Below, piece by piece: positions 1-64,000 of a stretch of DNA of 64,000 bases (its first letter is position 1; the number at the start of each line of letters is the position of its first letter). Location of the stretch: NCBI RefSeq assembly GCF_006345805.1, contig NC_042999.1:163308001-163372000 (forward strand), written 5' to 3'. The notes beneath the pieces were generated by a model, which worked only from the letters and a program-made list of their open reading frames with translations, searched no databases and was not told the origin of the DNA. This stretch comes from Octopus sinensis (Eukaryota). A program made the translations under genes and the position numbers.

Positions 1-169
1 TGTTCACCTTTAACCTGAGTTTCGTCTGTTTGTTTTCTACAAGAATTTTTGTATGTGACTAGAAAGGATCTCGACACCCTGCCAGTGCTTCGATGATAGA
101 TCCTTTCACGTTACACATTCTTCATGGTTCAAAACATTGCTTACTTTTTACTCAACCTAATATATATAT

Positions 170-570
170 ATATTCTTTTACTTGTTTCAGTCATTTAATT
201 GTGGCCATGCTGAAGCACCACCTTTAGTCAAACAAATTGATCCCAGGACTTAGTTTTTGTAAGCCTAGTATTTATTCTATCAGTTTCTTTTGCTCATCTG
301 CTAAATTACGGGGACATAAACACACCAACATCATTTGTCAAGCGATGGTGGAGGGACAAACACAGAACACAAATACATACATTTATAGAAATATATATAT
401 ATATACATATATGACAGGCTTCTTTCTGTTTCCATCTACCAAATCCAGTCACAAGGTTTTGGTCAGCCTGAGGCTATAGTAGAAGACACTTGCCCAAGGT
501 GCCATGCAGTGGGACTGAACCCAGAACCATGTGTTTAGTAAGAAAGCTTCTTACCACATAGCCACTCCTA
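170..570 (-). mobile_element. tRNA-derived SINE family A (about 400 bp, internal TA/CA microsatellite)
   Basis: On minus: A-box-like GGAGTGGCTATGTGGTAAG, B-box-like GGTTCAGTCCC, core CCTTGGGCAAGTGTCTTC, tail TGACTGAAACAAGTAAAAGA. Confidence 0.85.
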
Positions 571-582
571 TAAATATATATA

Positions 583-1470
583 CAGGGTGTTTCAAAACAT
601 TTGATATCACTTCGCAATCTAATAACTTTGCCAGTCCTTGTTCAAATGACTTCAAACAGGTCAAAATTTTATGTTTAATGTTTGATATGTATATCTTTTC
701 AGGTATAGAAATGGCATTCACTGGAAGAGAAAAGGCATTTTGTGTGTTGGAGTATACTCAAAATATAATATGCTCGAACACAGTTGAACAAGACTGTGCA
801 GCATGCATTTGTGAGAGAGTTAGCTAAAAAGTCACCAACAGCAATGCAGAGTTGGACATGGCACAAAAAATTCAAAGAGGAAGGCTGTCTGTGCAGGGCA
901 AAAGGATCTGGACAACCACTAACATTGGAAGAGATAGTTGAGCGGGTTCACCAAAGACTTTTGTGAAGCCCCAAGTTCCTAAGAAGAACAAGTCTGCAAA
1001 CCCAGATTCCTCCAACAAGAGTTTACCATGTCCTGAGGAAACACTTGCTAGTGAAACCTTACAAGCTGCAGCTCATTCAGGCCATAATGGCAGATGACAA
1101 GCGAGAGTGCAAACAAGGGGTTATGTGAAGGGCCTGGTCTATGTCCCCCCCCCCCATCTTCCTGCCAACCTCGAGGAACTCGAGCAGAGAATCACTACCG
1201 CACTGGAGACTGTTACCCAAGACATGCTGCAGCGTGTTTGGGAAGAGCTGGACTACTGGCTTGACATGTGCCATGTCCCAGGCAGTGTGCAATATTGAAT
1301 ATTTGTGAAATCGTTCATGGAATCCACAGACCTTTGAGTTTCTCATTCAAAATTGGAAAAATGAATCTTATGTTGCTCAACACTAATCCTGTTTAGTCGC
1401 ATTTGCTTTGACTGTGTAGTCTCTGTGATACTTACATCTCAAATGATATCAAAGTTTTTGAAACACCCTG
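583..1470 (+). mobile_element. Internally deleted Tc1/mariner element (888 bp)
   Basis: 27-bp TIRs CAGGGTGTTTCAAAA..TTTGATATCA with TA flanks. N-terminal HTH relic (MAFTGREKAFCVLEY...WHKKFKEEGCLC) joined to C-terminus (GYVKGLVYVPP..NLEELEQRI); catalytic core missing. Confidence 0.9.
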
Positions 1471-1486
1471 TATGTATGTATGTATG

Positions 1487-1537
<51 letters not shown>

Positions 1538-1540
<3 letters not shown>

Positions 1541-1796
1541 GATGAATATGGTACTTAAGTTGAGGCACCAGAATTTAGTATGGTATTATCCATACAATTT
1601 CAAAGTAAGGTGATTAAAATCAAAATAATTATACTAATGTGTCCATCTGTTCTAACTTAATTAAATTCTATGTCTTTGTGCAGCTGAAGATTGCTCTAAA
1701 TTTTAAACTGATGTAATGATTGTATTGCTCAATTAAATGGAGTTGCATGAAACGATCGTACCGCATTACCTCTGGATATCCTTGTTGCTTATTTTG
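1538..1796 (+). mobile_element. Short (TA)n-flanked Penelope/retrozyme-like element carrying a hammerhead motif
   Basis: Bounded by (TA)n on both sides; contains the hammerhead motif at 1678-1766. Confidence 0.5.
1678..1766 (+). ncRNA. Type I hammerhead ribozyme motif with extended loop II
   Basis: Stem I GTGCAG/CCGCAT (1 mismatch), CTGAAGA 1684-1690, imperfect stem II TTGC..GCAT, GAAA 1749-1752, palindromic stem III ACGATCGT, predicted cleavage after A1760. Confidence 0.65.
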
Positions 1797-2495
1797 ATAT
1801 ATATATATATATTCCTCCAATGCAATTTAAAGCCCCAGTTGTGTGACAAATAACTAGTATTTAAAACTTCATGTGTATTTCTATTTAAGTATTGCAATAG
1901 TTAAGAAATCCAGGTTTGAATATTATACAGAGTATATGTAGAAAATGAAATAAAACATGAGAGATTATTTATAAGACATTTAGTTACATCATCTCATGTA
2001 TGCATCCTTAACATAAGATGATGATTAGGTACATATGCAAATTTCATAAACAAGACATTGTCAAAGTGTAAGAGACTTGTAAGTTTTATGCATAACATTA
2101 CTGCATTGAAAAGACAACAGAATTGACCATCGTGGAGATGGTTAGAAGATATCATTCCCTGGAATGTGTGTGTGTGTGTGCGTGTGTGTATACTTATGTC
2201 TCCAGATTTTAACATCACGTTAGATGGAAATGAATGCCACTGTCATACAAGCAATGTGCCTTGTTCTCAGTTTTCCATGAGAACATGGAAGGAAGTGAGA
2301 TTTGGCAAAAGGAAAGGATAAAAATAAAGATAAAGATATATATATATATATATATATAATTATTATTATATGTAGAAAAATACAAACTGAGACAAGAACG
2401 CAAAACACTTAGAAGACGATACAAAAAACACAGACGGGACATTCGAAGCCCTCAATCTTCAGTCAAGAACCGGATCATCGTAGCAATTTCAGCTG

Positions 2496-2576
<81 letters not shown>

Positions 2577-2577
<1 letters not shown>

Positions 2578-3495
2578 CAAAATAAGAAAATGGAGGAATA
2601 GATTTCTATCAATCACCAACTTCCAGATAATACCAATTCATATAATTTATTAACTGATTAATTAACTGGAATATACATATATATCCACATCAAAGGGTAC
2701 ATATACAAAGTTCAAAGTTCATTACAATACATTTCTAAAAACTATTAATATTATTATTATTATTAATGAACTTTGGACTTTGTATATGTACCCTTTGATG
2801 TGGATATATATGTATATTCCAGTATATAGATTTGATTAACTGTAACCTTATGTGTATGTAAATTATTATGTATATACTTATATATATGTATATGTAGGTG
2901 TATATACACTTATATATATATGTATATATGCATATTCTTGTATATATGTACCTTGTTTAATATTTATATTTGCATTTTATATCTTCATAATTGTACTTTA
3001 TAATCTCTGACGAGGCCTTGAGATATATATATATATATATATAAGTAACTCATTTTTAACTGCATATTACCTCAATACATCTGACTAATATGGGCATAAT
3101 GAGATACCCTTATCTACAGGCTGAAACAGCTGTAAGATCCATTTTATATATATTATTTTTATGGTATTATCTTACTTATTGATGTACATTGTTTTATTCT
3201 GTCTTATTCTGTTGGATTTGGATGTTCCTATTTAATTTAATTAATCAGTTAATAAATTATATGAATTAGTATTATCTAGAAGTTGATGATTGAAAGGAAT
3301 CTATTCCTCCATTTTCTTATTTTGTATTATGAATTTGATGTAAAACATTTTACCTTCGCCCATCTAATACAATAAATGAACTAATTGCATTGCAATTCTT
3401 AGCATTTATGTATTAGCCTTTTGGGTACTTCACTGGCAGTATATTGGATATATGATATCCCACAGTGGGTTACACTCATAACCCCTATCTCACTT
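2577..3495. mobile_element. Palindromic Penelope-like (pLTR-type) element inside (TA)n
   Basis: 2577-2660 is inverted at about 3240-3329; 2670-2735 is inverted at 2764-2823. Shares TACAAAATAAGAAAATGGAG and CCAATATACTG motifs with 7820, 15020 and 33412. Carries a hammerhead. Confidence 0.65.
3003..3138 (+). ncRNA. Type I hammerhead ribozyme motif with about 100-nt insert in loop II
   Basis: Stem I ATCT/AGAT, CTGACGA 3007-3013, stem II GGCCT/AGGCT, GAAA 3123-3126, palindromic ACAGCTGT, predicted cleavage after A3134. Confidence 0.7.
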
Positions 3496-3742
3496 TATAC
3501 TTTTATGTATGTATGTATATTTTATCAACATAGAATAAAAAACAGAAAACTAAATATATGAATAGAATAAATATGTGTTGTGTTATTGTACATAGATGCT
3601 AAGTATCAGTTATTGCCAGATTTATAAAGTTAGTTATGAGTTTGATTGGAAAAATTGTATTACCAATTAAAATGTAACTGAGTAGGTGAAACTAGCAGCA
3701 ACTGATATATCTTGAATCTTTTCACTGTATACTGTTCAGATA

Positions 3743-4625
3743 CAGGTGCCCCAAAAGTAATTGATGGGTTTCAATTTTTAATAACTTCCTTAACTTTACA
3801 AATAAATGCATGAACTTTTGATACAATATAAAGGACATAATGGAAATTAATGTGCATGAGTCAAATTTTGCAACACCACTACATCACATTTGAAAAATGG
3901 CATCACTTAAATGGTAGCCATTTTCAGCTTTGCATGCCTGTGCTCTTTCCAAAACTTGCACCAAAACACCCTCAAGAGTTTCAGAGCCCACTTCTCTGAT
4001 TTTTCTATTCATGTTTTCCTTCAGTTGCACCAGGGTCTCCAGTTTGTTGACTTAAACCCTGTCTTTCAGGTATCCCCACAAGAAAAAATTCGGGCTAGTC
4101 AATTCTGGGTAACATGAAGGCCAGTTGACATTGCCACAGCAGAAGATTATTCTCTCCCCAAAGCACTGTTGTAGCAACTGCATTGTTTCTCTTGTGGTAT
4201 GAACAGTTGTCCCATCTTACTGGAACCATGCATGAGGTCTACTTTGAATGGCCTTCAATTCTTCAGACATGACTAACCTTGATATTTTCTTGTGGGGATA
4301 CCTGAAAGAGAGGGTTTACATCAACGAACCGGAGACCCTAGTGCAACTGAAGAACATTAATAGAGAAATCAGAGAAGTGGGGTCTGAAATTCTTGAGGGT
4401 GTTATGCTGCATGTTTTGGAAAGAGCACAGGTGTGGGAGGCCGAAAATGGCTGCCATTTAAGTGATGTCATTTTTTATATATTGATGTAGTGGTTTTGCA
4501 AAATTTGACTCATGCATATTAATTTCCATTATATCCTTTATATTGTATCAAAATTTCATGCATTTATTTGTAAACTTAAATAAGTTATTAAAAATTAAAA
4601 CCCATTAGTGACTTATGGGGCACTG
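3743..4625. mobile_element. Tc1/mariner derivative made of two inverted 3' (right) ends (883 bp)
   Basis: TA flanks, termini CAG(G)TGCCCC. About 370-bp inverted arms each encode the C-terminus (FLWGYLK.RV..N..ETLVQLK..GCHLSD). Minus arm extends to WFQ*DGT. Confidence 0.85.
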
Positions 4626-5360
4626 TATATAAATATACATAGGCATAGATATATGTGCTGGTATGATTATAGGTGTAGTCATGGCTACAAACACTAGCAA
4701 TGCCATGTCATTAAGAAATTCACTTCCTAACTACATGCTTTTGGGTTGCATCCCACTTCCTGATACACTGGGCAAGTGTCTTCTGCTATAGCCACAGGAT
4801 AACCAAACCTTGTGAGTGGATTTGGTAGACAAAAACTGAAAGCAGCTTGTCATGTATGTGTCTGTGCCTTTGTCATCACATTGCATGATAATTGTGAGTG
4901 AGTGTTACAATCATGTCATACAAAGTGTCATTTGTTCCTAATCTTCAGTGAAAACAAGTCCAATTATGGAGAAATATTACACTGCTTGGAAACAAGTGAA
5001 GATTAATGAGAAGAAGGATATTTGGCCAAAGAAATTCTGTCACGGTGAATTCCATCTAATCTAAGCAAGCCTGGAAAACTGAACATTAAAAGGATGATGA
5101 TGATGATGATGATGATAGCGTATGTGTGTGTGTGTGTATAGGGCCTGGCAGGGTTGAGCTAACAACCATTAGAATGTTGTATTCTTGAGCAAAACACTTC
5201 ATGTTGCATTGCTCCAATCTACTCAGTCGGGAATGTGTACCAGCAACAGCTGGGCATTAACATGCAACGGATTAGCATCTCATTCTGAGGAGTCATATTG
5301 TACTCATGGAATTTGGGATAAGCTCCAACTTAATAAACCTGTAAGCTTGTGGCAGATCTA

Positions 5361-5398
<38 letters not shown>

Positions 5399-5636
5399 TT
5401 CTAATGTCACTCTTACTGTGCTGACTTGTGTATGTATTTATGAGTATATTTGTGTGCATGTACAAGTGCATATGTGCATCTATATTTTCAAGAATGAATA
5501 TGATGAGGGTACTATACATCTCTGTGAGTTCTTATAAAGTATTTGTACTTGTATATGCACCTGGAAAAATATAAAGATATTTCTGTAATAACTCTTATAC
5601 CTGGTGTTTAGCTGCTGTACTAATGAACTATATTAC

Positions 5637-5758
5637 CTGAGGCTATGTCCCATAATTTGCATGTCTTGTCCATGGAACCAGAAACAACCAAGGAAGAGTC
5701 CCAGTTAAACTGACAGCTGCTAACCTCAGCTTTGTGTCCAATTAACTTGTGGATACGT
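5637..5758 (-). CDS. DAW1: DAW1 coding exon 9 ([41 protein letters not shown])
   Basis: 122 nt, CCACTAG / GTAATA, WD40 repeat. The gene continues beyond the left window edge. Confidence 0.96.
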
Positions 5759-6014
5759 CTAGTGGAAACAGCAATACTGACAGTTAGACAGAAGGAAATT
5801 TAGGCAGACAGATAAATACAGTTCTATATAGACAAACTGACTAATGTATTGTTATTATCAAGCAAATGGAGAAAGAAATAGATCGAAAGTTATTGTGTAT
5901 TTAGAGAGTTAGTTAATTGCAGGCTCACATATCTAATGTAATGAACAAAAATATGTTAAACTAATTAAAATCACACTTGCAGTGAGAGTAAGAAATTTGG
6001 CATTAATGCAAAGC

Positions 6015-6290
6015 TGATGCCACATAAAAAGCACCCAGTCTACTCTGTAAAGTGGTTGGTGTTAGGAAAGACACCCATCTGTAAAAAACATGCCAAAGCA
6101 GATCTTACTTATGCCATGTGAAAAGCCCCCAGTCTACTCTGTAAAGTGGTTAGCATTGGGAAGGGCTTCCAGCTGCAAAATCATGCTGAAGCAGACAGTA
6201 GAGCTTGGCATAGTCTTCTGGCTTACCAGTTCCTGTCAAACAGTCCAACCCATGCCAGCATGGAAGATTGACATTAAATGATGATAATAA
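6015..6290 (+). mobile_element. RTE-LINE 3' end / RTE-tailed short element
   Basis: GTTAGGAA..CATC.., CCAACCCATGCCAGCATGGAA..CATTAAATGATGAT tail, shared with the element at 29080-29848. Confidence 0.7.
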
Positions 6291-7819
6291 CAATACATTT
6301 CAAGAAAAGTAAGAGAGAGAATTTGGACATTCGAATTAGCAGAAAAACAGACATGCACCTAGATGCAGAGGAATGAATGGTCAGATTGGCAAAATGATAA
6401 AGAGATAAGCTTTGGCATTTCCAATACTGAATACCAGGAGTTTCAACATCAAATGCCATTCTAAGAGAAAACACCTACACAATACAATGCTTTACACTAG
6501 TGTTATGTAGATTAAGCTTTCACACATAGAAACATAAATATGTTTGCTAAGTCATTTATGGTAGGAAAGGATAGAATTGATTGATACACTAGTATCTTAC
6601 AGTATTTCTTATTTTTTTTATGTATCTCAGAAGGAGGAAAAGCAAAGTTGAATAGAAAAGGGTAGCAAAGTTCATCTGAGTTCGCTGTTTGCTATTTGCT
6701 ACAGACAAAGAAATTACTCAATAGTAGGTTATAAAATGAAAAGGAGGTTATGGGGTAATTCCATATGAAATCAACGCAATTTTTTTTTAAATTGAAGGTG
6801 ACCAAAACCAATTTTTTTCAAACTTTGCATGCAAAATGGCCTTCATACGAAACCCTTAAGTATGGAATTTTTTTTACCTGACTCTAGTATTTGCTGAGTT
6901 ATGGCCATTTGAAATTTTCAAAAAAGTGACATTTTTCAGTTACTCAATAACTTTGAGAAGTCATATCTCAGTCACTATTTGAGCTAGAAAACTCAATTTT
7001 TCTTTTCATTTTAAAGCATTTAAATAGATCTGCAACGCATGTTTAATGTATTTTTGTTCCTTGCGATAAAAATAAAAAAAGTTGACCTAAAATTTAACTT
7101 TTGACCTTTCATAGGTGAAAAGATTGATTTTTTATGAAATTTTGTCCAAATATTGCCCTACTTAGTCACAGCTCACATAAAAAATTCACACTATGATTTC
7201 AATGAGAAGTATTTTTAATAAATGTAATTTTACTGAAAAGAGTAGTGACAAATTATCAAAAATCGCTTACCAAGCAAGACAATTTGAGCTTGAAGGAGAA
7301 AACACTGGAATTGTCCTTGCATTTCTAAATCTCTCTCGATAGATTTTCCTCATTCTGTATTTCATCATTTGAAGAGTAGATAATTCCAGGAATGTTTTGC
7401 TAACCATAATCATAAAATTCTCTTGGAGAGTCATGATTTGTTCATTGAAAGGGTGATGTAAACTTGCTTGAACTGCCATTCATTTAATTGTACCTCATAA
7501 ACCATCACAAGGTCTCTTCCCATGAGTAATAGCAAAGAAGTGCCACTCTGCATCAGTTTGGAAATCTATAGAATACTCTTTTACTCTTTTACTTGTTTCA
7601 ATCATTTGACTGTGGCATGCTGGAGCACCACTTTCAGTTGAACAAATCGACTCCAGGACTTATGGTTTGCAAGCCTAGTACTTATTCTATTGGTCTCTTT
7701 TGCCGAACCACTAAGTCACAGATACGTAAACACACCAACATCGGTTGTTGAGTGATGGTGGGGAGACACAGACACACAAGCATATACATACATACATACA
7801 TACATATATATATATATAT

Positions 7820-8180
7820 AACACCAAGTAACACCAATATACTGTTGGTATGATACCCAAATTATTAATACACAAGTGTTTTTAATTGCAATGCTATTAA
7901 CTTACTTATTGTATTAAATGGGTGAAGGTAAAGAAATATTTTACCATTAATTTATAATACAAATAAGAAAATGGAGAAACACATTAGTTGGTTTATCAGC
8001 TTTAGGATATTACAATGTTGACTTAAGGTTTTTATAATTGTATTCTTATCTTATATGTATTGAATTTTAATGTATGTTATTATGGTTCTCGTTTTGTTAA
8101 ATAAATAAGTCAACATTCTAATATCCTAAAGCTGATAAACCAACTAAATTGTTTCTCTATTTTCTTATTTGTATTATATA
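7820..8180. mobile_element. Penelope-like hairpin element
   Basis: About 72-bp inverted arms 7953-8025 / 8106-8177; same family as 15020-15385. Confidence 0.6.
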
Positions 8181-8195
8181 TATATATATATATAT

Positions 8196-8775
8196 ATAAT
8201 AGAAATATTAAAATTACTAAGTCTCTCTAAAGGAGATTATGGCAGTGTTACTGGATATTAATAGTTATCGCCATACTAATATGGCAGTCTATAAATAAGA
8301 CTAAAGCTGTTGCTGATTAGCTCCAAGAGGCCATCACCTCTAGCTAGCTATATGACACACGAACCTGCGTCCATTACAACCTTCGAACAGGGGAGGTCAG
8401 CCGCTTCACCTTGCTGGTCAGACATCTGCAGACATGTTTCAGGGTTGTTGCTCTTTATCAATGCAGCGTAGTCAGAACCAGCGGGTGTCGCTACTGACCG
8501 TCTGTTCGAAGATTTTATTTACCTAGTTACAGTGGAATACATCCACTTGTTTTCAATAATAGAAATATTAAAATTACTAAGTCTCTCTAAAGGAGATTAC
8601 GGCAGCGTTACTGGATATTAATAGTTATTGCCATACTAATATGGCAGTCTATAAATAAGACTAAAGCAGGTTCGTGTGTCATATAGCTAGCTAAAGGCGG
8701 TGGCCTCTTGGAGCTAATCAGCGACAGCTTTAGTCTTATTTATAGACTGCCATATTAGTATGGTGATAACTATTA

Positions 8776-8780
<5 letters not shown>
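8196..8780. mobile_element. Partial-tandem plus inverted Penelope/retrozyme-like element
   Basis: Direct repeat 8198-8307 / 8558-8667 (360-nt period), inverted copy 8667-8778, degenerate hammerhead at 8426-8466. A fragment recurs at 31381-31570. Confidence 0.7.
8426..8466 (-). ncRNA. Degenerate minimal type I hammerhead
   Basis: Minus strand: CTGCA-TTGATAA-AGAG CAACAA CCCT-GAAA-CATG-TC-TGCAG. Two core substitutions versus CTGATGA. Confidence 0.6.
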
Positions 8781-8806
<26 letters not shown>

Positions 8807-9409
8807 ATATATATATACAATGGGCTTCTTTCAGTTTCTGTCTACCAAATCCACTCACAAGGCTTTGGTTGGCTTGAGGCTAGAGTAGAAGACACTTGCC
8901 CAAGGTGCAACGCAGTGAGACTGAACCTGGAACCATGTAGTTGGTAAGCAAACTACTTACCACACAACCACTCCTGCACCTGTATGGTAGCATAAATTTA
9001 TAAAATTCTTACAATTTTTATGTTGTGAAGCATCACTATCTGAAAAATAAATAATTTTGTTGATATTAAAGGCATTGCCCCTAAGAAAATCTATCAGCTT
9101 TTTTGGGGAAGAGATGGACTGCTACTGTATCATGCTTCATACAGTCAGATATAGCAACAACACTGATGTTAGTCACATCATTGTTTAGTTCACAATAACA
9201 GACAAACAGATGGATAGAGGCTTGGGTATTGTTCCAATGAAATCCTTGTACTCCATCTTGCAAGATGAATAATTCTCTGAAAAACCTGCTATGATTAAGA
9301 TTTCTCCTTCACTTAAATAGCCTTTTGTTGAAGTACAAAATTTAGATTGTTCTTCTGCAATGAAATCATGTACTTTAAGTGCTTCAAGCTTTTGACAGAA
9401 ATTTTCAAC

Positions 9410-9411
<2 letters not shown>

Positions 9412-9442
<31 letters not shown>

Positions 9443-10349
9443 GTTTAGCGTCTGCTTTCCATGCTAGCATGGGTTGGACGGTTCAACTGGGGTCTAGAAA
9501 GCCAGAAGGCTGCACCAGGCCCAGTCTGATCTGGCAATGTTTCTATGGCTGGATGCCCTTCCTAACGCCAACCACTCCGTGAGTGTAGTGGGTGCTTTTT
9601 ACATTCCACCGGCACAGGTGCCAGACGAGGCTGGCAATGGCCACGAACGGATGGTGCTTTTTACATGCCACTAGCATGAGGCCAGTCGGGGCAGCACTGG
9701 CAATGGCCACGTTTGGATGGTTCTCTTACGTGCCACCGGCACTGGTATCACAGCTGCAATTTCCATTGATGTTGATCAATTTCGATTCTCACTTGCCACA
9801 ACAGGTCTTCACAAGTAGAGTTTTGTGTCCCCAGAAGGAAAGGTATGCATAAGTGGACTGGCACATCCCGGGTTATGGTCTCACTTGTCTTGCCAGGTCT
9901 TCTCATGCACAGCACACTTCCAAAGGTCTCGGTCTCTAGTTATTTCCTCAGTGACCTAAAGTTCGAAGGTTGTGCTTCACCACCTCTTCCCAGGTTTTCC
10001 TGGGTCTGCCTCTTCCACAGGTTCCCTCAACCGCTAGGGTATGGCACTTTTTCACACAACTATCCTCATCCATACCAGTGCAAACGTCTCTCTTGCACAT
10101 ATATATTCCCTTTTGGCAGTCTGATACAATTCCCTGCTACCACCATTCTTCCAGTCCTTTCAAGCCTGTCTCTCTTCTCTAATAGCCCTGTCTACAACAT
10201 TGTTCCACCACCACGTTATTTTGGGTCGAGGGGGGACTTTGCACCAGCCACAGATCTGGTCAGTGGCTTTCAGAAGGTTGTCCCTTAGAAACGTCCAATT
10301 GTCTTCTACCCCATGTGATGCTCTATCCCCTTCTACTTCGTCAAAGGCT
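9412..10349 (-). mobile_element. RTE-clade LINE, 5'-truncated and internally deleted (RT missing), inserted in the Sola2 ORF
   Basis: AFDEVEG..DNWTFLRDNLLKATDQICG..WWWNN linker fused near 10105 to ERRLHWY..GRGRPRKTWEEVV C-terminus, then 3' UTR and (TGA)n tail. Confidence 0.88.
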
Positions 10350-11577
10350 ATCTGTTGATTTTGATATATATTTTTGGGATTGTTCTGTCAGTTGTTAGCC
10401 ATTGCTTATACTGTACTTCATCAATGATATTCACATTAAACATTTCGTATAACAATTTTTCAAACTCTTCTAGCAAAGAATTACAATTTGTACAGTTATC
10501 CATGTGGCAGCCATTTGTTCTTGGGTTACAAGTAATTGATTCCAAACATTGTTTATAATCAATCAAGTAAAACTTCATATCCTTGGTTAAATCAGATAGT
10601 TTCATGCCAGAAATCATTAGTTTAACATTCTGATGAATGGTGCATGCACATACATTATGTGCACCAGTACTACCTGCAAGTGTGCATTCTTCTGGCCTTG
10701 TCTCTGCAAATTTTGAGAAACTCATTTTGATTTCAGGATTTTTTTCATTTAAACAATTGGAAGGCTTCCTTGAAGTTACAAAGTATGGTGGTACTTTTTC
10801 TCATGGACTCTTTTGCTATCTGTTTTTTTTTACTGATTTGTAATCCTTTTTTCCTGGCATAACTCTGCTTACTTCATTTTTATGAAACTGAGAAACACAA
10901 TTGGCAGTTTTTTTGAGGAAATGTACTTTTTCTATGGCTAGGATGTAATAAAATCCCTTCCTCATTGACCAGCCTTTTAGCTTGTCTAGCCATGTAATTA
11001 GGCACATCGAATTCCTGGAGTTTTCACAGATACCAATTTTTGGCAGAATTGTTAAAATTTGCAGTTTTTCTGATCTTTTTTCTGTTGGAAATTTTTCTTT
11101 TAACTGTTTGATTATTTCAATTTCAGGGTGATGATTCACCAACTTCCCTTCTAGGTGAAATCATTTTCATCTTTTGACCAAAAGTACATGAAGGTAGTAT
11201 CTATCTTTAGTTTTTAAAAATTTTTTATTGAAGATTCTCCAATTTCAGACAGAGCATTGTTGAGGATATCTAATTCTGCATTTTCTTCTATGAAGACATC
11301 TGTTGATGATGAAGTTACTTCAGTGGTAGTTGATGTATCATCTCTTGTATCTTCTGATGATAGTTCAACTTGAAATGTGGGCAAAGTTTTTCTGCAAGAG
11401 TCACATATTTTTTTTCTAGGAATTAGGCTTGTTTTAGGATATTTTGTTGCAAAATTTGCTGTTACTGTTCTTAAACCCTCTTTCATGAGTGCTTTATGAT
11501 TTTAAATGGGTCACAACACTTTTCTTGCTCAGCTAAAAAATTTTCTTTTACGTCCATCTGTAACCAGAAATTAACTA

Positions 11578-12869
11578 AAATGGTCATCCCATAAATAATG
11601 CAGTTTTTTCAATTGCATGAACTAAAAATGGGAGTGGGGACAGGATAAACTACCTGCATCAACTTGCTATAAAAGCAGGTAGTAATTTTACCTTGTAATT
11701 ATTCTTAGTGCAAGTTTTGAAGAGTGCAGTTTGATTTTAACAGTTATTTTTTCAAAGCTATAATGGAAGTGACAAAGGAGCATATTCGGCATATTTTGCT
11801 TTATGATTTCAATAAAAGCAACAACACAACAGAAAGTGTGAGGACTATTAATGCAATATATGGGGATTGGACAATTAGCGTAAGCCTGTTTCTAAGGTGG
11901 TTCCAGAAATTCCAAGCTGGGAAACAACAGCCTAGAAGATGAACCTCATCCTGAAAGATCTGTAGAAATCAACAAGGACGTCCTGCAAATCCTGATGGAA
12001 AAAATCCCATCGTAATTGTTGAGGAAAAAGCAGAGAAGCTTGGTTTTGGTCATTCAACCATTCATTGATACCTGCATGCCATCAGAAAAATCAGCAAATT
12101 GGGTCAATGGGTTCCTCACAAACTTTCTGAGTCTAATCACACGCAGAGAGTAAATGTGTACTCGTCTTTGCTGTCACATCTCATGAATGAACTGAATGAA
12201 CCTTTTTTGGACCGAATAGTAGTAACTGGTGACAAGAAATGGGTTCTCTATAAAAATGTCAAGTGTTGAAGAGAGTGGGTAGGGAAAGAACAAACACCAG
12301 CACCCCAGGCTAAAGAAAGTCTTCACCCATGTAATGTGTTGTTATCTGTTTGGTGGGATATGAAAGGTTTAGTCCACTTTGAACTTTAAAACCCAAACCT
12401 AAAGATAACAAAGGAAATCTACTGTGAGCAGCTTGAGCGGCTTAAGTCAGTTCGAGAAGAAAATCAACCATCTTTGGTTTTAAGATGAAAGGTGTTCTTC
12501 CATCAAGATAATGCTTGGTCACATACAGTGAGGATGACATTCCAAAGGCTGGAAGAGAAGCAATGCCCCACCCACCATATTCACCTGACATTGCCCCATC
12601 TGATTATCATTTATTCCACTGTCTTCAAAATCATTTAGATGAAAAAAATATGAATTCTGTAGATGAGGCCAGAACAATACTGGAGGAGTATTTTTCATGA
12701 CAGACAAGTGAATTTTGGAAGAGGGGCCTTGCAAGTCTATCAGATAGATGGAAGAGCATTGTAGAAAATGAAGGAGAGTAGATTTTAGATTAAAAAAGAA
12801 CTTTGTATATCTTAGTTTTGTAAAATAAAAGAAATATAAAAAAAAACCATTATTTATTGGCTGACCTAA
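11578..12869 (+). mobile_element. Near full-length mariner (DD34D) pseudogene
   Basis: TIRs (T)TGGTCA.CCCATAAATAATG / CATTATTTATTGGCTGACCTAA. Transposase relic MEVTKEHIRHILLYDF...WVPH.L...VTGDKKW...HQDNA...HPPYSPDIAPSDYHLF with stops and frameshifts. Confidence 0.92.
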
Positions 12870-13442
12870 TATATCTAATCTGAAAATAATAAGAATTAAG
12901 TAATTTAATTAGGCTGTATAACATGAACCATAGTTAATAGACTATTAACTCAGTTTCCACTGAGATTCCAGCATGAATTTTTGTATGTGAGTTGTAACTA
13001 AGTAGGGCAATATTTTGACAAAATTTCAAAAAAATTGATGACCATGTCTTTTGATCTATGAAAGGTCAAAGGTCAAATTTTAGGTAAACGTTTTTATTTT
13101 TATCACAAGGAATAAATACACTAAACATATGTTGTAAATCTATTTAAATGCTTTAAAATGAAACAAAAAAAATATGTGTTTTCTAGCTCAAATAGTAGCT
13201 GAGATATGACTTCTCAAAGAAATTGAGTAACTGTAAAAATGAGACGTTTTTTGAAAATTTAAAATGGTCATAACTCAGCAAATATTAGAGTCAGATAAAA
13301 AAAATATTTCATATTTAAGGGTTTCATATGAAGGCCATTTAGCATGCAAAGCTTGAAAGAAATCGGTTTCAGTCATCTTTGGCATCTGCCTTGAGTTTGC
13401 ATGGCTTCATCATGAAAATAAGCTTGAATAGGAGTAACTTAC

Positions 13443-13549
13443 CTGCCACTGTTAACATCCCATAGGGTTACTGTACGGTCAAATGATCCAGTGATTAGTT
13501 GTGTACCTGTGCAGTTGAATGCAACAGAAATAATCTCTTCACTGTGTCC
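13443..13549 (-). CDS. DAW1: DAW1 coding exon 8 ([36 protein letters not shown])
   Basis: 107 nt, TTTTTCAG / GTAAGT, WD40 repeat. Confidence 0.97.
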
Positions 13550-14574
13550 CTGAAAAAGACAATAGATTTTTCTTACTACATTTTTATTGTTAATTGTGCT
13601 TGTAGCAGCAGCATTGTCGTTGTCATCATTATCACCGTCATCGTCATCATCATAAATTTTTCCTTTATTGTTGTCAGCATCTTTCTTTTTCTTTTGCTTT
13701 TCTTCATCTCACTTCTCCCTATGCATCAAGTAAGTTTTTGCAATGTATTTGATGATGACCAGAGAACTGTTATGAGTGTGGGTTACATTTTGAGGTTACT
13801 GTAAGTTAAGGGTTCATATTAACATCAATATTCATCAACATTATTACAAAATCACTCTCAGATGAAGGGAAAAGCTCAGAATGCTATACTTACTTTTTGA
13901 TGCAACTGAACATATCAAACTCAGTTATAGACTAACTGCTGTTGTCTACAATTTCTCCAGACCCCAGACTTTACCGTTTTATAGGAATAGTGGATTTACC
14001 ATTACTTGCCACTGAACTGTACTTAATATGATAGAAAATAATGCAATGGTATTTCAGTTTCTCTTTTTATTCATCAACTTTATTATTTTGCTTCTCTGTG
14101 CTGGTATGCATTGACTGGACCCTAGCATTGATCAGATCTTTAATCATAGCTGTCTGGTGCCAAACCAACTGCAAGACATATCTAACTGCAATAATTCTAA
14201 CCAGTTTCTACCATCCCTACTTATTACATACATATCTATACAATGATAATTGTCTTTAGACACCAACTAATGATTCTATTCAGTTGCTTTCTCTCTATGA
14301 GCACAGATAAGCTGGGGAAAAAATGAATATAAAAGGAATCAGATGATGTTGGTGCCATAATCAAATGTGCTAAGTACATACTATAAAGTAGCTGGCAGCA
14401 TAGGGTAGAGGAGTCCTCAGTCTTGTTGAGGAAAAGGTATCCTACCAATCAGAGGTCCCACAAAATACATCAAGTATATTCTGTAAAATGGCTCATGTTA
14501 AGAAGGACATCCAGCAGTAGAAACTATGCTGCAAATGGAATTTATGGACAAGGTGTGGCCCAACTCATCTAATA

Positions 14575-14998
14575 TCATCATCATCATCATCGTTTAAAGT
14601 CTGCCTTCCATGCTGGCATGGGTGGAATGACAGAAGCCTGCCCCAGACTGCTGTAACTGTTTTGGCAGGATTTTTACAGCTGGATGCCCTTCCTAACACC
14701 AACCCCTCAGCAGAGTGGGCTTAGTGCTTTTTACATGGAACAAACACAGACAAAGTCAGTTTTGGCAAAGTTTTTACAGCTGGATGCCCTTCAAAATGGC
14801 AACCACTTTACAGTGTGGACTGAGTGCTTTTGAGTGGCACCTGCACTGACAGGGTCACCAAGTACTTGCAAGACAAAAAAAAAACTCTTTTGAGAGGGGA
14901 GGGAGCATTGGAGGAGGTGTTCTTGTGTTCCCAGACCTCGATTGAAGCATCCAACCCATGCTAGCATGGAAAACTAACGTTAAACGATAATGATGATA
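14575..14998. mobile_element. RTE 3'-UTR derivative with outward-facing tails at both ends
   Basis: Starts (CAT)nCGTTTAA..CCATGCTGGCATGGG and ends CCCATGCTAGCATGG..GTTAAACGATAATGATGAT. Confidence 0.65.
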
Positions 14999-15019
14999 TA
15001 TAAATAACACAAAGTAAGT

Positions 15020-15385
15020 TAGAGGTTATGGGTGAAAACCACTAAGGGATAGTATTTATCCAATATACTGTTGGTAAAGTACCCAAATTCTTAATACATA
15101 AATGTTTTTAATTGCAATGCAATTAACTTATTTATTGTATTAAACAGGTGAAGGTAAAGAAATATTTTACCATTAATTTATAATACAAATAAGAAAATGG
15201 AGAAACAATTTAGTTGGTTCATCAACTTTCGGATATTAGAAGGTTGGATTATTTATTCATTTAACAAAATGAGAACTATTAAAGTTCTCATTCATTTTGT
15301 TAAATAAATAATTCAACATTCTAATATCCGAAAGTTGATGAACCAACTAAATTGTTTCTCCATTTTCTTATTTGTATTATATATA
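15020..15385. mobile_element. Penelope-like element ending in a near-perfect about 200-bp hairpin
   Basis: Arms about 15180-15278 / 15284-15380, centred on ATGAGAACT ATTAA AGTTCTCAT. Confidence 0.65.
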
Positions 15386-15389
15386 TATA

Positions 15390-15605
15390 CTCTCTTTTAC
15401 TCTTTTACTTGTTTCAGTTATTTGACTGCAGCCATGCTGGAGCACCGCCTTTAGTCGAAGAAATCAACCCCGGGACTTATTCTTTGTAAGCCTAGTACTT
15501 ATTCTATCGGTCTCTTTGGCCGAACCGCTAAGTTACGGGGATGTGAGCACACCTGCATCGGTTGTCAAGAGATGTTTGGGGACAAACACAGACACACAAA
15601 CATAT

Positions 15606-15696
<91 letters not shown>

Positions 15697-15832
15697 TACA
15701 ACGGGCTTCTTTCAGTTTCTGTCTACCAAATCCACTCACAAGGCTTTGGTTGGCCCGAGGTTATAGTAGAAGACACTTGCCCAAGGTGCCACACAGTGGG
15801 ACTGAACCCGGAACCATGTGGTTGGTAAGCAA
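15390..15832 (-). mobile_element. SINE family A with expanded internal (TA)n
   Basis: Same body and tail as 44590-45005, inverted; 5' A-box part truncated. Confidence 0.88.
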
Positions 15833-15879
15833 TATATATATATTGTTCAAAGGATGAGGTATATATATATATATATAAA

Positions 15880-16121
15880 TTAAAACAGTTTAGGAGATCG
15901 AAAATCCACCTGACGAATGTCATTGAAGACATGAAACGATTGTAGTGGCGGTTTATTTCTTTATATTAAAAATTTTTATGTATTGATTAAGTCTTTCCTT
16001 GTTTGTTTTGCAAAATAGTGGTTTTGTCTCGAATTAATATTATATAATATTTTACTATAAAATTGGATTTAATCCTAAATCTGATTTTTTCCCTGTAAAT
16101 TTGGATTTATTCCCTAATATT

Positions 16122-16122
<1 letters not shown>
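15880..16122 (+). mobile_element. Short (TA)n-embedded hammerhead-bearing element
   Basis: About 240 bp between two (TA)n tracts; contains the hammerhead at 15906-15948. Confidence 0.6.
15906..15948 (+). ncRNA. Minimal type I hammerhead ribozyme with intact core
   Basis: CCAC-CTGACGA-ATGTC ATTGAA GACAT-GAAA-CGATTG-TA-GTGG. All catalytic core positions present; predicted cleavage after A15944. Confidence 0.82.

Positions 16123-16124
<2 letters not shown>

Positions 16125-16208
<84 letters not shown>
16125..16208. repeat. (TA)n microsatellite, one of many
   Basis: About 80 bp of uninterrupted TA. Similar tracts near 1490-1537, 2497-2577, 15619-15690, 33585-33612 and 41933-41970. Confidence 0.98.
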
Positions 16209-16211
<3 letters not shown>

Positions 16212-16760
16212 CATTGATTAGAGAACAAACATCAAATTTAGGCCAATGACTTTACATAACTCCATGCTCCTATACATTTCATTATATACAAATAATACCA
16301 TGGCCTTCAACATATAAACGAAATACATATATAAGCACAGAAGTTTAAAAATATATATGCGCATATAAAAATAAAAAATATATAGAAGTACCTGTCAAGA
16401 AAAAGTATATATAAATCGACTAAAGTAGTTGATCAAAATGAATTACTAAAACATATCAACTGACTAAAAAGTTTTTACTTCTTGATTAAAAATATATCAA
16501 AATAGTTTGTTTTTAAAAATGAAGCGATCCATGGTAGGTCCATGGTAGCTTTTTTCCTTCAAAGTACTTGATATAGTTACTTGCTACTGCCACCCTTCCA
16601 AGTCTATTGCTTTGCTCCAAAGGCCATGTCAAGTACACTGTTCTACCACCATGCCACCCTAGGTCTTGTTGGGACTTTACATCAGCCACAAATTTGATCT
16701 GTATGTACACACACACACAAGTATAGGGGAGGGCAAAATATAAAATTCATGTTAACTTAC

Positions 16761-16868
16761 TGATAAATTAAAAAGTTCTTTCCCAGTTTGTACATCCCAC
16801 AGCTTTGCATCTGTATCCATACTGCCAGTTGCAACTATAGTGCTTTGGGGGTTAAAACTCAAACATAC
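16761..16868 (-). CDS. DAW1: DAW1 coding exon 7 ([36 protein letters not shown])
   Basis: 108 nt, TTGCCAG / GTAAGT, WD40 repeat. Confidence 0.97.
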
Positions 16869-17799
16869 CTGGCAAAAGGTAAAAAAAAAATGTAACACAA
16901 ATTAGTATGATTATTCACATATTTATTCTTAATGTGCCTAGGCAGGTTCAGATGCAAAATATGCTGGTTGCAGTGGTGTATGTCATAGGAGAATAACTTA
17001 TTTTTTTTACAATGATGGTGTGTTCAACAGATTTGGCTCATTGGCACACAGGATTCTGGAGGGGACACTAGTGTTTCAATATGTTGTGTCTTATCAGCTG
17101 GAGAGACACTGCAGCAATCAGCATATTTTTGAGCCTGAACTTGCCTAGATGTATTAAGAATAAATATGCAAATAATTTATCCAGGTCTTGCTGGAACATG
17201 GTATAAATAATGATTTGTTAATGAATCAGTGTATAAATATCTTTTTAAAACAGTGTCTGGACTTGAATTTATAGAAAATGAAACTAATACCATAATAGGG
17301 GATCTCACATCTGCTTCAATGAACAAGAAATGCAGTTGTTTGATAAACTACTTATTTATTGAATTTTTGTATAATTAAGTAAGTGGTCGAGTGTTCCATA
17401 AAATTTGTACACTTAATGTTGTAATGCACAGACAGAATCATATATATGTGCATATACTGTATTTATTTTGAGATGCTCTGTGTTTCTTTCAACTACTTTA
17501 ACTATAACAGACAATTTAGTAAAATAACTTAGTTATCATTAAGCTAGTGTTAGGGACATAAATTGTGACTAAGGTTTGGTGGAAGATTTTAATTCAAAAC
17601 TTATGAAAACAAGACATTTGTCACTCAGAACCAGAGCCGGTTTCAGCCTGGTTGGTAACGAAAGGGTTAACATTGTGTGTGACAAGGATTGCACTCAAAT
17701 CATGGATAAAGTATATTCAACAGGTTTCCACACAGTTTTCATTGATCCAAAAATGTATGTTAGTCTACTTTAATAATACAAAATAGTGATATAATAATG

Positions 17800-18005
17800 A
17801 TTTCAAGTTTTGGCACAAGGCCAACAATTTTGAGGATGGGGGTAAATTGATTACACCAATCCTAGTGCTAAACTGGTATTTATTTTATTGACTCCAAAAG
17901 GATGAAAGGCAAAGTCAACCTTGGTGGAACTTGAACTTAGAACATAAAGACAGATGAAATGCCACTAAGCATTTTGCCATACTGTACCAACTTAATTCCT
18001 TCAGT
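17800..18005 (-). mobile_element. Older SINE family C copy
   Basis: Reverse complement of the 62520-62715 type (GGCACAAGGCC..GATGAAAGGCAAAGTC..GAACTTAGAACATAAAGAC). Confidence 0.7.
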
Positions 18006-18105
18006 GAAATTGCTGGCCTTGAGCCAAAATTTGAAACCAATATCATACAGTAATATAATATTCAACTGGCAATAAGAAAGCTTTCTATTTATCACATGAC
18101 TATGT

Positions 18106-18146
<41 letters not shown>

Positions 18147-19032
18147 TACATATACACAATACTTCATTTTTTTTTACTATTAAGTTCATCTTTTATGGAT
18201 TTTTCTCCACCACTATTCTGATTGTTTATCGGTCTTAATTGTAGATTGTAGTTGTAATTGTAGCAGTGTATCTTAAAGGCAGTAGAGCAATAGAAATTAT
18301 GCCTCAATAGATTAAATGTTTGGCAGTGCTTACTTTCATGCCTCAACAATTTTGCTCTTCATTCCAAGAAATAAATATAAGAAATGTGCTGGGAGTTGAT
18401 TCAATCAACTACACCGTGTAAAACTCATTACTAATGACTCTGCAGTGTCCATAGTTTTTCATCACAAAGCAAGCAAGATTAACTTTTAGTCAACTGATAC
18501 TTTTTCATTGAAGCATGGAAAGATGAAATGTAAGTTTAATATCACTGAGATTTGAACCGAGAGAAATTAGATACCAAACTGCATATTACAACGCACATAA
18601 TTCTGATGTTCTAATAACTGAACTATCTGTACCTGTTTAGACAATAAAAAAAATAAGAATTTTTTAGTTCAATTTAGAAGCTTCCTAACAGATAGTAGAA
18701 AGTATTTGAGAGGAAATGAATAATTCATTTCCTCTCATGCCATTATCACTGACCATATCATCATATATCAGAATGCATATGATACAGAGATACACATTCT
18801 CCAGTTCTTTGAGTAACAGAAATATCTACTAGTTATAGCCTTTGTGACTGAGTATTCCTCCAATGCTATCCTTAGTATAATCCTCAGGCAGAGCCAGCCC
18901 AACACAATGTCTGATAAGGTTGGCCCTTTGAATTACAGTTTACCTTCTAAGTTCTATCTCTCAAATTTCTATACATACACATTTACAAATGTACAGACAC
19001 TCAAAGTAAAAAAATTAAAGTTAAAACTTAAC

Positions 19033-19132
19033 AATTTCAGCTGTGTGACCTCGGTGGGTGCGGTAACAATTTCCTGTTTCTGTATTCCATAACCTAAATG
19101 TCTTGTCAAATGATCCAGTTGCTATTTTGTCT
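19033..19132 (-). CDS. DAW1: DAW1 coding exon 6 ([33 protein letters not shown])
   Basis: 100 nt, ATTTAG / GTTAAG, WD40 repeat. Confidence 0.97.
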
Positions 19133-19579
19133 CTAAATAGAAAAAAGTACGGAAACTATCAAAACTTAGTTGTTAGTTGCCAAGTGAATGATGAACAATT
19201 ACAATGACAATAGTAATGATGTTGATTGTTATTTCTATTTGAAATAACATAGTGGTAGTAGTTAAAATCCATGAGAGTTCACTTTGCAAATTTGTGTCTT
19301 TGACTCTTATCTATGTTAGAAAAAATAATGTCATTTCTTCACAACAACAGACACACTCGATATTGTTATATTGATCTGGTATTATTATTTTTATCTTGGA
19401 AAATGATGTCAAGCTTACATGTATCTGGTAGTCTATCTGTATGCTAAAGTTTCATAATGTCTTTACACTGTCATTTCTGAAACAGGTAGAGGTTTGGAAG
19501 AGAATTACATGGTTTTTTTCCCCGCCCCAAGTTGTTGAAAAACTGAGTAGAGCAGTATTACATGACATTGTCTCCAAGT

Positions 19580-19775
19580 ATTGGGTCAGCCCATAAATAA
19601 TGCGGGTTTTTCAATTGCATGAACTAAAAGTCAGAGGAGGACAGGATAAACTACCTGCATCAACTTGCTATAAAAGCAGGTAGTCATTTTACCTTGTACT
19701 TATTCTTAGTACAAGTTCTGAAGAGTGCAGTTCGATTTTAACAGTTATTTTTTAAAAGCTATAATGGAAGTGACA
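19580..19775 (+). mobile_element. 5' fragment of the same mariner family as 11578
   Basis: TATTGGGTCAGCCCATAAATAATG TIR and 5' UTR up to ATGGAAGTGACA, highly similar to 11580-11775. Confidence 0.85.
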
Positions 19776-20289
19776 GCACACACTTGCAGAGGAAGGTGAA
19801 CAAACCTTCTAGCATGAACCTGTAGGCTAGAAAACATCTAGGAAAGGATGCTATTTTTGGTAGTAAGGTTAAACCTGAATCTTTGGGGTTCTTTCATTGG
19901 TTTTAGGCAGCAGTTTCATTTCATATCTTTATTGTTTTTTCATGCTTGTTTTTCTCAATAAGTCTATGATGAAAATCTCTACCATCTTTGTAACTAGTTC
20001 TTGTAATGGTTTTTCATTCATTACCAATGTGGATAATAGAAGGAAGGCTTCATTTGAGAGAGTGGAAAAATTTGCTCTATCACTTTTTGTAGAAGGTCAC
20101 ACTCCACCAATCAGGTTGTCCATCTGCTATGTTCCTGCATGCAGTAAGGCTGTGACATCAGCAGAGATTCCTATATGGCGTGCAGGTGAGGTTGTGCTTT
20201 GTATAGCCTATCACTTTGATGGAAATGTGATTTTGGAACAAAGATCAAGACTGGGTGCCTGGTATCTGGTATATCATCAGATGTTTTTT

Positions 20290-20910
20290 ACCAGTTGGAC
20301 AATTGGACAATAAATACTACACATTAGCTTTCTATAGAAGACTAGCAGGGGGAGGGGACAATGACAAAGTTCTCAAACGTCTGGGCATTGATGAGAATCA
20401 CTTGGCTAGTCTTTCCTGGAGGATCTGTAACCTAGGAACTGATGAATAATTTCTAGAAATCCCTGGACTGGCTGTTCTACCAGGGGTAGAAATGAAATAA
20501 ATTCAACAGTCCTGAAAGTGCAGTCATTTGGGTCTGTACAAGGTGCATATAGAGTACAGAAACCATTCTACATGCACTCATTCTGGCTTGAGGAGTTTTG
20601 CTGAACAGTTGTTGTTGCATGTAGGTCGGATACAGCTGTGGCTGAAGCCCATTGTAAAGCTCACCCTACCACTTTCTTGTGATCAGGAAGAGCAGACACT
20701 TTTTCTTTATCTAATGATTATGGTGAAAGAGAGAATTTCATAGATATGACTGAAAGGACTGAGGGCAGACATCTTCCTCTCCAACGAAGCTCTCATTGAC
20801 TTTTTCAAACTTCACTAGAAGAGATGGTAAGAATAGCGAGGCTGATGTTCCCTTCAATAAATTTGCTGAAAAGTGGGTGAAAGTAGCATGTATGGTTTGA
20901 GTGAAAGGAG
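20290..20910 (+). mobile_element. Highly degenerate L1/Tx1-like LINE ORF2 C-terminus
   Basis: Relic peptides FYRRLAGG..LGIDE.., EQLLLHVGRIQL..IVKL, FLSNEALIDFFK, KWVKVACM; many stops. Confidence 0.4.
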
Positions 20911-21219
20911 TTTCCCTCAGTATGCATCTATATATGATGGAATTAATAGCTGTGAGTGATCACTTATCCTTGGTCAGATCCTAGTCCTGGATTTGTGAGG
21001 CTTCTCGACTAGCCCTACATTATGGTCCCCCTCTTTGGACACACTAGCATACATTTGTATAGTATGTACAAGAATGTAATGTAGTGAGATAAAGCTAAAT
21101 GCTTTGTCTTATTGAGTTACATCCCTTCTCTTAGTTCATATTCAATATATGAGGACTATATTGAAAGTAAAGCAAAATTAGACATAACTGATATAGGTCA
21201 TTCAAATTCCATATGTTGG

Positions 21220-21620
21220 TAGTATAACTCTTCCTTTATACAAAGGTACTACTCAGCGGTCTCTATCACAAGTAATGCATTTACACCATCATTGAATACC
21301 ATTCATGAATGCTCTTTGAAAATATTCAGATGTGCACTGTTGTACCCACTTCTTTACAATCACTTTCACCTCTTCTACATCATCAAATTTTTATCTCCAA
21401 AGATTGTCCTTCAATGGCCGAACAGGTAAAAGTCAGAAGGTGTCAGATTGGGGTTGTGTTGTAGATGGGGAAACACTGGCCATCTAATTTGCAAATTGAC
21501 TGATTTCTTGCCAAAGATATGTGGTCAGATATTGTTCAGGTGAATGTGGATTGTTTTCAGATTTTTGTGTGATCTCTTTCACATATGGCTTCTCTAAGCT
21601 CTCTGAGTGGCTTACCATAC
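21220..21620 (-). mobile_element. Degenerate mariner C-terminal relic
   Basis: Minus-strand PHLQHNPNLTPSDFYLFG resembles PHPPYSPDLAPSDF.LF. Confidence 0.55.
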
Positions 21621-23124
21621 CACTTGCTGTTCACAGTGCAGACATATAGAAAACCAGGGAGAATGATTGGAACCTATTATTTGCCTGCAATAAAGGTCAG
21701 GAGGAAGAGTTACATAAAGAGTTATTCTACTTAGTCAAATGAACAACTCATGTTAGTTAGTGAAAAAGTTATGCCTACTCTTGCATTACTTTCAATACAA
21801 CCATATATCATTCTGCCTTTTCTACTGGAATTGTCATTGGTTGTGGTATAGTTCTAGTATGAATAATATTAAAAGTCAATTGTAAACTAAAGGAGAAAAA
21901 CACAAAATAGATAAATAAATGAAAGCAATTTTTTACTTTCTCAAACTTTAGCTGGTACCAGTTTGTTTGGCAGTTGCAGAAGATCTTTACACAGTTTTAC
22001 ACTGTGCTATGACCAACTTGTGTGTAATATAATATGTTTTAAGATTTCATCTTTGTCTCAGATAGGATGGTGTGATTGTATAATGTTATTTAAATTTTAT
22101 TGTTGTTCATATTTGTGTTTTTGTAAAAATGGAAAGGTGTAATTGTGTTTGCTTAAAATTTTGTTATGTTTGAAAGAATATAAATTTAGGGGAAGATGAT
22201 ATATAACATACAATTTTCATTCTTAAGAAAAGTGATTTTCACTTGATTTAGGGACTCTCCATTACTAATATATCACCTATCCCTTTTGCAGGTGATTCCC
22301 AATCTTTGGCTTTCAGTTTGTCTAGGACCATTAGTTATCTTTGCAGACTGTTAGTTAGATTATTACTAAAGATACCTGACTACATAGGTAAATTCTTCTA
22401 GGAAAATTATCCTTGTTTCTACACAATTATAAATAATAGACCAAACATTGAAAAGATTAAGATTGCTATCCATGAACAATATATTCTGTCATTGTTCATT
22501 TCATAGATCTGCTGTTTCATAATATAAAATTACTCTAATTGACTGTAAATTACAGGGGTCAAATAGTGGCCAAAATTTTCTATTATTTTTTTAAGATTAT
22601 AGTTGTTATAACAATATTAATTTCACATATCTGAAATCATTCACTTGTGAAAGCGAAAAGTAAGTGTTCGGAAACTGAAAAGAAAGTGCTATTTTGTGTG
22701 AATAATTTATCTTATTTATCTTTTTTTCTAAGAAAAAAAAAAAAGAAGAAGAAAAAAGAAACAGAAATGAGTTAATTTTGTATTTGAAGTTATAAAAAAA
22801 TTAATTGAATAATTTCTATTATTTTACCTTGTGGTGAAGCCCTTAATCAATCACTTAACCTGCTAGAAAATGAAACCAAATCTTTATATAATCACACCCT
22901 TCCATCTCACAAAAATGAGAAACAACAAAAACAAAAAGTCTAAATAATTTGATATAATCACACTCCCCCATATTAAATAACAACACAAAAAATACTGAAT
23001 TCATCAAAAAATAGACTCCATAATTAAAAAAACAAACAAACTGGTACTCAATTTGAGAAAGTGAAAGTGGTATGCTACTTAGGGCCTAAATATAACCATT
23101 CTAAAAGAAAGATGGATGGCATAC

Positions 23125-23247
23125 CCAAAAGGGTTATTAAAAGAGATTGCATAGACGACGTTGTTGTGACCATACAGTGTATGAAGTTCCTCTCCAGAGG
23201 CTGTATCCCATATCTTACATGTACGATCATAACTTCCTGTGATGAAA
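23125..23247 (-). CDS. DAW1: DAW1 coding exon 5 ([41 protein letters not shown])
   Basis: 123 nt, TTACAG / GTATGC, WD40 repeat. Confidence 0.97.
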
Positions 23248-23447
23248 CTGTAATAGACAATGAGATCTCCTCATGTTACTGTGTTTGATATTATTCATAT
23301 TACAACATCAACAACAGCATCAGTAGCAGTGACAACAACAACAACAACAACAATAATGACGAGGCTGGAACAACAACAACAGCAGCAGCAGAAGCAGCAG
23401 CAGTGAGAAAAGCAAAATTAACAGCAACAAGAGTTCATCATGGTATT

Positions 23448-24337
23448 CGTCATCTGATCAATAAGTATCCGGACTGTTGCCGTAGTAACAAAGCTAAAGC
23501 ACACAAAGTGAAACCACTTGGCACAGATTGACCTTGAACTCTGCTGAGCATGTGCACTAAGTTTTAACGTTCTATCTCACTTCTGCCGTTTACAGCAGTG
23601 CTTGGAAGGAAGGTATGTAGTGTGTGATTGTCACATCGATTATGACAGAAAGTTGAACAGAGAATCTGCATCAAATTTTGCCAAGAGTTTGGTGATACCT
23701 GCTCAGAGGCCAACACAAAGTTTTCAAAAAGTTTTCCTCATTCTCAGCACAATCAAGGAGATCTTGTGCAACTGAAACCCAAGTGTCTTTTTGGTCAGCT
23801 GAAAGCAGTTTTGGCACAAAAAAGGCAGATACGTGTCTCATACCCAAATCTTCAGTGATAATGGACTGAACTGAACTGTAACTAATCTGCACATCCTCTG
23901 ATACCTCAGGACAATTCGACGATTTCTCCTCATAGCTGCATGCACATCTGCGATGTTTTTCTCAGTTCTGCTGGTTGAAGGTCTCCCAAAATGTTCGTCA
24001 ATATCAACATTTTTTAGGCTATCTTGGAAACGTCTGAACCACTCATACACTTGTGTGTGAAGCATACACTCCTCTCCATACACTTTCTTAAACTTTGCAT
24101 CAGTCTCTAAGCAAGTATTGTCATGACGACGTTCTCTGTCATGGTCAATATGACAATCACATGCTACACACCTTCCTTCCAAGCACTGCTGTAAACAGTG
24201 GAAGTGAGCTAAAATGTTAAAACTTAGTGCTTGTGCACAGCAGAGTTCAAGGTCAATCAGTGCCAAGTGGTTTCACTCTGAATGCTTTAGCTTCATTACT
24301 ATGGCAACAGTCCGGATACTTATTGATCAGACCTCAA
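23448..24337. mobile_element. Mariner derivative made of two inverted 5' (left) ends (about 890 bp)
   Basis: TIR (GAGG)TCTGATCAATAAGTATCCGGACT at both ends; about 280-bp inverted arms. The plus arm reads MTEKVEQRICIKFC; the minus arm continues YEWFRRF..GRPST..VPKLLSADQK. Confidence 0.85.
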
Positions 24338-24371
24338 TGTAATAACAATAGTAAAAACAATAGTAATTATT

Positions 24372-25870
24372 ATTTCTAACAAAGGCATAAAACCTCATTA
24401 ATGGAGAGTCAGGTTGTTTATATCAAGAACAGTATTTGCCTGGTACCTTCTTTTATTGATCCCAGAAGATCCCAGGAGGATGAATATCAAAGGTAATCCT
24501 GGTGGAATTTGAACTCAGAACATAAAAGAATATAACAAAACATTTTGTCCTATACATTACTGATTCAGCCAATCCACCAGTTTTTAATGGTTTCTAATTT
24601 GGACATAATGTCATAAGATTAGGGAAGAGGTTTAATTGATTTAATTGACTCCCTCAGTAATTGACTGGTAATTATTTTTTCTCAGATCAGGAATATCATA
24701 ATGTAAAGCTGATCAATGTGATTTAAATTCACAAAATAGTAGGAATAAACTAAATACTATTAAACATTTAGTTTGCAGTTTTATTACTGCTGCCAAATCC
24801 ATAGGCATTAGCAAAAATAATATGATTTGTGACATAGACACACGATCATAAAGTATTGAGGACAGATGAAAGGTAGTTAACCTCATCAGGTTAAATACCT
24901 TTAATCAAATTTAAATATATAACATATAATGGATGTTACTAAAACAGCACAAACTGTCATCCATCACTCTATCACTTCAGCCAATTCACCTAAATATAAT
25001 AACTTATTATTTCATAAGACACCATAAATTTACAATGGAATCAGCTGATAGTGGTTGACTGATACTTTTTTCCAACCCAGAAGGCATGGAAGGTGAAGTA
25101 AATGTCAACAGGAATTAGAAAACAGAACATATAGGAACATAACTAAATACCACCCCAAAACCACACAACAATTCATTCAGCACCCAAAGAATCCTGATGC
25201 CATCCACTTCTTTAAATACAATATTACTAAAAAAAAAAAGCAGTAATAGCAACAAAACCACCTGTTGAATTGATAAACTAGGCTACAAGAGTGGGATATA
25301 ATTGAATTGGATCCCCCTTAGTATAAAATTGGTACTGCCTTGAGCTATTAAGGGAACTTCTATATGGTCACTCAATCTGGAAATCACAGCCAAATTTCAC
25401 TCAAATCACATCCATCTTGGAAAACGACATACTGGATATGTGGTTGTGATTTTCTTGTATTCATGATGGGCACAGCTGAAATGCTTTTGGCCATAGGTTT
25501 ACTTAATCAAGACTGACCAGTGGTTAAACAGCAACAACTACTATTGTCAGGGGTGGTGGAGATGTCAACCCAGTAGGACTTGAAAACAGAAGGTAGAAGA
25601 GCTGTATTAAATACAGTCTCTACTCTTTAACTAGGAGAAATAACTGTAATATTAACAGTAATAATGATTTCATCCATGGATTTAGAGTCTTACATTTACA
25701 GGAGAAGGATGTAGTCCACTACATAACCAGAAATGATTCTGGCTTAGAGGAATGTAAACTAAAGTTGGGTCAGATTTGATTTGAATCTAGAATATAGATG
25801 GCAAGACTAAATACTGCAAAACACCTAATTTGGTACTCTGCTATTTCTGTCATTCCACTTTCAGAAACAG
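24372..25870 (-). repeat. Cluster of at least six degenerate SINE family C-like units, head to tail
   Basis: Recurrent GA(A/T)TTGAA(C/A)..AGAA(C/T)ATA motif near 24510, 24720, 25112, 25578 and 25779, separated by CAA/TAA-rich spacers. Confidence 0.55.
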
Positions 25871-27096
25871 CAGTAGTAGCAACTACAAAATCATCAACCC
25901 CAGTAACAACAATAGTAATTATTTTTTTTAATTGACACAGGACCACAAACTCGCAGTATTTGATTAACTAAATAGATATCACAATACTGACATAACTATC
26001 CCTGATGAACCTACAACTTCCTTGCTTTCATTTCCTTATGTTTGCATATCAACCCTGCCTAAGCTAACTTAAAGAGTTGGCTCTCTGTTGAGTCAACCAG
26101 CTGATATTTTTCATTCAACTATCTCTTGTAGTAACATGACCATACCTCTTTATTTCACTGTTACTAAGAACCATCTTGTTGGTGCCATTTCAAAACAAAT
26201 TTTCCCAATGACAGGCTAGTTATATGAACACAGTGACTTGAAATTCAGTTTGTTAATGCCGTGCACAACATTCTATTCTTGTCTTCTTCCCTGACAAGAT
26301 CAACCATCTTGCTTCATGATTTTGTTCTTACATAGGTAGTTGTTCACATTTTCTTACCTTTTGATATTACAGCTCTATCTAATATTCTATAGCATCACCA
26401 TGTCATTTACTGTTTGGATAAGAGTCTGTTTAAGCTACAGCTTACAGCAGGTTGTCTCTTAGGAATGTCCAGCTGTCTACTATATTATCTCCTTTTCCAG
26501 CCTCTCCATCCTGTGGAAACACGTGTGACCTAGTACTGAGATTCCATCATAGAGGGATCTTTTAACTGGACCTTTTTTCTCCTAGTTGTAATTTACTTCC
26601 TAATCTTCATTCTCAACCTGAAATTGTTAAAACTAGTTAAAGTTAAAGGTAGTGCCTTTTTCGTCAAGGTAAGAATAATTTCTCACACCATTTGTCTGTC
26701 CCTTTTTCTACTAACAAAAATACAGTCTGATCCTTATGTTCACCTGAAAAGTGTAAGTGACTAATAGCTTTCCAAAGTTTAAGTTTCAAATGATATAATT
26801 ATTTGCATCCCAAAATTCAGAAGCCTTCTTTTCTAACATCATGGTCATAACTTCCTCTATACTTGTCCTGATGTTTTCCAACAGAAACATCAAAATCACA
26901 AGGTCAAAAAGTAACTTGCTCAAGAGTTTTTCACAAGAGCCCTTTCAATAACAATAAAATAAGAGTAAAACAAGCAATTATAGCACCAACACAACTACTA
27001 TAACTATCATAACATGACCACCACCAACAACAATAATAGTAACATTACACCAGAAACTATATATATAAACATCAGGCACAACAACAAAGAGCTTAC

Positions 27097-27097
27097 C
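27097..27097 (-). other. DAW1: Position marker only: 3' end of DAW1 exon 4 (phase 2)
   Basis: TG|GTAAGC joins T of exon 5 to give the Cys codon TGT. Shows the frame check used throughout. Confidence 0.9.
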
Positions 27098-27155
27098 ATG
27101 AACCAGACTTGTTAAAAGCCACATTAGTCAGTGGTAATATGTGGGCTCTAAGTAC
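27097..27155 (-). CDS. DAW1: DAW1 coding exon 4 (VLRAHILPLTNVAFNKSGS-C)
   Basis: 59 nt, TTACAG / GTAAGC. Near-identical to recalled VLKAHILPLTNVALNKSGS. Confidence 0.97.
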
Positions 27156-27939
27156 CTGTAAGTAGAAATTCATGCAAGTTAGATAATGGTTTATTTTCTT
27201 CTTATCTGTTACCATTCTGTAATTAATAAACTGTCCTTATCAACTTACCCTTCATTATATATCTTATTCATTACAAGACTATTTAGTTTATAATGTATTT
27301 ATAGTGTATTAATGGGTATAAAAATACATCAGGATAAATATTTATTAATCCCAAGCACAAGTATGATAAATAGAGTAATCAGTTCTATTAACTACAAGAG
27401 ATTCACGGGATGCTAGATGCAACATCCATATCTTGTATAAGGGCATTTATTAATAGAGCAAGTGAAAGAGCTAAAACTAGACTCATTACACTGGGAGTTT
27501 GTGACATAATCTCATCTTCACAGAGTGAAAGCTCCAACCTTATATAACATTAAGTGGATAAGTGATGTATCTTCCTCTGGAAAAATTGTTATTATTGCAG
27601 GATACAACATTCATAATAAATCAATTGAATTTAATTAAAATGTAGGTATGACTGTTTTCTTTAATTGAATTAGCATGTGGATTTAATTGTCTTCTTTAAT
27701 TGAATTAGCATGTACATTTAATTATCTTCAGAGAAAAATTTTCTGGAACTGGTAGGACCTGTGGAAATTCCACAGTATAAGTCAGAGTACATTTGAAAAC
27801 ATTATGTTAGTAGTTAGAAGTTTCAAAAAATTCTTTTGATAAGGAATTGCTTATTTACATTGGACAGATATGATGTGCTTTACCGTTTAAGGAATGATGA
27901 ATTAAAAAGATAAAAATTTATTCATAATATATTGATTAT

Positions 27940-28290
27940 TTGACTGCGGCCATGCTGGAGCACCGCCTTTAGTCGAGCAACTCGACCCTGGGACTTATTC
28001 TTTTTGTAAGCCCAGTACTTATTCTATCAGTCTCTTTTTGCCGAACTGCTAAGTGACGGGGACATAAACACACCAGCATCGGTTGTCAAGCAATGCTAGG
28101 GGAACAAACACATATATATATACATATATACGACAGGCTTCTTTCAGTTTCCGTCTACCAAATCCACTCACAAGGCATTGGTCGGCCCGGGGCTATAGCA
28201 GGAGACACTTGCCCAAGATGCCATGCAGTGGGACTGAACCTGGAACCATGTGGTTGGTAAGCAAGCTACTTACCACACAGCCACTCCTGC
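27940..28290 (-). mobile_element. SINE family A
   Basis: Complete head and core; tail partly truncated. Confidence 0.88.
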
Positions 28291-28630
28291 GCTGTAAATG
28301 TTTATTATTTACAATTTTTATTAAATGACTGTCCCTGTATCAGAGAGGAACTGAACTCTTCTGAAATGAAATGTAAGCTGGAGTCATTTGGAGTCAGCTT
28401 CTTGTGAGGTATCAGGAAGAGTTTTCCTTCTTATGTATCTGTTATTGAAGTGGCTTCAATGCAATTATTGTGGAGGCTGACACATCCTACACATAGTAGA
28501 TGCTTATTTTTTGAAAAATAATCCTTTTCATTCTTTCTCTTTTTAGCTAATGTTGCCAATCATTGTCCATGTTTTATAAACAAATGCTTTGATTGTGCAA
28601 GAGATAATTAATTGTGTAGTGATGCTGCTG

Positions 28631-29046
28631 TGTAAGGTTCAGTGCACATGCGCAGAATGAGATTACTTCCGGTTGGCCACCGGAAGTCTTCCCCATGCGC
28701 ATGTGCAGGAAACTGACCCCTAAAATGCGGTTCGCTCATTCATTCTTTCTGGCCCTAGCAGCACTCAAGAACGGACGTGTACTGGCAGTCTCTGAGGACT
28801 TCATACCAACCAAGCAGCGAACCACAACGAATCATTTCGACTAACAAACAAGAATCAGTACTACAGATTTGGCTGTCGGTTTCCCTCCAGAGAACACGTA
28901 CACCAGTTCTACATTACGACGAGAAATAAACAACATTTTTGCTATGTTCGTAGATCACCTGATTTGTCTGTTATTTTAACTAAAATTGAATGAGACGGGA
29001 TCAGATCGGACACCCCTCCAGTGATACCGAAACCGATCCTGTTACA
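28631..29046. mobile_element. Solo-LTR-like element (416 bp)
   Basis: TGTAA...TTACA termini, AATAAA at 28925-28930, GC/CpG-richer than flanks. No clear TSD. Confidence 0.55.
28643..28707. promoter_or_regulatory. Dyad-symmetric NRF1-ETS-ETS-NRF1 motif cassette
   Basis: TGCACATGCGCA 28643-28654, ACTTCCGG 28665-28672, CCGGAAGT 28680-28687, TGCGCATGTGCA 28696-28707. Confidence 0.6.
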
Positions 29047-29094
29047 ATTGCATTAAAGCTTATGCATAAAATGAAGGAATTTTTAAAAATAAAT

Positions 29095-29848
29095 ACCAGC
29101 GACCGAGACCTTTGGAAATATTCTGTACATGAGAAGACCAGGCAGGACAAGTGAGCCCAGCCCACTTATGAATGCCTTTCCTCCCTTGGACACAAAGACC
29201 TGTTGAGGCAAGCGAAGTCGATATAGAACCTCATCCGACGACAGGCACCCATGCCAACCCCCTCTGCTTGCGAAGACATGTTGGGGCAAGCGAAATCGAA
29301 ATCGAAACCGAATTGAACCAGCCAGGATCCCTGGTCTGGTGGTACGTAAAAAGCACTATCTGACTCGTGGCCGATGCCAGCGCCGCTTCCACTGGCTTCC
29401 GTGCCGGTGGCACGTAAAATACTCCAATCCGACCGTACGACAGGCACCCATGCCAACCCCCTTTGCTTGTGAAGACATGTTGGGGCAAGCGAAATCGAAA
29501 TCGAATTGAACCAGCCAGAATCCCTGGTCTGGTGGTACGTAAAAAGCACTATCCGACTCGTGACCGATGCCAGCACCGCCTCGACTGGCTTCCGTGCCGG
29601 TGGCACATAAAATACACCAATCCGACCGTGGCCGTTGCCAGCCTCGCCTGGCACCTGTGCAGGTGGCACGTAAAAAGCACCCACTACACTCACGGAGTGG
29701 TTGGCGTTAGGAAGGGCATCCAGCTGTAGAAACATTGCCAGATTAGACTGGAGCCTGGTGCAGCCTTCTGGCTTCCCAGATCCCCGGTCGAACCGTCCAA
29801 CCCATGCTAGCATGGAGAACGGACGTTAAACGATGATGATGATGATAA
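29095..29848 (+). mobile_element. RTE LINE 3' end with tandemly duplicated 3' UTR
   Basis: ..DRDLWKYSVHEKTRQDK* then UTR; 199-bp tandem unit 29240-29438 / 29439-29630; (GAT)n tail. Confidence 0.88.
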
Positions 29849-30199
29849 CAAACTACACTGTTTTCTGTTCAGCCACCAACAAAGCTTGGTCCAAGTTAGA
29901 TACCAGTTGAGGATATTTTCATTTCATTTGGGTTCAGCTATTTGTATATCTGTTACTATATCTCTCTATTTGCATAGCTTACGATATATCAGTAGGCTCA
30001 CTGACCTGCATGCCTGTCTGTAGGTCTAAGTAACTATCATATCTACTTTACCTTCTGCCGATATCTGTTTAATTTCATAATACCAATAAGCATTTAAACC
30101 TAATAACAAAAAAAAAAAAAAGGAATAGCAACATTGCCCCAGCATGGCTACAGTTTTTAGTCTGGAACACATAAAAGTGTAACATCCACAGCTACTGGA

Positions 30200-30900
30200 T
30201 TTCTTCTGTTTGGCTTCACTTTTTGAAATTTTAAAACTAAGTGAAAATTTTCAAATTTGGTATATTTATGTAATTTTTCATGCTGAATCTGATGTTGTTA
30301 TTCACTCGTTTCAAGAAAAATTTTTGAAAAATGTTACTGAGGTTTAAAGTGTGATTATTTTTACCTAATCAGAAAACAGGATTTGGAAGCTGGCATTTTG
30401 TATGTGATGACATTACAACGACTGATGACATAATGATGACAAAACATTCAATGAAGGAAATTTTAAGTTTTAATGAGTAAAGTCATGTGAAATGTTGGAA
30501 CAGGCATGTAATGCAGAAAATTGCCAAAAAAAAAAACAAAAATAAGACACTGAAACTGAACATTAAATTACAAAAAAAGCAAGCTGTAGTTCAGTTTGTG
30601 TAAAGAATACATATTTTCTTTACACAAGTTGGCTGAAGTCATACTTCTATTTAGGTTTAAAATGCCCAGGAAAACACATATAAACCATTCGTTCCTCAAA
30701 AATATATGGATGGTGGTTGGCAAGCAGACTATCAGGACTGCAACAGATGAATATAAGCAGGAAAATACAACCGAAAATATTAATTTGTTTGTCAGACAGC
30801 AACAGATGGATAAATGCAGGAAAACACAACATAAACTACATGTAGTTAAACAGGACAACAACAGGCAGGTAAGCAGACTACGCAACAGCTTGGCTTGTTA
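30200..30900. repeat. Unclassified interspersed repeat (probable DNA-transposon relic)
   Basis: Inverted homologues at 53340-53570, 53740-53915 and 54290-54420. Confidence 0.55.
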
Positions 30901-31217
30901 TTATGGCTAAAATGGCCCAAAATTTGTAAACTTTAGAAACTATTAACTTTTTATTTATTAAATTAGGCCAAAATGAATTTCATTTTCATAATTAGCATAC
31001 AAAACTACATCAATACACCAAATTTGAAATCAATTGGAACAAAATCAAAGGAATAGAAAAGTGAAAACGAAACAGAAAAGGTTTTCCCCATCCCCTTTCT
31101 ATATATATATATATATATATTTCTCCATTCAAGTTATAATTTCTCTTGATTATATAAGTATAACACATGGAAAAGAAAAAGAAAAAAAATCAAGCAAAAT
31201 AATAATATAATACTTAC

Positions 31218-31270
31218 CTTGAACAGGTAAAACTCATGGTTTATAGAGAGTGACAGTTTTTCCTGTAAAC
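31218..31270 (-). CDS. DAW1: DAW1 coding exon 3b (R-LQEKLSLSINHEFYLFK)
   Basis: GTAAGT donor at 31217. Start 31270 gives C|GT TTA CAG GAA = RLQEK as in the recalled ortholog. The acceptor is non-canonical (AA); alternative starts are 31264 (AC) and 31262 (AG). Confidence 0.85.
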
Positions 31271-31725
31271 TTACTTGAAGTTAAAGAATTTTAAATAAAG
31301 AACAATTGGCCATCATTTTAGACATGATTCAAAAGTCTTTCAAATTCAACACATATATAGATCAATGATATCTTTTTTATTAATAGAAATATTAAAATTA
31401 CTAAGTCTCTCTAAAGGAGATTACGGCAGCGTTACTGGAAATTAATAGTTATTGCCATACTAATATGGCAGTCATATAAATATAAGACTAAAGCTGTCGC
31501 TGATTAGCTCCAAGAAGCCACCGCCTTATATTTATAAGACTGCCATATTAGTATGGCAATAACTATTAATCTTTTTTATTGTTTTGATTGTAATGTCTAC
31601 TCTAAACACACGTCAACCACTACCAAAATCATTTACCAGATTTCTGTTTTTCTGTATCTAATCTCAATTACCAAATCCTGCATAAACCAATCAAGAAAAT
31701 ATTGCATATATTTGTGTGTGTGTGT

Positions 31726-31759
<34 letters not shown>

Positions 31760-33124
31760 AACTAAATTATCATCCCAATATCTTCTCTTTTCAAAAGCCA
31801 CGTGATACCATGATGGACACTGTCGTTGTCTGATTAAAATGTTCACTCACAAAAATGTAGTTTTAGAACCACTCTCACTTTATTACCACACAGTGTAGAT
31901 AAGTGTCTTCTACCATGGCTTCTGTTTGACTCAAGCTCTGTGAATGAAAGTTGGCAGACAGAGTCTGTATGAAAGCCTATCAGAGGGACAATCTTTGTTG
32001 TTGGGATGTAGACTTATACTGTCACCTGCTTTAATACCACCATCCGGAGGTGCAATGGCCCAGTGGTTAGGGCAGCGGACTCGCGGTCATAGGATCGCGG
32101 TTTCGATTCCCAGACCGGGCGTTGTGAGTGTTTATTGAGCGAAAACACCTAAAGCTCCACGAGGCTCTGGCAGGGGATGGTGGTGATCCCTGCTGTACTC
32201 TTTCACCACAACTTTCTCTCACTCTTACTTCCTGTTTCTGTTGTACCTGTATTTCAAAGGACCGGCCTTGTCACTCTCTGTGTCACGCTGAATATCCCCG
32301 AGAACTACGTTAAGGGTACACGTGTCTGTGGAGTGCTCAGCCACTTATACGTTAATTTCACGAGCAGGCTGTTCCGTTGATTCGGATCAACCGGAACCCT
32401 CGTCGTCATAACCGACGGAGTGCTTCCATCAATACCACCATCTAGCCTTTGGGTATCCTTTTCAGAGTACACACTGTTGAAATCATTTGAACCAAGTTTC
32501 CAGAGTCAATTTAAGTTCTCCTTTCTTCACGCTTGTAAAACCTGGAAATGGATTATGAATGCTGTCTTTCGAACTCTGATAACAGCATCAAAAGAAGGAA
32601 AGTCAAGATGTTGGCAGCTCATATTTCCTCATCAGCACTGGAAATGCGTTCAAACCTGAGACACCTAACTTGGCTGTTTATGTAACTGTAAATATCAGTG
32701 TGGCTGATCAGAGGAAACACAGGTAGTACAGTAAAATTAATTAATGGTGGTTTGGAGAGACAAATTTTTATTCTATGAAAAGCAGGTAGAATATAACTGT
32801 AAGAGAACTGGATTACATTAGACTTACCTAAGTAATCAGAGAATAAACTTACTAAAATTGCATGTAAAACCACAAAAACTGTCCTTCATTCATAAACCTC
32901 ATGTATAATCTAAATGACTCTATAAAGTGAGAGTGAAATTCAACCTGAGTAATGGAGCATTGTTTTTCTAAAGCTTGGACAGATAAATCTATTTAGCATA
33001 CCCAGATTTGGACATAATATCCTGTTTCTTCATAGGATAAAGGCTAGTGAGTATAGGGATATTCATGACCTGACTGCTATTGAGAAATAATGTAAATTTA
33101 TGACAGAAATTAGCAAAAGGATAT
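31271..33124 (-). other. DAW1: U12-type (minor spliceosome) intron of DAW1, probable AT-AA termini
   Basis: 5' ATATCCTTTT at 33124. Branch-site-like TTCTTTAAC at 31288-31280, followed by TTCAAGTAA| and exon 3b. Confidence 0.8.
32046..32430 (+). mobile_element. tRNA-derived SINE family B
   Basis: A box TGGCCCAGTGG, B box GTTTCGATTCC, 12-bp TSD AATACCACCATC (32033-32044 / 32431-32442). Confidence 0.92.
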
Positions 33125-33216
33125 GAGAAACAAGTGTCTTCAATTGGCCTGATTTTGCTGCAGTAACTAATGGTTCCTTTAAGGTGATCTCATCTACAAG
33201 AGCATCAATATTGGTA
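33125..33216 (-). CDS. DAW1: DAW1 coding exon 3a (TNIDALVDEITLKEPLVTAAKSGQLKTLVS-R)
   Basis: TTGCAG acceptor, 92 nt, followed by U12 donor ATATCCTTTT. Homologous to recalled [30 protein letters not shown]. Confidence 0.9.
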
Positions 33217-33385
33217 CTGCAATGGATATCATTACATCTGATATAACAATATATAATAATATACAACAATGTACAATGTTTTATATCTATATCCATACAC
33301 AAACACACAGATACATGTGTGTGTGCATGTGTGTGTGTTCAACCTATACCAGCATGGAAAATGAACCATTCAATGATGATTAGGT

Positions 33386-33411
<26 letters not shown>

Positions 33412-33417
<6 letters not shown>

Positions 33418-33580
33418 AATAAGAAAATGGAGAAATACATCCAAATCAAATATCAATTACCAGATAATACCCAATCACATACTTTATTAAACCACCACAT
33501 AAGAAACTTTAAGGTCACTAGCAGTATATTGGATATATGTTATCCCATGGAGGGTTGCATTTACAACCCCTATCTCAATT

Positions 33581-33582
<2 letters not shown>
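33412..33582. mobile_element. Penelope-like pLTR fragment between (TA)n tracts
   Basis: TACAAAATAAGAAAATGGAG start joined to inverted GCAGTATATTGGATATATG..AACCCCTATCTC, as at 3430-3495. Confidence 0.55.
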
Positions 33583-33606
<24 letters not shown>

Positions 33607-33617
<11 letters not shown>

Positions 33618-34108
33618 GGCAGTTTGTCTGTCTGTGTGTCTGTCAGGTTGTACCCTCACCCTGACCACGGCTTTCAACCGATTCTGATGAAACTTGACAC
33701 ACACATAGCCCAATGTCATAATTCAAAACTAACACAGCGAAAATTTTGAAAAGTTCCCCCAGTTCTGAAAAAAATCGATAAATTCGACATGGAGTCGAGA
33801 ATCTAAGCTTTTTATATGCAACACATTTTCTGTTGTAGTTTTCGCAACTTACATTTGGGCGAACAGTGCTTCGCCCACGGTCAACTCTACGTGGGCTGTT
33901 CACGCGTTGGGAGGCGCAATGATGTTTTCATGTTTTCGCCCAAAGGGACAGCTAGGAGCATCGTATACACAGAAGTATTCGAGTGAAGAGAAGACATTGC
34001 AACCTACACATGCGCCTTCGTTCCCTAGAGGGAAAGGACTAGATTGGGATTAGTCGTTGCCTACTAGGGGCTCTTACATACCCGGGTAATGCCGGGCTAT
34101 GCTGCTAG
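33607..34108 (+). mobile_element. Non-autonomous Helitron
   Basis: 5' TATATAAACGGCAGTTTGTCTGTCTG; 3' hairpin CCCGG-GTAATG-CCGGG (34081-34096) followed by CTAG|T. Confidence 0.75.
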
Positions 34109-34149
34109 TATATATATATATATATCATCCTAATCATCATCATTATATA

Positions 34150-36245
34150 TATAAATCATCATCATCATAATCTAAAATCCATTTTCCATACTGGCATGAG
34201 TTGGACAGTTTAACAGGAACAGGGAAGTCAGAAGACTACACCAAGAATCTGCTGTCTGTACTGCCATAGTTTCTATGGCTGGATGCCCTTCCTAACACCA
34301 ACCACTTTACATAATGTACAGGGTGCTTTTTATGCAGCACTAACAGCAGCAGTGAGGTCACCAAGTAACTTACAGGACAAGACTCTTCAACTGGATGGGG
34401 GAGTACTATTGAGGGGTAGAAAGGTGTCTTGCATTAGAAGAGGGAAATGGCTTCTTCAGATGGAGAAGGTAGAGAAAAGAGAAACAAAGTGAAAATGTGA
34501 TAGAGAGGACAGGAGTCGTTCACTCGAGTTACAGAGGGGGAGTATATAGTGGAGTGAAGAGGGTGAGTAGGTGAGTGAGTTCACAAGATTTTGAAAGGAG
34601 AGAGAGAGATAGAGGAGCTGGGTGGGGCTCAGGGTGAGGGTGGAAATTAACAGGAGCATATTGTGTGAGAGTGGGTAGGTGGACACATGATGGACAATAG
34701 AGGGGAGGGGGAACAAACAACGTTGGTGAGCATGAAAGGGTTGTGAAGAGGGAGGGGGTTATGGATATGGATTTTATTTTGATGGGCAAGTCTTCTCAAA
34801 CGCATCATATCACCAATTGTTTCAGTCCTTTGTTGTTTCAGCAAGGCTCAAACTCTGAGGATCATTTCTCACATCTCCCTCTTCCACAAGTTCCTCCCAC
34901 ACTTAATGATTTACACTTCTTTAAGAAGCTGTCCTCATCCATATGCATCATATGACACACACTCCTACCTGCACGCTATATTTGTCATTGTGCTCAATAC
35001 TGACTTTCTCCTTACTGACAGCTTCCCTGTACATGGCTTGAACACTTCTCACCAACTACTCATCTACCATTAGCGTCTGCATTGACCACCAGATGAGTGA
35101 GCAAGGGACCCTGTCAAAGGCTTTCTCCATGTTGACAAAAGCCAAGTACAGCAGTTAATTTTTTTTTTTTTAAGTTCTTCTCCTGAAACTGCTTCACCAG
35201 CATCATTAGTGCTTCTCCCTGGAACAAAGCCAAACTGTATCTCATCGAGATTAACTTTCTAATTAATTGAGCTATGATCAATTTTGTAACTTTCATCACC
35301 TGGTCCAGCAACCTGATACCTCTGCAATTACTTCTGTCTGAGACATCACCTTTCCCTTTGTAGAAGTTGACTACACAAGTTGTTGAGTATGACCCCTTCC
35401 TGAACAACTTGATTCACTATACAGGTGACTAGGCCATATCCTACCCCACTGTATATTTTAACAATCTCAGCAGTAATTCCTGAGGGGTCAGGGGTTTTCT
35501 CAGTCTTTATATCCTTAATTGTTTTATCTATCAAGATGCTGTCAACTCAGAAAGCTGGTCCCTTAGCTGGGTCCACATTGGATAAACTCTTCTTCTCCCA
35601 TGCATTCTCCACATTTAATAGCCTTTCATAGTGAGACTTCCAAGCCTCTTTCTTTGCAGAATCACTAAATGCAAGTGCGCCATCATCCATCTGAACACAT
35701 TTCTCTCCTACAACATCATGATTTTCTCTGATATACTGTCTTGCAATCCAGAACACATCATGCCTTTGGTTCTCATGCTGCAGAACATTGGCAAACTTCT
35801 TCCTTTCAGCTTCTCCCTTGGCTAAATATGCCTGTCACTTAGCTTCTCTTCTAGCTACCTAGTATAGTTATCTGATACCCCAACCCTTCCAGTCCTCTCA
35901 AGCCTGATTCTTTCCACTAATGGCTCTGTCTACTACACTGTTCCACCACCTTTCCATCCTAGGTCTGGTTGGGACTTTGCACCAGTTACAAGTTTAGTCT
36001 GTGGCTCTCAGTAAGTTGTACCATGGGAACTTCCAGTTGTTCTCTATGTTAAATGTCTGTAACTCCTCTTCCTTCTTGGCAAATGCTTCAGTTATGACAG
36101 CTTTTACTATTCAAAGGATCCATAAGCTTCCAAATCCTTCTTTTCCAGATTGGTCTGCTTCTTGGAACCCTTCTAACCTGAAGTCTGAAGTCACTATAAC
36201 CTATGCTGAGGAGTACATTCATCGCCTGGGAAGGTCTTTGTGTTC
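34150..36245 (-). mobile_element. RTE LINE copy with internal deletion of the RT core
   Basis: EN-linker, WW.., KKEAWKSHYERLLNVEN, KTPDPSGITAE, YLAFVNMEKAFDRVP, then a jump at about 34958 from VQVGV to HMMHMDEDS; 3' UTR and (TGA)n tail. Confidence 0.85.
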
Positions 36246-36249
36246 ATGA

Positions 36250-37030
36250 GCGGATGGAACTGTTCAAATTGTGGAATACACCCATAAGTGTTTTGTGTGG
36301 GAATATAGTCAGATCAGTCGAAGGTTCAAATGCAGCTGAGGGATTAAAACAAAAAATGTGTTTTCTCGGATGAACTGGGCTGCTGTACAAAAACAAAGGC
36401 AAAAATTGTGGTAAAACAAAGTGCAACACCTGTATATAAGCCAAAACATAATGTACCATTCACAACACTAGAACAGGTAAGTAAGGAACTTGAAAGACTT
36501 GGAAGCCTAGGAATAATTGAAAAGACAGATTGCTCACATTGGGCAGCACCTACGGTCTATGTAAAAAAGGAAAATGATAAGTTATGAGTTTGTGCAGATT
36601 TTTCAATGGGTTTAAACAATTGCTTAAGCCCACATAACTACCTATTGCCAAGCCCTTAGGATGTGTACACAAAGATGAATGGAGAGAAATTCTTCTCAAA
36701 AGTAGACCTCTCAGAGGCATATGTACAAATCCAAGTAGAAGAAGAATGCTCACATTTATTAGCCATTAATACACACCTTGGCTAATTTAAATTTAAGCGG
36801 CTTCCCTTCAATGTAAAAGTTACTCCTCCCATGTTTCAACAAGTAATGGATACAATGCTGTTGGGCTGTAATTTTGCTATTGCCTGTTTAGACAATATCC
36901 TAATAAAAAGTGAATCACATGAACAACATGTAGAACACATAAAAAAGGGTATTCAAAAAGATAAGAGGAATATGGTTTTAAGTTAAGTGAAGAAAAATGT
37001 GAGTTCTTTTTGAAAAAATTAAATACTTGC
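36250..37030 (+). mobile_element. Ty3/Gypsy (K02A2.6-like) RT fragment
   Basis: VFSDELGCC..VPFTTLEQV..WAAPTVYVKK..VCADFS..FSKVDLSEAY..RLPF..FQQVMD..CLDNILI with stops. Confidence 0.88.
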
Positions 37031-38665
37031 ACACCACATCCGATGCTTCTTATGTCTAACACTTCTCTTGGGGCACTTACACTCTGTCATGTATGCACAC
37101 TGACATTACACATCCAGCGGATCATGCTAGCTTAATTTCTTTCAAGCCTAAGCATGTCTTCAGCAGTCACGGCCCACGTTTCACTGCCGTGAAGCATGGC
37201 AGTTCGCACACATGCATCATACAATCTACCTTTCACTCTGAGTGAGAAGCCCTTTGTCACCAGTAGGGTAGAAGGTTTCTGAACTTTGCCCAAGCTATTC
37301 TTATTCTAGTGGTAACACTCTCTGACCCCCACTTACAGATTTAGGTAGCAGAAGTTATCAACTGCTTATAGTTTCTCACCCTGCATGTGATGGAATCTGT
37401 TTTCTGAGCATCTGTGGTGTTCATCGCCCCTGTGCATCTGCTGCATGTGAAAGCTATTTTCCTGATTAATCTTCCTTTGATGTTGCTGCACTTCTTATGT
37501 GTCCATAGCTTACACTGGGTACATCTTATGGAGTTTCTACCTACACCTTTTCTACAGATCAAGCAGGGTCACCTACCAGAGGAGGTGTGTGATGAGTTCA
37601 CCTTCCTACTTACTAGAACTTTGGTCTTTGCTACATTGACTCTAAGGCTTTTTGATTCTAAACCTTGCTTCCACACCTGAAATTTCTTTTCTAGTTCCAG
37701 TAGTGATTCTGCTATGAAGGCCAGGTCATCGGCATAGAGGAGTTCCCAGGGGCAACCTGTCTTGAATTCCTGTCATTGCTTGGAGGACTATGATGAATAA
37801 CAGGGGACTGAGGGCTGATTCTAGATGGACCCCTACTTCTACCTGGAATTCTTCACTATATTCATTTTCAGTCCTAACCCTACTGACGGCATCTCTGTAT
37901 AGGGCCTGTACAGCCCTTATTAACCATTCGTCAATCTCCAGTGTCTGCATTGCCCACCAGATAAGGGATCAGGGGATCCTGTCAAAGGCTTTCTCCAAGT
38001 TCACAAAAGCCAAATATAGGGGTTTCTCTTTGGCTAGGTATTTCTCCTGCAGTTTCCGTACGAGGAATATAGCATCAGTGGTGCTTCTACCTGGCACAAA
38101 ACCAAACTGTATCTCAATCTAAGTAGACTCTCTCCCTAATTAGTTGGGCTATGACCCTTTCTGTGACCTTCATCACCTGATCCAGCAGTTTGATACCCCT
38201 GTAGTTATTTCTATCTAGAGCATCACCTTTACCCTTGTAGCAGTTGACTATGGTGCTGCTACGTCAGTTGTTGGGTATGACTCAGTCATGAACTACCTGG
38301 TCTACAATACGGGTGACTAGGCCACAGCCCACACCACCAGATGTTTTAAGCATCTCAGCAGTGATTCCTGATGGGCCAGGGGCTTTTCTTGATTTCATAT
38401 CCTTAATTACTTTATCTACCAGGGTGCTATCGATTTGGGTAGCTGGTGCCTCAACTAGGTCAACATTTGGCAGGCTCTCCTCCTCCCATTCATTCTCCAC
38501 ATTCAGCAGTCTTTCATAATGGTATCTCCAAGCCTCTTTCTTTGCAGAATCATTAAAAGCAAGTGCACCATCATCCATGCAGACACATTTCTCTCCTGTG
38601 ACATCGCTATTTTCTCTCACTCACTGTCTTGCAATCTGGAATACTTCAGTTCTTTGGTCCTCACA
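37030..38665 (-). mobile_element. RTE LINE ORF2 fragment (RT plus PHD-like finger)
   Basis: KAPGPSGITAEMLK, FGFVPGRSTTDAIF, YLAFVNLEKAFDR, VGVHLESALSPLLF, LYADDL, CRKGVGRNSIRCTQCKLWTHKKC..FTCSRC, LHGSETW; 3' end truncated. Confidence 0.92.
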
Positions 38666-38667
38666 TT

Positions 38668-39158
38668 GCTGGACGTCAAACAGAATTAAAAAAAACTCAA
38701 ATAGAAGAGAACACTAAGAATTTAAATGTCACTGAAAGAAAAACAACGCAATTTAACATAGTTAATTACATCAAATCAAATAAAAGTTCAGCTAGAATTA
38801 GAACAAAGATTATGTTATCTAAAGGTGTAAATTGTAATAAAGAACTTGGTGGAAATGAATTTAATTCTACAATGAATGATCAAATTAAAACTAAATCTGA
38901 GTGAAATATAAGTGATTGTCTTTGTAATTTTTCTAAACAGGAATCCTGTTATTTGAAAAATAAGTGTAAGACTAAAAATGCAATATATAGATGTAAAGTT
39001 ACATCTGGGGGTAATGAATACTTTTACATTGATAGGATATCATTAATTAAGGAGACTGGCAAATTATTTGAGTTCATTTAGAGATAAAAATAGAATATTC
39101 CAAACTAGTGTTAGCAAATTAATCTGGTTTATTAAGGACAGAAACAAAGATTAGATTA
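38668..39158 (+). mobile_element. Penelope-like (Naiad/Chlamys-type) GIY-YIG endonuclease relic
   Basis: DCLCNFSKQESCYLKNKCKTKNAIYRCKVTSGGNEYFYID, frameshift, then KRLANYLSSFRDKN..TSVSKLIWFIKD. Confidence 0.7.
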
Positions 39159-39177
39159 TTTGTTATAATCCTTAACA

Positions 39178-40965
39178 TGTTGGATTATTATAACGCCCAC
39201 TTCGGTATATACTATACTTAGTAAATCAGTAAAGACACAACTATCTCTGACTGCCTACTACATATTCTCTTTACTTATAGTAACTAGATTATTCCATTCA
39301 TCACATGGGAAGGGTGTACCATTATTACTAATTCCCTACATCTCCCTTTTTAAGTTTTTCTTAGGAAGTGTCATTTTATTTCACAATAATATTTTTATTC
39401 ACCCCACTTCCTTTTTTTGAGCTCTTTTTTCGAACAATTTAATATTTTTTTCTCTTGGTATCTATTTTCAGGAATTCTGTATGTTTTCTTTTCCTTTCAC
39501 TTGTATGCCTAGGTTCAATCCCCTGCAGTGGCATTGGTACTTGGAACATATTGTACAGCCATTCCATAGCTTCCTCCAACTTCTTTGGTTCGCTTTCCAT
39601 GAATCTCTTTTTCACTTGGTTCCTGTGTCTCTTTTGTATACCTTTTCTATTTTTTACTCGATACATCATTTTACCTATGCATTTGGTAATTACGCCATCT
39701 TCACAAATTTTCTTTTTATTCTTGTATGCTCTCATATACACCTTTTCACCAACTTTAAAGAATTTTGCTATGTCTTCCTTCGCACTTTTTCTTTTCTTGC
39801 CAGGTAGTAATTTATCAAAGACTGATTTTACTTTCTTTGCAAACATCAGATCCACTGGTGATCTACCTGCTGATGTATTCGGATTTGGTGTCACATGGTA
39901 CACTCTTAAAAACTGTTGTAGAGCTACCTCATCTGTGACTTCCTTATTCAATTTTCTAAGAGCTTTTTTGAAGGTATCAACAAAGCATTCTGCCTATCCA
40001 TTAGATCTGGGAGATATGGCACCATATGCATTGGGACTCCTTTTTTCACACTGTATATTGTCAGAAACATGCAATGCTCTGCTTGCAACCAGAAACGTCT
40101 TCCATGGATAAATCTATGGAACTTCTTGCCACCAAATATGATTCTCAACACCTCTTTTTCTATCTGACTATAATTCTTTTCAGCTGGCAATAATGAAGTT
40201 AAAGCATGGGCTATAGCCTTTTTACTGCCATTATCATATTTATGCAGAAGTGTGGCTCCTACACTTGCATCTGTAGCCAGTATAGTCTCCAACTTTGGAT
40301 CAAAATGTGTCAGTCATAGGTCCGAAGTTAAAATACTTTTCAATTCACCGAATGCCTTCTGGCACTTATCCATCCAACACCATTTTGTATTTTTTTTCAA
40401 CAGATCATTGAGTAAGGCCCTTACGTTATGTACGTTTGGAATGTAGATTTGGTAACAAATTACCAAACCCAAAAATGCCTGCAGTATGGTTACATTTTTT
40501 GGTGTGGGCATATTCTTTATTGCTGTTGCCCTTGATGGGTCCGATTTTTTCCTTTTTTGTCTATTACTTGTCCTAAGTATTTGATTTTATTCAACAAGAA
40601 CTCAAATTTTTCCTCTGTTAACTTGAACCCATATTCGCTTATTTTCTCAAATACTCTTTTAATGTGTTCAAAGTGTTGTTCCTGTGATTCACTCTTTATT
40701 AAAATATCATCTACATAGGTGATAGCGAAATCACAATCCCTCAACACTGCATCCATTACTTGTTGAAATATAGCAGGAGCCACTTTTACACTGAAGGGAA
40801 GCCACTTAAATTTAAATAAGCCACAATGTGTGATAACTGTTAATAGATGTGAGCAATCTTATATTTGTATTTGTAGATAAGCCTCCAAGAGGTCTAATTT
40901 TGAGAAGAATTTCCCTCCATTCATTTTTGCAAACACTTCTTCCAGACTTGGCAATGAGTAGTTAT
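39178..40965 (-). mobile_element. Ty3/Gypsy (K02A2.6-like) 3' part: RT, RNase H, partial integrase, PPT and 3' LTR
   Basis: APAIFQQVMD..YVDDILI; LATDASVG..AHAL..YSQIEKE; YHVTPN..GRSPVDLMF; PPT AAAAAGGGAGA (39351-39341) then TGTAGGG. The left boundary of the LTR is approximate. Confidence 0.88.
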
Positions 40966-40973
40966 ATGTGACT

Positions 40974-41405
40974 GTGGAGGCGCAATGGCCCAGTGGTTAG
41001 GGCAGCGGACTCGCGGTCATAGGATCGCGGTTTCGATTCCCAGACTGGGCGTTGTGAGTGCTTATTGAGCGAAAACACCTAAAAGCTCCACGAGGCTCCA
41101 GCAGGGATGGTGGTGATCCCTGCTGTACTCTTTTACCACAACTTTCTCTCACTCTTACTTCCTGTTTCTGTTGTACCTGTACTTCAAAGGGCCGGCCTTG
41201 TCACTATCTGTGTCATGCTGAATATCCCTGAGAACTACGTTAAGGGTGCACTTAGCGGTTCGGCAAAAGAGACCAATAGAATAAGTACTGGGTTTACAAA
41301 AGAATAAGTTCTGGGGTCAATTTGCTCGACTAAAGGCGGTGCTCCAGCATGGCCACAGTCAAATGACTGAAACAAGTAAAAGAGTAAAAAAGAGTAAAAG
41401 AGTAA
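40974..41405 (+). mobile_element. Chimeric SINE: family B 5' part fused to family A 3' part
   Basis: Family B sequence to ..TTAAGGGTGCAC (about 41250), then family A CACTTAGCGGTTCGGCAAAAGAGACC..AAGTAAAAGAG tail. Confidence 0.85.
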
Positions 41406-41465
41406 TACTCTTTTTTTGAGTTCTAGTTTTCCTGTTTGCATCACTAAACCTATATATATATTACC

Positions 41466-41491
41466 AAGCCTGTATGTACATATGTATGTAC

Positions 41492-41522
<31 letters not shown>

Positions 41523-41585
41523 TGTATGTATGTATGTATGTATGTATGTATGTATGTGTATGTGTGTGTGTGTGCGTGTGTGTGT
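41466..41585. repeat. (TATG)n/(TG)n microsatellite
   Basis: Direct reading. Confidence 0.97.
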
Positions 41586-41929
41586 ATAGATATTGGTGCT
41601 GGTGCCATGTTAAAAGCACCCAGTACACTCTGTAATTAGAAGAGCATTCAGCTGTAGAAACCAAGTCAAAACAGAATATGGAACTGGGTGCAGCCCCTGG
41701 TCTTGCAGGTGATGTCAAGCCATCCAACCCATGACAGTATGGAAAACAGACATTAAATGGTGATGATGTTATTACTATTACTATATTTATCCTACTTTAT
41801 ACTGGCACGACTCAGTGCGACCCCAGAAATCTGCTATCACCAGTCGGCATCATTAGGCTGTAGCTGGCAGAATAAAAAAAAGGGGCTTTTATCGGCATAT
41901 TCAAAAGATTTCCCATAATCAAACTTAAA

Positions 41930-41980
<51 letters not shown>

Positions 41981-43789
41981 TACATGTATATATATATATA
42001 AAAATGCACACATAAGTACATATAATCATCATCAGTATTTTACGTATATTTTTCCATGTTTGCCTGAGCTGGACAGGTTTATCAAAGCAATGTTTTACGT
42101 CCGAATGCTTTCCATGCTGCCAGCCCTCTATAAACTAGGATACACACATATATAAATTCACATCCATACACACATATACATAAATGCTGGAAATATACAT
42201 CTCAGGAAAAAAAAAACATGATATTTCATGTGTGAGAGGATTTTTAAAGAATTCAAAGTAAATTGGCAAAAACATTTACATATATTGCTAAATGTTGATA
42301 TTTTAAAATATTCCATACTTGAATCTATTTAACACAGTAAAACAGAGGTTTTGACATATATATCAAAACATAACAAACATTAAAGTATTACTGGCATACA
42401 AGTCAAATGCTGTAGTATTATGGGTTTCTTAAAGTATATCTACTTTAAGTAAGATATACAAATTGCTGTTTGGAACTTATACTGTTTCTGTCGCTAATAA
42501 CAAACTTTTACCCAGCTTGCTGGTGCAACATCAGTGATTTGTTAATCACTTTTTTTCTATACCAGTAGACAAAAAATTTGTCTAAGCATGCAGTTGATTG
42601 TGTATACTTGCTACCAATGGCATGCAAATACATAGAAATCCTGGGTTCTAGCCATTCTACTACCACTGCCTGACAGTTTTTCTCTGCTACTGATAGTACA
42701 TTTTAGTATTATACATCTATAAGAAATACAGAGTGATATCAAAATTAATACTGTTTCCTTTGTTAATAATGAGTATATAAGCCAAACAAGAATGTACAGT
42801 ATGTCCATAGATTCTCTAACCTTCCACTTTTTGTTAGGAACGGCATAATTAAGAACATATCCATTAGGATCTCTAATCTTTCTGCCAATCAAAAGATACT
42901 TGGAAATAATGCAGAATATTACAATGAAGTGGTTATGATCAAGCAATATCATACCATGATAACACTAAACTTAAGTAGTGGGTACTTGCATTAATAACAC
43001 TTCCATTTTAATTTTAATGAGTTCACGCCCACCGATGACTGCAGCGAAATTCATCTTTGGACTTTCTTCTATCAAAGGCATTCTAACAAAAATGCTTCCA
43101 TATAAACGGTCAAAATATTGTCAATTTCCCCAAACAGGGACACAATTCAATTTTTAAACAATAACCAAAGCTCCTTCTCCCAAAGGGGGAGGGTTACAGT
43201 TTACAATTATTTAACAAATGCAACACAACAACGTTTCTCTTACGAGGAACCAACAAACGTGATAACAATAGTTAAACACTAATAATAATAATAACAAACC
43301 TTATGGTGAATCAAAAAGCAGTACACAGTTGAAGCTATAGTCCTTTATGTATAAGAAATAAACCAACAGCAGTACTCAGTAGAAGCGACTGTTCGAGAAA
43401 ACAGACATTACATACAGCCAAACTTCATATAGATACTTAATGCTAGCTAATTAGCAGATAATCTAATGTAAAAGCCGTGGTAAAGGGTATGTGCACAGCT
43501 CCATCTGGACTATTCCATTTCTGCACACTAATTTTATTTTTAATTTATTCCCATTCATGTGAAACCACTTATTCAAGTTTGAGTCATTGATGCAATTTTA
43601 TACCAATTGCTATTTTTACTTTTAATTGTTATGTTACGATTTAATTTAGTTTGATTTTAATTATTACTTACTACATATAATTCAATTGTTATTATTATCT
43701 CTAATTTTTATTGTTAAAGTGAAAGTATCTGACATAAAATAGAGAAATGTTTTTGTTTCACTTTTAACACGTAATACTGAAATAGTGGA

Positions 43790-43968
43790 GAAGATATGAT
43801 ATTGCTATGGGCTTGCCCTAGGCAAGAAGTTGAACATTTTTTTTGCCCATGAAACTACATGGACCCTAAGTAAGGTATATGTAAAATTTGAACGAAATTG
43901 GTTGTGTAGTTCTCAAGTTTTAGGGAAACACACAGACACACATTCTCAGTTTTATATATATAGAGATA
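43790..43968 (-). mobile_element. Helitron-type 5' fragment
   Basis: Minus strand begins TCTATATATATAAAACTGAGAATGTGTGTCTGTG, a typical non-autonomous Helitron start; 3' end not identified. Confidence 0.55.
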
Positions 43969-44052
43969 ATTTATTGTTCACTGACTTCACTCTATTTTCT
44001 ATTTATTTTTCTTAATCTAATACTACCTCATGATATCTTGTACATGCACACA

Positions 44053-44107
<55 letters not shown>

Positions 44108-44204
44108 CAGAGGACAGTCATATCTAAATATTTCATTGAGCACAATGCTATGAATATATAATAAAACTACAATAACAATAATTATAAATGTATAAATTAC
44201 TTAC

Positions 44205-44277
44205 TGAGTTTTTAAATCAAGTAAATCAATGGTCTTTGATTTAATCTCTCCACTTTTTTCATATTCTAGAATAATAC
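44205..44277 (-). CDS. DAW1: DAW1 coding exon 2 (GIILEYEKSGEIKSKTIDLLDLKT-H)
   Basis: 73 nt, TTTAACAG acceptor, GTAAGT donor, phases 1/2 compatible with neighbours. Matches recalled [22 protein letters not shown]. Confidence 0.95.
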
Positions 44278-44589
44278 CTGTTAAACAGTAGAAGGAAGTC
44301 ACATGATATTTATAGACGGTGGTAGAATATTAAATCCACCCCCCACCTTTTTAATGGATATTAATAGATGAAGATGAGTTTTCCTATCAAACATATGTTA
44401 AATGATGGACAATTTAAAAATAACTAAGGCCCCAAGTAATAGGAATCCTAACCCTATTGGTCTCAATACATTAAAATTAAGTGTTTTAACTAAGGAATTT
44501 ACAGGATTTTATTGAAGGAACTTCATACATATTTTTCAAACCTCTCGCTAATTCAGTGGTCCTCCCCTTATTACTATGCATCCATATAG

Positions 44590-44767
44590 GTGCAGGAGTG
44601 GCTGTGTGGTAAGTAGCTTGCTAACCAACCACATGGTTCCGGGTTCAGTCCCACTGTGTGGCATCTTGGGCAAGTGTCTTCTGCTATAGCCCCGGGCCGA
44701 CCAATGCCTTGTGAGTGGATTTGGTAGACGGAAACTGAAAGAAGCCTGTCGTATATATGTATATATG

Positions 44768-44798
<31 letters not shown>

Positions 44799-45005
44799 TT
44801 GTGTGTCTGTGTTTGTCCCCCTAGCATTGCTTGACAACCGATGCTGGTGTGTTTACGTCCCCGTCACTTAGCGGTTTGGCAAAAGAGACCGATAGAATAA
44901 GCACTGGGCTTACAAAGAATAAGTCCCGGGGTCGATTTGCTCGACTAAAGGCGGTGCTCCAGCATGGCTGCAGTCAAATGACTGAAACAAGTAAAAGAGA
45001 GTAAA
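44590..45005 (+). mobile_element. SINE family A, full-length reference copy
   Basis: tRNA-like head, core, (TA)(TG) insert, GTAAAAGAG tail. Confidence 0.92.
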
Positions 45006-45361
45006 GAGTATATAACCTAGTATTAGTGAATACTCTAGTATTAGTGAAATATTTGGTTCCTCCCCTTATTACTATGCATGCATATAATTCTATCTTCACA
45101 ATGATGCTGGACATGTTTAAAAAGTTTAAAATCTCTTTGATTTTATTAAACATTGCAATTTGTTTACCTCTTTCCAATCTGCACAAACACCTATGAGAAA
45201 TGCTTAATGAAACTTCTACAGAGTTGTCACTTTTGGAAAGCTTATGTTTTTTGAGGACATTACTTTCAATGCACATGATAGAAGGCAGATTCAATCACCG
45301 AAGCTCCATTGTGCTTCAATGTATCTTGCTTAATGCAAGTATTAGATACTAAGTAATATAT

Positions 45362-45880
45362 CACTTTCACTTTGATCACTTTGACCGACCAGTCCGTCAG
45401 GCGTCCATTTGACACTGCTGGTCACAGCACGCTGCCCACTCCTCTCTGGATCGCGCCTTTCTCATCCACGTGATCCCAATCATTCTCTTGAAATCGTCAC
45501 TCCACCGTCGTGGAGGTCTTCCGGGTGGTCTTTTCCGCTCACGCGGGTACCACTCAACAACTGCATGCGTCCACCGATTATCGGTGAGCCGGGCGACGTG
45601 TCCAGCCCATCTATACTTGCTGCGAGTATACTCTGCGATGAAATCTCTCACGCCGGACTTCTTTCTGATGATCTTGCTACTTATGTGCTCTCTCAACGAG
45701 ATACCAAGCATTGACCTTTCCATGGCTCTTTGCTCTTCTCTCTTTGTGGTAGCCCATATTTCACTACCGTATAACATTGCAGGCAGAACTGCACTGTTAA
45801 TGAGGTTGGCGCGGGTGGTCCTGTCCAACCTTCCCTTGAGCACATCCCTTATGCCATTGAACGCCTTCCAGAGAAGTAAT
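45362..45880 (-). mobile_element. 5'-truncated RTE-1/BovB-like LINE with open C-terminal ORF
   Basis: 148-aa ORF LPAMLYGSEIW..WAGHVAR..WTHAVVEWYPR..RPPGRPPRRWSD; (AAGTGA)-type tail. Confidence 0.92.
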
Positions 45881-45999
45881 ATATAGAGATCTATAATGCT
45901 TGAAATTTTAATGGCTAGTTAGATTCAAACATAGATTCTCTGTCCTGTTCACCCTCCCCACACACACATACACAGGCAAGTGATGCTTTAGAGCATCCA

Positions 46000-48900
46000 A
46001 TAAAATATGCAACGATAATAGGATCTTTTCTGTTTGGCTCACACTTTTCAATTCCAAGTCGGTGCGTGCCAAATTTGGCACAGACATTAATGATTTCTAG
46101 CCAAAGGAAAAATCGGTGGTGGAGGAAAAGAATACTTTTTAAACAATGCTCTGGAATGTGCTTCATGCTTTGACCACTAAACCACTGTAAATTAGTACCT
46201 CTGGCACCGTGGAATGCTTCCTGCATTTTCTCTCCTCTGCAGCAGCAACACGTGTTTACATTGATCCCACTTCCTATTGTCGCTACAAAAAAATGTGAGT
46301 AGTACCACATGTTTTGCCCATATTTTCTTGTTGCATTGGTTGAACTGACATTGCAATATTTGTATATAGTCACAATGTGCTATCTTTTGGCTATAGAATC
46401 ACTTCAAAGTTCATGTGCCTAATTTGGTACTATAGGAATAAGTGGAAAATACGAAATATGTTTATGTGCCGTATAATGTGTGAATGTGCTTTCTTTAACT
46501 TTATTATTGTGCATAGCATTTCATATTGCACCAAATTTTTGTTTCATGTCAGTTATGAGTTTCTTTTTTCAGTATGTCAACAAACGTCGCCATGACAAAC
46601 CTGTTGCATCGTTGGTGCAAATGAAAGTGACTTTGAAATGTCAGAGAGTTCTGGAGATGAACGGATGCCTGAGGATGTTGATGCCTCCAATGATGAAGAG
46701 ACAAGGTGTCAGAAAAATGGAAGAAAACTAAACCAGTGGAATAAGAGAGAATAGCTGCATCAACTTCCACAACCAGTGACAATGATAGGGACGATGACCA
46801 TCCCCTGGCCAGTATTTGTAAAGCTGTACTGCAAGACAATGTGCTTTTGGCAACCTTACTCAGTGCTGGCTCAGATGACAATGATGATGTGCCATTAGCT
46901 CGCTTCTTGGAGAATGGAGATGATCTGAACCCGTATATGGACAAAGATCTGACGTCCCTATTGTCCAGTCCAACATGGATGGACATTCCTTTCCAGGCAC
47001 TTGATACTGAATTCAAAGGCACCCTGGAAAGAGCGCCAGATGACAGGAGTTTGAAGACTCCATACCAATTCTTCAAAGAATTCATAACAGACAAAATGCT
47101 CGATGATGTGATAAAAACAAATATCTACAGCCATCAGAAAACTGGAACAATTATGAGAACAACAAAGAAGGAAATGGAGACTTTTATAGCACTTTGCCTC
47201 AGGATTGCTTTGTGTAGGCACATTGTCTTCACAGTTATTGGGAAAATGGTACCCAATATGAACTAGTCACTGACCACATAGGGCGAGATCATTTCCAGAA
47301 GCTTGCATCAATGATTCACTTTGTCGACAACTTGAAAGTAAATGAGCAGGACGTGGGATGACATCAGCAGCTGGGGTGCTGACCGGAACTTGGGGCTGAC
47401 TGGAAGACGAAGGGCACAGGAGTGACGCACATGCAGGTGGAGGAGCACTGGGCCTTTCCGATCAGGGTAGCTGACAGGGCTGGATGTGTGAGCGCTTCGA
47501 CAAAGTAAGGGAAAAGCAGCTGCTATTTTTAGCGTTCGGGTCAGGCCATGTGGAAGGGTGCATTACCAACAGAGAGGTCTGCGTCGACGAAGAGAAGGTA
47601 GGTGTCTTTACTTCAAATCTCTCGCATACACCACAAGCTATTTCGGCACTCCACATAAGACGTCACCACAATGGCAGTTAAAATCAGGATCGCCAGTGAC
47701 GTTATCAGACCCTTTAATGGTGAGGGTGATGTAGTGACCCGGATGCGTAAAATCAGGCTTGTGGCGAGATTGCAAGACATTAGCGACATGGCAAGGCTTA
47801 TGGTACTATATTTGAAAAGGAGCACATTGACTAGAGTACATCTCTAGATGGACGAAGAAGGACTGAGTGAGGAGAAGATTGAGCAACGTCTGAGAGAGGC
47901 TTACACAGAGTTCACACTTTGTTAAGCTGGGCATGATTAGATGGACAGGAGAGCAGGTGGATGAATATGCAGTGGAGGTGCGGAGACTAGCCATGTTGGC
48001 TGGGTTTACAGGAGAAGGACAGGATAGAGCAGCGCGACTGGCATTTGTAAGTGGGTTCCCTGATGATGTAGGGATTCGACTGCAATAATTGCCTGGGGAC
48101 AAAAAGGTGGCGCTGAGTGAACTTGTGACTCAAGCCCACATGTTGACGCAAAACACTGGATGGAAGGCAATAGCGATGGTGGTAATGGAGACACATAAAG
48201 ACGGATGAGAGCCGGAGAAAGATGCGAAGAAGCCTACTGTGCAGCTGTCCTCAGGCCGGTGTTTTAGATGTCATTGGTTGCACATGGTGAGGGAGTGTAT
48301 GTAACCGGGGCCTGTCTGCTATCGATGCAGGCAGACAGGGCACATCGACCATGATTGTGACCAGGGAAACGACTGTGGGGAAGTTGCTGTCTCTTGAACT
48401 TTCCCCGCAAACAAGTAGAGGTGCTTCTGGAGATGCTACCCTCAATTGATGTTGAGGCTGAAGAGAAGATGTTCGAGGCCCTGGTGGATACGGGTTGCAC
48501 GACCACCCTCATGACTTCAAGGGTGACGAAGAAATGGAATGGGGCAAGTAGCATCCAGGTGGTTGACAGCAGCAAAATCCGATGCAAAGGCAGCAACAAT
48601 GTTGAGATAGTGGTGCAAGGCACAACGCTAAGGCTGCAAGCAATTGTGGCTGAACATGTGATAGACGGGGTTGATGTGGTGATGGAGATGGAAGCCATCA
48701 ACCGTCTCGGTGGTGTCAGTATTGTAGGAGATGAGGTCACGTTCAGAAGCGTGGGGGTGTCATTCGCTGTGAGTTAGGATCACCAGAGAGAGCAGAGCCC
48801 TGCAAGGGACTGCGCTGCTTACATGATTGAGGACAAGGATTTTCAGGTGGTGTTCGATGGTCAGTGGTGGACGATACAATAGTGGCAATGGAAAGACGAG

Positions 48901-51900
48901 CCCCCGATGCTGAAAAACAGAGTGAGCTGCTACCAGCATACCCTGAAAGGTCACGCCAGGGTTGAATTTGAAGACGAGGTAGAGAGGTGGATCGAGGAAG
49001 GAGTCCTTGTCCCATGGAAGGAGGAGGTAGTGGGTGGAATGCTACCTCTGATGGTGGTGGTGCAGCCTATGAAGGGAAAAGTCAGACCAGTGCTGGACTT
49101 CAGGGAGCTAAACCAGCATATATCGTGCCACACGGGAGGCGAGGCTATGGACGTTTGTGGTGAGATTTTATGTGTGTGGAGACAGTCGACCAAGGCAGCG
49201 ACAATTGTCAACTTGAAATCGGCATACTTGCAGCTCCATGTGAGCGACAAACTGTGGCAATATCAGCTGGTGCAGTACAAGGGCCAGATGTACTGTTTAA
49301 CCAGGCTGGGTTTCAGATTGAATTCTGCTCTGAAGATCATGGCAGCGGTGCTTAAGTCTGTCCTAGGGAAAGAGGACAAGATAAGAAAGGCCACTAGTTC
49401 CTACATAGACAACACTTTGGTGGACGAAACTGTAGTGCCAGCCAACGAGGTAGTGAGACATCTGGAGAAGTTCGGACTGATTGTGAAGCCACCGGAGTCA
49501 ATGGAAGAGGGAGCTGCGCTGGGGCTGAAGCTGCAAAGAATAAATCGGGTGAGTTGGTGTTCCGGAGAGGGAATGAAATCCCAGAGCTAGGTTCCAGCGT
49601 CAGCAGCAGAGAGCTGTTCTCAGTGTGTGGGAAGTTGGTCAGTCACAACCCGATCGCTGGATGGATGTGCACAGCATGCAGTTACACCAAGAGACGAGCA
49701 GAGGGGGAGAGTTGGGGTGACAAGATAGGAGAAGGGATGGTGGTGATGATGCAGGAAATCCTAGAAAAGATGAGAGCGGAGACTTGGTCAGGGGGAGCTG
49801 GTATGTGCCCAAGACAGAATGCTGGACCGTTTGGTGTGATGCTAGCAGTATAGCAATAGGGGTTGTGCTGGAGATCGAAGGCGCTGAGGTGGAGGACGCG
49901 GCCTGGCTTCAGAAAGTAGATGACTTTAACCACATCAATGTCGCCAAATTAGACGTAGTGCTGAAAGGGGTGAACTTGGCCCTGAAATGGGGGGTGCACA
50001 CAATTGAAATCCGGACGGATTCAGCCACTATGCTTGGCTGGGTAGGATCGGTGATCACCGGTGAGAGGAGAGTTCAGACAAAAGGAGCCATGGAGATGTT
50101 GGTGAAGTGCCGTCTAGGAGTTCTAGGAGAATTGATTGCCGAGTTCGGACTGAAGCTGAACGTGGTTTTCATGCCTTCGGAGAGAAACAGGGCAGACACA
50201 CTAACCAGGGTGAAGAGGGCGTGGTTGGAGGAGCCGGAGGAGGCACAGAAAGGGATAGCTGCAGTGTGTCAGTTGGATGACTCCGAACTGAAGAGACTGC
50301 ACACTATGCATCACTTGGGTGTGGACAGGACCCTTTATCTTGCAAAGAAGATTGATGCTGACGTCACTAGGAGAAGCATCTGGAAAGTGCGTCGCTTGTT
50401 CAGAGAGTAGCGTATAGGCCAAGCGGTAACGGAATCATAGAGAGGCACCATCGGACAGTCAAAGCCATAGTGGAAAGAGGACACATTTTGCTGCTGGAAG
50501 CAGTTTTCTGGTACAACATGTCTCCCCGATCTGGACAAGCTGAAGAATCTGTGCCACACAGAGCGATATTTAAATACGAATCCAAGTAAAGCGCCGAAGA
50601 GAAGGGACCTGTCTATGTGAAAATAGGGGAGGAAGTCTGAGTTAAGCCACCGAAGGCACGCTGTATATCTCAATGGAGCAGAGGAACGGTGACGGCGGTC
50701 AATTCCAGAAACAACGTCTCCTTGGATGGAATTCTGCGACACGTCTTGGACCTTCGCAGGATTGTTGTTTCATCGGATGATGATTGTGGAGAGGGAGAGA
50801 ACGAGGTGCCTAGCCTGAGAAGATCTCGACGTGCAAGGCGCCCTCCCGGTTGGATGGTGGACTACAATGTGGTGTAGAGAGAATGTGAACTTTATGATCA
50901 GGGTTTCGTGAGAGATGACGTCAGTAGCAGGGGAGCTGACTGGAACTTGGGGTTGACCAGAAGAGGAAGAGTGCTGGAGCGACGTGTGCACAGGCAGGAG
51001 AGTATTGGGCCTTTTCGATCGGGGTAACTAACAGGGCTGGACGTGTGAGCGCTTTGACAAGGTAAGGGAAAAGCAGCTGCTATTTTTAGCATTAGGGTCA
51101 GGCCACATGGAAGGGTGCGTTATCACCGGAAAGGTCTGCGTTGACGAAGAGAAGGTAGGTATCTTTACTTCAAATCTCTTGCATACACCACACAGTACAA
51201 GGATGATGACAAGTTGTGTCCATGGCTGAAGGACTTTCAAGCCAATCTCAAAAAGATCCCTCCGAAAAAACACCATTCTGTTAACAAAATAATGGTTGCC
51301 TTCAAGGGGAGAGCAGCTCTAAAACAGTACATGCGAGGAAAACTTCACTCTTGGGGCTTCAAGCTCTGGGTTAGAGCAGGTGTATCAAGCATCCTGTATA
51401 ACTTTGATATCTATGAAGGTTCAGATGACGGAAAGCACAGAGCTCCATCTACACAGGGACTTAATGGAAATGTGATCCTCCAAATGGTCAAGGAACTTGA
51501 GAGTAGGAAGAATTCTAAGATCTTTGCAGACAATTTTTTCTTTAATCTCTCTCTTCTCAAAGCTCTGAGAGCCAGGTCCATGTTTTTTGTTGGCACATTT
51601 CAGGCAATCAGGCTGAAAGGATGTCAACTGAAATCAGAGAAAGGTCTGAAGAAACTCAGGCATGGCTCTTCAGACATGAAAGCGGAGTTGGAATCGAACA
51701 TCATTCAACAACAGATGTGTTGATACTCTGTCCTCATATATTGGAATTAAACCAGTAGACTAGGCTGAGAGATACAACAAAAAAAAAATTCAAATCTCCT
51801 TCGTTTGTGTTTTTTTTAATCTTTTTTTTGTTTTATTGATTTATCTTATTTATTTATTTATTTATTTTGAGAAACGGATATTTTTGGTTGCTGCCCTGTA

Positions 51901-52602
51901 AACTACCTCCTTTTCATAATTTTGAACAGTGTATTTTCCTGAACTTTTTCAACTTAAATAGAAGTATGATCACAGTTAATTCGTTTAAACTTTCGAATAT
52001 GATAGAGAAACTGAAAACACCTATCTCTCGACCAGCTATTGTACAAGAATATAATAAATTCATGGGGTGGGGAGTGGATCTCCTTGACAGTATTGTACAA
52101 GTACAACATGAGGTCCTGTCGTTGGTATATGTGCATCTTTTACCACACATTGACCTTGACTGTTGTCAACAGCTGGTGTTGGATTTACAACCAATGAAAC
52201 TCAGTGTTTTCCAAGGGATGATTGCTGAAGCACTGCTATCCATCAAGAAAGTCAGACACCCTTAATTCATGCACTGTGACACCACTCCTGGCAAAAATCA
52301 TCTGTAGTAAAGCCCCGTGTTTTCAAGTAACATCAGCAAATCAACTCAGTTTGACTAATATTGTATTAAATAGTTTGTAAATAACAGTTTTGTTGTTTAA
52401 TTGTGCTAGATGAAATTGGAACTCTTTGAAATGTTTACTGAGATGCAAAGACCTATGTGCCAAATTTGGACCATATCATATTTCACAACCTACTAATGAT
52501 TTTGAAGGGAATCACCTTTTTGTTTTTTTAATCCATTTAAATATCAAATTTACACTGAAAATAATTTTTGTGTTACTGGATGTATGAGCAGGTTCTAGAG
52601 GG
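46000..52602 (+). mobile_element. piggyBac (PGBD-like) transposon, interrupted by a Gypsy element and a 224-bp insert
   Basis: TPYQFFKEFITD..HFVDN before 47351; after 51193 SVNKIMVAFKGR..KQYMRGK.HSWGFKLW..IFADNFF and QEYNKFMG.VDLLD. Right terminus AGGG|TTAA at 52602. Left TIR not found, so the start is approximate. Confidence 0.85.
47352..51192 (+). mobile_element. Ty3/Gypsy LTR retrotransposon, degenerate, integrase core deleted
   Basis: LTRs 47352-47635 and 50868-51192 (TGTGG..CACCACA), 5-bp TSD CAGGA/CAGTA. Gag with CFRC knuckle, protease LVDTGC, RT (RPVLDFRELN..YIDN), RNase H WCDAS, integrase HHLG..GNGIIERHH. Confidence 0.93.
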
Positions 52603-52612
52603 TTAAATTTTG

Positions 52613-53183
52613 GGATCTTTACCGTTTGACGTACAGATTTAAAAAATAATTTTTTGTAACTAAACACTTTCAAACTTCGGACGCTGGTAGAATGTGTCAT
52701 ATAAAACATGTTTTACTCTTGGCATTTTTGAGAAAAACTTATATTTACAAAGTAATTTCACATTAAAGTAGGCCTATTTCGGTAATTTCAACCAATCAAT
52801 GACGTGTATTCAGCTGAATAAAATTACTGCCGTTGTTTGTCAACAAGAACTTCCGGCGGTGTATTTTTTGTTTGTCACTGTTATTTATGACAACCCTAAC
52901 CCTAAAGCTAAAACCGGTACAAACGCACGAACGATGTCATAAATAACAGCGACAAATGAAATATACACCGCCGATACTTGTTGTTAACAAACAACGGCAG
53001 TAATTTTATTCAGCTGAATACACGTCATTGATTGGTTGAAATTACCGAAATAGACCTACTAAAGTAGTGAAATTACTTCGCAAAAATATAAGTTATTCTC
53101 AAATTCTACCAGTGTCCGAAATTTGAAAGTGTTTAGTTACAAAAAATTATTTTTTAAATCTGTACGTCAAACGGTAAAGATCC
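52613..53183. mobile_element. Foldback MITE (571 bp), possibly Merlin-like
   Basis: About 260-bp inverted arms starting GGATCTTTACCGTTTGACG; 8-bp TSD AAATTTTG; centre contains AACCCTAACCCTAA. Confidence 0.85.
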
Positions 53184-53916
53184 AAATTTTGTTCAACTAA
53201 TTTAAAATTTGGTGTATTGATGTAGTTTCAGATGGTAATTATGGAAATGAAATTCAGTTTTGCCATTGCAAATTTTGGGTAATTTTAACCAATGAAAAGC
53301 CAGACATATTGATGCCAGTTTCCATAGTAACAAACCAAGTCTCCTTCGTTTGTGTTTTTTTTAATCTTTTTTTTGTTTTATTGATTTATCTTATTTATTT
53401 ATTTATTTATTTATTTAGAGAAACGGATATTTTTGGTTGCTGCCCTGTAAACTACCTCCTTTTCATAATTTTGAACAGTGTATTTTCCTGAACTTTTTCA
53501 ACTTAAATAGAAGTACGATCACAGTTAATTCGTTTAAACTTTCGAATATGATAGAGAAACTGAAAACCGAGGAGAATAGTGAACTAGAACGTTGAGTTCC
53601 TTAACTCGAAAGATGGTACCACACTCAATAATACATTCGCCTCTGTAAAACGAAGGAATATAAACGAGCTGTGGAACCCACAGTTCTATAGTTGACTCGT
53701 ATTTGGAGATACGAAAATAGTCATTAGTTTGATAAACTTCTAGACTCTATTGTAAACTTTCGTTTATGATTCGCTACAAAAAATGTATTCATTGAGGATT
53801 TTTCAGTTTTTATATTGTTTACATGTCTGGTCCAACATTTCACTTGACTAATTATTAAAACTTATCAAAACTTCCATCATTGAAAGGTATGTCATTGTAT
53901 TGTCATTACCGACAAA

Positions 53917-54290
53917 GTGGAGGCGCAATAGCCCAGTGGTTAGGGCAGCGGACTCGCGGTTTCGATTCCCAGACCGGGCGTTGTGAGTGTTGAGCAAAAA
54001 CACCTAAAGCTCCACGAGGCTCCGGCAGGGGATGGTGGTAATCCTTGCTGTACTCTTTCACCACAACTTTCTCTCACTCTCACTCTTCCTGTTTCTGTTG
54101 TACCTGTATTTCAAAGGGCCGGCCTTGTCACTCTCTGTGTCACGCTGAATATGCCCGAGAACTGCGTTAAGGGTACACGTGTCTGTGGAGTGCTCAGCCA
54201 CTTACACCTTAATTTCACGAGCCGGCTGTTCCGTTGATCGGATCAACCGGAACCCTAGTCGTCGTAATCGACGGAGTGCTTCCACTCCAC
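53917..54290 (+). mobile_element. SINE family B
   Basis: Same as 32046 with a small 5' deletion; TSD-like GACAAAGTG. Confidence 0.9.
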
Positions 54291-54433
54291 GGACAAAGTG
54301 CTAGCTTCCAAATCCTGTTTTTTGATTGGGTAAAAATAATCACACTTTAACCCTTGAATATATTTTTCTAAAATTTTTCTGAAACGATCAATAACAACCC
54401 CAGATTATATACTTAGATAGCCATATTCTGATG

Positions 54434-54635
54434 CAGTGCTTTTCAAACTTTTTGCTGGAGCGGAACCCCAAGGAAACATTCCACTGGCTCGAGGAACCCC
54501 TGTGCAATAATTCAATAGTCTTATGCACACATATCTGCACAGGAGAATTAAAAATTACTGCCGATTTTAACAGTTTTGTAAATTTTTGCGGAACCCCTGG
54601 GCTGTGCTGGCGGAAACCCTAGTTGAAAACCACTG
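54434..54635. mobile_element. hAT (Charlie-like) MITE, 202 bp
   Basis: TIRs CAGTG.TTTTCAA; perfect 8-bp TSD TTCTGATG. Confidence 0.92.
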
Positions 54636-54830
54636 TTCTGATGACAGTTAACAATTTTTGAATTATATTATTAGAATGTTTTTTAATGAGACAATTTAAT
54701 AAAGGCCATAAAAATTATTAGCTCTCCTTCAGAGACGGGATCCCAAAACTTGAACTAAAGATCGTTGTTTTATGTATTTGTTCGGCAATTTCCGCATAAA
54801 ATTTTTCACACACGAACCTATACATGAATA

Positions 54831-55323
54831 CCGTAAATCCTCGAGTATAGTCCGCCCTTGAGTATAATACGCAGGGAATTTTTAGGGGGCTGTACCTCTG
54901 AAAAACCTAAGCCTTGTGTATATATAATACGCACCCCTTCTCTAACTTGAGTCAAGGAGGTCTGTATAACGTCCTTGGCTTGTAAAAATGTATACGGTAA
55001 CGTCCTTTATTATTATTGTACAAATAACGTGATGCAAACGTGTAGCTTTTTTGTGCATTTTGTTTGTAGAAAATAAAGAAATAACAGCAATAACGTTTAA
55101 TAAATGTTGCCTAAAGCAAGTTATGGATGATTCTTTTATGACTTCATTGCTTTCAGGCTTTATTTTCACGCCCGACATCACAAAATGCGTCTGAATAAAC
55201 ATTGCCGGACAGCAAATAGGGACTCGGACATTGCTTAGAAAATATTTTTCATTTTTAACCTCATATATAGTTTTGACCTTTAAATTTTGGGTAAAAATGC
55301 GGATTATACTCGAGGATTTGCGG
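54831..55323. mobile_element. Tc2/pogo-like MITE, 493 bp
   Basis: TIRs CCGTAAATCCTCGAGTATA.TCCGC; TA TSD. Confidence 0.88.
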
Positions 55324-55811
55324 TACACAAATACACATGCATGCACATAAACACATCGTTACTTACACATATATTCATACATACATACATGAAAAATTTA
55401 TAAACAAGTGATTCATGAAAAAAAGATAGTGTGGTGTGTGTGTGTGCGCGCGCAAGCCCTTGTGTATCATTGCAAGTAAGAGAAAAAAAAAGAATTTTTA
55501 AGGAAATCAGTTTTGTGATACCATCTCCGAAGGATATCCAAATTATTAATGAAGGTTATCTAAGATCTCATTCAAAACATTTTTTTAAATGTGAACTAAC
55601 AAGGATTCCTCTACCATAAATATTTATGTACCTCTATCTATTGTTTTCGTGTTCCCTTACGTCCAGCATTTCTATTATCGATAATGTAATACATTAAGAA
55701 ATAATTTTGGCCGCAATATTTTTAACGAACATATTTCAAAGATACAAAAGTAAGTTAACAAGCGAAAAGATCGCTAAGCTAAAATTATCGGTGACAAGTG
55801 AAATAGGATAC

Positions 55812-55851
55812 CTGGTGGGTAGTATCGTACTAGGAACCTTTTCAGCTTCAT
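55812..55851 (-). CDS. DAW1: DAW1 coding exon 1 (MKLKRFLVRYYPP-G)
   Basis: ATG at 55851, 40 nt, donor GTATCC. Matches the recalled DAW1 N-terminus MKLKSLLLRYYPPG. Confidence 0.95.
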
Positions 55852-55953
55852 TTTTGTCTCAGACACAAAGCAGATACAAAACAAACTTTAAAAGAATTTT
55901 AACTTCGTTTTCACAGAAATATTGTCAAGTGGCAACTTGCTTTGTTGGTACCA

Positions 55954-55967
55954 GTTGCCATGGCTAC
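55954..55967. promoter_or_regulatory. RFX X-box in the DAW1 promoter region
   Basis: GTTGCCATGGCTAC, 13/14 to the palindromic GTTGCCATGGCAAC, 103 bp upstream of the ATG. A half site GGCAAC lies at 55931-55936. Confidence 0.75.
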
Positions 55968-56269
55968 TCACGGGAGGCAACTCTGAAAAACATTATACTC
56001 CTATACAAACGATAAAAAGTCTTTAAACACAATTGTACTAATTCCTTTCTTTCAACTTTCAAAGTATACCCGATCCGTCAATAACGACGATGGGTGTTTT
56101 ACTAAACTTTGGCTTACATGTATGAATTTTAGACTTTTTCAGTTAAAAGATGTACATGGCGAAAGTTGCTAGTGAGGATATAAATACAAGGATGTCAATA
56201 AAAATGCCGAAATAACAGGAAATTAAGGAAATTATAATTATCACTTCTGAACTATTATACTGGTTTGAT

Positions 56270-56655
56270 TACTCTTTTACTTCAATCATTTGACCGCGGC
56301 CGTGCTGGAGCACCGCCTTTAGTCGAGCAAATCGACCCCGGGACTTATTCTTTGTAAGCCCAGTACTTATTCTATCAATCTCTTTTGCCGAACCGCTAAG
56401 TGACGGGGACGTAAACACACCAGCATCGGTTGTCAAGCAATGCTAGGGGGGGCAAACATAGATACAGACACACATACATACATATATATATATACGACAG
56501 GCTTCTTTCAGTTTCCGTCTACCAAATCCACTCACAAGGCATTGGTCGGCCCGGGGCTATAGCAGAAGACACTTGCCCATGATGCCACGCAGTGGGACTG
56601 AACCCGGAACCATGTGGTTGTTTAGCAAGCTACTTACCACACAGCCACTCCTGCA
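56270..56655 (-). mobile_element. SINE family A
   Basis: Near-identical inverted copy of 44590-45005. Confidence 0.92.
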
Positions 56656-56947
56656 CCTATGATTGTTTATAATATGTACAAAATGTAGTCAACAAATCAC
56701 TCATTATTCAAGATTATGTTATTTTCTATGAAAAATGTTCTACCTAATTTCAAAAATGTTCATATATTCAGATCTACTAAAATATATGCATATTTACACA
56801 GCGATCTTTCGGAGTTAGTAACAAGACTGACACGGCGACATATGGTAAACGATCTTACAAACAGGTTACATACATTTTCTAAAGGTTTTCAAGAGAGAGC
56901 CGGTTTAGTTTATGCAAAGATTTCACATTTAAAACATATCTGACATT

Positions 56948-58415
56948 CACTGAACCACAAAAGAAACGCGAGATGTGTGTGACTGAAATATGTTTTAATT
57001 TCATTGTCAGAGATAAATTTCGATAAATCTGATAAAGTGAATTTCTTGGAGGCACTTTAGCCATAGTCTATGGGTTGTTGTCATGTGTTCTGGTAGTGGA
57101 CGGATCTAGCACATCGAGATTGTAGGGCGTGACATGTTCAATACCGTGTATACCCTCCCTGGGTGTTCAAAATGGCCATACACCATCAGTACATGGAGTG
57201 CACGACGCGGTTCACAAGACCCATTGGCACCTGTGCCCACACCCTGAGGAAAGCTCCCTTCAGTTCCACATGAGTTGTTGGCCTTAGGACCACCTGGTTC
57301 AGCCATCTCTGGATTTCATCTCGCAGGTGTTCAATTGGGTTCAAATCTGGGCTGAGAGCATGGTTCTAATGTTATACTGACACGGGTAGTCCATGGTGAC
57401 GCTGGCTGTGTGGAAGGGAGTATTGACCTGCTAGAACACATAGCTACGGTGCTGCGCGAAGAAGGGCATGATGTGAGGTCTTAGAATCTAGTCAATGTAG
57501 CACTGTGCTGTGATGCCATTCCCTCTGCATGCACCAACATTTTGAAACACATGGGACCCAATTCTCTGATTCAGGTCTATAGCACCCCAAACCATGATGC
57601 TTTGGTCACCCCACATGTCTCTCTCCAAGACATATGCCTCTCTGTAGTGTTCACCCTGACTCTCATCAGAGAAGACTATCAACCTCCATTGTTGATGCCA
57701 TTAATGTCAGTGCTATGTAGCCGACTGTAGTCGTGCCTGATGGTGGCAAGTGGTGAGGACAAGACCTTGAGCAGGCCGACAGTAACACAGGTTGTTGGCA
57801 GCCAGTCAATGTTGTACTGTGTCGCCACTGTCCAGTGCTAATGATCTCGTGAGCTGTCATACTGGTCAGTCTGAAGCAATCACGGAGGTGTTGCAGGTGG
57901 ATGAAGCAGTCCTGCTTGGGCGTGGTTACCTAGGGACGCCTTCTGCGGGCATCGTTTACAGTGCTGTTGGTGTTGTTGTATTGCTGTTGCAGGCGATAGA
58001 TGGTTCTGACATGGACATTGTAAACTTTTGCAACAACCAAGGCATGCTGTCCTGCTTGCAATCAGCTGATAGCTTGTTCTCTCCGTGCTGCTGACAATTC
58101 GGTCATACAGGATGCTTCCAAAATATGAATGCCAGGAACACAGTTCAAGTTGATTTTTATACCCATAACTTCCATGAGATGCATGTGCATTTTGGTTTTC
58201 ATGACAATTGTTTGCAACTGCCACCCACAGCATTCAGTGCAGCTGCGTTTTGGCATCTCATTTCAGGGAAAGTTGAAAGGTTACCTGTAGTTTGGGTCTC
58301 AGTCATAAACCACTATGTCTTGGAATATTTACACTTACATCCCCGAAATGAATTTTCAGAATTTACCATAAAAAAATGACATTTGAAAAAATTGCATTTC
58401 TTTTACAGTTCACTG
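56948..58415 (-). mobile_element. Degenerate full-length Tc1 (DD34E-type) element
   Basis: TIR CA.TGAAC...AAAAGAAA.GC, right TA flank; paired-like N-terminus, IVFSDES, IMVWGAI; many stops. Confidence 0.85.
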
Positions 58416-58444
58416 TATTCTGTGCAAAAGCTACAAATGTTCAT

Positions 58445-58640
58445 AATCATCATCATCATTATCATCGTTTAACGTCCGTTCTCCATGCTAGCATGGGTTG
58501 GACGGTTCAACAGGGGATCTGGGAAGCCAGAAGGCTGCACCAGGCTCCACTCTTATCTGGCAATGTTTCTACAGCTGGATGCCCTTCCTAACGCCAACCA
58601 CTCCGTGAGTGTAGTGGGTGCTTTTTACGTGCCACCTGCA
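58445..58640 (-). mobile_element. RTE 3' end fragment
   Basis: (CAT)nCGTTTAACGTCCG..CCATGCTAGCATGGG, near-identical to 29660-29848 inverted. Confidence 0.88.
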
Positions 58641-58659
58641 CAGTCATTATTCACATTAT

Positions 58660-59230
58660 TCACATCCACTGTAAAATTCCTGAAGAACAATATTTCTTGG
58701 ATAGACAAGATCACACCTTGGCTTTCTGAATTTTCAGTTTGAAATTTCTAGTTATTTCTGGTCTTATTAAGTTGATATGATCCAGCAGTACTTGGACATT
58801 TTCCTCTTAGGGCTAGAGTATGAAGGTATCATCAACATATTAGTTCGCAGCAGCAACTGTTTTTTGAAACCTCATATTGTCGTTAATTGCTTGAAATTTG
58901 GAGGAGATGAACAGCTGACAACTGATGAGGGATCGTTCTTTATGTTACATGTCTTGTTTTCCATTTGTTTCTCTCATTGTTTGCATACTCAACATTATTT
59001 TCGTATTTCATGTTGTTTACGTTTTGTGATATCCTCTACCCATATATGCATATATATCTATACATATAAATTTGGCATGGGCGATTCTATCTTGTCTTGG
59101 GATTCACAGTCAAACAGCTGGGTGGAATTGCGTGAAAAATTACACAGATGTGTAGAATGATCCAGTGGTGTTGCTGGACTTTGTATTTTTTCAAAGCTCC
59201 CATGGTTACTGAGATAATCTACTATAATGA
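58660..59230 (-). mobile_element. Penelope-like RT relic
   Basis: Minus-strand YVDDTFIL (about 58838-58817) followed by EENVQVLLDHIN; otherwise degraded. Confidence 0.55.
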
Positions 59231-59289
59231 TACTCTTGTGTTTATGAATGAGAAAGGAAGGGATGACAGATGAATGAGGAAGGAAGAAA

Positions 59290-59975
59290 GAGGTGAGCGT
59301 CAGTGGATTTGGTTGACGGAAACTGAAAGAAGTCTGCCCTGTGTGTGTGTGTGTGTGTATTTGTGCCTGTGTTTATTTTCCCCCACCATCGCTTAGAAAC
59401 TGATGCTGGTGTGTTTACATCCCCGTAACTTAGTGGTTCAGCAGAAGACATCGATAGAATAAGCACCAGGCTTACAAAGAATAAGTCCAGGGGTTGATTT
59501 TATCAACTGAAAGGCAGTACTCCAGCATGGCCACACTAAAATGACTGAAAAAAGTAACAGAGCAAAAGAGAAATATATATATATATATAGGCGCAGGAGT
59601 GGCTGTGTGGTAAGTAACCAACCACATGGTTCCGGGTTCAGTCCCACTGCGTGGCATCTTGGGCAAGTGTCTTCTGCTATAGCTCCGGGCCGACCAATGC
59701 CTTGTGAGTGGATTTGGTAGACGGAAACTGAAAGATGCCTGTCGTATATATGTATATATATATGTTTGTGTGTCTATGTTTGTCCCCCTAGCATTGCTTG
59801 ACAACCGATGCTGGTGTGTTTACGTCCCCGTCACTTAGCAGTTCGGCAAAAGAGACCGATAGAATAAGTACTGGGCTTACAAAGAATAAGTCCCGGGGTC
59901 GATTTGCTCGACTAAAGGCGGTGCTCCAGCATGGCCGCAGTCAAATGACTGAAACAAGTAAAAGAGTAAGAGAGA
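59290..59975 (+). mobile_element. Two adjacent SINE family A copies (partial, then full)
   Basis: 59290-59570 is 5'-truncated; 59585-59975 is complete. Confidence 0.88.
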
Positions 59976-59995
59976 GTATATATGTTCTTTCTCTA

Positions 59996-60053
<58 letters not shown>

Positions 60054-60959
60054 CACAACAAAAAAAAAATGTAACAAGAATGTAACAGGCGAAAACAAAA
60101 CATCTGGACAGTTAGACAGTATAAAAAAGGATGGGTCATTCAGAGCTTTCTGTTGTCAGTCGAGTTCCAGATCATCATTGCAGTTTCAGCCTGTTACACT
60201 CGAGACTGCTCCAATCTGGCTGGCCCAAGAAAATCTAAACTAAGAGCACTAGATTCTTTGGAAGAAAGCAAGCGAATGTTTACGAAAACAAGGACCAAAA
60301 AATCATAGAAATGGTACACAATTACAAATACAAACAACATCACATTAACAACAGTTGTTTTTCGACTAAGGACGAATTAAATTAAGATGACATATGTGGA
60401 AGTGAAGCCTTATAGCAGGAACATAAGAGATGAAAATCATGGGAAGGAACATAAGAGATGCTACACAGATGGTAGTCAAACCAAGAAAGAAAGGTCAGGC
60501 TTGGCAGAACACCGGTTACATGGAAGGAGAGGAGAGAGGTAAGGGGCAGAGGGATTGAAGAATTAGGGAGAGATGAGAAAGAGAGAAAAAGGAAGGAAAG
60601 GGGCAAAGTGAGGTAAAGAGAAGAGAAAATGAAGAGAGTGAAGGGAATTTATGGGGGAGCAGAGGGGGCAATTGCCCAGGCATATAGATATTGGGGGCCC
60701 CCTGTTAAGAAGAGTATGTAGCACTGAATACAGGGTGGGTCTTCCTACTTCCCAGGAATTCAGGCAGGAAGAGGTCCACTTTCAATATATAAAGGGGTCT
60801 TGACTTCTTAAAAAATGTAATGGATCTTCCTTTTATGATAAATAAAAATAGATTTTGCCACCTTAGAGACACCAATTAGAATTAAAAAACAGTTTATACT
60901 CAGTCCCACCCAAAGGAATTGTAGCTACTTTTGGGACAACAGAGAAAATGGAAACAACA

Positions 60960-62000
60960 GAACACTTTTGACAATGAAGAATGGGATCATGTGGTGTGAT
61001 GCCAGCAGCATAGCAACGGGAGTTGTCCTGGCAATTGGAGGTGTCATGGTGGAGGATATGGCCTGGCTCAGGAAGAAGGACGACTGCAACCACATCAATG
61101 TGGCAGAGCTGGATGCTGTGTTGAAGGAGCTGAACCTGGCCTTGAGGTGGGGGCTGCATACCATTGAGATCTGGACTGATTCAGATGGGTGGGATCAGTG
61201 GTCACCAGCGAGCAGAGAGTGCAAACCAAAGGGGATTATAAAATGCCGTTTGGGAATTCTGGGTGAGCTAGCTGCTAAGTTTGACCTGAGGTTGAGTGTG
61301 GTTTTTGTGCCCTCTGAGAGGAACAGAGTGGGCTTCCTGACCAGAATAAAGAAAGTGTGGTTGCAGATGCCAGAGGATCTAGAGCAAGGCTGCAGTGTAT
61401 CCACTGAGTGACTCGGAGCTGAGGAGATTGCATACCATGCATCACATGGGGGTCAACAGGACCCTGTTTCTTGTCAGGAAAGTTGACTTTGACATGACCA
61501 GGCAGAGTGTGCAAAGAGTAGTCGGGAGCTGCGACAGGTGCCAGTCCATTGACCCTGCTCTGGGTGTGCAGGAGGCAGGGAGCATTCCAGTGGAACACAA
61601 CTGGAAATGACTGGCAGTGAACATGATGCACTACCAGCAGGGGACGTACCTCTCGATGGTCGACTGCAGACCAGGGCAGTTGGCCATATGGAGGGAGATG
61701 AAGGCAGGGATCATGGAGGAAATCACAAAAATACTAAATGAGATATTTCTTGAATGAGGCCCCGTGGATGAGCTGCTGGTGGACAATGGCACTGCATTTC
61801 GCTTGGAGGTGCTGGGGGAAATGCTCAACAAGTGGCATGTTAACTGTTTCTGTTTCTGGTAATGGGGTTGTGGAGAGGCATCATCGCACCATCAAGACCA
61901 TAGCAGAGAGGGGCCACATCTCACCAGTTGAGGCCATTTTTGGGTATAATATGTTGCCCAAGTCGGGACAGGCTGAGGAGTGAGTGCCACATGGAGAAAT
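60960..62000 (+). mobile_element. Gypsy RNase H-integrase fragment, same family as 47352-51192
   Basis: WCDASSIATGVVL..NHINVAELDAVLK..HHMGVNRT..CDRCQSID..VDNGTAF..GNGVVERHH. Confidence 0.88.
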
Positions 62001-62028
62001 GAGAACCCAGGTTCGAAATTTCCCCAAG

Positions 62029-62072
62029 ACACCTGAAGGAGGCTGGAAGGTATATCAGCTGAAATGTTGTGT
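62029..62072 (+). ncRNA. Degenerate Penelope-type minimal hammerhead in a pLTR fragment (about 62000-62160)
   Basis: ACAC-CTGAAGG-A-GGCTG (10-nt loop) CAGCT-GAAA-TGTT-GTGT; core A9 replaced by G, plus CpG-type decay. Confidence 0.55.
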
Positions 62073-62519
62073 TAACAACAAACAAGATGAAGACAAATAT
62101 CCGTCAAATTAAATAATGTAAATAATGTACATAATTCCTCATCTCTTAAATATAGAATTGTATTCAACAGTCAATCAAACAGTCAATTCAACAGCTGATG
62201 GAGAGATCAGTGAATCAAAATTAAAGATGTCTTTAAAGATTGCCTTCAACTGGTAATGTGGATTGCTTGTCTCTAGCAAGTGTTGAAACCATCTGTCATA
62301 ATAAATGTTTGTAGCCTGAGATTTGGGTGAGTTGAGCTCAAGTCCAATTCCCAACAAGGTGGGGATTGCAGATACATTCATCAGGTCTGGCTTTTGTCAC
62401 ATCATCTAAATTCCAGACACTGAAAAGTACTGCGCTGCACGAGTCACACAAAATGCAAACAGAAAAGGGCCTAGGAAATTATCTGTTGGATGCCAGAGCA
62501 ACATGCTATAATGAGACGG

Positions 62520-62715
62520 TGAGCTGGCAGAAACTTTAGCACACTGGGTGAAATGCTTAGCGATATTTCATCCGTCTTTACGTTCTGAAGTCGATTTTGC
62601 CTTTCTTCCTTTCGGAGTCAATAAATTAAGTACCAGTTGCATACTGAGGGTGATCTAATCAACTGGCCCCCTCCCACAAAATTTTGAGCCTTGTGCCTAA
62701 AGTAGAAAAGAATAT
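62520..62715 (+). mobile_element. SINE family C
   Basis: GAGCTGGCAGAAAC..GAAATGCTTAGCG..GCCTTTC.TCCTTTCGG..AAGTACCAG..GCCTTGTGCC. Confidence 0.75.
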
Positions 62716-63234
62716 TGGTGGTGTCTGTGGTTAGACAGACAAAACTTGACTTATTTCCAGCATGTCTTGATGTATGCAGTTCAATACCTTCTTTAATCCA
62801 AGCTTACATTAGCACAAGAACCAAAATTTGTTGTGGGATAAGAGGTCGTACTGATGTTGCCTTCTACTGTCGCCAGGCCAAGCTGAAGCTACCTTTCAAG
62901 TTCATTGTTGAGGAAAAGTAAGGCTCTTGACTATGCTTGAAAACTTCATGTGAAACAGATCTTCCTTACACAGATGGAAAAATAAAAATAAGACATGTTT
63001 TTTCTTTTGTACTTTAGTGAATTAATTTCAAATTGTATTATTACTGTCCAATGATTTCAAAATACAATAATATGTGTTGAAAAACAGATTATCACAAATT
63101 ATTTCAAACAACATTATTACATATTCCAAAATATATTATCATATCCAAAATACATTAATACAATCAAATCATTTCAAGATTATGGATTCCAAAGTTCATT
63201 TAGATAACTTCAAAATACCTTATTAAACTCTTCA

Positions 63235-63720
63235 AAGTCCAATGTAGGTTGTGCAAATCAAAAGAGGAAAAGGTTATTCATATAGTAAGTGGATGTAGTA
63301 GTATGCTGGCAGAGAAAGAATACAAGAAAAGACATGACAACCTAGGGAGAGTAATCCACTTGGAGTTATGTAGAAAGCTAGGATTGGAACATACTGATAA
63401 ATGGTATGAACATGAACCTAGTAAAGTACTAGATAGTAAGAAATATAAGATGTTGCAAGACTTTAACATGCAGATGGACAGAGCAATTGAAGCTAGAAGG
63501 CTGATTTACTCTTGTAGTTACAGGTGCATTAGGAACTATTCCTAAAAATCTGAACAGATGGATAGAGGAAATAGGCATAAAAACCAGTTTAGTACAGCTT
63601 CAGAAAACAGTGTTATTAGGGACAGCTAGGATACTTAAGAGGGTTCTTGGCATCTAAGGTCACTTGTTGTAGCCTGATGTAAGGAATTTTTCTTTTTCAA
63701 CAGTCTAATCATCATCATCA
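63235..63720 (+). mobile_element. R4/Dong-like non-LTR 3' end, restriction-like endonuclease core deleted
   Basis: CRLCKSKEEKVIHIVSGC..YKKRHD..WYEHEP..DRAIEARR, then GALGTIPKNL..LQKTVLLGTARIL; trinucleotide tail. Confidence 0.82.
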
Positions 63721-64000
63721 TTATTTCTAATTTAGATATAAAGCCAGTAACTTTTGTAAAGAGAAGGTTATTGACTCTAACACTTGACTAATACATATGT
63801 GTTCATACACACATGTATATAGATACATACATATATTTACTAAAGATCTCTTCAACACAGAGAGACAAGGCTCGACTGGCTCCTGTGCCAGTGGCACGTA
63901 AAATGCACCAACCAATAGTAATCAATGCTAGTACCACCTGACTGGCGCCTTGCTCATCCCAAACAACCAAGCAAAATGTTGGTGAATAGCCTTTTGCATC

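Follow-up and report, generated by a model that had tools for sequence, protein, structure and literature searches.

The window, that is the whole 64-kb stretch of DNA analysed here, carries on its minus strand the gene DAW1 (WDR69). Coding segments were located by tblastn with a human DAW1 sequence as query and were then joined in a manual boundary model. The reading frame is open across 10 coding segments, from 55851 to 5637, and encodes 292 aa. The predicted protein combines the N-terminus MKLKRFLxRYYPPG...RLQEKL...LRAHILPLTN with WD40 repeats; its best matches are named DAW1, and animal and protist proteins that bear the name dynein assembly factor with WD repeats 1 align with it over the full length at 65-74% identity. 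The third exon is in two parts, separated by the intron studied here (a slash marks an exon border):

5637..55851, minus strand: DAW1 gene from exon 1 to exon 9, in 10 coding segments, 292 aa; its 3' end falls outside the window, past the window's start
33125..33216, minus strand: exon 3a, 92 nt, ending ..GTT TCT C in phase 1 (tblastn and manual model)
31271..33124, minus strand: probable U12-type intron, 1,854 nt, termini AT...AA (from its signals and from U12 introns that split this codon, likewise in phase 1, in orthologues)
31218..31270, minus strand: exon 3b, 53 nt, GT TTA CAG GAA .. TTC AAG/gtaagt (tblastn and manual model)

Read on the minus strand, exon 3a closes with ..AAG ACA CTT GTT TCT C (last base 33125), the intron starts from 33124 with ATATCCTTTT and ends with TTCAAGTAA (last base 31271), and exon 3b opens at 31270 with GTTTACAGGAA / GTTTACAGGAAAAACTG. 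An earlier sequence-only reading had proposed at this place a minor-spliceosome intron with probable AT-AA ends, and its coordinates and strings are correct to the base. So is its sum of 145 nt for exons 3a and 3b (92 + 53), which equals the undivided exon 3 of the gray whale; exon 3a also starts where whale exon 3 starts (acceptor ccattgcag/TACC). The motif KLLIQRLQEKL, which that reading gives for human DAW1, is present in the human protein (P0125), and the single 145-nt exon 3 that it gives along with the motif holds for the gray whale, the gene checked in place of the human one.

Repeats account for more than a third of the intron; they include a (GT)n tract and two elements:

32046..32428, plus strand: SINE with tRNA-like head, antisense to DAW1 (repeat comparison)
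31372..31570, no strand assigned: repeated MITE-like element with 46-nt inverted arms, 98% complementary; several copies at 8193-8777

Further SINE copies lie at 40976-41251 and 53919-54284 (plus strand), the three copies being 93-95% identical. Within the window, the SINE head gave no tRNA call by ARAGORN and no Rfam match. Intron 1 of DAW1 contains decayed retroelement ORFs and a piggyBac-like DDE_Tnp_1_7 fragment (48394-50410 and 51214-52265, plus strand). The ORFs encode a reverse transcriptase, and there is a weak match of RVT_3/RNase H-like type. Among named sequences, those closest to this reverse transcriptase come from two octopods, Argonauta hians and Octopus bimaculoides, a slight hint that the window derives from a cephalopod-like mollusc.

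Splice signals of the 1,854-nt intron

Two sequence elements at the ends of the intron resemble those of minor introns:

33116..33124, minus strand: U12 A-type 5' splice site ATATCCTTT, 9/9 to RTATCCTTT
31280..31288, minus strand: branch-point sequence TTCTTTAAC, 8/9 to TTCCTTRAC, the best branch-like motif within the last 45 nt

The branch-point sequence differs from the consensus TTCCTTAAC by a single C>T, a change that would still permit a G-U pair with U12 snRNA. From the branch A (31282 or 31281) to the last intron base there are 10-11 nt, and the 3' end, which reads ..aaaattctttaacttcaagtaa/, has no polypyrimidine tract before the splice site. In U12 introns the branch lies about 10-20 nt from the 3' splice site, with an optimum at 11-13 nt, and introns with non-canonical ends can be spliced (PMC3584512). 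At the junction with the best support the ends are AT-AA, which is neither AT-AC nor GT-AG; this non-canonical subtype has been documented and is compatible with membership of the U12 type (PMC1557818, PMC10639083).

Taken alone, the two motifs are unremarkable. The donor 9-mer occurs in only 2 copies on both strands of the window (128 kb of strand), or at about 1.6e-5 per strand position, and branch motifs with at most one mismatch number 20 in the window, equal to shuffles (about 1.6e-4 per position). Both motifs, however, sit exactly where the protein homology breaks off and resumes, which we do not attribute to chance; a rough joint estimate is below 1e-6. The eight other DAW1 introns are all GT-AG (8/8), with donors that are mostly GTAAGT-like and branch matches of 4-6/9. 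In none of the eight do a donor and a branch site that both look U12-like occur together; the only one with a U12-like donor is intron 1. The weakest U2-type donor of the gene model is that of intron 6 (ATT/GTTAAG, 19027-19032, minus strand), which was placed by homology only (..TAEI/VCLSF..).

Intron 1 was considered as a second U12 intron. Its donor GTATCCTAT (55803-55811, minus strand) matches the U12 donor at 8/9; its best branch-like motif TTCCTTCTA (44288-44297, minus strand), 12 nt from the AG, reaches just 6/9. The donor of intron 1 is plain U2-type in coral, rotifer, whale and chytrid, and the amphioxus acceptor has a plain pyrimidine tract (exon 1 lies outside that locus). Given this branch and the U2-type character of the readable orthologous introns, we class the candidate as ambiguous; intron 1 is probably U2-type or 'hybrid'.

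Concerning the intron between exons 3a and 3b, its sequence strongly supports the U12 type. This agrees with the sequence-only reading, by the 9/9 donor, by the 8/9 branch at its short distance without a polypyrimidine tract, and moreover by U12 orthologues in amphioxus and coral. An Rfam scan of the 64-kb window revealed no RNA family and no snRNA.

The same intron position in other organisms

Genomic loci of DAW1 orthologues were retrieved and the proteins were mapped back onto them. The intron position was found in the following states:

Branchiostoma lanceolatum (L001, 8168-10873): U12 GT-AG, phase 1, GTC AAG A/GTATCCTTTG ... ATCCTTGAC TTAGTCATTAG/AA CTC CAG
Acropora digitifera (L002, 6205-7084): U12 GT-AG, phase 1, ATC ATC A/GTATCCTTAA ... 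TGCCTTGAC AAGATCTCCAACAG/GA TTG CAG
Rotaria socialis (L003, 3338-3406): 69-nt U2-type intron, GTAAAT..GAG, identical position and phase
Borealophlyctis nickersoniae, a chytrid (L010, 836-907): 72-nt U2-type intron, GTAAGC..CAG, identical position and phase
Gray whale (L006): no intron, exon 3 in one 145-nt piece
Catfish Clarias magur (L008): no intron
Trematode Calicophoron daubneyi (L007): intron absent
Cockroach Diploptera punctata (L009): no intron

The amphioxus and coral introns lie just where the window intron does, splitting in phase 1 the R/K codon before L-Q. Their signals read GTATCCTTT...TCCTTGAC-N11-AG in Branchiostoma and GTATCCTT...GCCTTGAC-N14-AG in Acropora, the latter with a spacing of about 15. 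Like the window intron, both have a U12-type donor TATCCTT, no pyrimidine tract, and a branch site (CCTTGAC/CTTTAAC) near the 3' end. They differ in being G-type GT-AG introns with 12-16 nt spacing, whereas that of the window belongs to the A-type and ends in AA at 10-11 nt. The introns of Rotaria and the chytrid are unlike all of this, being short GTAAxx...YAG introns devoid of U12 signals; presumably they are U12-to-U2 conversions or reflect an ancestral U2 state.

As judged from the intron sequences, the window organism has U12 character in common with both a cnidarian and a cephalochordate, and this comparative result is new. Since the position is shared with a chytrid, it predates animals, and the U12 introns of amphioxus and coral together with the U2 introns of rotifer and chytrid, and its absence from whale, catfish, trematode and cockroach, mark the intron as ancient and lost in vertebrates, not as a lineage-specific oddity. 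The DAW1 intron is, on these comparisons, ancestral and not a local gain. The sequence-only reading had noted that human has no intron here, which accords with whale and catfish. Because the cnidarian and amphioxus introns are GT-AG U12 introns, the window lineage seems to have changed both terminal G's to A, from G-type to A-type. As a separate observation, the chytrid DAW1 shares three intron positions with animals (in the R codon, after YYPPG and after LDL-xxT; L010), so these positions appear at least as old as the opisthokonts.

Choice of the 3' junction

Acceptors from 31282 to 31252 were enumerated if they left the frame open with the AT donor, and the GT-AG alternative was added. The sites that bear on the choice are:

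31271..31272, minus strand: probable 3' terminal dinucleotide AA, the sole acceptor giving both VSRLQEKL and the modal 88-aa span
31265..31266, minus strand: canonical AC that is in frame and competes with the AA, at 16-17 nt from the branch A; would give VSQEKL, with R and L lost
33130..33131, minus strand: weak GT, CTT/GTTTCT, the donor that a GT-AG-only predictor would take
31263..31264, minus strand: AG of the 'tttacag' acceptor; with the GT at 33131, in-frame loss of VSRLQ

The peptides of the candidate junctions were scored against an HMM built from 106 DAW1 orthologues:

AT-AA, first exon base 31270, 10-11 nt from branch A: VSRLQEKL, 129.1 bits
AT-AG, first exon base 31273, 7-8 nt from branch A: VSLSLQEKL (one residue more), 121.0 bits
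AT-TT, first exon base 31267, 13-14 nt from branch A: VSLQEKL, 120.5 bits
AT-AC, first exon base 31264, 16-17 nt from branch A: VSQEKL, 116.9 bits
GT-AG (33131/31263), first exon base 31262, branch distance not applicable: TLEKL, minus VSRLQ, 109.5 bits

AT-AA reaches 129.1 bits, compared to at most 121.0 for all 11 other open-frame junctions, a margin of at least 8 bits. When 33125 is joined to 31270, ..TLVSRLQEKL.. reappears with the spacing of the orthologues: from YYPPG to AH[IV]LPLTN the span is 88 residues in 75/106 orthologues, and AT-AA yields 88. In 74 of these 75, R or K stands at the junction, and all 75 have L right after it. In view of the HMM score, the orthologue span, the R/K-L conservation and the branch distance, AT-AA is the best-supported productive junction. 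We infer these ends, since protein searches for the window species or a close relative gave no protein or transcript above 74% identity. Protein conservation thereby sides with the 'probable AT-AA' of the sequence-only reading, and we too consider the AT-AA termini probable.

Several other junctions were rejected. AT-AG at 31275-31274 lies just 7-8 nt from the branch A and adds a residue (121.0 bits). If the AT donor is paired with the AG at 31264-31263, translation leaves the frame and runs into a stop; with this donor the acceptor 31262 is absent from the open-frame candidates. Shifting both borders by 1-2 nt produces TA-AG or AT-GT ends and forfeits the U12 donor.

The serious competitor is the AC 6 nt downstream, which may serve a minor isoform. 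Were it the main site, the intron would run as AT-AC from 33124 to 31265 and the protein would read VSQEKL; were both sites used, two in-frame isoforms 6 nt apart would result. The AC is in frame and is what an AT donor canonically pairs with, its 16-17 nt are workable and within range of the Acropora orthologue (about 15), and the choice of U12 3' sites has been described as error-prone (PMC3584512). Its use, however, would remove the R/K (74/75) and L (75/75) columns, costs 12 bits in the HMM (116.9 vs 129.1) and exceeds the 11-13 nt optimum (PMC3584512). Moreover, the 6 nt in question, GTTTAC, code in frame for exactly the conserved Arg-Leu, for which we estimate a chance of p ~0.02. We therefore hold main or joint use of the AC to be unlikely. 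Dietrich et al. 2001 reportedly showed that any last base works provided that the penultimate base is A; C is reportedly the most active terminal base, which counts against use of the AA.

Ends of the AT-AC type would also result, at an unchanged junction, if base 31271 were an assembly error or a polymorphism. One A/C difference would suffice, and MSH3, with AT-AA in human and AT-AC in mouse, demonstrates that the two states interconvert easily (PMC1557818). Set against this, the window gives no sign of low quality here and AT-AA is itself a recurrent natural state (PMC10639083), so that we give this explanation very little credence.

Just as improbable is removal by the major spliceosome of a GT-AG intron 33131..31263, which would leave the DAW1 of this species devoid of VSRLQ. 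The GT at 33131-33130 and the AG at 31264-31263 are present as the sequence-only reading had them; they are in frame and remove these five residues, and tttacag/G is a reasonable acceptor core. The donor CTT/GTTTCT, however, agrees with the U2 consensus at almost no position, while the other DAW1 donors are mostly GTAAGT-like. There is no pyrimidine tract, the peptide scores 20 bits below AT-AA (109.5), and nothing would explain a perfect U12 donor plus a branch site of a kind that coral and amphioxus also have.

Proposed splicing and its meaning

The explanation that probably fits best is an ancient phase-1 intron of DAW1 which is removed by the minor (U12-dependent) spliceosome and cut after AA. 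The donor ATATCCTTT would be recognised by U11 and U6atac, and TTCTTTAAC would pair with U12 snRNA. The 3' cut would be set by distance, approximately 10-12 nt downstream of the branch A and after AA, and the join of 33125 to 31270 would make C/GT, the Arg codon in the conserved motif R/K-L-Q-E-K-L. The splice signals, the U12 introns of orthologues and the fit at the protein level are observed, and from the DNA we infer that the AA site is in fact used and that splicing depends on the minor spliceosome.

Introns of this kind are known elsewhere. Non-canonical ends occur in about 5% of the U12 introns of human and mouse, among them 3 human and 4 mouse cases of AT-AA (Sheth et al. 2006, PMC1557818), and many of them have been mis-mapped by canonical-only pipelines (PMC1557818). 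In a survey of more than 3,000 genomes AT-AA was the commonest non-canonical minor terminus in animals and plants alike (Larue & Roy 2023, PMC10639083); molluscs are relatively rich in minor introns (PMC10639083). RASGRP4 and FLJ21106 of human and mouse, and human MSH3, resemble the window intron in having an ATATCC donor, a U12 branch and a 3' end one base off AC (PMC1557818). The documented AT-AA introns differ in that they belong to other genes and another phylum and are supported by transcripts, whereas that of the window is known from sequence alone. Our literature search found no paper tying DAW1 to minor introns.

In human cells CENATAC promotes removal of A-type (AT-AN) minor introns (de Wolf et al. 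2021, PMC8280824). Introns of this class, whose termini are like those in the window, are there spliced less efficiently on average and show more basal retention (PMC8280824). This behaviour in human cells is the sole general support for the idea that the intron is 'rate-limiting'; as a hypothesis, the AT-AA intron might limit DAW1 expression or cilia gene dosage. We consider it improbable that AA and AC are both used, giving two DAW1 isoforms with and without Arg-Leu, and that the change from G-type to A-type made expression of this cilia gene depend on A-type-specific (CENATAC-like) factors. If true, axonemal dynein assembly would have a control point that is regulated and particular to this lineage.

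For annotation, a canonical-only predictor would cost the conserved motif five residues (GT-AG) or two (AT-AC), or would break the gene model. A single intron position is found in five states: as a G-type U12 intron, as an A-type U12 intron with AA, as a U2-type intron, lost in vertebrates, and lost in trematode and insect. The known picture of minor splicing is unchanged by the DAW1 intron; its value lies in annotation and as an example of minor-intron evolution.
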